64,000 bases of DNA from Candidatus Eiseniibacteriota bacterium (GCA_963762255.1 CAVXKA010000002.1:576001-640000), one strand, 5' to 3'; counted from the stretch's first letter, positions 1 to 64,000 are shown. Numbers and translations are program-made. The notes: a model not told the origin generated them from the letters alone.

Positions 1-27
1 CGCCGGCACGGAATAGGGCCCCTGGAG

Positions 28-2094
28 TTATCGGAGGGGAGCGCCCACGACCTGAGTCACCGCGGCGAGGTCCTCGACCCGGGTGACCGGCCGCGCACAG
101 GAACGCTCGCGGCAGACATGCGCAGCCGCGCCCTCGGCGGGGGCCTCCATCGCCGCCGCGTAGGGCAGGAGCGCGGCGAGGGGATCCGGATCGGGGCGGC
201 GCCAGGCGAAGACGGTGCGGGGCAGATGGCTCGTCTGGAGGAAGCGAAGCATGGCCGTCGCGGTCTCGTCCCCCTCCCGTCCGGCGACCACTACTTCCGT
301 GGTTGGCCCCAGCGCGAAGTCGAGCGCGCAGAGCGCTTCCGTGTAGGCCGTCGGGTACGCGTCGATCGTCCCGCCGAAGCTCTCCAGCGCCCGCTCCCCC
401 GCCCGCGTGAACGTCGCATCGCCGGTCAGCGCGCCGAGTCTGAGGAGAAGCCCGATCGCGACCGAGTTTCCCGAGGGCGCCGCGCCGTCGTAAAGCTGCT
501 TCTCGCGGGTCATGAGCGCTTCATGGTGCGCGGCGGTGAAGTGAAACCCGCCACCGGCGGCATCCTCGAAGAGCCGCATCAGGTCGCGAGCCAGGTAACA
601 GGCGGTGCCCAGCCGCGCGGGGTCGAGGGTCGCCTCGTAGAGATCGAAGAGACCCGCCGCCATGAACGCGTAATCGTCGAGGAACGCCGGGATATCGGAG
701 GAGCCGTCGCGGTAGCGGTGGAGCAGCCCTCGCTGGTCGGCCATCGTCCCCAGCACGAAATCCGCCGCCGCTTGCGCCGCGCGCAGGTATTCCCCTTCGC
801 CGAGCACGCGCGCGCCCAGGGCGAGCGCCGAGATCATGAGTCCGTTCCAGTCGGCCAGCACCTTGTCGTCGCGGTGCGGGCGCACCCGCTTCTCCCGCGC
901 CGCGAACAGCGTGCTGCGTGCTTCGGCAAGGCGGGCCCGCGCGACGCTCTCCTCGATTCCAAACGACGCGGCGAGGGACGCGTCGTCGGCCACGCGGGAG
1001 AGGACCGTCCTCCCTCCCTCGAAGTTGCCGCGGAGCGTGACCCCGTAGGCGGCGGCGAAGAGCGGGTACGCCTCGGCGCCCAGAAGCTCCTGCACCTCGT
1101 CGGGGAGCCAGACGTAGAACTTCCCCTCCTCCCCCTCGCTGTCCGCATCCTCGGCGGAGAGGAACGCCCCTTCGGGCCCGCGCAGATCGCGCAGCACGTA
1201 GGCAAAGATGTCGCGCGCGACGTCGGCGTGACGCTCGCGGCGCGTGACCTGATACGCCTCCAGATAGGCGCGGGCCAGGAGCGCCTGGTCGTAGAGCATC
1301 TTCTCGAAATGCGGCACGAGCCACCGCGCGTCGGTGGAGTAGCGCGCGAATCCCCCGCCGAGGTGATCGTGAATGCCCCCCGCCGCCATCGCGTCGAGCT
1401 GGTGCTCGACCAGGCGGAGCGGCTCCGTGCCGTGCACGCGATCGTTCAGGCGCAGCAGGAAGGAGAGCGCGTGCGGACGCGGGAACTTCGGCGCGCCGCC
1501 GAAACCGCCGTTCGCTTCATCGTAGTCGGCGCGCAACATCTGCCAACCCTTGTGAAGGGTGCTCGGCCCCAGCTTGGCCGGGTTCGCCGGAACGTGGCTT
1601 CGCACGAACTCAGCCACCGTTTGTGCTGAGTACTCGACCTGCTCGCGCGACGTGCTCCAGGCCTCGTGAAGCTGCAAGAGGATCGAGTGCAGCCCGGGCC
1701 GACCGAGACGCTCCCTGGGCGGGAAGTAGGTTCCGCCGAAGAAGGGTTTCAACTCCGGGGTGAGGACCACGGTGAGCGGCCAGCCGCCGCTCCCCGCCAG
1801 CCCCTGCACCGCGGTCATGTACTGCCCGTCCACGTCGGGGCGCTCCTCGCGGTCCACCTTCACCGGCACGAACCGTTCGTTCAGGATCGCGGCGATCTCC
1901 GCGTTCTCGAACGACTCTCGCTCCATGACGTGGCACCAGTGGCAGGTGCTGTAGCCGATGGACAGGAAGATCGGCTTGTCCTCGGTGCGCGCCTTGGTGA
2001 AGGCCTCGTCCCCCCAGGGGTACCAGTCCACGGGATTGTGGGCGTGCTGCAGCAGGTACGGGCTCTTCTCGCCGGCCAGGCGGTTCGCGGACAT
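28..2094 (-). CDS. Thioredoxin domain-containing protein, YyaL/DUF255 (SPATA20-like) family
   Basis: Diagnostic N-terminus [34 protein letters not shown], and [21 protein letters not shown]. Start trimmed to ATG 2094, which has GGAGGAG upstream. Confidence 0.93.
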
Positions 2095-2223
2095 CGGGAC
2101 TCCTCCGGGCGCTTCGCGCCCGCGCGGCCCGCCAGGCGGTCGTGCCCGGGGCCGCGAACGGGTGAGCCTACTCCATCCCCGGGGCGGACGCGAACGCGCG
2201 ACTTCGGGTAACCTCTCCGGGCC

Positions 2224-2979
2224 ATGAACCCCGATCTGATCCGACTCGTGCTCGTGCGCCCCGAAGAAGCCGGCAACATCGGCGCCGCGGCACGGGTGGC
2301 CAAGAACTTCGGTCTCTCTCATCTGGTGCTCGTCGCTCCGCGCACGCCGCGTCCCGAGGACGCCGTGAAGTGGGCTCACGGCGCCGAGGACGTGCTGGAA
2401 GGGGCCGATCACTGCGCGGACCTCGCCGAGGCTCTGCGGGGCTGCACCAGCGCGTACGCGCTGACTCGTCGCCGCGGCAGACTCCGAGGCCGGTTTCAGA
2501 GCCCGCACGATGCGGCGCAGGAGAGCGCCGCGCGGGCCCGGGCGGGGCAACCGGTGGCGTGGGTGTTCGGTCCGGAGTCCCGAGGCCTCACTACCGACGA
2601 GGCCTCGTTGTGTTCGGCGCGAGTCACCATCCCCACGTCACCGTTGCAGCCGTCGCTCAACCTCGCCCAGGCGGTCGCGGTGTGCGCGTATGAGATCGGG
2701 TCGGCGCTCCTCGCCGAGACCCCGGCCGCGCCCCGGCGCGAGGCGGCCTGGGAGGAGCGCGAGGCTCTCTACCGGCATCTGGAAGCCGCGCTCCTGGCCA
2801 TCCGGTTCCTGCACCCGCACACCGCGCGTGCCCGCATGGCCGCCTTGCGTGCGCTCATGGAGCGCGCGGGGCTCACGTCGCGCGAGGCGAGGCTGGTGCG
2901 TGGGATGGCACGACAGATGGAGTGGGCGGCGGGGGCGAAGGGCGAACCTGTGAAGAAGCGGGAGACGAGCGCGCGCTAG
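2224..2979 (+). CDS. trmJ: TrmJ/LasT-family SPOUT tRNA methyltransferase
   Basis: SPOUT motifs [32 protein letters not shown] and [10 protein letters not shown]. Confidence 0.85.
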
Positions 2980-2983
2980 CGGC

Positions 2984-3875
2984 TCAGGCCGCTCGGCGGG
3001 TCTCGTCCAGCGCGATCGGCACGGGGACCACGGACGGATGCGCTGCGCGCATGCGGCGACGCACGCGGCGCACGAGACGCAGGACACGCTCGCCGTCGCG
3101 GGCCTTGGCCGCCACGATGCCGGCATGTTCCGCGAGGATGCAGAGCACCCGCAGGTCGTCCTCGTTGTAGCGTACGCGCAGGCTGCGCGTACTCACGTTG
3201 AGGACCCCCACGACGCGGTTGCGCACGACGATCGGCGCGACCATCGCGTACTGGACCGGCCGCTTCTTGACCCGGAACCCCGGGAACTGCTTGATGTCGA
3301 TGTCCGGGCCGAGGATGAGTGGGATGCGGGTGAGCGCCACCTTGCCGGAGACGCTCTGGCCGATGGGAACGCGGGCGTTGCGAACGACCGAGGGCTCGCG
3401 ATGGCCGGCGAATGAGGTCACCACAAGATCGCCGGTGGGGCGATCGATCATCATCAGGCTCGCCTCATCCGACTCGAAGCAGTTGAGGCAGGAATCGACG
3501 ATGACCTGACCGAGGTCGGCGCTCGACGCTCCCGATCCGATCGCGCGGCTGACGTTGAGAAGCGAAACCAGGTGATCGATCGGGCGCGCACTCAACGACG
3601 GCGCGGCGTCGACTGCGGACTCGGGCCGTCGCTCCGGTGCGCGGTGGCGCGCGAGCAGAATCAGGGAGAGCGCGACCCCCGTGAGCAGCGAAGGCCATCA
3701 GCCCGCCCAGGAGATAGACGTTGGCGTGGGCCGGCCAGATGAGGAACAGGAGGCCGGTCATCGCACAGTAGATCGCCGCCACGCCGGCAAGGAGCGCCAG
3801 CGTGGGGTCTCCCGGGGACTTCATGCGATGCGGATCCCGGATCTCGGGGCCGATCCGCGTGGGCTCGTAGTTCAT
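2984..3875 (-). CDS. Membrane-anchored GAF-domain protein, apparently frameshifted near 3691
   Basis: GAF domain in 2984-3595 (AMVAPIVVRNRVVGVLNV, YNEDDLRVL..LAEHA). The hydrophobic 5' ORF from ATG 3875 joins the GAF frame (..GLMASLLTGVALSLILL..) if one base is removed at ~3691. Confidence 0.65.
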
Positions 3876-4061
3876 GGTGATGTGGTTAGGTATCGGCCGG
3901 TTGCGGTCGCAGTTGAGCGAGCTTCGCCCCGCGAGGGGTTATGCCACCGGGGCAAACCCTGTATCATCCCCCGGCCTCGCCCGCGGCCGTCCCCGAGGGG
4001 ACGCCCTTGGTCGCCCATCACGTTTGATTACGGGAGCTTACCGCCCTTGCCGTTGCGCGCC

Positions 4062-4823
4062 GTGGACACCCGCATCCGCCACTTTGTCGGCGAAGTCCAG
4101 GACTTCACGCGACTGCTCGGAGCGGGGTGGTCGGGCCTGCGCGACGCCTGGCACTACCGGCGGCAGATCGGGGAGGCGATGATCGCGTTCGGCGCGTCGG
4201 CCACCCCGCTCGTCTTGCTCTCCGCGCTCTTCATCGGGCTCGTACTCTCCCTCGAATGGGGCACCAAGCTGGAGCCGTTCGGGGCCAAGGCGCTCATGGG
4301 GCGCATCGTCTCCATCGGCGTCGTCCGCGAGATCGGTCCGGTGGTGACCGGGCTCATGGTGGCGGGTCGCACCGGGGCGAAGATGGCCGCGGAGATCGGC
4401 TCGATGCAGGTCACCGAGCAGCTCAGTGCACTCCGCGCGCTGGGCGTGGACCCGGTCAACCGCCTGGTCATGCCCCGTCAGGTGGCGAGCATGGTGACGA
4501 TGCTCCCCCTCACCGTCATGGCGGATGCGATCGCCATCCTGGGCGGGTGGTACGTGGCGACGACCTGGCTCAATACGCCGGGACAACTCTTCTGGTCGGA
4601 GGCGCTGGAGAGCCTCACGTTCAAGGACCTGGCGGTGGGCTTCTTCAAACCGGTCTTCTTCGGGTACATCATCGCCTCGATCAGCGCCTACTACGGGATG
4701 GCCACGCGCGGCGGATCGAGCGGCGTGGGCAAGAACGCCACCCGCGCGGTGATGCTGAGCTCCCTCGCCGTGCTCGTCGTCGACTTCATCCTCGGCAAGC
4801 TGATTCTTGCCATCTTCGGGTAA
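4062..4823 (+). CDS. mlaE: MlaE-family ABC transporter permease
   Basis: VVREIGPVVTGLMVAGRTGAKMAAEIGSMQVTEQLSALRALGVDP and GVGKNATRAV motifs. GTG start at 4062 is inferred. Confidence 0.9.
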   Translation: MDTRIRHFVGEVQDFTRLLGAGWSGLRDAWHYRRQIGEAMIAFGASATPLVLLSALFIGLVLSLEWGTKLEPFGAKALMGRIVSIGVVREIGPVVTGLMVAGRTGAKMAAEIGSMQVTEQLSALRALGVDPVNRLVMPRQVASMVTMLPLTVMADAIAILGGWYVATTWLNTPGQLFWSEALESLTFKDLAVGFFKPVFFGYIIASISAYYGMATRGGSSGVGKNATRAVMLSSLAVLVVDFILGKLILAIFG

Positions 4824-4828
4824 CCGCC

Positions 4829-5614
4829 ATGCACGATGAAGCCTGCAACAACGATCCGGAGCGACCGGGCGCACAGAGCCCGTACGCGCTGGAACTCGAG
4901 AACGTCACGCTCTCCTTCGACCGGAAGCCGGTGCTCAAGAACCTCACCCTGCGCGTGGCCCGCGGAGAGACACGCGTCATCCTGGGGCGAAGCGGCGCCG
5001 GCAAGAGCACGATCCTGAAGCTCGCTCTCGGGCTCCTGCGACCCAGCTCGGGCCGCGTGAAGGTCTTCGGTATCGATATCACCGGCAAGAAAGAGCGCGA
5101 GCTGACCGACATCCGCCACCGCATGGGGATGGTCTTCCAGGGAGGAGCGCTCTTCGATTCGTTGAGCGTCGCCGAGAACGTCGGGTTCTGCCTGCTCGAG
5201 CGCCATCACGTCCCCATGCAGAGGGCGGAGCCGATCATCCGGGAACGTCTTCATTACGTGGGGCTGGAGGAGGCCTTCCATCTCATGCCGTCGGAGCTCT
5301 CGGGAGGCATGATCAAGCGCGTGGCGGTGGCTCGCGCCACCGTGTGCCACCCGGAGCTGATGCTCTACGACGAGGCCACCGGGGGGCTCGACCCGATCTC
5401 CACCCGTCGCATGAACCGGCTCATCAACCGTCTGCGCGACGACTTGCACGTCACCTCGGTGGTCGTCACGCACATCCTTCGCGACGCCCGCACGGTGGCG
5501 GATACCATCACCATGATCCACGAGGGGCAGACCATCTTCGAGGGAACCTCCGCCCAGATCGTGGCGTCCACCGACCCCTTCGTGCGAGACTTCATCTCCG
5601 AGAGAGGGACCTGA
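4829..5614 (+). CDS. mlaF: MlaF-family ABC transporter ATP-binding protein
   Basis: Walker A GRSGAGKST, FQGGALFDSL, signature LSGGM, Walker B LYDE. Lies between mlaE and mlaD. Confidence 0.9.
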   Translation: MHDEACNNDPERPGAQSPYALELENVTLSFDRKPVLKNLTLRVARGETRVILGRSGAGKSTILKLALGLLRPSSGRVKVFGIDITGKKERELTDIRHRMGMVFQGGALFDSLSVAENVGFCLLERHHVPMQRAEPIIRERLHYVGLEEAFHLMPSELSGGMIKRVAVARATVCHPELMLYDEATGGLDPISTRRMNRLINRLRDDLHVTSVVVTHILRDARTVADTITMIHEGQTIFEGTSAQIVASTDPFVRDFISERGT

Positions 5615-5620
5615 TCCGTC

Positions 5621-6583
5621 ATGAATGACAGCTACGTCCAGCCCTGGCGCGATCTCCGGCTTGGCGTCTTTTTCATCGTCTCGACCGTGGTGCTGGTCGG
5701 ATTCCTCCTCGTGGTGGGAACCAACCGCCGCATCTTCGAGCGCGCGTACGAACTCCGGCTCTATCTCTCCAACGCGCAGGGCCTCTCCGAGGGCTCAATG
5801 GTCAGCCTCTCCGGCCTCGAGATCGGCCGCGTCACCGAACTCTCCTTCGTTCGGCAGGACACCGCGCAGGTGCTCCAGGTCGACATGACGCTCAGTCGCA
5901 AGTACCACGAGCAGATCACCAAGTCGTCGGTGGCCACCATCCGCACGCTGGGGGTGCTCGGCGACAAGTTCGTGGACATCAGCCTGGGGAACCCCTCCGA
6001 GCCGCCGCTTCCCGAAAAGAGCGCGCTCCCGGTGGCCGGCGAGATTGATTGGGCCGCCACCTTTCAACGCGCGATCAAGATGATGGATGACGTGCAGGTC
6101 TTTCTCCAGAACGCCGACGAAACCATGTCGGCGCTTAATCGCGGCGAGGGCACGCTTGGCATGCTCCTCAAGGATGAGGAGGCGGCCGATCGACTGCGCG
6201 AGACCGTGGCCAACCTCTCCGCCGTCACCAGCGAGCTACGCTCGGGCGACGGCACCGCGGCCCGGCTCCTCTCCGATCCCGCGACCTTCGACAAGCTCGA
6301 CGGCATCCTCACGCGCCTCGACAACCTCACCGCCGCGGCGGACACCGGCAACGGTGCGCTGGCCCGCCTCTTGAGCGACGAGGAACTCGGGGAGCGGCTG
6401 GGGAGCTTCATCGCCGGCTCGGACAGCCTGGTCGCGGCGGTGCGCACCGGCGGCACGACTGGGAAGCTCCTGGAGGACGAGCATCTCTATGAGGACATGA
6501 CTCGGGCGCTCGCCGAGTTGAAGGCGCTCCTCGAGGACATCCGCCTGAACCCGCGGCGCTATTTCAAGGTCTCGGTGTTCTAG
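5621..6583 (+). CDS. mlaD: MlaD/MCE-family protein with long helical extension
   Basis: N-terminal TM helix; MCE motifs GLSEGS-V-L-G-EIG-V and IRTLGVLGDKFVDIS; repeated G-G-L-L helical tail ending NPRRYFKVSVF. Confidence 0.88.
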   Translation: MNDSYVQPWRDLRLGVFFIVSTVVLVGFLLVVGTNRRIFERAYELRLYLSNAQGLSEGSMVSLSGLEIGRVTELSFVRQDTAQVLQVDMTLSRKYHEQITKSSVATIRTLGVLGDKFVDISLGNPSEPPLPEKSALPVAGEIDWAATFQRAIKMMDDVQVFLQNADETMSALNRGEGTLGMLLKDEEAADRLRETVANLSAVTSELRSGDGTAARLLSDPATFDKLDGILTRLDNLTAAADTGNGALARLLSDEELGERLGSFIAGSDSLVAAVRTGGTTGKLLEDEHLYEDMTRALAELKALLEDIRLNPRRYFKVSVF

Positions 6584-6768
6584 CCGGACCACGGGCGTGG
6601 CCGCCAGAGGCCCGTGTGTGCGCCGCTTCGCGCATTCGGTTCGGCTGATTTCAACCACACAGTAGTCGCGAGAGATCGAGCGCGCGTTCTCCTCAAGCCT
6701 AGCGAGGTTGCGCTCGATATATGGGCAGGAGCGGCAGCCGCTCCAGAACTCCAACGAGAGACGGCCCC

Positions 6769-7191
6769 ATGCCCATGGCCTCGCGACACCATCGACCGCA
6801 GACCGCCGCGCTCAACCTGAGCGGCGCCTGGACCCTCATCGGCCCCGGCAGCCTCGTGCGCGGCGAACTCCTCCTGACCGGCGACGTGCTCCTGCATGGT
6901 CGCCTGGAAGGCACCCTCTTCACCGACGGCGAAGTGCGGGTGACGGCGAGCGGTTCCGTGGACGGCGGCGTGCACGCGGTGAAGATCGTCGTGGAGGGAT
7001 CCTGCCGAGGCCGCCTCGAAGCGACTCAGGAAGTGATCCTGCGCCCGGGCTCGCTGGTGCAGGCCGATATCGACGCCGGGCTCCTCACCATCGACGACGG
7101 CGCGCGCTTCGCGGGCGACTTGAGCCTCGGCGAGGGGCGGCCCCAGCCCAGGGTCGTATCCGGCGCCCTCGACAGCCCCGGCCGCGCGTAG
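6769..7191 (+). CDS. Bactofilin (polymer-forming cytoskeletal protein)
   Basis: Beta-helix pattern TLIGPGSLVRGEL..GDVLLHGRLEG..V-G-V-A..IDDGARFAG. Start uncertain (6721/6769/6775). Confidence 0.85.
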   Translation: MPMASRHHRPQTAALNLSGAWTLIGPGSLVRGELLLTGDVLLHGRLEGTLFTDGEVRVTASGSVDGGVHAVKIVVEGSCRGRLEATQEVILRPGSLVQADIDAGLLTIDDGARFAGDLSLGEGRPQPRVVSGALDSPGRA

Positions 7192-7301
7192 AGACACGCA
7201 GCGCCCCCACCCCTCTCAACCCGCCCCGGCCCCACGGTGCGTGCCCCATTGGCCAATCTCTCCGGAAGCCTGTATCGTAGGTGGGCTCTCCGGAGGATTC
7301 G

Positions 7302-7646
7302 ATGGCGCTCAAACGCATTCCCATTCCAACCCGCATCGCGTTGGACGACGACGGCGCCCGAATCGTGCTGACCTGGGAAGATGGCACGGTCTCGGAATTC
7401 CGCGCGTTCGATCTGCGCGCCGGGTGCCCCTGTGCGGGATGCGTGGACGAGTTGACCGGCATCCGCACCCTGCGCGTCGAGAGCGTTGACCCCACGGTGA
7501 AGGCGGTGACCTCCGGACGAGTCGGGCGCTACGCGGTGGCGTTTCGATGGAGCGACGGCCACTCGAGCGGGATCTACACCTATGAGAGCCTTCGCGCCGG
7601 CCGTTTCGGGCCGGCCACGCAAGCGGATGAAGACCCACGCGCCTGA
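7302..7646 (+). CDS. DUF971 (gamma-butyrobetaine hydroxylase N-terminal-like) protein
   Basis: LRAGCPCAGC and VGRYAVAFRWSDGHSSGIYTYESLR motifs; GGAGG RBS before ATG 7302. Confidence 0.88.
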   Translation: MALKRIPIPTRIALDDDGARIVLTWEDGTVSEFRAFDLRAGCPCAGCVDELTGIRTLRVESVDPTVKAVTSGRVGRYAVAFRWSDGHSSGIYTYESLRAGRFGPATQADEDPRA

Positions 7647-7679
7647 TCGGGCGCGAACGAGCGAAAGGATCGCGGGACG

Positions 7680-8279
7680 ATGACGAAGGGAACGATCGTG
7701 GCGGCTGAGAAGACGACCGTGACGCAGGGTCCGCAGCATCCCACCTGGAACGGGGCGACGGCGGCGCGCAGCATCGAGGAATCGGTGCACCAGGGGCTTC
7801 TCAAGCCCTGCCGCGCGCTGGTGCTGGGAGCCGACATGATCGAGGAAGCGGCGGCGCTCTCCAAGCTCGGCTTCGAGGTTCTGGTGACGGACGCCTCCAG
7901 CGAGGCGCTCTCTCGCGCCAGCCACGCCGTGCATGCGCAAGGCGGGAAGATCGGAGCCGTTCACGCGGACTTCTTCAAGGTCCGCCAGTATTTCTACGGT
8001 TCGGTCGAACTCATCGTCGAGCGCACGATGCTGCCGGGTCTCCCTCCGATCCGTCGCGCCGACTGGTCCTACACGGTGAACCGCTGTCTTCCCAAGGACG
8101 GCCACCTCTTCGGCCTCTTCCGCGTGGGGCGCGGCGTCGAGGGACCTCCCTATTCGATGACCGGCGATGAGGTGAAGAAGATGCTGAGCCGGCTCGTCGA
8201 GCTCCAGACGTTTGCGCAGGTCGGCAACGCGGGGCCGGGCCGCGATCAGGCCTGGATGGGCATCTTCCGGAAGAAGTAG
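7680..8279 (+). CDS. Thiopurine S-methyltransferase-like class I SAM-fold protein, degenerate motif I
   Basis: ADFF, LIVERTML..LPP..R..W and GPPYS motifs typical of TPMT-like proteins. The glycine-rich motif reads ALVLGADM. Confidence 0.6.
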   Translation: MTKGTIVAAEKTTVTQGPQHPTWNGATAARSIEESVHQGLLKPCRALVLGADMIEEAAALSKLGFEVLVTDASSEALSRASHAVHAQGGKIGAVHADFFKVRQYFYGSVELIVERTMLPGLPPIRRADWSYTVNRCLPKDGHLFGLFRVGRGVEGPPYSMTGDEVKKMLSRLVELQTFAQVGNAGPGRDQAWMGIFRKK

Positions 8280-8292
8280 CGGCGCGGTCCCG

Positions 8293-11200
8293 CTACGCCT
8301 CCCCCATCGCCTCGCGCGCGGAGAAGTAGCGCGCGTCCGGGTGATGGAAGACGAGCGCGGAGACGCTCGCCTCCGGCTCCATCATGAACCCGTCGGTCAG
8401 CTCCACGCCGATGTGGCGATCCGGCTCGAGCAACCGCCACAGGGTCGCCTGGTCCTCCAGGTTGGGGCACGCCGGATAGCCGAAGGAAACCCGAATGCCC
8501 TGGTAACGACCCTGGAAGAGATCCTTGTTGCTGAGCCCCGCAGGGTCCGGAAAACCCCAGAGAGAGCGCAAGCGCTGATGCACCAACTCGGCCATGCCCT
8601 CCGCGCACTCGATGGCCAGCGCCTGGAGCGCGTACGACTTCAGGTATTCGCCGGCGTTCTTCCACGCCTCGGCCTGCTCGCGCACGCCCGCGCCGCTGGT
8701 GGTGACGAATGCGGCGAGGTAGTCCGCGCGCCCCGCCTCGCGCGGCGCGACCCAGTCCGCCAGACAGAGCCGATCGCGATCGCCCTGGCGCGGGAAGTCG
8801 AAGCGGGCGATCTCCACGCCGCCCGGAGCATCGGCCAGCACAACGGCGTTCCCTTCCGACCACGCGGCGAAGAATCGGTAGAGACCGCGCGGCTTCATGA
8901 TGTCGAGCCGGCTCGCCTCGTCCTTCAACTCCTCGACCGCCTTCTCGAGCTTCGCGGTCTTCACGTCCCCGCTCGCGCGGAGCCGCTCGATGGAGCCCCG
9001 CACTCCGAGGTGCTTGGCGTAGAGCATCTGCGGGTTCACGTACGGAAACACGTCGCTCAATCCAACGTCATCCACAACGTGTAGCTTCAGGTCCGGCGGC
9101 GCCGGCACGTTCGACCTCACGCCAGCCGGGCACGACGTCCGGCGCACCCGAAACAACCACCGGCGCCTCGGCAACCTCCACCACCCCTCGCAGCGCACGC
9201 GCGGCCAGGAGAGCCTCCCGCCGCGCCGGATCCATCAGGTGATTCGCCACATCGAGCCCGTCCATGGCGTCGCGGCAGTAGATGACCGGGCCGTCGTACT
9301 CGACCGCAATCCGGGTCGAGGTGAACTTGCGGGTGAGCGCCGCGCCTCCCACCAGGATCGGTGTGGAGATCCCGGCATCGCGCAGGTCCTGCGCCGTCAC
9401 CGTCATCTGCTGCGCCGACTTCACCAGCAGCCCGGAGAGCCCGATCATGTCCGGCCGGTGCTCCTCCACCGCCGCGATCAGGCTCGACGGCGGCACCTTG
9501 ATGCCCAGGTTGACGATGGTGTAGCCGTTGTTGCCGAGCACGATCTCGACCAGATTCTTGCCGATGTCGTGCACGTCCCCCTTCACGGTGGCGAGCAAGA
9601 GCTTGCCGCGACTGCGCGTGTCCGCCTTCTCCATGTGCGGCTCGAGGTGCGCGACCGCCGCCTTCATCGCCTCCGCACTCTGCAGCACCTCGGCCACGAT
9701 CAGCTCGTTGGCGTTGAAGAGCCGCCCTACTTCATCCATTCCTTTCATCAGCGGGCCGTTGACGATCTCTAGCGGCTTGTACTTCGCCAGCGCAAGATCC
9801 AGGTCGGCGAGCAGTCCATCGCGACTCCCCTGGATGATGTAGTCCGCAAGCCGCTCCTCCAACGACCGGCTCTCCGCCTTGACCGGCGTGCGTACCTTCT
9901 TCTGGTCACGGTAGAACGCGGCGAAGGCACCTATCGGATCGGCGCCGCGGTTGTACAGCAGATCCTCCGCAAGGCGTCGCTCTTCCTCGGGGATCAACGC
10001 GTAGCGCTCCAGCTTCTCGCTGTTGACGATGGCCAGGTCGAGGCCCGCCGCCACGCACTGGTGCAGAAACACCGAGTTCAGCACCTCGCGCCCGGCGGCC
10101 GGAAGCCCGAACGAGACGTTGCTGATGCCAAGCAGCGTCTTGGCGCGCGGGAAGCGCGCCTTGATGAGCCGCACCCCTTCGATCGTCTCCACCGCGCTCC
10201 CCACGTAGTTCGCATCGCCGGTAGCGCAGGGGAAGACCAGCGGGTCGAAGATGAGATCCTCTTCGTGCATCCCGTACTTGCCGGTCAACAATGCGTGCGC
10301 GCGCTCGGCAATCGCCAGCTTGCGCTCCCGCGTGACCGCCATGCCCTGCTGCGCATCCTCGTCGATGCAGCCGACGATGAGCGCCGCCCCAAATCTGCGC
10401 GCCAGCGGCACAACCTTCGCAAACCGCTCCTCCCCATCCTCCAGGTTCACCGAGTTGATGATCGACTTCCCCTGGCACTGGCGGAGCGCGCGATCGAGCA
10501 CGTGCGCGTCGGTCGAGTCGAGCATGAGCGGGACCTTCACCTTGCGCGTGAGCCGGTCTAAGAACCGCGTCATGTCCTCGAGTTCGTTGCGATCGGGATC
10601 GGCGAGGCACGCGTCCAGCACGTGCGCGCCCCCCTTTACCTGGCGGCGTCCGATCTCGGCCGCATCCTCGTAGGCCTCGGCCTGGATCAGCTCCTTGAAC
10701 TTGCGGCTGCCGATCACGTTCGTGCGCTCACCCACGATGATCGGGCGGTTCTCCTCCTCCAGCGACAGGAACTCGATCCCGGACACCCGCGAGAAGCGCT
10801 TCGACGCCGGCACCGGCACGCGAGGCGCTTTCCCTTCCATCGCGCGAACGAGAGCACGGATGTACTCGGGCGTCGTGCCGCAGCAGCCGCCCACGAAGTT
10901 GACCCACCCGTGATCGGCAAAGCGCGCGAGTACCTCGGCGATCCGCTCCGGCGATTCGTTGTAGCAGCCATTCTCGTCGGGAAGACCTGCGTTGGGCACC
11001 ACCGAGACGTAGCACTCGGCGATGGCGGCGAGCGAGCGGATGTGGTCGGTCATGAACGCGGGGCCGGTCGCGCAGTTCAATCCAATCGCGAACAGATCCA
11101 GGTGCTCGAGGCTCGTGTAGAGCGCGTCCACGCTCTGGCCGGCGAGCATGGTGCCCATCGGCTCGATGGTGCCCGAAACGGCCAGCGGCACGCGGCGTCC

Positions 11201-11785
11201 CGCGATCTCGTAGGCCTCGGTCACGCCCAAGGCGCCCGCCTTGACGTTTAGGGTGTCCTGGGCGGTCTCGAGGATCAGGAAGTCTGCACCCCCCTCCAGG
11301 AGCCCGACCGCCTGCTCGCGATAATGAGCGAGCATCTCGTCGAAGGTGGCGCCGCCGGTGACCGAGATCGTCTTCGTGGTCGGCCCCATGCTCCCGGCCA
11401 CGAAGCGCGGCTTCAACGCAGTGGAGTATTGCGCGGCCATGCGGCGCGCGATTCCCGCCGCCACGCGCGAGATCTCGCGCGCCCGTTCGCCCAGCCCGTA
11501 CTCGGCGAGCACGAGCGGCGTCGAGCCGAAGGTGTTGGTCTCGATGATGTCGGCGCCGGCCTCGAGAAAGCCGCGGTGCACCGTCTCCACCGCCTCCGGC
11601 TTCACCAGGTTCAGCATCTCGTTGCAGCCTTCGTACTCGGGGCCGCCGAAATCCTCCGCACTCAGGTTCATGCTCTGGAAAGAGGTGCCCGTCGCCCCGT
11701 CGAAGACGAGGATCCGCTCGCCGAGAAGCTTCCGCAGAAGCGCGAGGCGCTCCGCGTCCTCGCGGAGCCGGTCACGATGGGTCAA
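8293..11785 (-). CDS. metH: Cobalamin-dependent methionine synthase, split by a frameshift near 9129
   Basis: Hcy domain (DGATGT, GLNCATGP, GGCCGT), pterin domain (IVGERTNVIGSRKF) and B12 motif (GDVHDIGKNLV) lie in 9068-11785. The activation domain (RVSFGYPACP, M-PEASVSAL-FHHP-ARYF) lies in the 8293-9198 frame. Confidence 0.93.
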
Positions 11786-11834
11786 CGGGGTCTCCTTTGC
11801 CTGAATGCGCCGACGGTCCGATTGTGCTTGTCGG

Positions 11835-13064
11835 CTACGGAGCCGGGAAGAGGAACCTGAGAATCTCGTCCACCCGCTCCGCCCACGCTGCCTCGTTGTG
11901 CATCGCTCCCGCGGCTTCCATGTAGTCTAGGTCCTGGCCAAGCACCCAACCCTGTTGCACCAGGGCGTCGCGCAGCGCTCGCGCGCCCGAGATCGCCTCC
12001 GCACCCTCGCCGGTTCCCATGTCCAGCCAGATGCGACTCGCTACCTTGGGCTGCGCCGTCACCCGCTGAACGATGTACCCGTTCCCCCACCACACCGACG
12101 GCGACACCACGCCGATGCGCGAGAAGGTCTCCGAGTGGGTGAGCGCGAAGTACATGGAGACGAGTCCGCCGAGCGAGGAACCCGCCACGCCGGTGTTCGC
12201 GCGATCCGGCAACGTGCGATACGTACCGTCGATGAAGGGCTTCAGCTCCTCGACAAGGAACCGGCCATAGTTGTCCGCGTTCCCGCCTCCGTGTGGCTGG
12301 TCCGCGACCGGCGTGTACTCGGCAATCCGATCCGCCGTGTTGTAGACGCCCACCACGATCAGGGGTTCGATCTCGCCCGTGGAGATCAGATCCTCCGCGA
12401 TCTCATCGACGTGCCACTCGCCGACGAACGATGTCGCCGCGTCGAAGATGTTCTGACCGTCGTGCATGTAGAGGACGGGATAGCGCCGCGTAGGATTCGT
12501 CTCATAGCCGGGGGGGAGGTAGACGATCACGCTACGCGTGCGGGTCAGAAAGCGGCTCGCGATGTTCTCAAGAAGGTGGATGTCGCCGGTCAGGGTCGAT
12601 TCGCCATGTCCCCCCTCGCCCCAGTCCCGCCAGTTCGCGACCACGACGTTGACCGTCTCCGGACCGGCCACGGTGAGGCGCCGGTTGGAAATCTCCGAGC
12701 CGTCCGCCCCCTTCTCCACCGTCTCCCACCCGCCGCGCGTCACCTTGAACTCGAGCTGGGTGCCCGGGTCGAACTTCTGGCGCGCCTCATGGATTCCGCT
12801 CGGAAGCCGCTGTGTCTTCAACCCCTGACCATTCCAATTGCCCAGCGCGGGGTGATTGCCGGAGATCCACACGCTCGCCGTGTCCGGGGTGCCGGCAGGC
12901 ACGCTTACGTGGAACGTGATCACGCTATCGGCCAGCGCGGCCGGCTTGGTCGGTTTGGAGTCGCTCGTGTCGCAGCCTATTGCCATCAGAAGCCCCACTG
13001 TTCCAAAGAAAACCAACGGCGCGCCGAGCCACGCCCTCCTCCCCCGTCCCGCCACGTGCCGCAT
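11835..13064 (-). CDS. Putative lipoprotein: CBM20 starch-binding domain fused to an alpha/beta-hydrolase (esterase)
   Basis: Lipobox-like MAIGC; CBM20-like VWISGNHPALGNWN..LEFKVTRG-W; esterase motifs YPVLYMHDGQN, GSSLGG, H-E-AW. Start trimmed to ATG 13064. Confidence 0.85.
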   Translation of the reverse strand: MRHVAGRGRRAWLGAPLVFFGTVGLLMAIGCDTSDSKPTKPAALADSVITFHVSVPAGTPDTASVWISGNHPALGNWNGQGLKTQRLPSGIHEARQKFDPGTQLEFKVTRGGWETVEKGADGSEISNRRLTVAGPETVNVVVANWRDWGEGGHGESTLTGDIHLLENIASRFLTRTRSVIVYLPPGYETNPTRRYPVLYMHDGQNIFDAATSFVGEWHVDEIAEDLISTGEIEPLIVVGVYNTADRIAEYTPVADQPHGGGNADNYGRFLVEELKPFIDGTYRTLPDRANTGVAGSSLGGLVSMYFALTHSETFSRIGVVSPSVWWGNGYIVQRVTAQPKVASRIWLDMGTGEGAEAISGARALRDALVQQGWVLGQDLDYMEAAGAMHNEAAWAERVDEILRFLFPAP

Positions 13065-13172
13065 GCGCGCTCTCCTCTTCACGGTTTCGATGGACCCGCC
13101 GAGGCCCAATTCTACTCCCGCCGCTAAAAAAGATGGACGATTGCCGCAATTTCCGCTACTTCTGCTGTCACG

Positions 13173-14180
13173 ATGACGACGACACCCGCGCCCCCCCGTC
13201 TTGGGGCGCCTCTCGAATTCTGCTGGGAGATTCTCCCGCACGTCTCGCGGACGTTCGCGCTGACCATTCCCGCGCTCAGGGAACCGCTCCGCGACCGGGT
13301 GGGGATCGCCTACCTCCTGTGCCGGATCGCCGACACCGTCGAGGACCGCCCCGACCTCGCTCCCCCGGTCCGCCGCGCGCTCTTCGGCTGCCTCCAGCAC
13401 CTCGCCGCGGACCCCCGCGACCAGACCGCCCGGCACGATCTGCAGGCCATGTGGCCGCCGCTCGACGATCTTCAGCACGAACGGCTGGTGCGCCGAGCCG
13501 CCGACATCCTGGATCCCTACGCGGATCTCGACGACCCGCCGCGACGGGCCATCGGCGCGTGCCTCACCGAGATGATCGCCGGCATGTCCGCCTACCCCGG
13601 CCCCGCCGACGCCCGGGCTCCGATCCACGCCTGTCGCGATCTGGACGACCTCGAGCACTACTGCCATGTGGTGGCGGGAACGGTGGGGATTTTGCTTTCG
13701 CGACTCTTCGCCATGGAGCTTCCGGACGAGGGGTGGCTCACGCCGGAGCGACTCGAGGACGGGCGCCGGTTCGGGCTTGGGCTGCAGATCACCAATGTCC
13801 TCAAGGACCACGCGGCGGACGCCCACCGAGGCATCTGTTACGTGCCCAAGGCGTACCGGGATCCTGAGACCGGCGTCCTCACCTCCGACGGGCTGCACAT
13901 GCTGATTCAGCGTGCGGTGGGCCACCTCGAGGCGGCGCAGCGATACGCGGTGTCCCTGCCCGCGGCCCACGCGGACATGCGGCTCTTCTGCCTCTGGGCT
14001 GCGCACCTCGCGCTCGGCACGCTCGGGCAGATCGCGCGCTTCCGCGAGGGGGAGGGAACCCCGAAGCTGGAGCGCGCCGCGGTCGGCCAGATCCTCGATC
14101 GCGCGCGGGAGCAGGTGGCCAACGACGCCGCGCTGCACGATCTCTTCGAGGAGTACCGCCGGGCGGTGTTCGTCTCGTAG
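13173..14180 (+). CDS. Squalene/phytoene synthase family protein
   Basis: VSRTFAL, AYLLCRIADTVED, YCHVVAGTVG and GLGLQITNVLKD motifs. Confidence 0.88.
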   Translation: MTTTPAPPRLGAPLEFCWEILPHVSRTFALTIPALREPLRDRVGIAYLLCRIADTVEDRPDLAPPVRRALFGCLQHLAADPRDQTARHDLQAMWPPLDDLQHERLVRRAADILDPYADLDDPPRRAIGACLTEMIAGMSAYPGPADARAPIHACRDLDDLEHYCHVVAGTVGILLSRLFAMELPDEGWLTPERLEDGRRFGLGLQITNVLKDHAADAHRGICYVPKAYRDPETGVLTSDGLHMLIQRAVGHLEAAQRYAVSLPAAHADMRLFCLWAAHLALGTLGQIARFREGEGTPKLERAAVGQILDRAREQVANDAALHDLFEEYRRAVFVS

Positions 14181-14230
14181 GTTTCGGCGCGACCCGCGCG
14201 CCGGGGCGGCTAGTGACAGCCGCCGGAGCC

Positions 14231-14419
14231 TCAGGTCGGGGTGAACCGAGGCGCATCGCTCCCGTGCCCGCCGCCGATGTTGGGGGCGCTCACAAGCCGC
14301 TTGGCCCCGGGCTTGCCGCACTTCGGGCAGACCACGCCGTCGCGATCCCGCTCCGAGATCATCAGGTTCTCTTCGAAGGTGTGCCGGCAGACCGGACACT
14401 GGAAATCGTAGTTGGGCAT
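14231..14419 (-). CDS. FmdB-family zinc ribbon protein
   Basis: MPNYDFQCPVC..FE..CPKCG..RLVS; AAGGAG RBS. Confidence 0.85.
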   Translation of the reverse strand: MPNYDFQCPVCRHTFEENLMISERDRDGVVCPKCGKPGAKRLVSAPNIGGGHGSDAPRFTPT

Positions 14420-14435
14420 CCTCACTCCTTCACTT

Positions 14436-15740
14436 TCACCAGGCGGATGGATGCAGACCGGCCGGGGCGGTCACACTCGCCGCGGCGCTCCACCCCGCCA
14501 CGTACCCGCTGGACCAGGCCCACTGAAAGTTGTAGCCGCCGATCCGCCCGTCCACGTCGAGGATCTCGCCGCAAAGGTGGAGGCCGGGGCAGATCCTGGA
14601 TTCCATCGTCTCCAGGCGGATCTCACCGAGGGGAACACCGCCCGCCGTCACCTCGGCGTAGCGGAACCCGCGGCTCCCTGTTATCGGCAGTCGAAGCTCC
14701 GACACCGCGCGGACGAAGGCCACGCGAGTCTCGCGGGTGAGCGTGGCGCCGGTCTCGCCCCCGGAGAGGCCCGCCTCTGCGCCAAGCGCTCTGGCCAGGC
14801 GCTCGGGGAGGCGCCGGCTCAAGGCCGCCACCGGCGACCGGCCTTCGAGGGATCGCAGCCACCGCTCCAGAGTCTCGCGCGTCTCTCCGGGGAGCCAGTT
14901 GACGACGAGATGCGCCTCGGGGTCCTCCGCGACCGCGTCCAGGTAGTAGCGGCTGATGTCGAGAACACCGGGGCCGGAGAGACCGAAATGCGTGCACAGG
15001 ATCGAGTCGGTGAAGCCGACGAGCCGCTTCCCGCCCGACGCGCGCAGCTCGATCGCGGCGGGGACACTCACCCCGCTCAGCCCGCAGAGGAAGTGACCCG
15101 AGGGCAGTGTGAGAGGAACAAGCGCGGGCAGCAGTCGCGGCGTGAGCGTATGCCCTAGCGATCGGGCGATCGCGAACCCGGCTCCGTCCGAACCGGATCG
15201 GGGGAGACTCTTGCCGCCGGTGGCGAGGACGACTCGCCGGGCGCGCAACTCCCCTTCGCTCCCGGCGAGGGCGAACCCGTCTTCTTCCCGGCGAATCGAC
15301 TCCACTCGCCATGGATGCCGCAGTTCGGCGCCAGCGTCGTCCGACGCGCGCAAGAGTGCGTCGAGCACGGTACGCGCGCGGTCATCGACCGGGAAGAGTT
15401 TGCCCCCCTCTTCACGCTTCAGCGTCACGCCCAGCTCTTGGAAGAAGGCCACCGTGCGGGGCACGTCAAAGCGTAAGAGGACTTTGCGGATGGCGTTTCG
15501 CGAGGAGCCGGCGAAGGCGAGTGGATCCACGACATCGTGGGTCACGTTGCAGCGCCCGCCGCCGGAGACGAGGATCTTCGCGCCGATCTTCCCGGCACCA
15601 TCAAGGAGGAGAACCCGCGTGTCGGATCCCGCCAGTGCGCGTCCCCCGCGCGCCTCAGCCGCGCGACGCCCGGCCCAGATCGCAGCCATGAGCCCGGCCG
15701 CGCCGGCGCCCACCACCACGGTTTCTGCTTGGACGTTCAT
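14436..15740 (-). CDS. HI0933/YhiN (BaiN-like) FAD-dependent oxidoreductase
   Basis: GAGAAG, KILVSGGGRCNVT, ATGGKS-P, THFGLSGP and GEILDVDG-IGGYNFQWAWSSG. Confidence 0.92.
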   Translation of the reverse strand: MNVQAETVVVGAGAAGLMAAIWAGRRAAEARGGRALAGSDTRVLLLDGAGKIGAKILVSGGGRCNVTHDVVDPLAFAGSSRNAIRKVLLRFDVPRTVAFFQELGVTLKREEGGKLFPVDDRARTVLDALLRASDDAGAELRHPWRVESIRREEDGFALAGSEGELRARRVVLATGGKSLPRSGSDGAGFAIARSLGHTLTPRLLPALVPLTLPSGHFLCGLSGVSVPAAIELRASGGKRLVGFTDSILCTHFGLSGPGVLDISRYYLDAVAEDPEAHLVVNWLPGETRETLERWLRSLEGRSPVAALSRRLPERLARALGAEAGLSGGETGATLTRETRVAFVRAVSELRLPITGSRGFRYAEVTAGGVPLGEIRLETMESRICPGLHLCGEILDVDGRIGGYNFQWAWSSGYVAGWSAAASVTAPAGLHPSAW

Positions 15741-15829
15741 GCATCAACTCCCGGGGGAGAGATCCTTCGATGCGACAGGGATGGTATCATCGCGCGTCGA
15801 GTCGGGACGCTCTCCAGTGGAGGAAGACC

Positions 15830-16645
15830 GTGATCGAGCCGAAGTCGGAGACCCTCGAGCAGACCCTGGCCCGTGACGACGTTCACGAGCAATGGGACCA
15901 GGATTACCGATCCCCCGAGAGCCTGGAGTATCTCGATCGAGTGCTGGATCGTCTGATCCCGATCCTGACCGCCAAACCAGGCGCGGTCATCCTGGACGCG
16001 GGCTGCGGTACGGCAGTGAACGCCATCCAGCTTGCCCGGAGAGGATTCCGCGTGGAGGGCGTGGACTTCTCGGATGCCGTCCTGCGGACGGCTCGAACGA
16101 ACGTCGAGAGTGCCGGGATGTCGGACATGATCCATCTCCGGCAGGGGAATCTCCTTTCCCTTTCCTTCCCGGACGAGTCCTTCGACACCGTCGTGTGCTG
16201 GGGCGTCCTGATGCACATCGCGGAGATCGAACAGGCGCTCTCCGAGCTCGCGCGCGTCCTCAAACCGGGGGGCCGGCTGGTAGTGGGCGAGATCAACATG
16301 CACTCCCTGCAGAGGATCAGCTTCGTGACCCTCGCGCGGCTCCTTGGACGGAGCAGGACCCCGGAGACCAGAACCCCTGCCGGGATGGAGTGCTGGTTTG
16401 AGACGTCGGCGGGAACACTGCTGAGACGGCACACGGATATCCGTTGGCTGACGCGGGCGATGGAGGACAGAGGGCTGACGCTGGTCAAGCGGCTCCCGGG
16501 TCAATTCACGGAGCTCTACCTGAAGACGCGGTCCCGACGCACCAAGGTCTGCATCCAGCGATTCAACATCTTCTGGGTCAGGTTTATCCGCGAACCTCGA
16601 TTGGCCTTCGGGAATGTCCTGGTCTTTCAGAAGACCCGGATCTAA
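15830..16645 (+). CDS. Class I SAM-dependent methyltransferase
   Basis: ILDAGCGTA, FPDESFDTV and ELARVLKPGG; GGAGG RBS before GTG 15830. Confidence 0.85.
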   Translation: MIEPKSETLEQTLARDDVHEQWDQDYRSPESLEYLDRVLDRLIPILTAKPGAVILDAGCGTAVNAIQLARRGFRVEGVDFSDAVLRTARTNVESAGMSDMIHLRQGNLLSLSFPDESFDTVVCWGVLMHIAEIEQALSELARVLKPGGRLVVGEINMHSLQRISFVTLARLLGRSRTPETRTPAGMECWFETSAGTLLRRHTDIRWLTRAMEDRGLTLVKRLPGQFTELYLKTRSRRTKVCIQRFNIFWVRFIREPRLAFGNVLVFQKTRI

Positions 16646-16654
16646 TAAGAAATA

Positions 16655-16732
16655 TGGTGTCCCCAACGGGATTCGAACCCGTGTCGCCAGCGTGAAAGGC
16701 TGGTGTCCTAGGCCAGACTAGACGATGGGGAC
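16655..16732 (-). tRNA. tRNA-Glu (TTC)
   Basis: Minus strand reads GTCCCCA..CCAGC-CT-TTC-AC-GCTGG..GGTTCGAATCC..TGGGGAC-ACCA: full cloverleaf with encoded CCA. Confidence 0.97.
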
Positions 16733-16776
16733 GAGAATGAGGCAGAGCGTGTCGGGCCGGCCAAAACCGGGCAAGA

Positions 16777-16805
16777 AAGTTATCAGCGCACCCAACCTGG
16801 GTCAA
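16777..16805 (-). promoter_or_regulatory. Putative sigma70 promoter of tRNA-Glu
   Basis: Minus strand TTGACC-17 nt-TAACTT, with a TG upstream of the -10 hexamer, ~45 nt before the tRNA. Confidence 0.5.
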
Positions 16806-16813
16806 CTGAAGGC

Positions 16814-16843
16814 AAAAAAAAGGCCGGGGGGTGATCCCCGGCC
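16814..16843 (-). terminator. Rho-independent terminator
   Basis: Minus strand GGCCGGGG-ATCACC-CCCCGGCC stem-loop followed by T8. Confidence 0.85.
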
Positions 16844-17016
16844 CCGCTCCAGACTGGAACCGGGCGTAGGCACCCGGCTGGAGGGCAACCAGTCCGAAGA
16901 CTGAATCGCGCGCTATCGCACGACCTCTTGGCAGAGTAGCTTGGGGGTCTCAAGAGGGATGAGCAAGGACCGCGATGCATCGCGATCAGCTTCGCAGAGA
17001 CCTATCCAAGTTACTC
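16815..17016 (-). ncRNA. Candidate structured non-coding RNA (~200 nt), family unknown
   Basis: Bounded by an extended -10 promoter (TGcTATAAT) and a strong terminator. Long irregular hairpin (16895-16931 pairs with 16951-16994) plus a second nested hairpin (CTCCAG/CTGGAG, CCGGG/CCCGG). No credible ORF. Confidence 0.5.
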
Positions 17017-17022
17017 GACGTG

Positions 17023-17050
17023 ATTATAGCAGCCCCCCGCTTTGAGTCAC
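17023..17050 (-). promoter_or_regulatory. Sigma70 promoter with extended -10
   Basis: Minus strand GTGACT-16 nt-TATAAT with TGn extension, immediately after the lexA stop. Confidence 0.65.
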
Positions 17051-17062
17051 CAAAAAAGACCG

Positions 17063-17677
17063 TTAACGATACCTTCGTATCAGACCAACAACTATCCCGA
17101 CGATCTTCAACTCTTTTGGGTTCCGTATCACGATGGGATCCATCTTCGCGTTCTCTGGCAAGAGCCGAAGCTTATCCCCTTTCCTTTCAAAGCGTTTCAC
17201 GGTGGCCTCATCCTCGATCATGGCCACCACGATATCCCCGCTCGCCGCCGTCTTCTGAGGCCGGACGAGGATCTGATCCCCCGGGCAGATATGGGCCTCG
17301 ATCATGCTTTCGCCCTGAACCTCCAACAGGAAATTGCCCTCTCCCTTGAGCAGACCCTGATCCAGAGTGATTCGGTCGGAGATGTTCTCCTGCGCCAGGA
17401 TGGGCTCACCTGCGGCAATCCGGCCGACCACCGGGACACTCTGCCCGGCCGCCGTCGGCCGCGGTCCCATGATCTCGATTCCGCGTGACCGGTCACGTGT
17501 CCTGGCGATGTAGCCCTTCCGCTCCAGCGCCAGGAGATGGTCGGACGCCGCCCGCGTACTCTTCATGCCGAACTCGGAGCAGATTTCCCGCAAGGTGGGC
17601 GGGTACCCGTGATTCTCCAGATGGCTCGCGAGGTACTCGTAGATCTCCTGCTGACGCGGAGTCAGGTTATGCATCAC
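17063..17677 (-). CDS. lexA: Transcriptional repressor LexA
   Basis: LTPRQQEI..GYPPTLREI wHTH, cleavage site VGRIAAG-P, catalytic GESM (Ser) and TVKR (Lys). Confidence 0.96.
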   Translation of the reverse strand: MMHNLTPRQQEIYEYLASHLENHGYPPTLREICSEFGMKSTRAASDHLLALERKGYIARTRDRSRGIEIMGPRPTAAGQSVPVVGRIAAGEPILAQENISDRITLDQGLLKGEGNFLLEVQGESMIEAHICPGDQILVRPQKTAASGDIVVAMIEDEATVKRFERKGDKLRLLPENAKMDPIVIRNPKELKIVGIVVGLIRRYR

Positions 17678-17726
17678 GTCCTCCCAAGACGGGCGTTGAT
17701 CCAGGTCGGCCCCGCCTGAAGCCGAT

Positions 17727-18161
17727 TCACGAACATACCGGAACGGCGACCTGGCAGGGCTGGAAAAGGTCCCCCTGACCGTTTCGCTCGCCCTCCCCGC
17801 GACGGCGGGCAGGCTCCGCGACCGGACTGGGCTCCGGCGTCGTCGCCGATGCGGGCGCCGGTTCCGCCGCCCGATCCCACCCTATCTGAGAGGCGAGGCC
17901 GAGCAGGAAGCTCTTGCGCCAGAGATCCCCGGCTTCGGAAGCCACTGCCGGACCGACGGCGAGCGCGCGGCGGAGCAGGGGGAGCCTCCCATCTTCCAAG
18001 AACGATGTCCATTCCTCGGCGAACCGCCGAAGCTGCTCGACACGTTCCCGCCGGGAAACACCCCGTGAACTCTTCTGGAGCCGCTCCACCAGGATGCGGC
18101 GCAGCGCGTAGGTATCTTCCTGAGTGATCTCATCCGGAATCTGATTCGAGAACGCGATCAT
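17727..18161 (-). CDS. Hypothetical 144-aa protein upstream of lexA, with C-terminal QGDLF motif
   Basis: The 3' part of ORF 17727-18854 from ATG 18161 has protein-like composition (helical N-terminus, P/A/E-rich linker). It is co-oriented with lexA and 50 bp away. Confidence 0.6.
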   Translation of the reverse strand: MIAFSNQIPDEITQEDTYALRRILVERLQKSSRGVSRRERVEQLRRFAEEWTSFLEDGRLPLLRRALAVGPAVASEAGDLWRKSFLLGLASQIGWDRAAEPAPASATTPEPSPVAEPARRRGEGERNGQGDLFQPCQVAVPVCS

Positions 18162-18307
18162 GACGCCTGCCCTTCCTGCCACTTCGAGCGAACCATCCGC
18201 CCTTCCTGACGATCTGCCCGGTCGGGCGGCTTCGTCCGCCTCACCCGACTTCCCCCATCTGTTGAGAGCGAACGTCCCGACCGGGCTCAATCCGTTTTCT
18301 ACGCATA

Positions 18308-18336
18308 TGTATACTACTCGTATGTTCCGGCAGCAA
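18308..18336 (-). promoter_or_regulatory. Putative sigma70 promoter for the hypothetical-lexA operon
   Basis: Minus strand TTGCTG-17 nt-TATACA in an AT-rich intergenic patch. Confidence 0.45.
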
Positions 18337-18384
18337 GGACAAAAGGGGGCGGGGCGAAAAAATTTGTAACGTAATGAAACAGAA

Positions 18385-20349
18385 TTAGTTATCGACGTCC
18401 AAGAACGCTTCGAGGCGCATCGCGAGGCGTTCCCACTCGCTGATGGCGGCTGAGGCTTCTTGCTGGGCCACCTCCAGGCGGGATTGAAGGTCGGCCAACC
18501 GAGCCGCTTCGGTGGCCAGACGGGGATCCTCCATCTCCATGAGGATCTCCTGCCGGAGCGCGTCGAGCCGCCCGACTTCGGCTTCCGCCTCGTGCAGCCG
18601 GCGGCGGAGCTTCTCTTCGTCGCGCTTGCGCTGTCGTTGCTCCTCGCGACTGAACCGCCGCTCTTCCTTCTCGGCACTCCGACTTTCAACCAGAACAGGA
18701 TCATCGCCTTCGCGTGTGGCCGCAGAACTTGCGTCGGCGGGAACCGCGCGCCGTTCCGCCGCGTAGCGGGAATAGCCCCCCTCCCACAAGCGACACCCAT
18801 CCGCGTGCAGTTCGAGGACGTGATCCATGACCCGGTCCAGGAAATACCGGTCATGGCTCACCACGAGGACAGTCCCCGCATAGGCCTGGAGCGCGGCCTC
18901 GAAGACCTCCCGCGACTCGATGTCCAGGTGGTTGGTGGGCTCGTCGAGAAGGAGGAAGTTCGCCCCCTGGCGCACGAGCTTGGCCAGTGCCACTCGGCTC
19001 TTCTCGCCGCCGGAAAGGAAGTTGAGCGGCTTGAACACGTCGTCGCCGCGAAAGAGGAACGACCCCAGGAAGCTGCGGATCTCGTTCTCGGTGGCCTGCG
19101 GGGTGATGGACCAGACCTCGTCCAGCACGGACTGGCTGCCGCGGATGTGGGTCTGCTCCTGTTCGTAGTAGCCCATCTCGACGCCGGGGCCGATCCTGAG
19201 CTTGCCTTCGTCCTGGCTTTCCTCCCCGATGATGAGCCGAACCAGCGTCGTCTTGCCCACCCCATTGGGGCCGATCAACCCGACCTTCTGGCCGCGCATG
19301 AGCAGGAACTCCACGCCGCCGAAGACTCGGAGATCGCCGTAGCGCTTGCCGAGCCGCTTGGCTTCGACCACGTTCCGCGCGCAGCGCGTGGGCTCGGGCA
19401 GGCGCATGTGGATGCTCGAAGCGGGCCACTCCGGGGCCTCCACCCGCTCCAGCTTCTCGAGCATCCGGCGGCGTGCCTGGGCCTGCTTGGTGTTCCCGCC
19501 GGCGAGGTTGCGGCGGACGAAATCCTCCTGCCGCTTGATCTCGGTCTGTTGGAGTTCGTAGCGCCGGGCCTGCTCCTCGAGGCGACGTTCGCGTTCGACG
19601 AGGAACGCGTCGTAGTTGCCTTGAAATCGATGCAGCTTGCGGTATCGCAGCTCCACGACTTCGCGCGCGAGGCGATTGAGGAACATCCGGTCGTGGCTCA
19701 CGATCACGTACGCACCCTGGTACTCCTGCAGGAAGCGCTCGAGCCATTCGATGGCGTCGAGATCGAGATGGTTGGTGGGCTCGTCGAGAAGGAGCAGGTC
19801 GGGGTCGCGCAGCAGCACCCGCGCCAGCATCGCCCGGCTCTTCTGCCCGCCGCTGAACTCGACGAGCGGCCGGTCCAAGTCCTCTTCGCGGAAGTGGAGG
19901 CCCTCGAGGACCTCCTTGATGCGCGCGTCGAACGAGTACCCGCCCTCACGTTCCAGCCGCTCCTGCAAGCGTGCGTAGTGTTCGAGGAGGGACTCGGCCT
20001 CGGCGTCGCCCTCCTGCAAAGCACTCAGGGCGCGCGTCGCCTCCGCGTGTTCCTGTTGGAGATCCTGGAGGTGCTGAAGCCCACGCGCCGCCTCCTCGCG
20101 CAGCGTGCGCCGGTCGTCGACCCGGACTTCCTGCTCCATCGATGCGATGACCGCTCCTCGGCGCCGCCACACCGAGCCGCGGTCCGGATCCATCTCTCCG
20201 GCGAGGATACGGAAGAGCGTGGTCTTACCCGCGCCGTTGCGGCCGACCAGCGAGATGCGGTCGCCTTCGCGGATCTGCCAGTGGATGTCTTCGAGCAACT
20301 CCTGGGAGCCGAAGCTCTTGGAGACCTCGCTGAGCTGGGCGATCAGCAC
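18385..20349 (-). CDS. ABC-F family ribosome-associated ATPase (YheS/Uup-like)
   Basis: Two ABC domains (GRNGAGKTT/FSGGQ/LLLDEPTNHLD and GPNGVGKTT/LSGGE/LLLDEPTNHLD), no TM segments, C-terminal coiled coil. Confidence 0.93.
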   Translation of the reverse strand: MLIAQLSEVSKSFGSQELLEDIHWQIREGDRISLVGRNGAGKTTLFRILAGEMDPDRGSVWRRRGAVIASMEQEVRVDDRRTLREEAARGLQHLQDLQQEHAEATRALSALQEGDAEAESLLEHYARLQERLEREGGYSFDARIKEVLEGLHFREEDLDRPLVEFSGGQKSRAMLARVLLRDPDLLLLDEPTNHLDLDAIEWLERFLQEYQGAYVIVSHDRMFLNRLAREVVELRYRKLHRFQGNYDAFLVERERRLEEQARRYELQQTEIKRQEDFVRRNLAGGNTKQAQARRRMLEKLERVEAPEWPASSIHMRLPEPTRCARNVVEAKRLGKRYGDLRVFGGVEFLLMRGQKVGLIGPNGVGKTTLVRLIIGEESQDEGKLRIGPGVEMGYYEQEQTHIRGSQSVLDEVWSITPQATENEIRSFLGSFLFRGDDVFKPLNFLSGGEKSRVALAKLVRQGANFLLLDEPTNHLDIESREVFEAALQAYAGTVLVVSHDRYFLDRVMDHVLELHADGCRLWEGGYSRYAAERRAVPADASSAATREGDDPVLVESRSAEKEERRFSREEQRQRKRDEEKLRRRLHEAEAEVGRLDALRQEILMEMEDPRLATEAARLADLQSRLEVAQQEASAAISEWERLAMRLEAFLDVDN

Positions 20350-21713
20350 TGGGAAGCGGATTGCCCGCGGGCGGGAAAGCGAACCGCGATCGTGGATCCA
20401 CGCCCCAGCTCGCTCGTGACCTCGATGCTGCCGCGATGACGGTTGACGATGCCTTCCACGGTCGAAAGGCCGAGACCGTTCCCTATGCCTTCCGCCTTGG
20501 TGGTGTAGAACGGTTCGAAGATGTGCGCCTTGGTCTCCTCCGTCATCCCGTCGCCGGTGTCGGCCACCTCAAGGACATAGTCCGCGGCACCCGGATCCCC
20601 GATCCCCGCGGCGTCTCGCCGCGGGCTCGGCGACCGGCGAACCGTAACCGCCAAGTTTCCCCCCGCGGGCATGGCGTCCTTGGCGTTGACGATCAGGTTC
20701 ATCAGGACTTGCTCGATCTGCCCCCGGTCGGCTTCGATCAGAGCCGGCCGGTCCAGAGGTCGGACGGAGAGCCGGATGCTCTTGCCCAACAACGGGACGA
20801 AGAGCTTCTCCATGCCGCCGACGATCTCGTTCAAGTCGACGAGCTCGAATCGCTCCGGGCGCGGTCGGCTCAAGCTCATGAGTTGCGCGACCAGATCGCT
20901 TCCCCGTCGCACCGCGCCCTCGATCGCCGTGAGGCCCTGGCTTGCGCGGTCATTCTCACCGAGACCGGTGCGGAGAAGTCCCGCGTGGCCGCCGATCGTG
21001 GTGAGCAGGTTGTTGAAGTCATGCGCGGCGCCGCCGGCCATGCGCCCGATCGCTTCGAGCTTCTGGGCGCGGCGCATCTCCGCTTCCAGCCGCTTCAGAT
21101 CGGAAACGTCGGTGACGAATCCCTCGATGGCCACGACCTTTCCCTGCGCGTCTTCAACTCCTCCCCCCTGCTCCCACACCCATTTCTCCCCACCGTCAGC
21201 CGTTCGGATGCGATAGACATGGCGAAACTTCTCCCCCGTGTCCAGGGCCGTTCTCACGATCCGGCGCAGCTCATCGAGGTCTTCCTCATGAACGACTTCC
21301 GCGTAGGAGAGGACTCGGTTTCCGCACAGATCCTCCGGCCGGTACCCGGTAAGGGCGAGACAGCCATCGCTCAGAAACTCCATGGTCCACGCCGGGTCGT
21401 CGGCGCGGCGGTAGGCCATCCCGGGCAGATTGCCGAGCAGGGTGTTGAGCCGCCGGTGCTGCTCTCGCAGTTCCTCGCGCGATGCCTCCATCACCCGGAA
21501 CTGACGCTCGAGAAGCGCGTACAGGATCGCCCCGGTGACCAGAACGAAGAACCAACCCTTCACAGTCTGAAAGCGGATCAGCATGTCCGGGTAAGCAACG
21601 AGACGTTCGAGCAGTCTATCGGAGAGGATAATCCAGGCGAATCCCACGATGAGGTAGATCAGGGAGATCCGCATCGCGGAGCGGCGTACCGAGTCATGGG
21701 CGCTGAAGAGCAT
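20343..21713 (-). CDS. PAS-domain sensor histidine kinase
   Basis: Two N-terminal TM helices, PAS/PAC, H-box AHDFNNLL, N-box NLIVNAKDAM, DTGDGM, FEPFYTTK, GLGLS. Confidence 0.92.
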   Translation of the reverse strand: MLFSAHDSVRRSAMRISLIYLIVGFAWIILSDRLLERLVAYPDMLIRFQTVKGWFFVLVTGAILYALLERQFRVMEASREELREQHRRLNTLLGNLPGMAYRRADDPAWTMEFLSDGCLALTGYRPEDLCGNRVLSYAEVVHEEDLDELRRIVRTALDTGEKFRHVYRIRTADGGEKWVWEQGGGVEDAQGKVVAIEGFVTDVSDLKRLEAEMRRAQKLEAIGRMAGGAAHDFNNLLTTIGGHAGLLRTGLGENDRASQGLTAIEGAVRRGSDLVAQLMSLSRPRPERFELVDLNEIVGGMEKLFVPLLGKSIRLSVRPLDRPALIEADRGQIEQVLMNLIVNAKDAMPAGGNLAVTVRRSPSPRRDAAGIGDPGAADYVLEVADTGDGMTEETKAHIFEPFYTTKAEGIGNGLGLSTVEGIVNRHRGSIEVTSELGRGSTIAVRFPARGQSASQC

Positions 21714-21772
21714 CGGCTATTGCCTCGAGGTTATCTCCGGGAGTGCCGGGATCATAGCGCAGGCCTCGCCCC

Positions 21773-23941
21773 CTATCGAGAGAGGAGGACAAGCCGCCGG
21801 GTCATCGTGCGTGGACCCACCTGCAGCCGCGCGAAGTACACCCCGTCCGGAGCCGCCCTGCCGTCGTCACCGCGGCCGTCCCATTCGAGGGCGAAGGTTC
21901 CGGGTGCAAGGGACCATGGACCGAGGCGCCGCACCAAGCGCCCCCGCACGTCGATCACGCTGAGGGTGGCCGACTCCCCCATCGAACCGGAGAGGAAACC
22001 CCTGATCGTGAAGTGGAGCCCCGAGGGATTCGGGCTCACCGTCAGCGCGGTCAGCCGCGGGAAGAGATCGCCGCGCGCGTGGGAGGCGAGAAGCCAGCCG
22101 TCGGGGTCCGGCACCATCTCCCAATCGCCGGCGGGGAGCTCCACCGACCATTCGGTGAGGCGCCCGTCGACCCAGCGGACATCGTCGATCGCCGCGTCCG
22201 AGGAGACATAGCGGACGTGTACGGGCATCCGAAACAAGGGGACACCAGGTTCTTCCTGGGTCTGACGCGCGCGCACATCGAGGACGATGCCCCCGCCGGA
22301 GTTGGTCGAGCGCCAATCCCACTCGAACTTGGGATACCCCTTCCCGATGAGCCAGGGATGAAAGAACCAGGTGAGATCCTCGCCGAGTACGTCCTCGGCG
22401 GCCTGCTTGAAGTTCTCGGTCGCGACGTTACCGAAGGCGTGCCGGCGGGCGTAGCGGGAGAAGATCTCGAGGAACCGGCGATCGCCTTCGACCGCCGCCT
22501 GCTGAAACGCGCGGTCTCCGACGAGTTCCCCCTCCAGGTGCTGCATCCGGGAAATGGACCGCAGCATGTGCAGCACGCGGGCGCCCTTGTTGTACACGAC
22601 GAAGGACAGAAGGCGACCGGGCGGATGATCGAGAAGCGGATGGTCCAGATGGGGATTCGCCTTGTACACGCTGTCGCGCAGAGCAAGCCCGGCGCGTAGA
22701 GCGTCGGTGCCGTAGAGGTGCTCGGCGAAGAGCAGTTCGAAATACGTGGCGAACCCCTCGTTGAGCCAGATGTCGCGCCAGGTGGAGGGCGTGACGAGGT
22801 TCCCCCACCACTGATGAGCAAGCTCGTGCGCGTAGAGCCCCTCGGACTTGCGGTCGCCGCGCACCGCGGAGTAGGCGATGAGCGAGTTGGTCTGGTGCTC
22901 CATCCCGCCGCCGAAGAGTCCCAGGGTCATCGCGTAGCGCGCGAATGGGTACGGGTAGACGCGCGAGTAGAACTCCATCATCGCCGGAACGTTCAGGAAA
23001 TCGCTCCGCGTCTTGTCGATTCGGTCTTCGAACGTGAAGTACTCGAGGGGAACGCCGTCCGGTGCGGCGTCCTCCAGTCGGACGAAGTTCCCGACGTAGA
23101 ACGCCACCAGGTAGGTCGCTACCGGCTCGTCCATGACCCACCGCATCCGACGGCGGCCGTCCACGCGCCGGTCCTCCACCAGCGTGCCGATCGCCGAGGC
23201 CTCGCGCCCTTCCGGCACGTCCAGCGTGATCGACACCGCGGCCTTGTCCCAGGGAACGTCGTGCGAAGGAAACCAATGACGGGCGTAGACCGGCTCCGCG
23301 AACGTGTGGACGTCGAGCGACGTGAAGACCATGCCGCCGGGGACGCCCGATTCGCCGATGCAATCCGAGTTCGCCGACGCGTACGTGATGGCGATCTCGA
23401 AGCGTCCTTCTCGCGGGATCGAGGAGAGCGGCCCGATGTGGACGAGCCCCGTCGATTGTGCGAACGGCGCAGGCACAGGCGCCGCGCCGGCGCCGAGCGA
23501 CACCAACGCGCGTTCCACCGCGCAATCGACGAGATCGAGGTCTACGGCGTTGATCGGTTTGAGAGCGCGGATGGTGAGGGTCGTGGTGGCTCGAAAGCTC
23601 TTGGCTCTTTCGTCCAGCTCCTCGATGTGAATGTCGTAGCGGAGCACATCGAGGCTGTCGGGTTGGGACGGAGGATCCATCGACACGAGTCGCGCGCAAT
23701 CCGTTCGCGTGGTCTCGTATCGAGTGAGGGCCTCGAGAACGTCCGCGCGCGAAGCATCGAGAAGCCACGGCAGGTCCGCGTCCGGCACCAGTCCCTGCTC
23801 CATGTAGGGGATGAGCAGGTCCAGGTTGGGAGCCGAGGGCGAGGGCGCCGCGCTCACTGCGGATTGCGCCCCGAGCCGCATCGCGAGGAATCCGGAGAGG
23901 AATATGAGACCGGCTGCCCGGCGGGTGGTGAGGTTCTTCAC
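21773..23941 (-). CDS. Secreted M1-family aminopeptidase with C-terminal FlgD-Ig/T9SS-like domain
   Basis: GGMEH; HELAHQWWG followed by WLNEGFA; YNKGA; C-terminal SPNP..DVRGRLVR..WDGR..G..DGVYFARL. GTG 23941 start inferred from the signal peptide. Confidence 0.88.
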   Translation of the reverse strand: MKNLTTRRAAGLIFLSGFLAMRLGAQSAVSAAPSPSAPNLDLLIPYMEQGLVPDADLPWLLDASRADVLEALTRYETTRTDCARLVSMDPPSQPDSLDVLRYDIHIEELDERAKSFRATTTLTIRALKPINAVDLDLVDCAVERALVSLGAGAAPVPAPFAQSTGLVHIGPLSSIPREGRFEIAITYASANSDCIGESGVPGGMVFTSLDVHTFAEPVYARHWFPSHDVPWDKAAVSITLDVPEGREASAIGTLVEDRRVDGRRRMRWVMDEPVATYLVAFYVGNFVRLEDAAPDGVPLEYFTFEDRIDKTRSDFLNVPAMMEFYSRVYPYPFARYAMTLGLFGGGMEHQTNSLIAYSAVRGDRKSEGLYAHELAHQWWGNLVTPSTWRDIWLNEGFATYFELLFAEHLYGTDALRAGLALRDSVYKANPHLDHPLLDHPPGRLLSFVVYNKGARVLHMLRSISRMQHLEGELVGDRAFQQAAVEGDRRFLEIFSRYARRHAFGNVATENFKQAAEDVLGEDLTWFFHPWLIGKGYPKFEWDWRSTNSGGGIVLDVRARQTQEEPGVPLFRMPVHVRYVSSDAAIDDVRWVDGRLTEWSVELPAGDWEMVPDPDGWLLASHARGDLFPRLTALTVSPNPSGLHFTIRGFLSGSMGESATLSVIDVRGRLVRRLGPWSLAPGTFALEWDGRGDDGRAAPDGVYFARLQVGPRTMTRRLVLLSR

Positions 23942-24257
23942 GGCGTGGCAATAGTTTAGCCGGTGCCGGGGCCGTTGAGGATGCCGAGCTGGAGTCCCGC
24001 CACGCGCGTCACGGCCGGAGCGGCATTTTCCCCAAATCGCGGCTGAGGCCAGCCAGCATTCGCAATTCACTGCCCGGCAATGCGTTCGACCCGCCGAGGC
24101 GGAGGCGGCTTCCGGCGCTTGCCGCGTCCGACCCGGGGACCGGGGCATCTCCCCCAGTGCGTTTGCCCAGTTATCGAGGCCTCCCGAGGGAGGAGCGGCC
24201 GCCTATTTGATTATTCGATAATCGGTTACGGCCCGTTTTGGCACTGCCACCGGCCAG

Positions 24258-24273
24258 TGGCACCCGCCTTGCG
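24258..24273 (+). promoter_or_regulatory. Sigma54 (-24/-12) promoter of the small lipopeptide gene
   Basis: TGGCACccgccTTGCG matches TGGCAC-N5-TTGC exactly, 80 bp upstream of ATG 24353. Confidence 0.75.
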
Positions 24274-24352
24274 TTTGTCTCCTGCGATCGCGCACCCGAA
24301 GGCGCATCGGTCTCTCTCCCGGGAGTCGGGGGAGCGCAAGGAGGGAAAGGTC

Positions 24353-24535
24353 ATGAAGCAGCACTCGATCATCCGGAAGCTGGCCCTGGTGGGAGCATTT
24401 GTAGGTATCGCCGCGTTCGCGGTGGGATGCGGGCAGACGACCCCGACCGGGGTGGATGTGCAGCAACTGGAATCGGAGCAGGACCTTTCTCAGCAGGGTG
24501 GGGGCGTCCAAGACTGGGACCAAGTTCCTCGTTGA
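24353..24535 (+). CDS. Small secreted lipopeptide (60 aa)
   Basis: AAGGAGG RBS; MKQHSIIRK, hydrophobic core, lipobox FAVGC, then an acidic Q-rich tail ending VQDWDQVPR. Confidence 0.75.
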   Translation: MKQHSIIRKLALVGAFVGIAAFAVGCGQTTPTGVDVQQLESEQDLSQQGGGVQDWDQVPR

Positions 24536-24536
24536 C

Positions 24537-27500
24537 CTAGTCGCGCACAGCTAGGAGAGCAGCTCTCGTGCGCGGAAACAACAAGTAATCCCTCTTCAGA
24601 TCCGCCGACTCGAAGGAGTCGGCGATCTGCGTTATGGCCGCCAGCACAGCTTTCTGAATGAGGAGGCGCTGAGTTGCATGTGAGCTCCGGATCAGCTCCA
24701 CGCCCCACGTTGCCAGGTCCATTTGACGCCCCTCTGACTTCAGACTCTTCATCAACTCTCCAGGGGCATCACCCGGTGCTTCCCACCCCAGCTCCCAACC
24801 TATGATTCTGAAGACTGGCTGCGCGAAGGGAAACTTCCCAGTTTGGAAGAAATCTGCGCCTACTTGGAAGTGAGTTCGTGCGACGTCGGGCGCATCAAGC
24901 TTCCAGTGAGCTAGTGCCAGGAGAACAGAACTCATGGCTTCAGCATCGGCCATACCGCTCCGCCGATAGCCTAGGACTGAGTTGTGGAATCGGTCACGCG
25001 CTGATTCCCACCTGCCGGCCCCCGAATCCAATAGACCCAGACATTCATCAATGAACCCGGAATGTCGCCATCTTTCTGCCTCAGCCATTGCCTGTAGACT
25101 CCCAGCGATCAAGTCTGGGAATCCAGCTCGGCAGCCGAGAAACATGCCCAGTCGATAGCATTGCGTGAGCAGCACATGGTCTTCAGAGCGCCTCCCCCTT
25201 TCAAGAAGCCGGGCCTGCCGTCTCAGGACCGGGCCCAGATGGCCCAGGTTGACTTCATAGAAGGCAACTGCATTTTCCGCCAAGTCTGCCATACGGTCGC
25301 TACCAAGGGCCATCGCAACAGAGATAGCTCGTGTACCGGTCCGATGTGCCTGACGTACCTTCCCAGCCTCCATCGCGAGAGATCCTGCCCGGCTCGCGAT
25401 CATCACGTAGTCCTTCCACCGCCCGGCCTCGGCGGCAAGTCCTGCGGCCCGAGTCGCGATGGACTCTCCAAGGACTTGCTCCCCCGTATTCTGCATAACT
25501 CCAGCTATGGCATGGAGGAACAGCGGTTCCCGAGCACACAGCTCCTCACCCAACGCGCGCTGAGCCGCCGCTAGGTAATGCTGCATCTCCGCCAGCAGCC
25601 TTTGTTGCCCAGCCGCCCGCGCCCGCCCCACAAAGTACCTCAGCAGCAGTTCTTTGCTTGGAAGATTCCCCGGATCCAGCGTGCCGTAGACCTCGTCGGC
25701 CTCCTCGAAATGCCCGGTCTGCCACAGGAACTCCGCCTTTTGGAGTCGCGCCCAGATGCGATCGCTCGCCGAAATCCCCGTCAACGCGATCAGTTCATCG
25801 CACTCGCTCACCGCCCGCTGCCAATCCCCCACCGCGAATCGCGCAGTGGCTAGCATCTTCCGCCACTCCACCGCCTCGGCGGCATCCGGCATCGCCTTCA
25901 AGAGATCTTCCAGAACCCGCACTTCCTCGGGGAATCGTCCTAGACGTTGCACCGCGCGCAGCGCTACCTCCCAAACAAAACGGTGGTGCGCGGCATCGAG
26001 GTTTCCCTCCTCCACGACCCGCGCCCAGAACCCGATGACCGCTTCGAACCGGCCGGCTCCGATCGCCGCGCTCAGCGCGTCTTCCAGATATCGCACGGGA
26101 AGGCGGCCGTGCCGCACCATCTCGCCGGCCAGAGCGAGATCACCCGGGTGAACACCGGGGTCCGCCTCCAGACACCGACAGACATCGGCAAGACACGCGT
26201 CGCTCAAGTGGCCTTCGGCGACGTCCATCAACGCACTCTGCACCATGCGATCGGCCATGCGTTCCTGCAGCTCGCCTCGCTCGTAATCCCGCTGTGAGAG
26301 CCCGAGCGTCTCCAGCTCCCGCTCGACTTCCAGCAGTGGCGCGCCTGCCATCCCGAGAGCCCGGCCCAGTGACACCCACCGCCACCCCCGCTCGCTCCAG
26401 GCCAGCAGTGACAGCGCGTCGCGCGCCGAGCCACTGGCATGGGACCAGATCCTCACGACTTCCGCGCTCATCGCCTCGTCGGTGAGGTCCGCACCCGAAC
26501 CGGATCCGACCTGCTTGAGGCGAACCAGGGACAGAGGACTCGCGCCCGCGCCCACCTCGGGAGGCTCCTTCGCGGCTCCGTAGCCTTCCTCCTCGGGGAA
26601 CAGGTCATCGCGCAGGGACCTCAATGCGGCGATGTCCGGTCCGGGCCACGACGCATCGATGGAACGCGTCGTCGTCATGACCCACGCCCCGTCCGCGTCA
26701 TCCTCGGTCGCTGACGCGGCCTTGAGTACGCATGTGCGCGATCCGGACCCTTCCTCCTCCCGACTTACGACGAATGAGCGCAGGAGGCGCGACTCGAGAT
26801 CTCCTGCGCGCTCGGGCCAGGGAACGACCGCATCTTGTCCCGAGAATCGCTCGACCAGCTCGCGCGCGAGAATCACCGGATCGGGGTCGCCCGGCGAGGC
26901 TTCCAATAGGTCGCGCACCGACTCCAGCGGCTGCTCCGCAAGCGCCGTCCAACCATCCGCGACCAGAGCACGGACCATCGCTCGGCAGAGGGTCTTGCGT
27001 CCGCTCCCCACCCGACCGCGAACCAGGATGCCGCCGGTGCGTCCTGTCGGAAGTCCCCGCGCCCACGACCTCCATTCGGCAAGCTGACTCTCCAATCCGT
27101 AGACGCCGCCGTGCGTGACGGGCGGCCCCCAAGCATCCGTGCGCGCGCGCAGGTCATCCCAGTCACCGATGCCTCGTACCGCTGGGTCCGAGCTTCCCAA
27201 GAGCGCAATGAGATCGACCAACTCTCTCGACACGACGCGGCGAGACGACGGCAGGAAGCTTCCCGACACGAGCCGGCGCAACATCTCGGCGGGGCTCGCG
27301 CCCTCCAACGGATGGCGCCCGTCAATCCACATCACCGCGGTGACTGCGAGCGAGAAAAGATCGGCCGCCGGACCGGCGCCCTCACCACGAGCGCTCTCGG
27401 GCGCCATGTACCCGGGCGTGCCCCGCACGCCGGCCGCGCGCGCTTCTGTCAACGGAAGCGTCAACCCCAGATCGGCCACCTTGGCGCGCCAGCGCTCGCC

Positions 27501-27929
27501 TTCCCGCCATACGAGCAGGTTTCCGGGAGCGATGTCGCCGTGGACGAAACCTCGACGGTGCATGTAGGCAAGACCGCGCAAGGACTGGGTCAACGCGGCC
27601 CACACTGCGGCCTCGCCCCCTTCGTCCCACAGGCGCTCGGCGGGCACCGCCGGCACGAATTCGAGCAGATGAGCGACGTCGTGGCCGTCGCGGACCAGAC
27701 CGCGCGACTCGATGAGGCATGGATGGGAGAGCGTCCCGAGGAGGCGGTACTCGGCGACCAGGCTGTCGCACGACGCCGAGGACTCTGCGATCTTGAGCGC
27801 GGCGACGTGGCCTGTCCAAGTGTCGCGCACGCGGAAGAGGCGTCCTTCCGCGCCGCGCGCGAGCGGGGTCCACTCGGTGAACCGGCCGCCGAAACGCAGT
27901 GTGTCTTCTGTGCTCACCGCCACGTTCAC
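24537..27929 (-). CDS. Ser/Thr protein kinase fused to a degenerate P-loop NTPase and TPR-like helical repeats
   Basis: Kinase motifs ALK, HGDIAPGNLL, ADLGL, GTPGYMAPE, ADLFSL; P-loop-like GRVGSGRKT; TPR-like C-terminal half. AGGAG RBS before GTG 27929. Confidence 0.8.
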   Translation of the reverse strand: MNVAVSTEDTLRFGGRFTEWTPLARGAEGRLFRVRDTWTGHVAALKIAESSASCDSLVAEYRLLGTLSHPCLIESRGLVRDGHDVAHLLEFVPAVPAERLWDEGGEAAVWAALTQSLRGLAYMHRRGFVHGDIAPGNLLVWREGERWRAKVADLGLTLPLTEARAAGVRGTPGYMAPESARGEGAGPAADLFSLAVTAVMWIDGRHPLEGASPAEMLRRLVSGSFLPSSRRVVSRELVDLIALLGSSDPAVRGIGDWDDLRARTDAWGPPVTHGGVYGLESQLAEWRSWARGLPTGRTGGILVRGRVGSGRKTLCRAMVRALVADGWTALAEQPLESVRDLLEASPGDPDPVILARELVERFSGQDAVVPWPERAGDLESRLLRSFVVSREEEGSGSRTCVLKAASATEDDADGAWVMTTTRSIDASWPGPDIAALRSLRDDLFPEEEGYGAAKEPPEVGAGASPLSLVRLKQVGSGSGADLTDEAMSAEVVRIWSHASGSARDALSLLAWSERGWRWVSLGRALGMAGAPLLEVERELETLGLSQRDYERGELQERMADRMVQSALMDVAEGHLSDACLADVCRCLEADPGVHPGDLALAGEMVRHGRLPVRYLEDALSAAIGAGRFEAVIGFWARVVEEGNLDAAHHRFVWEVALRAVQRLGRFPEEVRVLEDLLKAMPDAAEAVEWRKMLATARFAVGDWQRAVSECDELIALTGISASDRIWARLQKAEFLWQTGHFEEADEVYGTLDPGNLPSKELLLRYFVGRARAAGQQRLLAEMQHYLAAAQRALGEELCAREPLFLHAIAGVMQNTGEQVLGESIATRAAGLAAEAGRWKDYVMIASRAGSLAMEAGKVRQAHRTGTRAISVAMALGSDRMADLAENAVAFYEVNLGHLGPVLRRQARLLERGRRSEDHVLLTQCYRLGMFLGCRAGFPDLIAGSLQAMAEAERWRHSGFIDECLGLLDSGAGRWESARDRFHNSVLGYRRSGMADAEAMSSVLLALAHWKLDAPDVARTHFQVGADFFQTGKFPFAQPVFRIIGWELGWEAPGDAPGELMKSLKSEGRQMDLATWGVELIRSSHATQRLLIQKAVLAAITQIADSFESADLKRDYLLFPRTRAALLAVRD

Positions 27930-28050
27930 GCCAAGCTCCTGAAAGCGTTGACTGGAGAGGGTCGGACATCGAAACTCTACCCGACTTTGCGCGGGGGCGC
28001 ACCGGGGCTCTGTGCTCCAGGGGCCCCGCACCAGAATCATGGAGGCTGTC

Positions 28051-29004
28051 ATGCGCACGTTCTATCCGCCCATCGAGCCGTACCGCTCCGGTCATCTCCG
28101 GGTGTCCGATCTCCACGAGATCCACTACGAAGAGTGCGGTCGTCCGGACGGTCTCCCTGCCGTGTTCGTGCACGGGGGTCCCGGGGGCGGGATCGTTCCG
28201 CTCTACCGTCAGTTCTTCGATCCAGATGCGTACCGCATCGTTCTCTTCGAACAGCGAGGATGCGGGGAGAGTCGGCCGCACGCGAGCCTTGTCGACAACA
28301 CGACGTGGCACTTGGTCGAGGACATGGAGAAGCTGCGCGAGTCCCTGGGGATCTCGAAATGGGTTGTGTTCGGCGGCTCCTGGGGCAGCACGCTCGCCCT
28401 CGCGTACGCGGAAACCCACCCGGAGCGCGTGCTTGCCCTGGTGCTGCGCGGCATCTTCCTTCTGCGCCCGAGCGAGATTCGGTGGTTCTACCAGGACGGC
28501 GCCAGCCACATCTTCGCGGACGCCTGGGAGCACTACGTCGAGCCGATCCCCCTCGAAGAGCGCGACGACTTCGTTCGCGCCTACTATCGGCGGCTGACCA
28601 GCGATGATGCCTCGGTGCGCGCGCGCGCGGCCAAGGCCTGGAGCATCTGGGAGGCATCCACGAGCAAGCTCTTTCCCGATCCGAACCTCATCGCCACGTT
28701 TTCGCAGGACGCCTTCGCCGACGCGTTCGCGCGAATCGAGTGCCACTATTTCGTGAACAAGGGCTTCTTCACACACCCGGATCAACTGCTGGACGGTGCC
28801 GAGCGCATTCGGCACATTCCCGGCGTCATCGTTCAGGGACGCTATGACGTCGTCTGCCCGATGGTGAGCGCCTGGGACTTGCACAGGCGGTGGCCGGAGG
28901 CCGAGTTCCACCTGATCCCTGACGCAGGTCATGCCGCCAGCGAGCCTGGGATTACGGACAGATTGATCCAGGCGACGGACCGGTTCCGCAAACTCATTGT
29001 TTGA
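28051..29004 (+). CDS. pip: Prolyl aminopeptidase (proline iminopeptidase, S33)
   Basis: HGGPG, QRGCG-S-PHA, GGSWGSTL, VQGRYDVVCP, DAGH; GGAGG RBS. Confidence 0.95.
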   Translation: MRTFYPPIEPYRSGHLRVSDLHEIHYEECGRPDGLPAVFVHGGPGGGIVPLYRQFFDPDAYRIVLFEQRGCGESRPHASLVDNTTWHLVEDMEKLRESLGISKWVVFGGSWGSTLALAYAETHPERVLALVLRGIFLLRPSEIRWFYQDGASHIFADAWEHYVEPIPLEERDDFVRAYYRRLTSDDASVRARAAKAWSIWEASTSKLFPDPNLIATFSQDAFADAFARIECHYFVNKGFFTHPDQLLDGAERIRHIPGVIVQGRYDVVCPMVSAWDLHRRWPEAEFHLIPDAGHAASEPGITDRLIQATDRFRKLIV

Positions 29005-29222
29005 CAGCAGGTTTCGCCGTTTCTGCGCCAGATCTGGAAGCGCTGGGGACCCGGTAGAAAATTGCGATCAGACTGCCAACGATACGATTTTGGTAGCACC
29101 CGAACAGCACTTTGAGTGAAAATAAGCGCCATCGGCGAGTGCGACTCAATCGCATCTCGCCCGCTTCGCTCCCTACCCATAATCGGAGAACCTGTCCACT
29201 GGCTTTATGCCAAGGAGGAATC

Positions 29223-29871
29223 ATGCGACGTCAAAGGCTATCGCGTGGCCGGGCTGCTCTTCCTGATCGTGGCCATCCCCTCGTTCTTCCTGTTCCACTC
29301 GCCTGCACCGCCGGCCAACGCCGCGGTAGGCGATCTCTATCTCGAACTCGCCCCCAGCTCATTCGCGCCCGGCGTTCTCACTTTCAGTGTCGCCGGGCCT
29401 GCAATCCCCCCGACGGGATCCATCTGGCACGAGCTCTATCCCGCCTTCTGCACCATGCTCCCCCAAGAGGGGTACGGTGACAACGGGGACGGCGTGGTTT
29501 CCGTCTGCGACGCCATTCAGTGGGGTGGGGTGGTCTACCACATCGATTGGGTGGGACCCACGTACCACTTGATGGCTGTCGGCACCGCCCTCGACACCTA
29601 TTGGGAGCCGACCGACCCGAACCACAATCCCGCCAATCCTGTATGCGAGAGCTGGCAGGAAGTCCATCCGGATTTCGGCATGCTCCATCACATCGACGAG
29701 TGGCAGGATGCGAACGGAACCGGCGTGGTCGACGCATGCGACATGATTGCGTCCGGAGGGATTCTGTACCACGTCGAAGAGGTGAGTTTGAACATCCGCG
29801 TCACTCCGGGTGGAACGCCGACCGAACAGTCGACCTGGGGCAAGATCAAGAGCCACCTCTGGCCCTTCTAG
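29223..29871 (+). CDS. Secreted protein with two ~50-aa internal repeats and a STWGKIKS tail; apparent frameshift near 29234
   Basis: AGGAGG plus ATG 29223 is out of frame with the long ORF by one base. Removing one A of AAA (29233-29235) gives the signal peptide MRRQGYRVAGLLFLIVAIP. Confidence 0.7.
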
Positions 29872-29897
29872 AGTCCGACCTGTGGGATGAATCGATC

Positions 29898-29929
29898 AGG
29901 GCCCGTCCGGCTCGTCCGGGCGGGCCCTT
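29898..29929 (+). terminator. GC-rich hairpin, probable terminator
   Basis: AGGGCCCGTCCGG-CTCGT-CCGGGCGGGCCCT-T, just downstream of the 29871 stop. Confidence 0.55.
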
Positions 29930-30042
29930 CACGTGTCGACGCACAGGCCGATTCCGCACCCTTGCCAGGAACCCCGCGATCGCGGTTTAGTTGTGCCGTC
30001 GAACGACCCCACGTCCTTACCGTCAGCCACAGGAGGCCTCGC

Positions 30043-30252
30043 ATGACCGACCATGTGTACAAGCAAGTCGAGATCACCGGAACCTCGTCCAAGTCCCCGC
30101 AAGACGCCGTCGAGCGCGCGATCGCCAAGGCTGCGCAAACGGTGCACAACCTGCGCTGGTTTCAGGTGACCGAGACGCGGGGTGCCATCACCGACGCCAA
30201 GGTGTCGCAGTGGCAGGTGACGGTGAAGATCGGATTCACGCTCGAAGATTGA
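30043..30252 (+). CDS. Dodecin (flavin-binding protein)
   Basis: MTDHVYKQVEITGTS..AI..A..T..NLRWFQV-E-RG..WQVTVKIGFTLE; AGGAGG RBS. Confidence 0.95.
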   Translation: MTDHVYKQVEITGTSSKSPQDAVERAIAKAAQTVHNLRWFQVTETRGAITDAKVSQWQVTVKIGFTLED

Positions 30253-30308
30253 TCGATCCTCGCCGGCGGCCACCGACCGAAACCAGCCTTTCACAGCAGA
30301 GAGGAAGG

Positions 30309-32000
30309 GTGAGCACCGTGGACCGATTCTGGACGAAGCATTACGACGAAGGGGTACCCGCGGTTCCCCAGTTCCTGGAACGCACCGTCGTGGATTTCCT
30401 CTACGACTCCGCGCAGAAGTGGCCCGAGCAGCCTGCGCTCAGCTTCATGGGCAAGGCCCTCACCTACCGCGAATTGGTGGATCAGGTCGACGCGTTTGCC
30501 GCGGGTCTGGCGGAACTCGGGGTCGTGAAGGACAGTCGGGTCGCCCTGTGGCTCCCCAATCTGCCGCAGATGGTGATCGCGTACTTTGCCACGCTCCGGC
30601 TGGGGGCTCAGGTCGTCAACAGCAACCCGCTCTACGTGGAGCGCGAGATCGAGCACCAGTTCAACGATGCTGGGGTGAGCGTCGTCGTCACCCTCGACTT
30701 CCTCTGGTGGTACAAACTGCGGGGCATCCTGGATCGAACGTGCGTCAAGCATGTCGTCGTCGGCTCGATCCCCGACTACCTGCCGTTCCCCCTGCGCACC
30801 CTTGCGCCCCTCAAGCTGAAGCGGACGAAGCAGTGGGTGCAGGTTCCCCGCGATCCTCGCGTCCGGTTCTTCAAGGAAATGATCGCGGAGCGCCGACCCG
30901 CCCCGCCCAGAGTGGACATCCCGCTCGATCATGTCGCCCTCCTGCAGTACACCGGCGGCACCACCGGATCGGCCAAGGGTGCCATGCTCACGCACCGGAA
31001 CATCTCGATCAACGCTCAGCAGTGCGCGTACTGGTTCCCTTTCGCTGAACCGGGACGGGAAGTGCTCCTGGCCTGCCTTCCCCTCTTCCACGTGTTCGGG
31101 ATGACGGTGTCCATGCTCTGGCCCATCTTCAAGGGATTCCATATCGTCATGGCGCCGAACCCGCGAGACATCAAGGACCTGGTCAAGAGCATCACGAAGC
31201 GGCGGGTCTCGCTCTTCCCCGCCGTCCCGGCTCTCTTTGCCGCCATCAACAACTACCCGCATATCGACAAGCTCGATATCACCAGCATCAAGGGTTGTTT
31301 CTCGGGATCGGCTCCGCTCCCGGTCGCGGTGATGGAACGCTTCGAGGCGCTCACCGGCGGCAAGATCACCGAGGGCTTCGGCCTCACCGAGACATCGCCC
31401 GTCACCCATGGGAACCCGGTGCACGGCCTGCGTAAGCCGGGGTCGGTGGGCGTCCCGGTGCCCGGTACGGATGCCAAGATCGTCGACATGGAGACCGGAG
31501 AGAGGGAGCTTGGCGTGAACGAGGAAGGCGAGCTTTGCATCAAGGGGCCGCAGGTCATGGCCGGCTATTGGAATCGCCCCGAGGAAACCGCGCAGACGCT
31601 GAGGGACGGATGGGTCTACACCGGCGATCTGGCGAGGATGGACGAGGACGGCTACTTCTTCATCGTCGGTCGCAAGAAGGACATGATCCTCGTCAACGGC
31701 TGCAACGTGTACCCCGACGAAGTCGACGGAGTACTGGCCGCCCATCCCGCGGTTCTCGAGGCCGCCACCGTCGGTATCCCGGACGAAAGACGCGGTGAGA
31801 TTCCCGTCTCGTTCGTGGTCCTGAAGCCGGACCGGAAGCTGACGGTCGAAGAGTTGCGGGCCTACTGCAAGACCCAGCTCGCGGCGTACAAGCTCCCGAA
31901 GCGGATCGAGTTCATTCCCGAAATGCCGAAGAGCGCCATGATGAAGATCCTGCGCCGGGAGCTGAAGGAGATGGCGCAGAAAGAAGCCCGTCCCAGCTGA
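30309..32000 (+). CDS. fadD: Long-chain-fatty-acid--CoA ligase
   Basis: LQYTGGTTGSAKG, EGFGLTETSP, TGDLARMDEDGYFFIVGRKKDMI. GTG 30309 start inferred. Confidence 0.9.
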   Translation: MSTVDRFWTKHYDEGVPAVPQFLERTVVDFLYDSAQKWPEQPALSFMGKALTYRELVDQVDAFAAGLAELGVVKDSRVALWLPNLPQMVIAYFATLRLGAQVVNSNPLYVEREIEHQFNDAGVSVVVTLDFLWWYKLRGILDRTCVKHVVVGSIPDYLPFPLRTLAPLKLKRTKQWVQVPRDPRVRFFKEMIAERRPAPPRVDIPLDHVALLQYTGGTTGSAKGAMLTHRNISINAQQCAYWFPFAEPGREVLLACLPLFHVFGMTVSMLWPIFKGFHIVMAPNPRDIKDLVKSITKRRVSLFPAVPALFAAINNYPHIDKLDITSIKGCFSGSAPLPVAVMERFEALTGGKITEGFGLTETSPVTHGNPVHGLRKPGSVGVPVPGTDAKIVDMETGERELGVNEEGELCIKGPQVMAGYWNRPEETAQTLRDGWVYTGDLARMDEDGYFFIVGRKKDMILVNGCNVYPDEVDGVLAAHPAVLEAATVGIPDERRGEIPVSFVVLKPDRKLTVEELRAYCKTQLAAYKLPKRIEFIPEMPKSAMMKILRRELKEMAQKEARPS

Positions 32001-32032
32001 CATCCGATCTCACCGATTCGCGGGGCTCCGGG

Positions 32033-33388
32033 TCAGCCGCACCCGCCCTTGGCCACGACCTTGCGCTGCAACACGACCTTCCTGACGTAGTCGCGCTCGG
32101 GGGCGTTCCGGCCGTTGAACCACGACGGGCGGCCGCCCGCCGTCATCAATACCGAAGCCTCCGGGCAGTCGGGCGCGGGGGCATGGCTGAGCTTCTCGGG
32201 TTGGGCCGATGCAATCATGTCCCCGACGCTCACGTGGAACCGCCAGGCCGGCGCGTCGTCGGCGCCCCCCCGATCGGAGGAAACCCGCTCCGCCACGCAC
32301 GGGCTCGGAGGATACGCATCGAGCCAGCCGTTGATCCCACCATCAATGACGTAGATATTGATCACGCCCTGCGTCTTGAGATGCTTCCACGCCTCCGTGG
32401 CGGCGCGCTCACCGTTGCTGATCAAGAAGGTGATCTGATTGTCGGGGAGTCCCTGCATCTCCCGCAGGAAGACTTGATCCCCGGTGCGTTGAGGATCGAC
32501 CCGGCGTGAACCGGCAAGGTGGAATCGGTTGTAGTCATCTTCCGGGCGCACGTCGATGATCCGCACCGCGAGCGAGAGATCCTTGCGCAAGTCGACGACC
32601 TCGACGGGGGCCACGTAGATGGCGCGTGCGGCCAGTTCCGGGCCGCTCTTACCTTGAATCCAGTTCCAGCGCGCCTCCGCATCGGGCTGGCCGATCACGG
32701 CGACGACCGCGGCGAGTCCGACGAGCGCCGCCGCCGCCAGTCGGCCGCGGGTGACGACGCGTCGGGGGCGGCGCGTGGAGGAAGCGCCGGTGCTGTCCGC
32801 GATTCCGCTGCGCGGGCCGAAGTGACGCTCCGAGGCCTCGGCGAGGACGAACATGCCAAGCGCCATCAACACCAGGAGCAGAACCGCCACCCCTGCCGGC
32901 ACGCCGAGCCACTCATCGACGGTGAAGCGACCCAGGTAACTCGACCGCCACCACGCGTCGAAGCGATGAACGGTCTCGCCGAACAGGAACACACCGCCCA
33001 ACCCGCCGAGCACGAAAGCGATCCCGTCGAGCTTGAGCGTCGAGGCGGCGACCAGGGACGTGCCCGGGCAGAAACCGCCCACGACGAAGCCCACCCCCAT
33101 GACGAGCCCCCCCACGATCCCCGGCCAGAGATAGGTCGGGTTCACCCAGACCTTCTGCATGTCGATCAGTTGGAGCGACGACGCCAGAAAGATGAGCACC
33201 GCGGCCACGATGATCCCGGTGAACATCACCTTGAGCACGGTCATCTCGCGCAGATAGAACTGCGCGGCCAGCTTCCGCGAATCTCCGAAGCCGGACATCT
33301 CGAGCACGGCTCCAAAGGCCATCCCGATGGATAGGAAGATGAAAAACTCGATCAGCGTCCCGAGAGCGGCGGGATGAAAGGGCGCCAT
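32033..33388 (-). CDS. YeeE/YedE sulfur-compound transporter subunit fused to a rhodanese-like domain and a GGCG tail
   Basis: Multi-TM region with FG..LE.SGF and GGFCPGT; rhodanese IIDVRPEDDY..HL-GS..IDGGINGW; C-terminus KVVAKGGCG. Confidence 0.82.
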   Translation of the reverse strand: MAPFHPAALGTLIEFFIFLSIGMAFGAVLEMSGFGDSRKLAAQFYLREMTVLKVMFTGIIVAAVLIFLASSLQLIDMQKVWVNPTYLWPGIVGGLVMGVGFVVGGFCPGTSLVAASTLKLDGIAFVLGGLGGVFLFGETVHRFDAWWRSSYLGRFTVDEWLGVPAGVAVLLLVLMALGMFVLAEASERHFGPRSGIADSTGASSTRRPRRVVTRGRLAAAALVGLAAVVAVIGQPDAEARWNWIQGKSGPELAARAIYVAPVEVVDLRKDLSLAVRIIDVRPEDDYNRFHLAGSRRVDPQRTGDQVFLREMQGLPDNQITFLISNGERAATEAWKHLKTQGVINIYVIDGGINGWLDAYPPSPCVAERVSSDRGGADDAPAWRFHVSVGDMIASAQPEKLSHAPAPDCPEASVLMTAGGRPSWFNGRNAPERDYVRKVVLQRKVVAKGGCG

Positions 33389-33397
33389 GATTCCTCC

Positions 33398-33925
33398 TCA
33401 GTTCCAGAGTCGGCGCAAGGAGCGTGCGAGTGCGTAGGCCGACGCGAAGATCGCGAACATGAATGCGAAGCTCCCCACCGAAAGGACAGCGCCCCCGCTC
33501 AACGCCTGCCCCGACGTGCACCCGCGGGCCATGCGCGCACCGTAGGCCATGATCAGCCCGCCCAGGAACGCGAAGAGCCAGCGCGCGGGGACGGAGACGC
33601 GGGGGCCTCGGCGGGTTTCCGGCCGGAAACGGCGGCTGACGATGCCGGAGATCGCCCCGCCAAGGACGATGCCGAGGAGCATGTACACGCCGGGATGTCG
33701 GAGCGGGGACCGCTCCCCACCCCCGATCTCCGCCATGTAAGCCACGCGATCCACGTGCGCCGGGGCGAACGCGTCCAGGATGGCGACCTGGACATGGGTG
33801 ATCGCCCCCGAAGCGCCGAGACCGTTGCCGGTCACGTAGAAGGAGAGAAAGAGAACGACACCCAGGAGCGCTCCTCCGAGGTAGGGGTTGATGTAGCCGC
33901 GAGGCGGCTTACGTGCACTAGGCAC
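33398..33925 (-). CDS. YeeE/YedE sulfur-compound transporter subunit
   Basis: NPYLGG, GLGASG and YGARMARGCTSGQALSG conserved motifs; four TM helices. Confidence 0.88.
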   Translation of the reverse strand: MPSARKPPRGYINPYLGGALLGVVLFLSFYVTGNGLGASGAITHVQVAILDAFAPAHVDRVAYMAEIGGGERSPLRHPGVYMLLGIVLGGAISGIVSRRFRPETRRGPRVSVPARWLFAFLGGLIMAYGARMARGCTSGQALSGGAVLSVGSFAFMFAIFASAYALARSLRRLWN

Positions 33926-36182
33926 CGGCGTCTCCCTTCCGGGTGATGTATTCGGATTCGATCTCGTCGTAGCCGTCCACCATCGCCCGCAGATTGGAGG
34001 TCACGGTATGACCGGTTGTAGTCAAGTAGACATGCAGGACTATGAATGCCAGAAACAGCCAGGCACCGAAATTGTGCAGCGGGGCCAGCACACCGAGGCC
34101 TCCCATCCGGTCGGCCAGGTCCGGCCATCGGGACATGCCCCAGATGAGAGTGCCGGTCAGCACCTGCATCGGGAAGAGCACGTTCAGGAGGGTGAGATAA
34201 GTCACCTGCTGGAGCGGATTGAGTCGCTGCTCCACCGTCTTGGGGGATGGGTGCGGACGGCCGAGAAAGATCCCCGACGTGTAGAAGCGCGCCTGATCGA
34301 GAATGCGCGTCAGCATCGCCTCACGCTGAGGAAGGAACCGATGGATGGCTCGGCTGGTCACATGATAGAAGAGCGAGAGGAATCCGTTGGTGACAAGGAT
34401 GAAGGCGAACACATTGTGAAGCGCGATCGCGCGGGGAAGGGACAGCATCGCGTGGTCGCCCGTGAAGTGCACCTGCAACCCGGTGAACATCAACACGAGC
34501 ACGCTTCCCGCCATCAGCCAGTGCCAGATGCGCTCGTAGGTCGTGTAGAGGTAGACCCGCTCGAGCGGCGTATCGCTCGGCCGGCGCGAGCGGCGCATCA
34601 GGAACCGAACCGTCGCGTGAATGGCGACGACGAGTACGACCGCAACGAAGAGCAGAAACCCCAAGCGATCCATCCATCCGCCGCGGGCGTGGCCGAACAC
34701 GTGGAGACCCGGCGGGTCGGGGGACGCGGCGAGCGGTCCCGCCGATAGCCCGGTAGGTATGTAGGGCGCCAGCGGGAGCCCGGCGGCCAGTCGTCCCCCC
34801 GGAGCGTGGCAAGCGTTGCAGTCGTGCATGACCTGCGCCCCCGACTGAACGCCGTGCCGGATCGGGTAGTAGCTCACCGTCGAGACCATGCGGGGATCGG
34901 CCACTCCAAGGCCGACCAGCCGCGCCCGAACCGCATCCACTTTAGCGGCCGTGTCCAATCGAAGCTCGGGGCCTTCCAGATCTCCGTCGCTGTTCAGGTC
35001 GAGGGCCGAAAGGATGGACGCTTCGAAGTGACCGTCCACGAGATACGCTCGCGTCACCCTTTCCCACGGCACCGGGACACCTGCGGGTCCGCTTGTCCAG
35101 GCGAACGAGGACACCGCGTTGAACGGGGCCAGCTTCCAGCGCCCGGAGCCGTCGGGTGCCCGCCTCAATAGAGGAGCGTATCCGGAGTCGTAGGCGGTAT
35201 TGAGCGACTCCCCCGCCTTCATGTCGAATCCGCGCAGTACCATCGCCGGCGACCCGCTCGGGGTCACCACGGTGCTGTCGACGAGCTGCATGGCCGGCCC
35301 GAATAGCTCGGGGACATGGCAGGAACGACAGGCCAGAACTTCCAGGTGTCTCTGCTTGTAGGGGAGGAAGTTGTGGACCTCGAGCGGATCGTGACAGGAC
35401 TGGCAATCGGCCGCGACCAGCTCATGATCGGGGCGCTTGAGATACTCGGACAGATCCATGTGTCGCGGATCGTCCACAAGGAACCCGGGGCGCGAACGCT
35501 TCACCCCCGCATTCATCGGGTTGTTCCCTGCGTAGTGGCAATCGACGCACGTCACCAGTCGGCGCGCATGCGCGTCCCAGGGGTACGCCCTCCCTTCCTT
35601 GCCGCGCAGGTTCAGGTGCGAGTCGGAGATGTTCTGGCCCGAGATGATCTCTCCCGTCCGCAGGGTGAGCAGATAGGTGTGGTCTCCACCGGGACGGAGG
35701 CCGAAATCCGCCGGGATCTCCAGGGGATCGCGGCCGGGGTGGACGATACCGTGACAGGTGGCGCACTGCGCGTCGCGGGGACTGCTCAAGCGCAGAGCTT
35801 CCCGGCGGAGCTTTCCATCCGCGTCATAGGCCTCGGGGGCCACCGGAAACCGTCCTCCATCGAAGTGGCACGACGCGCATTCCACGCGTACGGACCCGGT
35901 CCAGTGATCGTTGTGCGCGAGGATCGACCCGACGTCGTGGCACCCGCCGCAGGTGCGTTCCGAGGAGACCGAATGCCCGGAAATCGCAATCGGTGTCCCG
36001 GCGGAATCGAGCGGGGCAAAGATCGGATGCATGGGATTCGGAGCCGCGAGCTGCGCCGCCCTTGTCGGCACCTCCCGCTCGTTCCCCTGCGCGTGCGCGT
36101 TCGCGGAATGCAATACGGCCGTCCCGACGGCGGCGACGAGCATCCCGGCCGCCCACGTCGTTATGCTGCGATGGATGCTCAT
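33918..36182 (-). CDS. Heptaheme cytochrome c fused to a membrane cytochrome b (FdnI/HyaC-type)
   Basis: Signal peptide; seven CxxCH motifs (CGGCH, CASCH, CATCH, CVDCH, CQSCH, CRSCH, CNACH); cytochrome b motifs ERIWHW, LHN, NPLQQ-TY, LHN..HVY. Confidence 0.85.
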   Translation of the reverse strand: MSIHRSITTWAAGMLVAAVGTAVLHSANAHAQGNEREVPTRAAQLAAPNPMHPIFAPLDSAGTPIAISGHSVSSERTCGGCHDVGSILAHNDHWTGSVRVECASCHFDGGRFPVAPEAYDADGKLRREALRLSSPRDAQCATCHGIVHPGRDPLEIPADFGLRPGGDHTYLLTLRTGEIISGQNISDSHLNLRGKEGRAYPWDAHARRLVTCVDCHYAGNNPMNAGVKRSRPGFLVDDPRHMDLSEYLKRPDHELVAADCQSCHDPLEVHNFLPYKQRHLEVLACRSCHVPELFGPAMQLVDSTVVTPSGSPAMVLRGFDMKAGESLNTAYDSGYAPLLRRAPDGSGRWKLAPFNAVSSFAWTSGPAGVPVPWERVTRAYLVDGHFEASILSALDLNSDGDLEGPELRLDTAAKVDAVRARLVGLGVADPRMVSTVSYYPIRHGVQSGAQVMHDCNACHAPGGRLAAGLPLAPYIPTGLSAGPLAASPDPPGLHVFGHARGGWMDRLGFLLFVAVVLVVAIHATVRFLMRRSRRPSDTPLERVYLYTTYERIWHWLMAGSVLVLMFTGLQVHFTGDHAMLSLPRAIALHNVFAFILVTNGFLSLFYHVTSRAIHRFLPQREAMLTRILDQARFYTSGIFLGRPHPSPKTVEQRLNPLQQVTYLTLLNVLFPMQVLTGTLIWGMSRWPDLADRMGGLGVLAPLHNFGAWLFLAFIVLHVYLTTTGHTVTSNLRAMVDGYDEIESEYITRKGDAGA

Positions 36183-37627
36183 GGCCGGCCTCCCGTGCGG
36201 ATCGGATCGTCCGCGTAGCCGAGGGCGGCCCAGTCCATGCGTCCGCCCTCGCCATGACAGTCGTCACAGGCGAGTGCCCGTTCCTTGGGCGTGACCGTGT
36301 GCGAGAGCGGCCAATAGGTGGCGGTTCGGGCGAAACCGTAGTCGCCGCTGTAGGGAATCCCCGCCGCCCGAGCGCCAAGGCGCAGCGAGGCGTCCCAATC
36401 GAAGGTCTTCCAGTATCCCCCCGCGCCGCCGGTGATCGGCGTGAGGAGAATGGCGTTGGTGCGATCGTAGGGTTGAAGCGCCCGGTGGATCTTGAAAGGC
36501 CAGATGCGGGCCTCCGCTTCTCCGATTCCGCCGTGCGGCCGATTCAAGTCCGTAACCCGGGTGGTATCGATGCGGTCCCCGAGCAGGTAGCGATCGACGC
36601 TGCGGTCGAACCACATGTACTCGGGGGTGATGTCTTGGTCGTAGAGGAACTCCCCCTTGATCTTGAGGTAGTGGTGCGGATCCTCGACCCGGGTCGAGTC
36701 CCCCGCCCGACTCCAGTCCCATGAGGTCTTGGTCGGGAGCTTGCGCGCATAGGTGGGAATGTGACAGGTCTGGCAGGCCACCGAGCGGAGATGCGCGTTG
36801 AGGCGTTCATCAGCGTGCGGCGGGCCGGCGTGGCAGTCCGTACAGGCCACCCCGTTCGCTCCCTCAACGCTGACCGAGAACGAACGCCCTGGAACGCGGT
36901 GCTCGGTTGTGCGGTGGCAATCCACGCAGAGCATCTCCAATCTCCCCATGTGGACGTCATCCCCTTCGGAGGGGTTGTCCAGGCTGCTATCCAGGTCTCC
37001 GTGCTTCACGCCCTGCCCACCACCCCCATAGTTGTGGCAGACACCACAGTTCTCGCGGGAGGGGGTCCCGACCGACTTGGCGGCAGCGAGAAGATCACTC
37101 TCGCTCTTGGGAAGTCCCGCCTCTCCCTTCACATAGGTCCCGCTGTGCTCATGGCAGACGAGGCAGTCCACATTCTCGGACCGGGTGAAATCGAAAGTGC
37201 TGTCGCGCCAGCCATAGCCGGCGTGGCACTTCATGCAGGAGACTTCATTGCCGATCGAGCTGATGCAGAAATTGTTGATCAGGTTCTTCTTGCCGATGCG
37301 CTGCTTGCCCTCGTGCCCGGGCACCACGACCTCGTCTCCGAGCCACTCCCAGTGCGCGGTCTGCATGACCTCCTTGGCCGCCTGCGGGTGGCATTCCAGA
37401 CAGGCCCGAGTCACGTCCTGGGGGGTCTCGAACGGCTTGGAGAAGTACGCACTGTGATCCAGGTGGCTGCGATCGGCGGGACGGTACAAGTTCTCCGCGG
37501 CCGGACGCGCTTCGTGCGGCGGCATACTCAGGTGCGCGCCACTCCAGATCGCTGCCCCGAACGCGACACCGAGCGCCAACGTGACCGGTAGCCAGCGACG
37601 GCGGGAAGGGAGACGCCGGGGGCTCAT
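36179..37627 (-). CDS. otr: Octaheme tetrathionate reductase-family cytochrome c
   Basis: Eight CxxCH motifs plus family motifs GKKNLINNFC, CHAGYGW, GGGG-GVKHGDLD, WDWS-AG and D-ALGY-DP. Confidence 0.88.
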   Translation of the reverse strand: MSPRRLPSRRRWLPVTLALGVAFGAAIWSGAHLSMPPHEARPAAENLYRPADRSHLDHSAYFSKPFETPQDVTRACLECHPQAAKEVMQTAHWEWLGDEVVVPGHEGKQRIGKKNLINNFCISSIGNEVSCMKCHAGYGWRDSTFDFTRSENVDCLVCHEHSGTYVKGEAGLPKSESDLLAAAKSVGTPSRENCGVCHNYGGGGQGVKHGDLDSSLDNPSEGDDVHMGRLEMLCVDCHRTTEHRVPGRSFSVSVEGANGVACTDCHAGPPHADERLNAHLRSVACQTCHIPTYARKLPTKTSWDWSRAGDSTRVEDPHHYLKIKGEFLYDQDITPEYMWFDRSVDRYLLGDRIDTTRVTDLNRPHGGIGEAEARIWPFKIHRALQPYDRTNAILLTPITGGAGGYWKTFDWDASLRLGARAAGIPYSGDYGFARTATYWPLSHTVTPKERALACDDCHGEGGRMDWAALGYADDPIRTGGRP

Positions 37628-38061
37628 GCTGCCACCCTTCCGCCGCAGCGCTTCGCGATCTCGGCCAAGGTCGTGCTCTTGAGGTAGTCGAGGAATTCGC
37701 CTTCCAACTCACGTACCGCGTGGCCGAAGGCGCACTCGTGCCCGGCATGGGAGCCGCAGTCATGGTTGCGGAAGAGGCATGGACGGAGCCGGATTGTCCC
37801 CTCGATCGCCTCGAAGACATCGATCAGCCGTATCCGGGAGGCGCTCTTGGCCAGACGAAACCCACCTCCCACTCCCCGGCGCGCAGTGAGCAGGCCGCAG
37901 CGCGATAGCCGCTGGCAAACCTTGGTCATGTGAGCCTCGGACGCGCCGCAGGCCTCGGCGAGCGCGCGAGCGCTCATCACTTCACCCCGCCGCACCGCCA
38001 GGTGCCCGGCCGCGTGGAGGCCGAGGGCCGCCGCTTCCGAGATGTTCAACAACGTGGCCAT
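37624..38061 (-). CDS. Rrf2-family transcriptional regulator
   Basis: wHTH with RG..GGF-LA; C-terminal C-x6-C-x7-C, putative Fe-S ligands. Confidence 0.9.
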   Translation of the reverse strand: MATLLNISEAAALGLHAAGHLAVRRGEVMSARALAEACGASEAHMTKVCQRLSRCGLLTARRGVGGGFRLAKSASRIRLIDVFEAIEGTIRLRPCLFRNHDCGSHAGHECAFGHAVRELEGEFLDYLKSTTLAEIAKRCGGRVAA

Positions 38062-38094
38062 GGAATCTCCTGGTGAGGGGTCAACTCAACGGCA

Positions 38095-38116
38095 AACAAG
38101 TATGCCTTTACCTGTT
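38095..38116. promoter_or_regulatory. Candidate Rrf2 operator (imperfect inverted repeat)
   Basis: AACAAGTA-N6-TACCTGTT (7 of 8 positions symmetric), 34 bp upstream of the Rrf2 start. Confidence 0.45.
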
Positions 38117-38250
38117 ATGCGCGCCCAATCTGTTCTTTCGAATATGCAATTCTCTTCGGGACTGACCAAGCTCTTCCTCCTCACGCTCCCACCGCTAGGG
38201 TAGAATGCCGCCGCAACCCCCTCACCTCCACGCAAGGAGCACCGGCCGCC

Positions 38251-40257
38251 ATGATCGAAGGCCACGAGACGAAGTCGCTGCCTGAGAACGCCTACGAGCC
38301 GCTCAAGCCGGGCGAGACCTACAAGCCCATCGTCCCCGCCGACGTCCATATGCACGAGCTGACTTGGCGATCGATCCTGTGGGGGCTCGCGCTCTGCGTG
38401 ATCTTCACCGTGGCCTCCGCCTATTCCGGGCTCAAGGTGGGGCAGGTGATGGAGGCGGCGATCCCGATCTCCATCCTGGCGATCGGAATCGCCCGCGCGT
38501 TCCCGAGGCGCTCGACCCTTCTCGAGAACGTCATCATCACCGGGATCGGGGGCGTCTCCGGTTCCGTGGTGGCGGGGGCGATCTTCACGCTTCCCGCACT
38601 CTATGTCCTGCAGCTCAACCCTCACCCGCTCCAGGCGATCTTCATCTGTCTCGCCGGGGCCTGTCTGGGGATCCTGTTCCTCATCCCGCTTCGCCGCTTC
38701 TTCGTGCGCGAGATGCACGGCCAGCTTCCGTATCCGGAAGCGACGGCGATCACCGAAGTGCTGGTGACGGGAGAGAAGGGCGGTTCCCAGGCCAAGCTGC
38801 TTCTGCAGTCCACCGCCATCGCCGGCGTTTACGACTTCTTCGTGACCACGTTCCACGTCTGGAAGGAATACGTGGATTTCCAGTACATCCCGGTGGTACG
38901 GACGGTCGCGGAACGCGCCAAGGTCGTATTCAGCTTCGACGCCATCGGATTCATCCTCGGCCTCGGCTACGTGATGGGTCTGCGGTCCTCCATGATCCTC
39001 TGCGCGGGAGGCGTGCTGGCCAACTTCGTGCTGGTTCCCCTGGTGTGGCTGATCGGCCGGGATCTGACCAGCCCGGTGTACCCGGCCCTCATCCCCATCG
39101 CCGAGATGAGCGCCACCCAGATCTTCCGGGGCTACGTGCGGTTCATGGGGGTGGGGGCGATCGCAACCGCGGGGATCATCGGCATTCTCAAGTCGCTACC
39201 CATCGTGGTGGGCTCGTTCTCGGTGGCGGCAAAGACATTTCAGGCCGGCGGGCACGACTCGGTGGAGCGCACCGACCGGGACATCCCGATGATGAGCATC
39301 CTGCTCGGCATCGTGGTAAGCGCCATCGGCGCGGCCGTGTTCTTCGCGACACTCGGCACCTCGGTGCCGGTGGTCATCGCGGGCCTCGCGCTCATGCTCT
39401 TGTTCTCGTTCTTCTTCACCTCGGTGGCGGCCAATGCCATCGCTACCACTGCCCGCAACCCGGTCTCGGGCATGACCATGCTCACCATCATCATCTCGTC
39501 GGTCGTCCTGCTGAAATTCGGTCTCTCCGGGACCACGGGGATGTTCTTCGTGATGGCCATTGCCGGTATGGTGTGCACCGCACTGTCCGTGTCGGGCCAG
39601 ACCATCACCGACCTCAAGGCCGGCTACTGGATCGGCTCGACCCCCGCCGCCCAGGAGAAGGTCAAGTTCCTCGGCAGCGTGGCGGCCTCGATCGCGGTGG
39701 GGCTCACTATCGTGCTGCTGGCGAAGGCGTTTCAGTTCGGCGAGGCGGCGCCCGGAGACACACGTCAAGTGCTGGCCGCCCCGCAGGCCTCGATCATGAA
39801 GGAACTGGTCGAAGGGTTCATGAGCGGCCGCCCGGTGGCGTACATCCTCTTCGGCGCCGGAGCCATGATGACGCTGGTGCTGGAGATGCTCGGCGTGCCG
39901 TCACTCATCTTTGCGCTGGGCATGTACCTCCCCCTGGAGCTGAACTCCCCGGCGTTGGTGGGCGGGTTCCTGCATCACTTCGTCACGCGTCGCTCGCGCA
40001 AGGCGGAGGCCAAGGCCGGCTCGTTCATGCGGGAGCGCGGGGTGATCATCGCCTCCGGCCTCATGGCCGGAGGGGCGCTTGGCGGCGTACTCGGGGCCGC
40101 GTTCCGGCTGTTCCCCAGCTACACCGAGGACCGGATCCGGACGCCCTTCTACGACTTCGATCCCATCTCGCAGACGATTTCGGCACTCGCCTTCATCGGG
40201 CTGTGCGTCTATCTGTGGCTCGGCGCGACCCGCCGGGTGAAGGAGAGCGGCGCGTAG
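38251..40257 (+). CDS. OPT-family oligopeptide transporter
   Basis: ELTWRS, YSGLKVG, L-YPEATA, NPVSGMT, DLKAGY, APQAS-M; many TM helices. Confidence 0.92.
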   Translation: MIEGHETKSLPENAYEPLKPGETYKPIVPADVHMHELTWRSILWGLALCVIFTVASAYSGLKVGQVMEAAIPISILAIGIARAFPRRSTLLENVIITGIGGVSGSVVAGAIFTLPALYVLQLNPHPLQAIFICLAGACLGILFLIPLRRFFVREMHGQLPYPEATAITEVLVTGEKGGSQAKLLLQSTAIAGVYDFFVTTFHVWKEYVDFQYIPVVRTVAERAKVVFSFDAIGFILGLGYVMGLRSSMILCAGGVLANFVLVPLVWLIGRDLTSPVYPALIPIAEMSATQIFRGYVRFMGVGAIATAGIIGILKSLPIVVGSFSVAAKTFQAGGHDSVERTDRDIPMMSILLGIVVSAIGAAVFFATLGTSVPVVIAGLALMLLFSFFFTSVAANAIATTARNPVSGMTMLTIIISSVVLLKFGLSGTTGMFFVMAIAGMVCTALSVSGQTITDLKAGYWIGSTPAAQEKVKFLGSVAASIAVGLTIVLLAKAFQFGEAAPGDTRQVLAAPQASIMKELVEGFMSGRPVAYILFGAGAMMTLVLEMLGVPSLIFALGMYLPLELNSPALVGGFLHHFVTRRSRKAEAKAGSFMRERGVIIASGLMAGGALGGVLGAAFRLFPSYTEDRIRTPFYDFDPISQTISALAFIGLCVYLWLGATRRVKESGA

Positions 40258-40298
40258 CGGAGAACCGGCGACGCGAGTCACCGGGGGCATTGCTGAGG

Positions 40299-40329
40299 AG
40301 CGGGGCGCGGCGAATGGCCGCGCCCCGCT
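40299..40329. terminator. Hairpin between convergent genes
   Basis: AGCGGGGCGCGG-CGAATGG-CCGCGCCCCGCT, a perfect 12-bp stem. Confidence 0.65.
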
Positions 40330-40336
40330 TCATTGT

Positions 40337-41410
40337 CTAGGCCGACGTCTCCGACATCTCCGCTTCGAAGTTCACCTTGTCTTCGATGCGGAGGCGGTGC
40401 GTCTTAAGCAAGTCGTCCAATTCTTCCCGGCTCAGGATGCGATCCGCCGAGGTGTATTCCCGGCCCAACCGCGGGCGCAACTCATTCGGATCGACCAGCT
40501 CCGGCAGAATGGGCTGAATCACGTAGTACTCGTCGCTGTGAATGACCGTTCGATTGCCTTCCTCTTCCGAGATGAGGCTCTCGTGGATCTTCTCGCCGGG
40601 CCGGATCCCGATGACTTGTACCTCGATCGGCCTCTGCCCGATCAGTGCGTTCGCGAGATCGATGATGCGGGCCGCCGGCACCCGCGGCACAAATGTTTCG
40701 CTACGCCGCGCGCTCGTGAGCGCCGCAAAGATCGTGTCCACCGCCCGATCCAGGCTGAGCAGGAATCGTGTCATGTCCGTCGTGGTGATGGTCACCGGCC
40801 CGCCGTTGCGAATCTGCTCGTGAAACATGGGAATCACTGAGCCGCGCGAAACGAGCACGTTGCCGTAGCGCACGCAAATGAACCGTGTCTGCGGGCATTC
40901 CAGGTTCGCATGGATGAAGAGCCGCTCCTGGATCGCCTTGGTCATCCCCATCACGTTGACCGGCTTACAGGCCTTATCGGTCGAGATTCCGACGACGGTG
41001 TCGATGGGCAGCTCGTGCTCCCGGATGGCCCGCACGATGTTCTGCGGTCCGTTGATGTTCGTCTGCACTGCTTCAAAGGGAAAGTACTCGCACGTCGGCA
41101 CTTGCTTGAGGGCGGCGGTGTTGAACACGACATCTACGTCGCGCAGGGCCGAGCAGATGCTGTCGTAGTTACGCACGTCACCGATGCGAAACGTCACCAG
41201 CGCCTGAAAATTGCGGTAGACGAAATCGTTCACGGCCACGCTTCGGTTCTGGTACTCCATCCGCATGTAGTGCTGCTTGGCCTCGTCGCGCGAGTAGACG
41301 ATGATCTGCTTGGGCGTGCCCGATTCCGAGTCAAGCAGTCGTCGAATCAGCACCCTACCCAACGACCCGGTGCCGCCCGTGACCAGAATCCGCTTACCTT
41401 CCAGAATCAT
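40337..41410 (-). CDS. Polysaccharide biosynthesis UDP-GlcNAc 4,6-dehydratase (CapD/FnlA/PseB-like)
   Basis: TGGTGSLG, SRDEAKQ, AALKQVPTCE, ISTDKA..PVNVMGMTK, RYGNV..SRGSVIP, GIRPGEK-HE. Confidence 0.92.
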   Translation of the reverse strand: MILEGKRILVTGGTGSLGRVLIRRLLDSESGTPKQIIVYSRDEAKQHYMRMEYQNRSVAVNDFVYRNFQALVTFRIGDVRNYDSICSALRDVDVVFNTAALKQVPTCEYFPFEAVQTNINGPQNIVRAIREHELPIDTVVGISTDKACKPVNVMGMTKAIQERLFIHANLECPQTRFICVRYGNVLVSRGSVIPMFHEQIRNGGPVTITTTDMTRFLLSLDRAVDTIFAALTSARRSETFVPRVPAARIIDLANALIGQRPIEVQVIGIRPGEKIHESLISEEEGNRTVIHSDEYYVIQPILPELVDPNELRPRLGREYTSADRILSREELDDLLKTHRLRIEDKVNFEAEMSETSA

Positions 41411-42177
41411 GTCTGTCTCCCGTGTCGAGTCTGTTGCCGCGGAGCGTTTCTCATTGCCTTGAGCGTGAAGCTGACGACCCGCAGCCCGTAGCGTACTGCC
41501 GGCGCTGACGACTTCGCGTGATCGCCATAGAGGGGGGGGACAGGCACCTCTTCGATGCGGAACTTCTGCCGCGCCGCGAGGAGGAGAACCTCAACATCGT
41601 AGTTGTACCAGGTCGTCAGCTCGTTCTGCAGGATCCAGTCCACCACCTCGCGCGTGCAGCCGCGCATCCCGTCGTGGAACGAGTGGAGATTGGTCCGGAG
41701 GCACATATTCTGAAACCACGTCAGCCCGAAATGCCCGAGCACTCGGTCGAGCGGCATGTTGTTTCGCCCCTCGGGCGAAAGCAGCTTCAGCCAACCCTGA
41801 TCCCGCCCGACATTCATCAGGTACATCAACCGGGAGCCGATGGAAAGATCGCACCGCCCGGCATAGAGTGGCGCCAGCACCAGCGGAATCTCCTCGGGCC
41901 GGTGACCGAGATCCCCGTGGATGTTGATGGTCAGGTCGGCGTTGCGCTCGACGGCAAGCTGGTAGAGCCGCTGGCTCGTTCCCCCGTAACCGAGGTTAGC
42001 GGGATTGCGAACGGCATGGACGCGGGGCAACTTCTGAGCCACCGCGAGCGTGTCATCGGCGCTAGCATCGTCCACGACGATGATCTCGTCCGAGTCGCCG
42101 GGTAGCTGGATGCGGTTGACGACCTCCGGGAGAACGTGCGCGCAGTTGTAGGCGGGAATTAGCACGCACAGTTTCAT
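41407..42177 (-). CDS. Glycosyltransferase family 2
   Basis: LIPAYN, IIVVDDAS-D-T, NLGYGG. Confidence 0.88.
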   Translation of the reverse strand: MKLCVLIPAYNCAHVLPEVVNRIQLPGDSDEIIVVDDASADDTLAVAQKLPRVHAVRNPANLGYGGTSQRLYQLAVERNADLTINIHGDLGHRPEEIPLVLAPLYAGRCDLSIGSRLMYLMNVGRDQGWLKLLSPEGRNNMPLDRVLGHFGLTWFQNMCLRTNLHSFHDGMRGCTREVVDWILQNELTTWYNYDVEVLLLAARQKFRIEEVPVPPLYGDHAKSSAPAVRYGLRVVSFTLKAMRNAPRQQTRHGRQT

Positions 42178-42183
42178 CAGGGA

Positions 42184-43020
42184 TTACCCTTCCAGCTCCG
42201 GTAGGAGGCGCCAGTGGCCTCGCGAATCGGCGAACTGCGGCAGCTCGGCGATTTGCTGGCGCAGGCTGGCAATCCCCAGCTGCCCGACGAATTCCGGATG
42301 GGTCGTCCGCAGCCGGGTGTCCCGCGCGGTTGAGTCATCGGCCGGCGTGATCTCGACCTGTACCCCGAACGCCTCGCGCATCAACTCCAGCAGCTCGAGC
42401 TTGGTCACGTCGTCGCTGAAGACGTGCCGCAAGCAATGAGCGTGCAGTCCGTTCCGCAGGATCCGATCGATGACCCGGCTCAGTTGAATCGTCGTCACGC
42501 CGTTCCACAGGTGATTACGGTAGCCCTGGCATCGCGATTGCGCCAGGAACCAATTGAGGAGCGAATAGTGGTTGGTCCGTTCGGGGCCGATGATGGACGT
42601 TCGGAGCACCAGGCAGTTGCGCGGCTCGCCGAGGGCCTTGGAGCGCCCGTACAGATCGGTCGCCGTCGGCGCATCGGCCTCCGTGTACTGCCCCCGCCGG
42701 CCGTCATACACGCAATCGGTCGAGACGTGGATCATTCGCACCGACTGGGCTTCGCACCGGTCGGCCAGGAGACGCGGCCAGAGGCTATTGATCTGGTAGA
42801 AGTCCGCCGGCCCGGCCTGCATGTGTCGATTGATCAGGCCCAGGGCATTGATGCAGTAGTCGGTGCCGGTCAGGTCGAGGCTACCCACCGGATCGCGGAG
42901 CACGTCGAATTGCGGCCGGTCGATCGCGCGAACGCGATGTCCGGTAGCGCGGAGCTGCTGCAAGACTGCCGTGCCCAGCATTCCTCCGGCGCCCAGAACG
43001 AGGACAGAAAGACCCGTCAA
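42184..43020 (-). CDS. RmlD-like NDP-4-keto-6-deoxysugar reductase (SDR)
   Basis: LGAGGMLG, IHVSTDCVYDG, YGRSK, LRTSIIG. Confidence 0.85.
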   Translation of the reverse strand: MTGLSVLVLGAGGMLGTAVLQQLRATGHRVRAIDRPQFDVLRDPVGSLDLTGTDYCINALGLINRHMQAGPADFYQINSLWPRLLADRCEAQSVRMIHVSTDCVYDGRRGQYTEADAPTATDLYGRSKALGEPRNCLVLRTSIIGPERTNHYSLLNWFLAQSRCQGYRNHLWNGVTTIQLSRVIDRILRNGLHAHCLRHVFSDDVTKLELLELMREAFGVQVEITPADDSTARDTRLRTTHPEFVGQLGIASLRQQIAELPQFADSRGHWRLLPELEG

Positions 43021-43058
43021 GCCCTTGCTCCTTGATTGATAGGACGTTAGGGCGAAAG

Positions 43059-43087
43059 AGCTTACCCGAGCGCAGGGGCTGAGTCAA
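43059..43087 (-). promoter_or_regulatory. Sigma70 promoter of the three-gene sugar operon
   Basis: Minus strand TTGACT-17 nt-TAAGCT, 40 bp upstream of the start. Confidence 0.6.
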
Positions 43088-43111
43088 GGTCGGCCGGCCC
43101 CGACGCGGACA

Positions 43112-46100
43112 TCAATGGGGCACCGGCATCGGAGTCGAATCGCCCGCGGGATCCCCCATCACCACCCGCACGTGATGGACGGCGCCGTCATCGACCAGCG
43201 GGATCGCCCGGTAGTCGACCCGGACTCCGTCCAGCATCGCTTCCGCGACCCCACGGCTCCGCCGACCGGGATTCTCTACGGCGATCTCGTACCGGCTCCG
43301 CCCGTGCCGCCACCGCACGACAAAGCGATCCCACGTGCCGGGAACACACGGCGTGACGGTGAAGCAGTTGCCGCGGCGCTTGAGTCCGAGGATCGTCTCG
43401 AGACCCAGGCGATACATCCAGGCCGCCGAGCCTGTGTACCAGGTCCATCCGCCTCGGCCGATATGCGCGGGGTGCGTGTAGACATCGGCCGCCACCACGT
43501 AGGGCTCCACCTTGTACCGCTCGACATCGGCGGAGGTGCGAGTGCGGTTGATCGGGTTCAGCATGTGGAAGAGTTCGACCGCCTCGTCACCGCTGCCCAA
43601 CTGCGCGATCGCCATCACCGTCCAGAGCGCGGCATGCGTGTACTGTCCCCCGTTCTCGCGCACGCCGGGCACGTAGCCCTTGATGTACCCGGGGTCCAGC
43701 GTCGACTGATCGAACGGCGGCGCAAGCAACTGAATCACACCCGCGTCACGTCGCACGAGCTGCATACGGACCGCGTCCATGGCGCGCTCGGCGCGGCTCC
43801 TCGGTGCGGCTCCCGACAACACGGCCCAGCTCTGCGAGATCGCGTCGATCCTGCATTCCTGGGCCTGGGCGGACCCGAGCGGCGTGCCGTCGTCGAAGTA
43901 CGCGCGACGATACCAGTCGCCGTCCCACGCCTGCTCGAGCATGAGACCCATCCGCTGGCGCTCGGCGCGCCATCGCGCGGCCCGCGCGCTGTCTCCACGC
44001 GCCTCCGTCAGCGCGGCGAAGTCCTGCAGGATCTTGGAGAGGAACCAACCCAGCCAGACGCTCTCACCGCGGCCGAGATGCCCGACCCGGTTGAGACCGT
44101 CATTCCAGTCGCCGGTCCCGATCAGCGGCAGACCGTGCGAGCCCATGGTCAGGCATCGCTCGATCGCGCGCACGCAATGCTCGTAGAGCGTCCCGCTCTG
44201 GCCCGCTATCGCGGGCTGACCGTAAGCGTCCAACTCACCAGGGGCAAGCACCGGCGCCTCTAAGAACGGCATGGACACGTCGAGTACGGCCCGATCGCCG
44301 GTGCACTTCAGGTAGCGGGCTACCGCAAGAGGGAGCCACAGCAGATCGTCGGAGCAGCGGCTGCGCACGCCCCGACCGGTGTGATCGTGCCACCAATGTT
44401 GAACGTCTCCTTCGATGAACTGGCGGCCGGCGCACCGCAGAAGGTGCTCGCGGTAGAGGTCAGGCCGCGCGAACACGAGCGCCATCACATCCTGCAACTG
44501 GTCGCGGAAACCGTAAGCGCCGCCCGGCTGGAAGAATCCGGTGCGGCCCCACAGGCGCGAACTCACCGACTGGTAGACCAGCCAGCGATTCATGATCAGG
44601 TCGAAGGAATCGTCCGGCGTTTCGACCTGCACGGTGTCGAGCATCGCATCCCAGTGCGCCTCGACCTGTTCCAGCGCCTTGCCCGCAGCCTCGCCGCTGC
44701 CGAAGCGGGCTGCCAGAGCCAACGCGTGCGCCCGGCTGTCGCCCTGACCCAGCAGCAGCACGATGTCCCGCGTCTCGCCTGGTTCGAGATCGACGCGGAC
44801 CTGAAGTGCGGCGCAGGGGTCGAGACCGGCGCCGAAGTGCTGCCCCAGGAACTCGCGGGTCAGGGCCGCGGGCCTGCGCAGCGATCCGTTTCGGCCGAGG
44901 AACTCCGTTCGGTCGCCGGTGGCCGACGCGGGTCGCACGCTCGCGTGGGCAAACGCCACGCGCTCGGAGAAGTCGGAGTTGTACGGATTGCGCGCCAGCA
45001 CGGCGCCGGTCTCCTGATCCTGCTCGGTGATGACGAATCGGTGCTCGCCGGCTCGCGGCGGGCACAGCGCCCACTCGTTGTAGGCGAACACGCTCACGTG
45101 CCGAGTGACCCCGGACTGATTGGTGAGCGAAACCCGAGAGAGTTTGACGGGTTCTTCCGCGTGCACGAACACCGCGAGTTCGCAGGTGACGCCGTGGGCG
45201 CTATGGGCGTAGCGCGTGACTCCTGCGCCGTGGCGCGTGACCCAGCGGCCGCCCTCGCGCGACCGCGGCAGGGGGCCCGGCGTAGCACCCCACACGTCCC
45301 CGCTGTCGTCGTCGCGCAGATAGACCGCCTCGCCGCTGAACTCGCTCACCGGGTCGTTGCCGAACGGCGTGAGACGGTTCTCGCGACTGTTGCCGGCCCA
45401 GGTCCAGGCCGCGCCGGTGGCGCCGACGACGGTCCCGAACCGCTCGTTCGCGATGACGTTCACCCACGGCTGAGGAGTGTCCGCATCCCCCCGCAGCACG
45501 ATTGCGTATTCGCGCCCTTCGGCGGTGAATCCGCCGAGTCCGTTCGGGTGGGTGAGCGGTGGGGCCTCGACCTCAGGCGCAGCAGCTCCCGCGTCTCCGA
45601 CCTTGGACGCCGGCCGCGCAAACAACGCGGGGGGCCAAGTCCGCTCACGGTGCGGGAGACCGAGTTGGTCCGCCAGGTCGCCCTGCCCGCCGTTCAGCAC
45701 CGCACGTGCCGCGGCCAGCAGCACCACGCGTTGCGCCTCGGGCATGCCGTCACCGCGCAGCAGGAACACGCCCCCGGGGCGGTCCCTCCAGGCGGCCCAG
45801 GAGCCCTTTTCGAGCAGCCCCTTGAGTTGCTCCTGGATCTCCTCCAGGTAGCTCATCTGGTATTCATTGAGGAGAACGACGTCGGCGCTGAGGCCCTTCA
45901 ACCGCCAGTACTCTTGCGCGCGCAAGACCTGCCGCACCAGGGACAGGTCGCCATCCTGGACCACGCGCACGATCAGGATCGGCAGGTCGCCTGACACGCC
46001 GTGGGCCCAGAGATCGGACTGACCGAGCGTGTTATCCGCGAGAAGCGTGGGGGCGGCGCGAAGCGCGGCGTCGGTCCACAGCACGTGCGAGGCGAGCCGT

Positions 46101-49100
46101 TCGTAAAGCTGCGCTTCGGCGGTCGAGATCCCCAGGTGACGCAGTCGCATCTGGGTCATGGTGGCGGCCAGCGCGAAGGTCCGCGCGGCCGAGGCGGGAT
46201 CGTCGTACTTCTCCGCCAGCGCCATCGCCGCGACACGGCTCGTGGTGACGCCTGTCGCGAACGCAAGACGTACCTGCCCGCCGGGAGCGATGCGGACGCG
46301 TCGGCGCAGGCTCAGGATCGGGTCGAGCACCGCCCCCGTGGTGCCCGAGAGCGCCCGGCCGTCAAGCGCGATGGGGTTCTCCGGCGTCCGCCCCCGGCCC
46401 AGGAACCGCGCGCGGTCGGTCTCCCACTCGACTGCCCCTGGGACGCCGTCCTCGACGCTCAGCACATGCACGGCCCACGGCGTCAGCTCGTCGGGGGATC
46501 TCGGGCGGCGACCGCACAGCAGCGCGGTGCATTCCGGACGGTACTCGGTCTCGAGGAACAGCTTGAGGAACGCCGGGTGAGCGAGATCGTCGCCGGGCGG
46601 AGCGAGCACGATCTCGACGAGGCTCGTCACCTCGATTTCGCGCAGCAGCTCGGTGTGATTGATCAGCGAGACGCGGCGCACCTCGACGTCGTCCTCGGGG
46701 GAAACCGTGATCTCGACCCGCGTCTCGATGCCGTCGTCCGTGCGTTCGAACAACGCCGCATCGGCGAGAAAGGTCACCCGATAGCGCTCGGGCTCACGGC
46801 ACACTGGCTGGTATGCGGCGGACCAGAGCAGGCCGCTTCGCACGTCGCGCAAGTAGATGAACTGACTGCCGGGGTCGCAGGTGGGATCGTCCCGCTGGCG
46901 CGTGACCGAGCTTCCGCTCCACGTGCTGGTGCCGCCCCCGGCGTTGGTGACGATCGCCGTGTACCGCCCGTTCGACAGAAAGTGGGCGCTCGGATAGAGC
47001 GTGTGCGGGGAGCGGAAGCGGCGCGGCGCCGCCGCAGGCACCGATGGGGCGACGCGCGTCGATTCGGCGGGACGCGGCCGGGTCACGGGCACGAAGCGCG
47101 GCACTCGCTCCTGCAGCAAGGGCTCGGTGGCCCGCACGCGGGGATCCGAATGAAGGCGTCGCACCATCGGCGCGGCGAGCACGGCGTTGGTCAGCGCGAC
47201 CAGGCTCATGCCCTGATGATGGGCGAAGAATGCGTGGACGCGATGAAGGCGGACGCGGTCGGGGACTATCTCACCGTCGAGCGTGACGGTCTTGCGCGGA
47301 GTGTAGTCGAGCGCCTCGATGAGCCCGAACCGGCCCACAGCGCCTTCGCGGGAGAGTCGGCGGAAGTTCGCCGCGGCGGCAGTGGGATCGACCTGGGCGG
47401 CCAGCGCGGTGGCGTACGGTGCAATCACCAGATCCTCGGCAAGCCCGCGCTTCAGCCCCAGACCGGGGACACCGAAAGCCTTGTACTGATAGCTGCCGTG
47501 CGGGTCCATGACATGATAGGCGGATTCCGAGATGCCCCAGGGCACCCGGTGGCGTTTGCCGTAGATGATCTGTGCCCGCACCGCCGCGCGACAGGTGTTC
47601 TCGAGCAGGGTCTCGGGATGGCTGCGCAGGAGGAGCAGCGGCATCAGGTACTCGAACATGGAACCGCTCCACGACACGAGTGTGGCGCTACCCTCGACGC
47701 TCACCAGCGCGCGCGCGAGCCGGAACCAATGCTCCTGCGGCACCTCGTCACGCGCGATGGCGATGAAGCTCGCGAGCCTGGCTTCCGATGCAAGAAGATC
47801 GTAGTAGGAGGGATCGAGGCGCCCGGGGCCCTCGGTATCGGCCAACCGGAACCCTATTGAGAAGACTCCACGCGCCCGGTCGTAGAGGAACTTCCAGTTC
47901 ATGCCGTCGGCGAGCCCCTCACAACGGTCGGCGAGGTCGTGAAGTCGCTGGCGCAGCGCATCAGGTTCGGCTGCCTGTGCCGGTATCGGGACGAGCGCCT
48001 CGTCGAGCGCTCGCCCCCACTCCGCGACCGCGTCCGCTTCGGGACCGGCGGGCGCGGCGGCCACGACATCCACGAGAGCGGCACGCAGGCCGCCCGCACG
48101 CCGTCCGGCTGCTTCGAGCCGCGCGATCCCCGACCCGGCTGCGCCGAGCGCCCCGCGCACCCCGTCCAGTTCCCGCCGCGCGAGACCGCAGCACGAAGGA
48201 AGCGACGTCGCCGCATGCGCCGGGCGCTCCAGCGCGGCCAGTGCATCGGCGAGTACGCCCGCGGTGTCGGCCGCGCCCGCGCATCGTCGCGCTTCGTCCC
48301 CAGCGATCTCGGCGATCTCGCGCAGCCCCGCCGACGACGCCATCAACGCGCCGGCCAAGTTACCGCTGTCCACGGTCGAGACGTAGCGTGGGGCGAGAGG
48401 GGCGAGGCTCTCCGTGTCGTACCAATTGAGAAGGTGCCCTTCGTGGCGCTCGAGTGCTTCGAGGGTCGTGAGCGTGCCCTCGACCCGATCCGCCAGCGGC
48501 GCGGTTCCCAAGTATCCCAGGTCATGCGCGGCGAGCGTCGAGAGCAGGCCCATGCCGATATTGGTCGGCGAGGTTCGGTGTGCGATGCGCAGGTCCGGTG
48601 CGCACTGCACATTGTCGGGCGGCAGCCAGTGATCCTCTGCGCCGACGAAGCGTTCGAAGTAGTACCAGGTCCGACGCGCGACGAGCCGCAACTGCTCCGC
48701 GTCTTCGGCCTGCAAGGCCAAGCGCCTCGCGACCACCGGCCGGCTCAGCCACCAGGCGACTCCCGGCGAGGCCAGCCACGCCACCAGGAACGGCGATGCC
48801 AACGGCAACGCGCCAGGTCGCAGCAGGAGCACCCCCAGCAGCACCGCCAGGGCGATGGCCGGGCCCGCCCGCATCTCGACGATGAACACCCAGGGGCCCC
48901 GGCGCGAGAGCAGCCCGGCTGCCTGCGCCGCCGAGGCCGCGGCGGTCTCCCACTCGAGCAGCCGGCGCTGCGTGAAGACCATTCGAACCAGGGTGAGGAC
49001 GATGGCATGCACCATCTCGAAGGCCTGGCTCGCGAGCAGCATGGTCTGGAGCAGCACTTGCGCACCGGCCGTCTCCAGCTCCGCCCACACGTCCCGGACG

Positions 49101-51725
49101 TACACGCCGAACGGCTGCTGTGGGCGCGGGCCGGCGGCGAGGTGAACCAGGGGAGGGAGCAGCGGGAAGCCGAGCACCGCGAGCGCGGCAAGCGTCCACC
49201 TGAGCGGCGAGCCGGGGAGCCAGGTCCACGCCGACGCCAACAGGGCCACCAGCGCCGGCGCCGCGAGGCTGCGGCGCAAATTGTCGAGAATCTTCCAACG
49301 GCTGATGAGCGGCAACCGGCTGAGTTCCAGGCCGTGCGCCGACGGCACCACCGGCAGAACATGAAGCAGGATCTGCCAGTCGCCGCGCACCCAGCGCTGC
49401 TGACGACGCGCGTGGGCCAATACGCTCGAGGGGAACTCGTCCACGAACTCGACGTCCGATACCAAGGCGCAGCGCGCGAACAGCCCTTCGAACAGGTCGT
49501 GCGAGAGCATCACGTTCTCCGCAACGCGACCCTCCAGCGCAGCGGTGAAGGCATCCACGTCGTAGAGACCCTTGCCGGTGAAGCTGCCCTCGCCAAACAG
49601 GTCCTGGTAGGTGTCGGAAACCGCGGTCGTGTACGGATCGACGCCGGTGTGGCCGGCGTATACCCGGGCGAACAGGGAGCGGGCGGCGCTTGCCATCGTG
49701 ACACTGACTCGCGGCTGGAGAATCCCGTAGCCATCGACCACCCGCCGAAGCCTGGGGTCGAATCGCGGACGATTGAGCGGATGCTCGATCACGCCGATCA
49801 ACTGGCGCGCCGCATCCCGCGGCAATCGGGTGTCGCTATCGAGCGTGATGCAATAGCGGACGCGAGGGAGGATCTCCGGGGCGCCCACCTGCACGGTGAA
49901 ACTCGTGTCGCCCGCGCCCCGCAGCAGTCGATTGAACTCCTCGATCTTCCCACGCTTGCGCTCCCAGCCCATCCATACGCCCTCGCTGGCGTTCCACCGG
50001 CGCGCGCGATGGAACAGGTAGAAACGATCTCCGGTGTCTGGTGCGTAGCGCGCGTTGAGCGCGTTGATCCCCTCGACCGCGGCCGCAAGCACCTCGTCTT
50101 CGCCGGGCAGCCGCTCGGACTCCGCATCGGGAAAATCCGTGAGCAACGCAAGATGAATCCGTGGGTCCATGTTGCCGAGGGCGTGAACCTCGAGGTGCTC
50201 CAGCAGAGTCCGGGTGCCATCGATCGACGAGATCAGGGTGGGCACGATCACCATGGTACGTGCCGACTCGGGGATGCCGCCGCGCAGATCGAGCCGCGGC
50301 AGCAACCTTGGTTTCGCGAAGCGATGCACGATGCGGTGCATGAGCGCCACCGCAAGCTCGCTAGCGGGAACGAGCGCCAGGATCCCCACCCAGGCCTGCG
50401 TCCCATAGGCCGCCTGCGCCGCTCCCGCCGCCGCCACTGCCGTCGCCACACCAAATCCCGTGAGCACGCTGCCCGCACCGAGGTAGATCGGCGTGGCGTG
50501 ATCGAGGATCAGGTGCTTCAGACGTTCACGAAACGGAGGCCGGTGAGCTACGTCGACCTCGAGTTCACGGCGGCCGCCGCCGATCAGGTGATACCCGACG
50601 TGTGCCGTCCTCGAGTCAATGCCCAGTCTCTCCGCCGCCTGGCGTGCGCTCTCTACAGCGCGCAACGCGACCCTGACCTGCGCCTCGCCGGTGGGATCCG
50701 CCAGCGCTTCCACCGCGTGGCGGTAGCGGTCGCGACTCGCGAAATCCATGCGACCGTAAACACCGGGCGGATCGCGCTGGAGGATGCGCTCGATCGGACT
50801 GACGTCCTCGACGTACTCGTTCCAGTCGATCGTGGCGCACAGCCGCAGGCTGGTGATGGAGTTGCCCATCGAGAGGTGATTCATCGCCTGTCGCTGATGC
50901 TCGGCGCGCACGGCGTCCTCCACCGTGGTCCCGCAGGCCTCCAGCCGCTCCTCAAGCTGCTTACGCAGCCCGGCTGCACCGGCGCCGTACTCCCGCATGC
51001 GCTGTAACAGTTGATCCACGAACGCGACGTGGAGGGCGTAAGGAAGAGCAGGCAGGCGACCTTTCGGTTGCCCGTTCTCGAACCGGGTGAAGAAGTCATC
51101 CGCATCGAGGCGCCCCGCGCGGCTCTCGATCAACTCCTCGGACAGCCGGCGCAGGTGCTCGATCAGCGCGAGCTTGAGGGTGCTCGGCCACGCCCACAGC
51201 TCACCGATGCTCAGCGGCGCGACGGTCTGGTAGGCGTAGATGAACCGCTCGAGTCGCTTGACGTTCGAGTCGCGCATCGCTGTAGCGGAGGAGTTCCACA
51301 GCCATAGCGTAGATACGCGCCGTGCCGGCACGCTCGCGGGTGGCCAACTTCGGTAGTTCGCGGTAATAGCGCGTCGGGAAGTCGTGCCGGATCTCGCGCA
51401 TCTCGGCTTCAACCAAATGGAAGTTGTCGAGCAGCCATTCCGCGGCGGGCGCCATCGGCTCGCCGTTCCGCACGTCGGCGGCGAGGATGCGGTATGCGTA
51501 CCGAAGCACGCGCGCATCCACCGAAAGGCGGCGCAGCAAGCGAGGAGGGCCGCGTCCCGGGTTTCGCGCCAGGGTGAATTCCGCCGCCAGCGCGCGCGCG
51601 CGTTCCTCGAGACGCTCGACGCCGAGGAGTTCGCCGTGCAGCGGGCTCGAGTCGAGGCCGCTCAACCGCGGGCGCGCCTCGCTCAACTCACGCGCGCGGG
51701 ACAACGTGGCGCCTATGCTTGGCAA
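43112..51725 (-). CDS. ndvB: Cyclic beta-1,2-glucan synthase (NdvB/ChvB/Cgs; GT84+GH94), frameshifted near 51264
   Basis: AAEWLLDNF in the 5' frame (AAGGAG before TTG 51725). Main frame has [76 protein letters not shown]. Confidence 0.92.
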
Positions 51726-51776
51726 CGGCCTGCACTCCTTTCGGAATGGAGCGCGGCGTCTCCGCGGCCCCCACGA

Positions 51777-53333
51777 CTATGCTGCTTCGTACAACATGAC
51801 CCGCTCTCGACCGGCCTCCTTCGCGGCGTAGAGGGCCACATCCGCCGCGCGCAACAGTTCCCGAGCTGTGGACGCGTGGGCGGGCGATCCCGCGATGCCG
51901 GCTGACAGGGTCATCGTGTCGAGCAATCGTCCCTCGTGCCGCACCTCCAGTTGCTTGGTGAGCGCACAGAGTTGCTCCACTCGGTGCCGGGTGTCCGCCA
52001 AGGATGAATCCGGCAGAACCAACGCGAACTCGTCCCCGCCAAGGCGGCACGCGATGTCACTCATACGCAGGTGTTGGGACAACACGTGCGCAAGCTCCCG
52101 CACGGCATGGTCCCCCGCGTCGTGGCCGAATGTGTCGTTGAGTCTCTTGAAGTGATCGATGTCCAGGACCACGACGGACAAGGGCGCGTTGCGACGCTGC
52201 GACAGGCTCAACTCTCGCGACAGGCTGTCGTCCAAGTAGCGCCGATTGAACAACCCGGTCAGGGGATCGCGGTTGGCCTGATCGCCCAGCCTCTCTCGCA
52301 GTCTCAGGTTCGACAGAACCAGCTTGATCGTCTCGCCGACCGTCACCGCCATGTGCAGCTCGCTCACCTGGTCTGCGTCTCGTTCGGGGGCGGCGCCAAG
52401 GATGCTCAGCACCCCCAGGGTCTCGCCCTGCACGTTGAGCGGAACGCACAAGTAGCTGCTGGCGGGCGGTTCGACGAAATGACGGCAGAGCACCGCGAGT
52501 TCCGGATCGACGACCACATGTGGGTGACCTCGCCGGAGCGCCCAGCAGTCGTCCAGCGAGAAGCCGGACACCGTCGGCCGTTCCGGTCCCCACTGCGCGA
52601 CGGGATCGAGAAGCTGCTCGCCGGTCCTCGTAATCGCCAGGCATCCGCTCTGCCCGACGAACAGCTGGCCCGCCCTCAGGGCGATCACCTCAAAGGCCTC
52701 CTGCTGCGTCGTGCAAGACTGGAGGAGTTCATTCATGTCGCTGAGCAGCCGCATTTCTCCGTCGCGCCTCTCCAGCTCGGCCACCGTCGACAACAGGTCT
52801 TCATTGGTCTTTCTGGTGCGATCCTCCGCCTGCTTCCGCTCAGTGATGTCCCGGATGTTGCACTGAATCACCTTGACGCCGTCGACCAGGTAGACGTTGC
52901 TGACGAACTCCACCTGTTTGCGCTCGTGTTCCTTCGTTTCCAGCGGCAGGTTCTCGTAGCGAACGTATTCCTTCTCCTGCAGTTGCCGAAATGCGGCTTT
53001 GCTGGCGCACACGTCCTTGAACGGGCCGATTTCCCAGAGCATCTTGCCCAGAAGCTCGCTGAGAGGATAGCCGAGCATGGCCTGCAGAAACGGATTGGCA
53101 TCGGTTATCTGCCCGGTGAGTGCATCCAAGATGAGGATGCCGTCCTTGGCCGTCTCGAAGAGCCGCCGGTAGCGAAGTTCTGAACTGGCCACCGCCTTCT
53201 CGCTCTGCTTTCGCCCGGTCGGATCGCCAACGGACGTGCCATTCCTGCGGACGGGGGGCTTGGCCGACTGGCTCTTGGGCTGGACCGATTGCGTTCGAGC
53301 GGCGGTATGCTGCCCGGCGGCTCGCGAACTCAT
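51777..53333 (-). CDS. PAS-GAF-GGDEF diguanylate cyclase
   Basis: PAS (YRRLFETAKDGILILD), GAF (CWALRRG..LC-H), DPLTGLFNRR, DIDHFK..ND-FGH, RLGGDEF. Confidence 0.92.
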   Translation of the reverse strand: MSSRAAGQHTAARTQSVQPKSQSAKPPVRRNGTSVGDPTGRKQSEKAVASSELRYRRLFETAKDGILILDALTGQITDANPFLQAMLGYPLSELLGKMLWEIGPFKDVCASKAAFRQLQEKEYVRYENLPLETKEHERKQVEFVSNVYLVDGVKVIQCNIRDITERKQAEDRTRKTNEDLLSTVAELERRDGEMRLLSDMNELLQSCTTQQEAFEVIALRAGQLFVGQSGCLAITRTGEQLLDPVAQWGPERPTVSGFSLDDCWALRRGHPHVVVDPELAVLCRHFVEPPASSYLCVPLNVQGETLGVLSILGAAPERDADQVSELHMAVTVGETIKLVLSNLRLRERLGDQANRDPLTGLFNRRYLDDSLSRELSLSQRRNAPLSVVVLDIDHFKRLNDTFGHDAGDHAVRELAHVLSQHLRMSDIACRLGGDEFALVLPDSSLADTRHRVEQLCALTKQLEVRHEGRLLDTMTLSAGIAGSPAHASTARELLRAADVALYAAKEAGRERVMLYEAA

Positions 53334-54172
53334 TTGGCGCCCCGGTAGTACTGCATGGCCTCGGGCATCTCCTGCTCGATCTTCGCGATCCGGGTCGCGT
53401 CCGACGGGTGGGTGCTCATGAATTCGGGTGGGGCCTGCCCTGCATTGCTCTGGCTCATGCGGCGCCAGAACACGAGAGCCTCGTTCGGGTCGTACCCCGC
53501 CATGGCCATGAAGATGAGACCCAGGTGATCGGCCTCGTTCTCCTGTAGGCGGCTGAAGGGGAGGAGTGCACCGTACTGCGCACCCAAGCCGAACGCGGTC
53601 ATGTAGATCTGCTGGGTCTCCTTCGGCTTCTTCGAGACTGCTTCCGAGAGCGCCATGCCGCCGAGCTGGGCGAGAAGCTCCTGACTCATGCGTTCTCCCC
53701 CGTGCTCGGCCACGGCGTGTGCGATCTCATGAGCCACAATCACTGCGAGTCCGGCTTCCGTCTGGGTGACGGGCAGGATCCCGGTGTAGACGACGACCCT
53801 GCCACCCGGCATGCACCAGGCATTGGCCTCCTTGCTCTCGATCAGGTTGAACTGCCAGCTATACCCTTGCAGTTGGTCGATCATGTTCTCGCTGCGGAAA
53901 TAGTCCTCTACTGCTCCCTGAATACGCGTGCCCACTCTCTTGACCAGAGCGGTCTGCTCTCGATTCGTGCTGAGTTTGTTGGCGCTCAGAAAGGCACCGT
54001 ACTGCTCGTCGCTCAGGGACAGCATCGTGGAAGCGGGGATCAGATCCAATTGACTTCGCCCGGTAACCGCCACGGTGCTGCACCCCGTCAGGGGCGACAA
54101 CAGAGCAAGCGGGCCGGCGATCAAGAGAGCGCGCCAGGCATTCGAGTGTCGCTGCATGAGTCTTACCCCCAT
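53330..54172 (-). CDS. M48-family Zn metallopeptidase lipoprotein
   Basis: Lipobox LTGC, TGRSQL, NAWCMPGG, HEIAH, E-EAD, STHP. Confidence 0.92.
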   Translation of the reverse strand: MGVRLMQRHSNAWRALLIAGPLALLSPLTGCSTVAVTGRSQLDLIPASTMLSLSDEQYGAFLSANKLSTNREQTALVKRVGTRIQGAVEDYFRSENMIDQLQGYSWQFNLIESKEANAWCMPGGRVVVYTGILPVTQTEAGLAVIVAHEIAHAVAEHGGERMSQELLAQLGGMALSEAVSKKPKETQQIYMTAFGLGAQYGALLPFSRLQENEADHLGLIFMAMAGYDPNEALVFWRRMSQSNAGQAPPEFMSTHPSDATRIAKIEQEMPEAMQYYRGAK

Positions 54173-54195
54173 GAGGGTGGCGGCCTCCGTAGGCG

Positions 54196-54789
54196 CTAAT
54201 CGATTCCCCGGTCCTTGGCGATCTGTTCACGGATCTCCCTGACGGTCCCGATCCGCTGGGACAGCAGGAAGAGGGTAAGATCGTCACGACCTTCCCAGGG
54301 CACTTCGATCGTGAACTGCACAATCGCCTTATTGGCTACCGTCAACGAATCGCCGCGCACCTCGTCGCCGGTGTCGATGAACCAATCGAAGGGGATATAC
54401 CCGGTGGTCTCCGAGGTCTCCGGGTCCACCTTCCCCTTGACGACTTCAGTAGGAAGAGCGACCGCGCCGCCCGCTTCCGCGTCCTTCACCAGACGAATCT
54501 CCCTGGCGCGCAGCACGATCGGCCCGCTCTCAGTGGCGACATCGACGTGGAAATTGAGGTAGATGTTCCCTTCAGCGGGGATTCTCTTGTCATAGACCGC
54601 ACTGTAAGTACCGTCGCTGAGCACCGCCTTCTCGCCGGTGTTGAGGCGGAGTTCGCTCAGTTCCTGAAACGCCGTGGGGATCAGCGTCAGGGGGCGCTCC
54701 CCCGACGCAGGCAGCGTCTGAGCGCTCGCGCACGCCCCCCAACCGATCTGAGCAATTATCAGAAGCGTCATCATCATGGCTGTACGCAT
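54196..54789 (-). CDS. Hypothetical secreted protein
   Basis: AGGAG RBS, signal peptide, protein-like composition; no family recognised. Confidence 0.65.
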   Translation of the reverse strand: MRTAMMMTLLIIAQIGWGACASAQTLPASGERPLTLIPTAFQELSELRLNTGEKAVLSDGTYSAVYDKRIPAEGNIYLNFHVDVATESGPIVLRAREIRLVKDAEAGGAVALPTEVVKGKVDPETSETTGYIPFDWFIDTGDEVRGDSLTVANKAIVQFTIEVPWEGRDDLTLFLLSQRIGTVREIREQIAKDRGID

Positions 54790-54869
54790 CTCTTTCTCCT
54801 GTTACTGGCTCTCATGCCTGAAGGCATGAAGCGTCGGCTGGTCCGAGGGTCCGCGACATCTGTCGCGGA

Positions 54870-55091
54870 TCACCGAGGCAGAAGACGACGCTTGCCCCCG
54901 ACCAGAAGGGCAACGCCGCCGATCAACGCAATCACGCCGACGATTGCTGGAACTGGAATGTTCTTGTGCTCTGTGGCCGTGACGCTCACCGAACCCACTT
55001 CGAGGACCGTCCGGCTCTTGTTGTAGTCGATGCCGCCGTAGACCAGCGCGAGGACTCCGAGAGCGATGAGCACGATGCCGAGAATCTTCAT
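54870..55091 (-). CDS. Small two-TM membrane protein (DUF3185-like)
   Basis: MKILGIVLIALG..YGG..K..VLEVG..P..G..ALIGG pattern; GGAG RBS. Confidence 0.75.
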   Translation of the reverse strand: MKILGIVLIALGVLALVYGGIDYNKSRTVLEVGSVSVTATEHKNIPVPAIVGVIALIGGVALLVGGKRRLLPR

Positions 55092-55103
55092 TTCACTCCC
55101 TCC

Positions 55104-55736
55104 CTAGCGGAAGTAGAAGGCGACTCCGGCGCCGACATAGGTATACGAGTTGTCGTTGAGGCCGATTCCGACCTCGCCGACCAAATCCGTGGTTTCTGTC
55201 AGGCGGTACTCGATTCCCGGTACGAGATGCACGCTCGTAAACGTGTCGTCGACACCCTCCGGAGCGTCACTGATCTTGTTGAACGAGGCATCCAGGGCGC
55301 CGCAGAGCTCCACGCTTTCCGCCACGTGCCCGCTCAAGAGCGGCGTGAGATCGAACCCCATGCTGTCGGGGCCCCCCTTCTTACCGAATGCCCAATGGAC
55401 GCCTCCCGTCAGCGAGAAATCCAGGCCGGCGTCCTTCTCCTTGCCCTTCATGATCCAGTACTCGCCGTCCGCGCCGATGTACGTACTGTTCTCGAAGAAG
55501 CCCAACTTGGCTTCGGCGTCGAATCGCTCGGTGAATCCATACCCGCCACGGGCGGCAACCCCGAACTCTCCCCCGGCACCATCCTTGTCGAGCGTCAAGA
55601 TCGGGGCGATCATGAACTTGTAGACACCGCGGTCCATCGTCTCCGCGGACTGCAGGACGCCGAAGTTCTGGGCTGCCGCCGGCAGCCCAATGCACAGGGC
55701 CAAACCCGTGGCAAGTACACTCAGAGAAATTCTCAA
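55104..55736 (-). CDS. Outer-membrane beta-barrel protein
   Basis: AGGAGG RBS with TTG start, signal peptide, alternating G/aromatic strands, C-terminal GVAFYFR. Confidence 0.75.
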   Translation of the reverse strand: MRISLSVLATGLALCIGLPAAAQNFGVLQSAETMDRGVYKFMIAPILTLDKDGAGGEFGVAARGGYGFTERFDAEAKLGFFENSTYIGADGEYWIMKGKEKDAGLDFSLTGGVHWAFGKKGGPDSMGFDLTPLLSGHVAESVELCGALDASFNKISDAPEGVDDTFTSVHLVPGIEYRLTETTDLVGEVGIGLNDNSYTYVGAGVAFYFR

Positions 55737-55850
55737 GTAGCACCCTCCTGGATAGAGATAAAGCGATCGGCGGGGTCCTGCGAGTCCTACGTCTCACTCC
55801 CCGCTTGGCTGACGCGCCGCCCACCGGCAGCGCCTTTCATTGCCCTTCGG

Positions 55851-56351
55851 CTAGTGATAAAACGTCCAGCCGACCGTAACCTTGGCATCCGGAACGTCAT
55901 TGAGGCTGAACTTCCCCTCGATGAAGAAACGGTCGCCGTTCGAGAGCCCCTTCTCGATTCCGCCGAGCACATTGACCCCGATATCGGTCTCCGAATCGTT
56001 GTTGTTACCCGCGTCGACGCTCTTGATGTTCGCCCCGACTCCCCCACCAAGATAGGGGCTCCACACGTCCCAATTCGCGCTGAACCGATAGGCAGCCTCA
56101 GCATTCAGCGTGAAGAGCTTCACGTTATCGCCGAATCCGAGCTCTACATTCGGCTGAAAGCGGACGTGGTTCGCGAACTGTCCGAAGTCGAGGTGGGCCC
56201 CAAAGTGGACCTGATCGGGGTTGAGTGACACTCCGACCCGAGGGCCCCAGCCGCGGAATCCGACATCGGTGCCGGGGGCGGCCAGAGCGAGGGCGGGAAG
56301 CAGTGCGACGCTCAGCACAACTGCAATCAGAGCCGCTCGATTCTTCTTCAT
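55851..56351 (-). CDS. Small outer-membrane beta-barrel protein
   Basis: Signal peptide, PYLGGGVG strand motif, C-terminal VGWTFYH. Confidence 0.8.
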   Translation of the reverse strand: MKKNRAALIAVVLSVALLPALALAAPGTDVGFRGWGPRVGVSLNPDQVHFGAHLDFGQFANHVRFQPNVELGFGDNVKLFTLNAEAAYRFSANWDVWSPYLGGGVGANIKSVDAGNNNDSETDIGVNVLGGIEKGLSNGDRFFIEGKFSLNDVPDAKVTVGWTFYH

Positions 56352-56393
56352 GTTCGTCTCCTCTCGATGGTACCGATCCGCGATGGTCCTGGA

Positions 56394-57056
56394 TCAGCGC
56401 TGGGCCGGGACTTGAACGCTCATGGAACTCGTCATGTGCACGGCCAGCTTCTGGCCGGGGTTCAGCTCCAAGTCGTCGCCCTTGGTCGCGAGCATGATGA
56501 TCGCTCCGGCACCCGCACCTGCGCCGGCCCCGATCGCCGCGCCCTTCCCTCCACCTGCTATCCCGCCGATGATCCCGCCGAGGACCCCCCCCGCCGCGAT
56601 CTTCTCGACGTCGCCACGCGTGGCGGAGGCCGCCTTCAGCGTGAGCGGCAGCGCGGAGATCGACTGGGTCTTCCCCTGCGAGTCGACGATCGTCTCGTAT
56701 GCAAGCGTCATCTGCGCGCGGCCCTCGACCCGGCCGGATGCCTCGACGTCGCGCAGCACTCCGTGAATCTGTGCGCCGGTCGGGATGACAGTCCTTCCGC
56801 CCACGATGATGGGTTCCGTCGTCGTCGCCCGGAACGAATCGCCTGTGTGGTTCGTTTCCGTGGAAAGCTGCGTGTCGAGCTGCGCGACGATGCTGGTTCC
56901 GTCGGGGATGACAAGTGTCTCAAAGCGCGGCTTCTGTACAGCCGGGGGTTGCGCCGCGGCCGCGTCTTTGACGCTCTCCTGGTTCTTCGCGCAACCCACC
57001 GTGACCGCAGCAGCGATCAGAAGTAGCATGCCGAAACTGGCTGGAAGTCGTTTCAT
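56394..57056 (-). CDS. Lipoprotein with TrbI/VirB10-like beta domain and glycine zipper
   Basis: Lipobox TVGC; IPDGT...L...LS..N..GD-F, IP-GA-I-G; GGVLGGIIGGIAGGGKGAAIGAGAG zipper. Start trimmed to ATG 57056. Confidence 0.75.
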   Translation of the reverse strand: MKRLPASFGMLLLIAAAVTVGCAKNQESVKDAAAAQPPAVQKPRFETLVIPDGTSIVAQLDTQLSTETNHTGDSFRATTTEPIIVGGRTVIPTGAQIHGVLRDVEASGRVEGRAQMTLAYETIVDSQGKTQSISALPLTLKAASATRGDVEKIAAGGVLGGIIGGIAGGGKGAAIGAGAGAGAGAIIMLATKGDDLELNPGQKLAVHMTSSMSVQVPAQR

Positions 57057-57182
57057 TGTAGTAACCTCTTTTCCTCGAACTGACCGAGTGAACTCACCCT
57101 GGGACAGGTTCCCGATCCTTACCGACTCTGAGTCCGGCGGAATGGGTGTCCCGCGCCGCACTCAGACCATCACTGCCACCTT

Positions 57183-57452
57183 CTATTGCGATGGCTTTTT
57201 GAACGCGGCTTCGAGGTCGTCCCAGGCGCTCTTCAACTCCGCCTTGAGGCGCACCTGCCGCGTGTCTTCCGCTGACTTGAACTCTACGAATCTCGAGTGC
57301 ACGATCGCGTACAGGGCCTTGAGCTCATCGACGTATATGAGGGCGTCGAACCCCTTCTGTACGCCGGCCATCTCCGTCTTGGCCGCCAGGCGGTCTATCC
57401 TCAAGCTCCAGTGCTTGAGTTGCGCGTCCATTTTCTCCATGGCCGGTTCCAT
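57183..57452 (-). CDS. Small coiled-coil protein resembling the sll1863-type stress family
   Basis: KMDAQLK-W..ID-L-AK ... AW-DL-AAF-K pattern. Confidence 0.6.
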   Translation of the reverse strand: MEPAMEKMDAQLKHWSLRIDRLAAKTEMAGVQKGFDALIYVDELKALYAIVHSRFVEFKSAEDTRQVRLKAELKSAWDDLEAAFKKPSQ

Positions 57453-57557
57453 GGGCTCTCCCTCTGGTGTTACCCACAATTAGGTAGTCACGTAAGTCAT
57501 CTCGCAGCGACCCGGACCAGTAGTGAACTGCTGCTCTTAGGAGCCCACTTTTCAACA

Positions 57558-57573
57558 AGCAATATTCGTGCCG
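57558..57573 (-). promoter_or_regulatory. Sigma54 promoter
   Basis: Minus strand CGGCACgaataTTGCT. Confidence 0.8.
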
Positions 57574-57578
57574 CTGAT

Positions 57579-57591
57579 TAAGTGATTGATT
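57579..57591 (-). promoter_or_regulatory. IHF binding site
   Basis: Minus strand AATCAA-TCAC-TTA is a perfect WATCAR-N4-TTR match, directly upstream of the -24 element. Confidence 0.65.
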
Positions 57592-57710
57592 CCCATGTAG
57601 TTCGCAATAACGGGTGTTCTCGGACCCTATCAGAATGAGGTAGGGCCGATCAGAAGAATTGAGGGGTCCGCGCGCGACGAGGACATTCGCGTCGCACGGG
57701 TCCGCCCGAC

Positions 57711-59789
57711 TCAGGGAAGCTGCCAGGCAATCGACACGGCCGAACTCCCATCATCGAACCCTCGGGCGACATCGATCCGAAGCTGGCCCGTCGCGGCCAG
57801 TCCCCGCAACCGGAGGCCTGCTCCGCCATCGACCTGCCACGGGACGCGGCCGACCCGCCCCGTCCCCCACGGTTTGGCCCCGTCCACAAAGAGGGCCCAT
57901 CCGAGCTGCAAGGGTCCAAGCCTCAAAGCCCAGGACTGTCTCTCGATCGTCCCGTGGACAAGCGTGCGCCCGAAGGCGCGGCCCTGAACGACGCCCCCGC
58001 GCAGCAGGGGGTGCGCCCGGAGGAGGGGGACGCGGCCGTATCCGGTTCCCGCCCCGGACCAGAGCGCCAAAGGAGCATCGGAGGTCGTGCTGGACATCCC
58101 CAATCGGCCTTGCCACGCGTCGCACCTCCCCAACCCGATCGAGGACCACTTGAGGGATAGACCGCCGGCCCCGAACGGAGCACCGTCTGCGAGGCTGAAC
58201 CACCTGGCTAGCTCGGCGCGCAGCGCCAGACGGTCGCGTGCCCAACGTGTCTCGACGCCCCCCTCCAAGGAGATGTGGGAGCCGCGGCCGACCCACGTGT
58301 CCAGAGCGGCGCCAATCTCGAGGCGTACGTCCGGGCCGAGCCAGTCTGAGAACGAGAGGCCGGTGCGTCGCCGCTCCTCTCGGTTCGGCTCCCCACGGTA
58401 CGTGCCGCTCGTATCGGAAAGAAAGCGAGCCGAATAAGCTTGTCGTTCCCAGAAGCCGTCCACACGCCAGATCCCAGGCCGGACCCCGGCCGCCGGAATC
58501 GCGAGCGCCAACGAGACGCGCGGTCGATTCCTTTGCCACCGCCACCCACCAGTCCAGAGCTCGCCATTCCCGGTGGGACTCGCAACATCGAGGAGTACTT
58601 CATGCGCGGTGAGAGCCTTGATGCCTGCGCCGCCGACATCCCACGGGCCGTCGAACACGGACGGACGCTCCAGGAGGGCCACGTTCACCTGAGCGATCCC
58701 TTGCGGCATGGGCTTCACGCTCAGTTGAGACCCCATCTGGGCGGGCACGTCGGCCAGACGCCGGCGCGCTCGTCGAAATGCTTGCGGTGTGAGAAGCCGC
58801 CCCGGCGGAAGATCGAGCTGACCGGCCACGGCGGAGAAACGAATGCGCGTCAGGCCGTCGATGCGCGTCAAGTCGGCCCGCGGTTCGGATAATTGGTTCC
58901 AGGCGCGGAGCGCCCCCTCCGTGTCCCCGGCCAGGAAGCAACTGCCGGCCAGAAGCCGCCGGCTGTGGGTATCGCCCGGATCGAGAGTCAGGGCGCGCTC
59001 GGCTAGCTGGCCCGCTCCCGCCCAGTCCTCGGCACGAAACCGCAACCCCGCGCGTTCCCGATATGGGGCGGCGGACATGGGGCAGAGGGATTGCGCCGCG
59101 AGGAACTTGAGCTCCGCCTCCGCGGTGTCGCCTGTCTGGGCCGAGAGGATTCCCGCTTCCACCATGGCGCTGCACGCATCCGGTGCGGCGGGCGGTGATG
59201 AGGGGGCCGCCGCGAAATCCCGTGCACCTTCCTCAATTCCCCCCTGAGGAGGAAGAACGAGGAGTGCCCAGCTTCCGCTCCCGGACCATGCGACCGCAAA
59301 CTCTTCCTCGCGAACGGCCCGGAATGGCCCCACGCTCGGGTCCTGGAGAACCACCCACCCGTTGGCCCAGGCTACGAGCACCACGTAGTGGAACGAGGCC
59401 GAGCCCGCTCGGATCAAGGCGATGACCGGGCGACCCTGGGCGAGATGGTTCTTGGCCTCGGCCGGAGCGCCCGACAAGGGAAGCGCGATCCACCCGTAGG
59501 CTTTGACGGCCTCCACGAGGGCGCCCGTTCGTATGCCGGCCAATCCCGGCTCGATCAGTGCAGCGAAGTCATCGGCCAGGACGCCGCGCATTCCCCAGTA
59601 GCGTAGAACCATAGCGAGGGCGGCCCCACCGCACAGTGCTTCACTCTGTGGGACGTATGGCACGTCGAGAAGCCGCACGCTCTCCGAAGCGCGTCTCTCC
59701 TCCGAGGGCGTGCCGGCAAGCGCGGAGGCGGACCACGGTAAGACGGCCGCCGCCGCGCAGGCGCCAACCACCCGCTGCCACGACTTCAC
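57711..59789 (-). CDS. C39-like cysteine peptidase (PA2778-like) with TPR and a probable POTRA/beta-barrel C-terminus
   Basis: Signal peptide; VPYVPQSEALCG-AALAMVL (Cys), FHYVV (His), QDP (Asp); TPR AERALTLDP; strand-rich C-terminus ending VSIAWQLP. Confidence 0.75.
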   Translation of the reverse strand: MKSWQRVVGACAAAAVLPWSASALAGTPSEERRASESVRLLDVPYVPQSEALCGGAALAMVLRYWGMRGVLADDFAALIEPGLAGIRTGALVEAVKAYGWIALPLSGAPAEAKNHLAQGRPVIALIRAGSASFHYVVLVAWANGWVVLQDPSVGPFRAVREEEFAVAWSGSGSWALLVLPPQGGIEEGARDFAAAPSSPPAAPDACSAMVEAGILSAQTGDTAEAELKFLAAQSLCPMSAAPYRERAGLRFRAEDWAGAGQLAERALTLDPGDTHSRRLLAGSCFLAGDTEGALRAWNQLSEPRADLTRIDGLTRIRFSAVAGQLDLPPGRLLTPQAFRRARRRLADVPAQMGSQLSVKPMPQGIAQVNVALLERPSVFDGPWDVGGAGIKALTAHEVLLDVASPTGNGELWTGGWRWQRNRPRVSLALAIPAAGVRPGIWRVDGFWERQAYSARFLSDTSGTYRGEPNREERRRTGLSFSDWLGPDVRLEIGAALDTWVGRGSHISLEGGVETRWARDRLALRAELARWFSLADGAPFGAGGLSLKWSSIGLGRCDAWQGRLGMSSTTSDAPLALWSGAGTGYGRVPLLRAHPLLRGGVVQGRAFGRTLVHGTIERQSWALRLGPLQLGWALFVDGAKPWGTGRVGRVPWQVDGGAGLRLRGLAATGQLRIDVARGFDDGSSAVSIAWQLP

Positions 59790-59800
59790 GACTGGAGGCC

Positions 59801-60193
59801 TCAGGCCAAGATGATGATGATCAGCAGAATGATGATGATCGTGGTCGTCGAAATGACGACCGTGTTGCTCCCTCCAGCGATGTCGGCGTTGACCGCCCTG
59901 GCCTGCGAGGCCAACTCATCGAGAGAGGGTCCCGACAGAACCGCGGCGGCGGCACTGGCCCGCTCGAGATCCAGGCCGACAGAGCCGGCGATCTGGCGGA
60001 CATCCTCCCGCTGCAAGAGGGATTGAATCGCCTGTCGGTCGGCGTCGGCTTGGCTGATCTGTTGATCGATTCTGGCCTGGATCTCGTTCGCGCCGACCAC
60101 GTGACCTTGCGGTTCGCCGGCCAGGCTGGCTCCCGCCGTGCCAAGAGTGACCGCGGCGAAGAAAGCAAGGGCAAACCCCTTGTACATTGTCAT
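59801..60193 (-). CDS. PA2779-family-like secreted protein with hydrophobic C-terminal tail
   Basis: Signal peptide; L-R-DV..G-D..A..LS..L..LA; AGG followed by IIIILLIIIILA. Start trimmed to ATG 60193. Confidence 0.7.
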   Translation of the reverse strand: MTMYKGFALAFFAAVTLGTAGASLAGEPQGHVVGANEIQARIDQQISQADADRQAIQSLLQREDVRQIAGSVGLDLERASAAAAVLSGPSLDELASQARAVNADIAGGSNTVVISTTTIIIILLIIIILA

Positions 60194-60317
60194 GGCTTGT
60201 TCCTGTTCGTTTGATGCGTCGAAGTTCTGACTCGAGCGGGCCGCCCCGGGATACCCGGGACTGTGCGACCCGATCGCTGTGGGCGGACGCCCTTCATCTT
60301 GACCCGGCCACAAGCAA

Positions 60318-60333
60318 TGCAACCTACGTGCCG
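60318..60333 (-). promoter_or_regulatory. Sigma54 promoter (leftward)
   Basis: Minus strand CGGCACgtaggTTGCA. Confidence 0.8.
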
Positions 60334-60400
60334 CGCAGTGGCTGACACGCAACTACTTGATCCGATGACACCTGACGTCACCGGTCGTGCCGGGAACTTC

Positions 60401-60460
60401 AATCAACTTGGCGGTAAAGCATCGCAATGATGTCTGGTCGATCGTTTTGATCAAGTTGAC
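60401..60460. promoter_or_regulatory. Candidate shared enhancer (UAS) between divergent sigma54 promoters
   Basis: Four ATCR-N3-TGAT-like sites: ATCAACTTGGC, ATCGCAATGAT, ATCGTTTTGAT, ATCAAGTTGAC. Confidence 0.5.
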
Positions 60461-60515
60461 GCAGCCTCCCTGCCGTCCATTGGTTGAATCATAGACACTT
60501 GCGCGGATTTGGAAG

Positions 60516-60531
60516 CGGCACGCGAGTTGCT
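60516..60531 (+). promoter_or_regulatory. Sigma54 promoter (rightward)
   Basis: CGGCACgcgagTTGCT. Confidence 0.8.
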
Positions 60532-60648
60532 CTATGGAGAGACGAGTACAGATTGTCGGAGGCCGGGAGAATCACGCCTGCGTGTAATGAAGGGGCCTGT
60601 GCGGCCCTATGCACCGGCCTGACGAACAGTTACCGGAAGGAGAGTTTC

Positions 60649-61344
60649 ATGAGACGAGACATTGGGAATGGTCGCAACGGAACAGTTGTGATAGCGAAGT
60701 GGGCCTTGTTCGTACTGGTCCTGCTCGGCGTGGCCGGTCTCTCGCCCCGAGATTCCTGGGCGGAGATGCCCGGGAGCTACATGGTGCTCAAGGGCGGCAT
60801 CTACTCGCCCAGCGCGACCTTTGACCTCGGCAATGTCGACGTCGAGACCACTTTCGACGGCGACACCGAGACGGGAGTCGCCGGCGAGATCGCGTTCGGC
60901 CACCACGTCCTTCCGACGCTCGCCCTTGAGCTGGGCATCGGCTATTTCAACGGAAAGGGTACCGTCGAGGGAGACACTCCGACCGCCCCTCGCCGCAAGG
61001 CGGACTTCGACGTCATCCCGCTCCTCCTCTCCGCCAAGCTTCTCATGCCCATAGGGCAAGTCGAGCCGTACGGCGAGCTGGGAGTCGGCGCCTACTTCAC
61101 CAAGTTCGACGTGAGCGACAACCTCAACACTTTCGATGGAACCACGACCTTTGGGCTTCATGTCGGAGCCGGGCTGAACATCCCGGTCGCGCAGAGCGTC
61201 TTCATAGGGGTCGAGGGGAGATACGTCTGGGCCAATCCCTCGTTCGGTGACCAGAAGGTCAAGCTGAACGACACCGAGTACGCCGTGAATGGATTCGAGT
61301 TGAACGGGTTCACGACCATGGCGGCCTTGGGCTATCGCTTCTGA
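60649..61344 (+). CDS. Outer-membrane beta-barrel protein (OmpA/OmpW-like transmembrane domain)
   Basis: AAGGAG RBS, signal peptide, EPY..LGVG-Y, FG-HVGAG, C-terminal LGYRF. Confidence 0.82.
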   Translation: MRRDIGNGRNGTVVIAKWALFVLVLLGVAGLSPRDSWAEMPGSYMVLKGGIYSPSATFDLGNVDVETTFDGDTETGVAGEIAFGHHVLPTLALELGIGYFNGKGTVEGDTPTAPRRKADFDVIPLLLSAKLLMPIGQVEPYGELGVGAYFTKFDVSDNLNTFDGTTTFGLHVGAGLNIPVAQSVFIGVEGRYVWANPSFGDQKVKLNDTEYAVNGFELNGFTTMAALGYRF

Positions 61345-61456
61345 CGGGCAGCACCACTCCCTCGCGAATCGGAACGTCGCGTCCCCTTCAGCAAGTCCCA
61401 TGCAATTCGGACGTTAGCCTCTTCCCGGCTAAGGGTAAGTTATATCAGGAGGTTAG

Positions 61457-61472
61457 CGGCATGGGACTTGCG
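61457..61472 (+). promoter_or_regulatory. Sigma54 promoter of the activator gene
   Basis: CGGCATgggacTTGCG, 48 bp upstream of the ATG. Confidence 0.7.
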
Positions 61473-61519
61473 TTGCACATCCAGAGGAGGCATTATCACG
61501 GGGACGAATGGAGGTTTCC

Positions 61520-63190
61520 ATGCGCGTCGAAGACTTAAGCATTGCCGAATTGGTCGAGTTCGATGCGGAGGGAGGCACAGTCCGCTTTGCCGGCGAGCGC
61601 GCGCTCATCATTGACGCGACGGCGAAGGGAACCCTGCGCAAGGAGCTGATCAACCACTTCGGCATTAGCACCGCGCGCGCCGTTCTCACCCGTTTCGGGT
61701 TCGTACAGGGCTGGCGCATGGCCGAGGCGATGCAGGACCTGTTCCATTGGGATAACGAGGACGACTGGCAACTGGCCTGCGGTCGAATCCACATGCTCGA
61801 AGGTATGTACCGCCTCGGGCCGGGCACCCCCGGATCGCTGACCGAGGAGGGTCTGACGCTGGTTGGCTCCTATGAAGCGGAGCAGCACGTCGCCCACCTC
61901 GGGCGAAGCGACACCTCGGTGTGCTGGACGATCTGCGGCCTGACCAGCGGTTACCTGAGTCGGATCCTGGGCAAAGAGATGTACGTTCTCGAAGAACGCT
62001 GCATCGGACGGGGTGACGCGGCATGTCGCCTCCTCGGTCGCACCCGCGAGGAGTGGGGCGACAATCGAGCCGCGGAGCTCGCCTTCTATCGAGCCGAGAA
62101 CCTCAAGGAATGGCTCGAGCCCTCGCTCCACCAGATCACCGAGAACCTCAAGGAGACCGAGAGGAAGCTCTACGAGAAGCAGCGCGTGCTCACCCGCCTG
62201 GCCCCCGAGGTGGAGGATCCGCTTGGGATGATCGTGCGGAGTGCCGCCATGCGGCGTGTCATCGATCTCGCGCGAAGAATCGCGAAGGTGGATTCGACCG
62301 CCCTCATCACCGGGGAGAGCGGGACGGGCAAGGAACTCATCGCGCACCTGGTCCACGATGAATCCGCCCGCGCACCGGGGCCGTTCATCGCGGTCAACTG
62401 CGGCGCGATCACGGAGTCACTCCTCGAGAGCGAGCTCTTCGGCCACGCACGCGGTGCGTTCACGGGCGCCGCGCACGAGCGAGCCGGCTTGTTCGAGGCG
62501 GCCAACGGCGGGACGCTGCTGCTCGACGAGATCGGCGACGTCTCTCCAGGCATGCAGGTCAAGCTGCTGCGTGTCCTCCAGGAGCGAGAGATCCGCCGCG
62601 TCGGCGAGAACAAGAGCCGGCCCGTGAACGTGCGGGTGATGGCCGCCACGAACCGCGAACTCGCCGCGGACATCGCGGCCGGTCGCTTCCGCAAGGATCT
62701 GTACTACCGGCTGAACGTGGTGCAAGTCCACGTGCCGGCACTGCGGGATAGGCGGGAGGACATTCTCCCTCTGGCGCGCGTCCTGTTGAGCGATGCCGCC
62801 GAACGGATCGGCCGCCCGGTGACCGGGCTGACTCCGCGCGCCGCGGACCAGTTGTTGCGATACGACTGGCCGGGCAACGTACGCGAACTGGAGAATGCCA
62901 TGGAGCGCGCCGTCGCGCTCGGCCGCGCCAACCTCATCGAGCTCGACGAGCTGCCGGAAGAGGTCCGGCAGGCGGTGCCGATGCCGTCGATTTCCGGTCC
63001 GGTGAGACCACTCGAAGAGATCGAAAAGGACTATATCCTGGCCGTGCTCGACCGCAACGAGGGACACCGGACCCGCACCGCCGAGCAGCTCAACATCGGT
63101 TCGGCGACTCTCTCCCGGAAATTGAAGAGCTACGGAGTCGTACGTGGATCGAGCGCCGCGGGGGACGAGGATTCCACCCTCTCATCTTGA
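61520..63190 (+). CDS. Sigma54-dependent activator with XylR_N + V4R sensory domains
   Basis: F..E-G-V-F-GER (XylR_N); SYEAEQH, CW..G..SGY, E..C-G-GD..C (V4R); GESGTGKE, GAFTGA, LLLDEIG, WPGNVREL; Fis-type HTH. Confidence 0.92.
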   Translation: MRVEDLSIAELVEFDAEGGTVRFAGERALIIDATAKGTLRKELINHFGISTARAVLTRFGFVQGWRMAEAMQDLFHWDNEDDWQLACGRIHMLEGMYRLGPGTPGSLTEEGLTLVGSYEAEQHVAHLGRSDTSVCWTICGLTSGYLSRILGKEMYVLEERCIGRGDAACRLLGRTREEWGDNRAAELAFYRAENLKEWLEPSLHQITENLKETERKLYEKQRVLTRLAPEVEDPLGMIVRSAAMRRVIDLARRIAKVDSTALITGESGTGKELIAHLVHDESARAPGPFIAVNCGAITESLLESELFGHARGAFTGAAHERAGLFEAANGGTLLLDEIGDVSPGMQVKLLRVLQEREIRRVGENKSRPVNVRVMAATNRELAADIAAGRFRKDLYYRLNVVQVHVPALRDRREDILPLARVLLSDAAERIGRPVTGLTPRAADQLLRYDWPGNVRELENAMERAVALGRANLIELDELPEEVRQAVPMPSISGPVRPLEEIEKDYILAVLDRNEGHRTRTAEQLNIGSATLSRKLKSYGVVRGSSAAGDEDSTLSS

Positions 63191-63288
63191 TGGATGTTGC
63201 TCCGTAATCGAGGTGGTTCGCGGATTCCCGATAGGGTCCGTTCTCCTCAAGTGCTGACGACATAGGTACTTGAAGACGCGGGTGCGGA

Positions 63289-63304
63289 CGGCACGGCCCT
63301 TGCT
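63289..63304 (+). promoter_or_regulatory. Sigma54 promoter
   Basis: CGGCACggcccTTGCT. Confidence 0.78.
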
Positions 63305-63316
63305 CTTATCGTATGC

Positions 63317-63457
63317 ATGAGTACCCACCCAGGAACCCATGTCATCAGGTTCGGGGACAGGCTCGTCTGGCGGATCGCCGGCTTGATTGTCGCCGTTACC
63401 TTGATTGTCATCGCATCGGGCTTCATCGGTGGGATTGCCGGTCATTGGGTGAAGTAG
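63317..63457 (+). CDS. Putative 46-aa single-TM peptide
   Basis: Manual translation MSTHPGTHVIRFGDRLVWRIAGLIVAVTLIVIASGFIGGIAGHWVK. The ATG sits at about the expected sigma54 +1; no RBS. Confidence 0.4.
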   Translation: MSTHPGTHVIRFGDRLVWRIAGLIVAVTLIVIASGFIGGIAGHWVK

Positions 63458-63529
63458 TGGGTGAGACCACTCGAAACAACCCCGGGGCCGAGTTCTGAGA
63501 GTACGCCGCATGTCTCTGAGGAAACGATC

Positions 63530-63703
63530 ATGGGAATGACCCTGCAGAGGATGAAAGCGCAGCTCAAACAGTGGCGCAAGAAGATCGAGGGATCTTCGGC
63601 AAGAGCCAGGCAGTCCGGTCCTCGCGCAACGCTTGAAAATCGCCGGCGCATCGATGGGCTATACGCGAGGTGCGCAACGAGGCATCACGGCCCGTCACGT
63701 TGA
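63530..63703 (+). pseudogene. Truncated paralog of the 57183-57452 coiled-coil protein
   Basis: RMKAQLKQW..KIE aligns with KMDAQLKHW..RID; it stops before the AW-DL C-terminal helix. Confidence 0.5.
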
Positions 63704-63760
63704 GGACCGCGTTCCCGACATGGGCTGTCAGTAGATCTCGAATCAATAGGAGGTAGCGTC

Positions 63761-63907
63761 ATGCTCTGGACAATCGCAGTCGTTCTCGTCGTCCTGTGGG
63801 CTCTGGGTTTGCTAGGTCACGTCGGGGGTGGCCTCATTCACATCCTGCTCGTGATAGCCATCATCGCCGTGTTGATCCGGATCATACAGGGCAGAAGAGT
63901 GCTCTAG
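63761..63907 (+). CDS. lmo0937-family small membrane protein (48 aa)
   Basis: AGGAGG RBS; MLWTIAVVLVVLWALGLLGHVGGGLIHILLVIAIIAVLIRIIQGRRVL. Not in the ORF track. Confidence 0.9.
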   Translation: MLWTIAVVLVVLWALGLLGHVGGGLIHILLVIAIIAVLIRIIQGRRVL

Positions 63908-63944
63908 CCTGGACTCACCCGACGGGTTCTGAAGGGAGAAGGGG

Positions 63945-64000
63945 ATGTCCTTCCCACTCTACATAATCGGATTTCTTGTCTTCACCGGTGGCGTGGCCTG
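63945..64000 (+). CDS. Small membrane protein, 5' fragment (runs off the window)
   Basis: Purine-rich RBS followed by MSFPLYIIGFLVFTGGVA. Confidence 0.6.
   Translation, partial: MSFPLYIIGFLVFTGGVA

Follow-up and report, generated by a model that had tools for sequence, protein, structure and literature searches.

A small gene for a predicted lipoprotein with a sigma54-type promoter is paired with a convergent kinase-NTPase-repeat gene in two families of one bacterial class: a possible signal/sensor module

The analysed stretch of 64,000 nucleotides (the window) is part of a Candidatus Eisenbacteria MAG from an uncultured soil bacterium. It contains a gene for a small predicted lipoprotein behind a sigma54-type promoter, directly convergent to a gene for a large protein with a Ser/Thr kinase domain, a degenerate STAND-type NTPase and helical repeats. 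The pair is kept throughout the window's own family (f1). As a new point, kinase homologues of a second family of the class (f9) are also paired with a convergent small lipoprotein gene carrying a sigma54 box. For the module in general the data support a cognate pair of signal and sensor; for f1 this is suggested by homology. We rate the chance that small gene and kinase form such a module as somewhat below even. If they do, this would hint at a type of peptide communication whose known examples are so far mainly Gram-positive.

The features of the locus, in coordinates of the window, are as follows.

21773-24148, minus strand: M1 peptidase with FlgD_ig-like C-terminal domain
24195-24225, no strand assigned: A+T-rich patch with the near-palindrome GATTAT-TCG-ATAATC, possibly an activator or IHF site
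24258-24272, plus strand: sigma54-type promoter box TGGCACCCGCCTTGC, starting 95 nt before the ATG, with the -24 GG at 24259-24260 and the -12 GC at 24271-24272
24340-24344, plus strand: ribosome-binding site GGAGG, 8 nt before the small-gene ATG
24353-24535, plus strand: small predicted lipoprotein precursor, 60 aa, MKQHS...FAVGC...VQDWDQVPR, stop TGA at 24533-24535; residues 1-25 are the predicted signal peptide with lipobox AVGC and Cys26 (24428-24430), followed by a conserved GQT(A/T)PTGVD, a variable polar linker, the invariant Trp55 (24515-24517) and the tail DQVPR
24537-27929, minus strand: Ser/Thr kinase / degenerate STAND-type NTPase / helical-repeat protein, 1130 aa, predicted to be cytoplasmic
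24540-26252, minus strand: helical-repeat (TPR/PPR-like) candidate sensor, approximately residues 560-1130, the fastest-evolving part of the locus
26811-27104, minus strand: NTPase (NOD-like) region, AAA_16 at 18.4 bits against a cut-off of 32.6
26991-27017, minus strand: degenerate P-loop GRxGxGR(K/R)T, residues 305-313, columns invariant in 7 sequences
27174-27863, minus strand: protein kinase domain, approximately residues 23-252, Pfam Pkinase E 1.4e-25, above cut-off
28012-29004, plus strand: prolyl aminopeptidase (TIGR01249, 445 bits against a cut-off of 259.75)
38251-40257: OPT transporter

All the features that the original prediction had described at this locus are present in the sequence: a 60-aa ORF with ribosome-binding site, the lipoprotein signal FAVGC and the end VQDWDQVPR, an exact TGGCAC-N5-TTGC box (24258-24272), and two convergent genes whose stops (TGA at 24533-24535 and the kinase stop at 24537-24539) are separated by a single base. 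Both peptidases flank the pair as claimed. The OPT gene lies ~14 kb away, not ~10 kb. The wordings "degenerate P-loop" and "TPR-like" are fair, as AAA_16 and TPR_12 both score below cut-off.

The small protein has a basic n-region, a hydrophobic core and the AVGC lipobox. Gly-Cys-Gly, Thr32 and Trp55 are invariant in nine sequences, and the genome encodes the maturation enzymes Lsp (137 bits) and Lgt (190 bits). Judged by its sequence, the product is probably exported and lipidated. A dN/dS of 0.27 was obtained for the closest pair. In a collection of 5.8 billion proteins 19 relatives of 50-65 aa were found, none of them named and none with a Pfam domain. While the linker varies, the Trp motif is kept per lineage: in the window and in four close relatives it is W(D/E)QVPR, and a further lineage has (N/S/G)WW. 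The best-conserved stretch is nevertheless GQTAPTGVD beside the lipid anchor and not the tail, which counts against reading the tail as the signal.

A box of the form TGGCA[CT]-N5-TTGC starts 69-100 nt before the ATG at 9/9 f1 loci, in the same place as in the window, and a GGAG-like site precedes the ATG in all of them. A+T-rich patches are located 30-70 nt upstream of the box in the f1 relatives, without shared sequence. The 4.14-Mb genome contains 21 strict boxes where 13 are expected from base composition, hence ~0.2 per 64-kb window. Twelve of the 21 lie outside coding-like frames, including those before groES and a pilin gene. RNA contigs from two metatranscriptome runs of two studies span 24300-24500 at the small gene with 95-99% likeness. 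Their starts at ~24296-24299 in two runs, 24-27 nt past the -12 GC, are a weak hint at the 5' end of the transcript.

One RNA contig extends to 24644 in the 3' end of the kinase gene, ~110 nt beyond the small-gene stop, and no terminator-like site is found between the two genes in the window. Both observations would suit an explanation without any link at the protein level, either mere synteny or a coupling by convergent transcription in which the sigma54 transcript is antisense to the kinase 3' end; so would the fact that all f1 loci belong to a single bacterial family whose gene order is broadly conserved. We regard this explanation as quite unlikely.

The reverse-strand frame of the kinase gene is open for 1173 codons; the public protein collection has the 1130-aa form starting at 27929. 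No membrane segment was found in the protein (maximum Kyte-Doolittle mean over 19 residues 1.36). The kinase residues Lys46, Glu60, Asp132, Asn137 and Asp153 are invariant in f1, profile matches in the PDB are PknA and StkP, and by its residues the domain conforms to a predicted Hanks-type Ser/Thr protein kinase. The f1 catalytic loop HGD(I/V)(A/S)PGN is without the usual Lys of HRDxKxxN; the f9 homologues have HGDLKPGN. The P-loop of the window reads GRVGSGRKT, with the canonical Lys position absent from Walker A, and aligns with the canonical GEPGIGKS of the f9 kinases, whose AAA_16 scores 43.7 bits. Since both deviations are conserved in the family, the STAND switch may work differently in f1 or not at all. 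The order of kinase, NTPase and repeats fits a STAND build. TPR_12 (23.6 bits, cut-off 30.1) and TPR_19 remain below the Pfam cut-off, and a profile of residues 262-1130 matches designed PPR proteins (E 3e-12) and LGN/GPSM2 (E 7e-5) but no solved STAND structure in the PDB. Identity to f1 relatives is 20-45% in the repeat region versus 58-75% in the kinase domain.

In f1, nine loci were compared (the window, genomes G002-G007 and two metagenome contigs; the contig of G001 ends before the site). A small ORF with sigma54 box and ribosome site is convergent to the kinase orthologue in all nine. The stops are -12 to +12 nt apart in seven loci and +68 nt in one, the distance being not measurable in the ninth. 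The 68-nt gap (L083) holds a clear hairpin plus T-run, hence an overlap of the genes is not required, which speaks against a coupling by convergent transcription. Only one of the nine Ser/Thr kinase genes found in the window's genome has such a small partner. The order LexA, ABC-F, histidine kinase, M1 peptidase, pair, prolyl aminopeptidase is broadly kept in the family. However, G003 lacks the histidine kinase and both peptidases and still has the small gene paired with the kinase; the pair thus outlasts the loss of its neighbours, contrary to mere synteny. No peptidase adjoins the pair in L120, the one f9 locus with scanned neighbours. OPT is absent from the 19-kb loci of the f1 relatives; it occurs in 33/41 genomes of the class and was not found in two peptide-bearing genomes. 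The flanking peptidases and OPT are outside the conserved core of the pair, in line with the caution of the original prediction that they may be coincidental.

The recurrence of the pair was evaluated in other families of the class at 20 loci with a kinase homologue. At 4/4 f9 loci among them a convergent sigma54-boxed lipoprotein gene of 65-75 aa was found, and one f3 locus has a corresponding gene of 200 aa. The remaining 15 show no partner by our filter, two of them being without downstream DNA. A class-wide search detected the f9 peptide in 18/41 f9 genomes and 0/165 others. At each of the 19 f9 peptide loci a sigma54-like box lies 71-76 nt upstream; 14 of these boxes are exact and the other 5 deviate at one position. 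The kinase is convergent at 16/16 loci having enough flank. The expectation that kinase relatives would have an adjacent small signal-peptide ORF with sigma54 box is thereby borne out in both families. Full-length f9 kinases align with the f1 kinase over 935 columns (hhalign probability 100%, E 8.3e-42). The f9 peptides carry 2-3 C-terminal tandem repeats, and their only detectable likeness to f1 peptides is signal peptide and lipobox (34 columns, probability 81%). A transfer of the f9 logic to f1 therefore rests on kinase homology and layout. At the same time the pairing persists in f9 although the neighbours differ and the peptide sequence is unrelated, which is difficult to reconcile with the absence of any protein-level link.

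In f9 the peptide repeats and the NTPase/sensor part switch together. Kinases of different peptide types share 76-97% identity in the kinase domain and only 14-40% in the NTPase/sensor part, which reaches 46-93% within a type. MAG G180 contains two types on two short contigs, which may represent two strains or two loci. Matching DNA between the two contigs is confined to the kinase domain (84%) and to the promoter together with the peptide leader (87%); the intervening 2.76 kb, including the last ~18 peptide codons, is unmatched except for one 41-nt hit. G016 versus G023 repeats this pattern with a block of 2.65 kb. The kinase domain tracks the genus; sensor types cut across genera. Given the leader, sensor and repeat unit show a partial Mantel correlation of 0.48, a value attained in 2/5000 permutations. 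Peptide tail and sensor are contiguous DNA, and a single recombination block would give co-variation by linkage alone; yet linkage alone would not lead one to expect, in two genera, a block that ends at the leader/tail and kinase/NTPase junctions. The proposed covariation is thus seen in f9. In f1 no type switching appears among the nine loci, as identity declines gradually from kinase domain to sensor. An apparent sharp drop in one f1 comparison was traced to frameshift errors of an assembly and rejected.

In a cognate signal/sensor pair, the sigma54 promoter, fired by some enhancer-binding protein, would yield the small-gene mRNA. The 60-aa product would be exported and then lipid-anchored at Cys26, and its C-terminal part, which contains the invariant Trp motif, would be the specificity-bearing signal. 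The cytoplasmic STAND-type kinase would read this part with its helical-repeat sensor, either directly or after release and re-entry, and would then phosphorylate its targets. The tail-to-tail layout keeps peptide tail and sensor adjacent on the DNA, and hence they are inherited together. We infer release, re-entry, binding and kinase activation, as well as the carry-over of the f9 logic to f1. A point against the pair as signal and sensor is that the predicted lipoprotein would end outside the cytoplasm and the sensor lies inside.

This difficulty does not arise if the sensor binds the tail of unexported or mislocalised precursor and reports export or lipoprotein maturation instead of cell-to-cell signals. 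Sentinel lipoproteins are known in principle from NlpE with the Cpx system. Release and re-import would be unnecessary, as suits a cytoplasmic sensor, and a direct binding pair would co-vary as well. Nevertheless, a purely internal sentinel offers no obvious driver for two sharply different types in one MAG (G180), and the tandem C-terminal units of the f9 peptides resemble multiple released units. We consider this function improbable.

Alternatively, kinase and small gene could be regulator and target, the kinase pathway activating the sigma54 promoter via an enhancer-binding protein, with the lipoprotein as envelope or surface output and not as ligand. All five long relatives in the class (1694-2014 aa) fuse Pkinase, AAA_16, TPR, GAF, Sigma54_activat and HTH_8; elsewhere, the kinase module is therefore physically joined to sigma54 activators. 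Moreover, a TPR-bearing sigma54 activator is located directly upstream of the peptide gene in the f9 locus L120, and rpoN is present in the window's genome together with 23 strong Sigma54_activat matches, of which three fall on frames that also have TPR domains. On the other hand, no activator gene adjoins the pair in the window or the scanned loci of its f1 relatives, and no FHA domain (E <= 1e-5) was found on the scanned activator frames, 20/23 of which have the sigma54 domain, the other three being wrong picks. The switching of f9 tail and sensor with constant promoter and leader is left unexplained. We judge this relation rather unlikely; it is compatible with a signal/sensor pair in the form of a feedback loop.

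Regarding known systems, the fusions of kinase, STAND, TPR, GAF and sigma54 activator in Eisenbacteria share class and kinase-NTPase-repeat module with the f1 protein. Unlike them and the f9 locus, f1 has no activator domain or gene at the locus. It further differs from the f9 locus by a single Trp tail without repeats, a degenerate P-loop and peptidase genes flanking the pair. PknK of Mycobacterium tuberculosis is a STAND Ser/Thr kinase, and TPR is a usual type of STAND sensor (PMC4381067). MalT of E. coli and PknK likewise combine an effector domain, a NOD NTPase and an inducer-binding helical-repeat sensor; a cognate neighbouring ligand gene is not described for them in the sections of PMC4381067 available to us. 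The window protein is set apart by its degenerate Walker A GRVGSGRKT and an AAA_16 match below cut-off.

The agr system of staphylococci is a polymorphic pherotype locus, and ComX, like the f1 peptide, has a conserved Trp near its C-terminus. In ComQXPA of Bacillus subtilis and agr, as in f9, signal and sensor form one hypervariable block, the output part is conserved and types coexist. The receptor there is a membrane histidine kinase sensing outside the cell, unlike the cytoplasmic kinase proposed here. No ComQ- or AgrB-type modifying enzyme adjoins the pair at the f1 loci or L120, and the type switching which invites this comparison is seen in f9 only, not in f1. Pherotypes are linked with marked polymorphism of ComQXPA, and different ones can live side by side in soil on a scale of millimetres (PMC4408185).

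In RRNPP systems, the gene for a small secreted propeptide lies next to that of a cytoplasmic receptor whose sensor is of TPR type (10.1101/2021.08.18.456871). Concerning the peptide-sensing circuit that the original prediction had proposed on this model, conservation of the pair in f1 and f9 and covariation in f9 argue for it, and the likeness to RRNPP is one of logic and not of membership. Affiliation with Rap, NprR, PlcR, PrgX or AimR was rejected: the Pfam and NCBIfam matches are limited to Pkinase, PK_Tyr_Ser-Thr, AAA_16 and generic TPR models, and the PDB matches are kinases and generic repeats. Here the candidate receptor combines a Ser/Thr kinase with a STAND-type NTPase, and the lipobox precursor, the sigma54-type promoter, the convergent genes and the diderm candidate-phylum host are further differences. 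As to adjacency, a 60-aa ORF with predicted signal peptide ends 1 bp from the receptor-gene stop in the window, and an adjacent small gene is present at 9/9 f1 loci. The proposed two-gene layout of propeptide and TPR/PPR-like candidate receptor resembles that of Rap-Phr, NprR-NprX, PlcR-PapR and AimR-AimP of Bacillota and their phages, where specificity resides in the C-terminal part of the peptide, as we propose here. Tandemly duplicated propeptide units also occur in RRNPPA systems (PMC11343458), and the 2-3 repeats of the f9 peptides resemble them.

The pair under study consists of a small lipoprotein gene and a convergent gene for a Ser/Thr kinase with an NTPase part and a C-terminal helical-repeat region (TPR/PPR-like, about residues 560-1130; the sensor hereafter). 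Its features are:

24258-24272, plus strand: sigma54 box TGGCACCCGCCTTGC, first base 95 nt 5' of the ATG of the small gene
8 nt 5' of the same ATG, plus strand: ribosome site GGAGG
24353-24535, plus strand: small ORF of 60 residues, MKQHSIIRKLALVGAFVGIAAFAVGCGQTTPTGVDVQQLESEQDLSQQGGGVQDWDQVPR
24533-24535, plus strand: stop codon TGA of the small gene, 1 base from the stop of the kinase ORF
start 27929, stop 24537-24539, minus strand: kinase ORF, 1130 aa in the public protein collection

The small ORF with its strong ribosome binding site, the exact sigma54 box and the 1-bp spacing of the stops, all part of the original prediction, were confirmed in the sequence. Its wording for the larger product, a kinase with degenerate P-loop and TPR-like repeats, also fits: Pfam assigns a protein kinase domain (E 1.4e-25), and the matches to AAA_16 (18.4 bits vs a cut-off of 32.6) and TPR stay below the cut-offs. 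No membrane segment is found in the protein. A profile of residues 262-1130 matched designed PPR proteins (E 3e-12) and LGN/GPSM2 (E 7e-5) in the PDB; apart from such repeat matches, PDB hits concern the kinase domain only. Identities suggested by PADLOC (mad6, PD-T4-6, MkoA) and NCBIfam were rejected since they cover the kinase domain alone. For the sensor region, a search of the protein collection listed at least one relative besides the protein of the window itself.

Within the family of this genome (f1), Lys46, Glu60, Asp132, Asn137 and Asp153 of the kinase are invariant. The catalytic loop reads HGD(I/V)(A/S)PGN, the usual Lys missing, and the P-loop reads GRxGxGR(K/R)T in all members, i.e. 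it is degenerate yet conserved. The kinase of the window is a STAND-like protein with a degenerate P-loop. Identity falls gradually along the protein, from 58-75% in the kinase domain over about 40-65% in the NTPase part to 20-45% in the sensor, the lowest value of the whole neighbourhood. A sharp C-terminal fall between the kinases of G005 and G007, two relatives of this family, was rejected as the product of frameshifts in the G007 assembly. Kinase orthologues are split into at least two frames in G007 (L043, 8340-12033) and in the relative G006 (L044, 7805-12000). Based on the DNA alignment of G007 to G005 (83% identity, 56 gaps), the frame breaks of G007 are assembly indel errors and not gene decay.

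The small protein adjoins the kinase orthologue in six relatives (G002-G007; six-frame search covering eight genomes of f1), and a metagenome scan added two further loci of this type (L082, L083). The contig of G001 ends before the position of the small gene, and this genome is outside the locus count. Each of the nine loci combines a lipobox with a GGAG-like ribosome site, and TGGCA[CT]-N5-TTGC has its first base 69-100 nt 5' of the ATG. The stops are spaced by +1, +12, +5, -4, +2, -12, +10 and +68 nt in eight loci, G007 being absent from this list because of the frameshift errors in its kinase gene. Except for L083, the two genes abut or overlap. The 68 nt between the stops of L083 (3998-4065) contain a G+C-rich hairpin and, behind it, a T-run. 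Among the nine kinase genes of the window's genome, a convergent small lipoprotein gene is found beside one.

Gly-Cys-Gly, the Thr of an (A/T)PTG motif and one Trp located 0-5 residues from the C-terminus are invariant in the f1 small proteins. The Trp motif is constant within lineages, and the linker is variable: four close relatives share W(D/E)QVPR with the window, and (N/S/G)WW is the form in another lineage. In a collection of 5.8 billion proteins the small protein has 19 relatives, 50-65 aa long, all of them unnamed and lacking a Pfam domain. Its dN/dS amounts to 0.27 in the closest pair and to 0.4-0.8 inside one genus; it is fast-evolving yet constrained. A profile search of 206 genomes of the class, including the unpublished G081, gave no full-length match outside f1; hits beyond the family cover the signal peptide alone, except for small lipoproteins of one genus (g26), which were rejected as unrelated low-complexity proteins.

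Twenty loci with kinase homologues were taken from other families of the class. In one of these families (f9) each of the four loci has a convergent sigma54-boxed gene for a lipoprotein of 65-75 aa, and the distance to the kinase stop is 2-27 nt. No such partner was detected by the filter used at 15 of the 20, two of which are without downstream DNA. The recurrence of a small signal-peptide ORF with sigma54 box beside homologous kinases, which the original prediction had proposed as its check, holds for nine of nine f1 loci and extends to f9. At a locus of a third family (L131, f3; G010:C2) the convergent sigma54-boxed lipoprotein measures 200 aa and is larger than the partners in f1 or f9 (2462-3061, plus strand, stored-locus coordinates); the stop of its 1282-aa kinase-AAA_16-TPR protein (3179-7024, minus strand) is 111 nt away.

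In the f9 kinases the catalytic loop is the canonical HGDLKPGN and the P-loop reads GEPGIGKS; their alignment to the f1 kinases spans 935 columns (probability 100%, E 8.3e-42). The likeness of the peptides, in turn, is confined to the signal peptide. A profile of the f9 peptides matched in 18 of 41 f9 genomes and in none of 165 others. A sigma54-like box lies 71-76 nt upstream at all 19 f9 peptide loci (14 exact, five with one mismatch), and the convergent kinase is present at all 16 with enough flank, the other three being cut by contig ends. The f9 peptides share MER...STGC(S/G)(N/Q)NAL(L/M)NP and end in two to three tandem copies of a species-variable, mostly Pro-ending 6-7-mer (e.g. GGNELNP, AGNDLKP, GGQQPNP, DGHIANP). 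Compared with the f9 type of locus, the window contributes a distinct second family of peptides, RNA-library evidence and a kinase-based link between the two families.

Peptide types of one f9 genus switch together with the adjoining part of the kinase. Between types the kinase domain retains 76-97% identity and the NTPase/sensor part 14-40%, the latter reaching 46-93% within one peptide type. Two short contigs of the f9 genome G180 (L160 on C223, L161 on C180) carry two such types, with the units AGNDLKP and GGQLSNP. Their DNA matches in the kinase domain (84%) and in promoter and leader (87%), and 2.76 kb between the matched ends are unmatched save one 41-nt hit. This stretch takes in ~18 codons at the end of the peptide gene. 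The same pattern was obtained for G016 vs G023 (L118, L120) with a block of 2.65 kb. In f9 loci that are otherwise near-identical, the switching block consists of the NTPase and sensor region of the kinase plus the last 15-18 peptide codons (2.65-2.76 kb). Moreover pN of the peptide is 0.38 in the repeat region vs 0.11 in the leader. Sensor distance correlates with repeat-unit distance given leader distance (partial Mantel r = 0.48, reached in 2 of 5000 permutations), and sensor types cross genera whereas the kinase domain tracks the genus. The predicted covariation of peptide C-terminus and repeat region is accordingly seen in f9 in the form of joint block switching; no type switching was seen among the nine loci of f1.

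As tail and sensor are contiguous DNA in f9, such co-variation is obtainable from linkage alone. Yet the blocks of two genera have their borders at the same domain junctions, which linkage does not predict, and we regard mere synteny, or a coupling through convergent transcription alone, as quite unlikely. Our preferred reading, for which we see a nearly even chance, is a cognate signal/sensor module in which the C-terminal tail of the lipoprotein would set the specificity and the kinase would read it through its repeat sensor. The sigma54-driven lipoprotein would be exported, and Lgt and Lsp genes are present in the genome. Its C-terminal tail would be released, re-enter the cell and bind to the sensor of the STAND-type kinase in the cytoplasm, and a kinase output would follow. 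A sentinel role, with the precursor sensed ahead of export, would dispense with release and re-entry, and we deem it improbable. Extending the module reading, Eisenbacteria, a diderm candidate phylum, may own a peptide-pheromone system with lipoprotein-derived peptides, intracellular STAND Ser/Thr kinases as readers and cassette-borne pherotypes; this is conceivable, though we would put it somewhat below even chances. The sigma54-driven precursors would yield C-terminal peptides, namely the Trp-motif tail in f1 and the tandem 6-7-residue units in f9, and the tail-to-tail layout would keep ligand tail and sensor in one recombination cassette, giving rise to communication dialects (pherotypes).

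A ribosomal peptide signal with a cytoplasmic repeat-domain receptor is textbook knowledge in Bacillota and their phages. The candidate module would work like RRNPP systems; it is not a member, as its kinase falls outside that receptor family. In the literature, searched non-exhaustively with subscription journals outside, neither such peptide signalling in a diderm nor a STAND Ser/Thr kinase as peptide receptor was found, and open-access papers and preprints hold no description of such a lipoprotein/kinase pair. The joint switching in f9 follows the pattern of pherotype loci (PMC4408185). The STAND proteins MalT and PknK have the same order of parts, i.e. effector, NTPase and repeat sensor (PMC4381067). 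If true, the module would provide the first candidate ligand class for PknK-type bacterial STAND kinases, for which the consulted passages of PMC4381067 name none, a new path from lipoprotein precursor to signal, and, with the f9 types, natural cognate and non-cognate pairs for specificity testing. Should only the conservative part of this reading stand, the locus would still define two small-protein families that lack annotation, and it would show that an uncultured phylum has a conserved gene driven by sigma54 and found in RNA libraries.

The genome encodes rpoN and 23 strong matches to sigma54 activators. The strict sigma54 box occurs 21 times in the 4.14-Mb MAG vs 13 expected, 12 of the 21 outside coding-like frames, e.g. 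before groES and a pilin gene (G000:C1:557423, 5' of a GroES-like ORF; G000:C3:124245, 5' of a type IV pilin-like ORF). A sigma54-driven groES would be unusual. Neighbours were scanned for one f9 locus, L120, where directly 5' of the peptide gene there is a sigma54 activator bearing TPRs. All five long relatives of the kinase, from related families (1694-2014 aa; L116, L117, L121, L125 and L135 of G017, G036, G011, G030 and G037), are Pkinase-AAA_16-TPR-GAF-Sigma54_activat-HTH_8 fusions. A regulator-target relation between kinase and small gene, possibly within the same loop, is unlikely in our estimate. FHA-bearing sigma54 activators as a link from kinase to promoter were rejected, none being found at E <= 1e-5 (23 frames scanned, 20 with a sigma54 domain, three wrongly picked). 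The best homologue of the f9-locus activator in the window's genome is located at C1:1632483-1634090; its surroundings, and those of two further TPR-bearing activators of this genome, show nothing telling. One sigma54 activator lies within the window itself (61508-63190, plus strand), 37 kb from the small gene; its sensor domains are XylR_N and V4R.

Rfam gave no match in 23700-24800. A promoter/terminator scan detected no sigma70-like promoter, and its sole terminator-like site is on the minus strand inside the kinase gene. Contigs of the metatranscriptome runs X17 and X20, which stem from two studies, cover 24300-24500 with 95-99% likeness; strand and level are not given for these contigs, and RNA libraries can hold DNA. 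Both start within 1-4 letters of 24300 without a loose end. Two DNA runs read across this position; the shared start is a weak hint at an RNA 5' end 24-27 nt 3' of the -12 GC. The X17 contig reaches 24644, ~110 nt into the 3' end of the kinase gene; its stretch up to there is preceded by 86 letters differing from the window's 88. No contig of either run lies over the 5' end of the M1 peptidase gene or over the kinase gene past 24644, the uncovered part being uninformative.

The original prediction further pointed to flanking peptidases and a peptide importer, conceding that they may be coincidental:

21773-24148 (longest frame), minus strand: M1 peptidase, secreted-looking, with intact HELAH...E site and FlgD_ig-like C-terminal domain
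38251-40257, strand not given: OPT transporter, about 14 kb from the pair

The FlgD_ig-like domain is possibly a secretion tag. A good signal peptide (…RRAAGLIFLSGFLAMRLGAQSA) comes about 70 codons after the opening of the longest M1 frame, so that the true start is probably near 23941, which would leave about 410 nt intergenic before the small gene. The gene on the other flank encodes a true prolyl aminopeptidase, matching TIGR01249 with 445 bits. The gene order in the genus g4 is LexA, ABC-F, histidine kinase, M1, small gene, kinase, prolyl aminopeptidase. In the relative G003 histidine kinase, M1 and prolyl aminopeptidase are lost and the pair is retained beside ABC-F. A peptidase link was rejected, as G003 lacks both flanking peptidases and L120 has none beside the pair. 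The OPT gene is present, at about 14 kb and not the claimed ~10 kb, and is absent from the 19-kb loci of the relatives. It was rejected as importer, being non-syntenic; OPT was detected in 33 of 41 genomes of the class, yet neither in G023 nor in G040, two peptide-bearing genomes (97% and 96% complete). Persistence of the pair in G003, and in loci devoid of OPT, thus agrees with coincidence. Elsewhere in the window, a multihaem cytochrome pair (cytochrome b561 fusion, Cytochrome_cB and MtrC-like matches) adjoins a sulphur-transport/rhodanese protein at 33918-37627 and 32033-33388 (both minus strand), and an ORF of 2801 aa spans 43112-51517 (minus strand).
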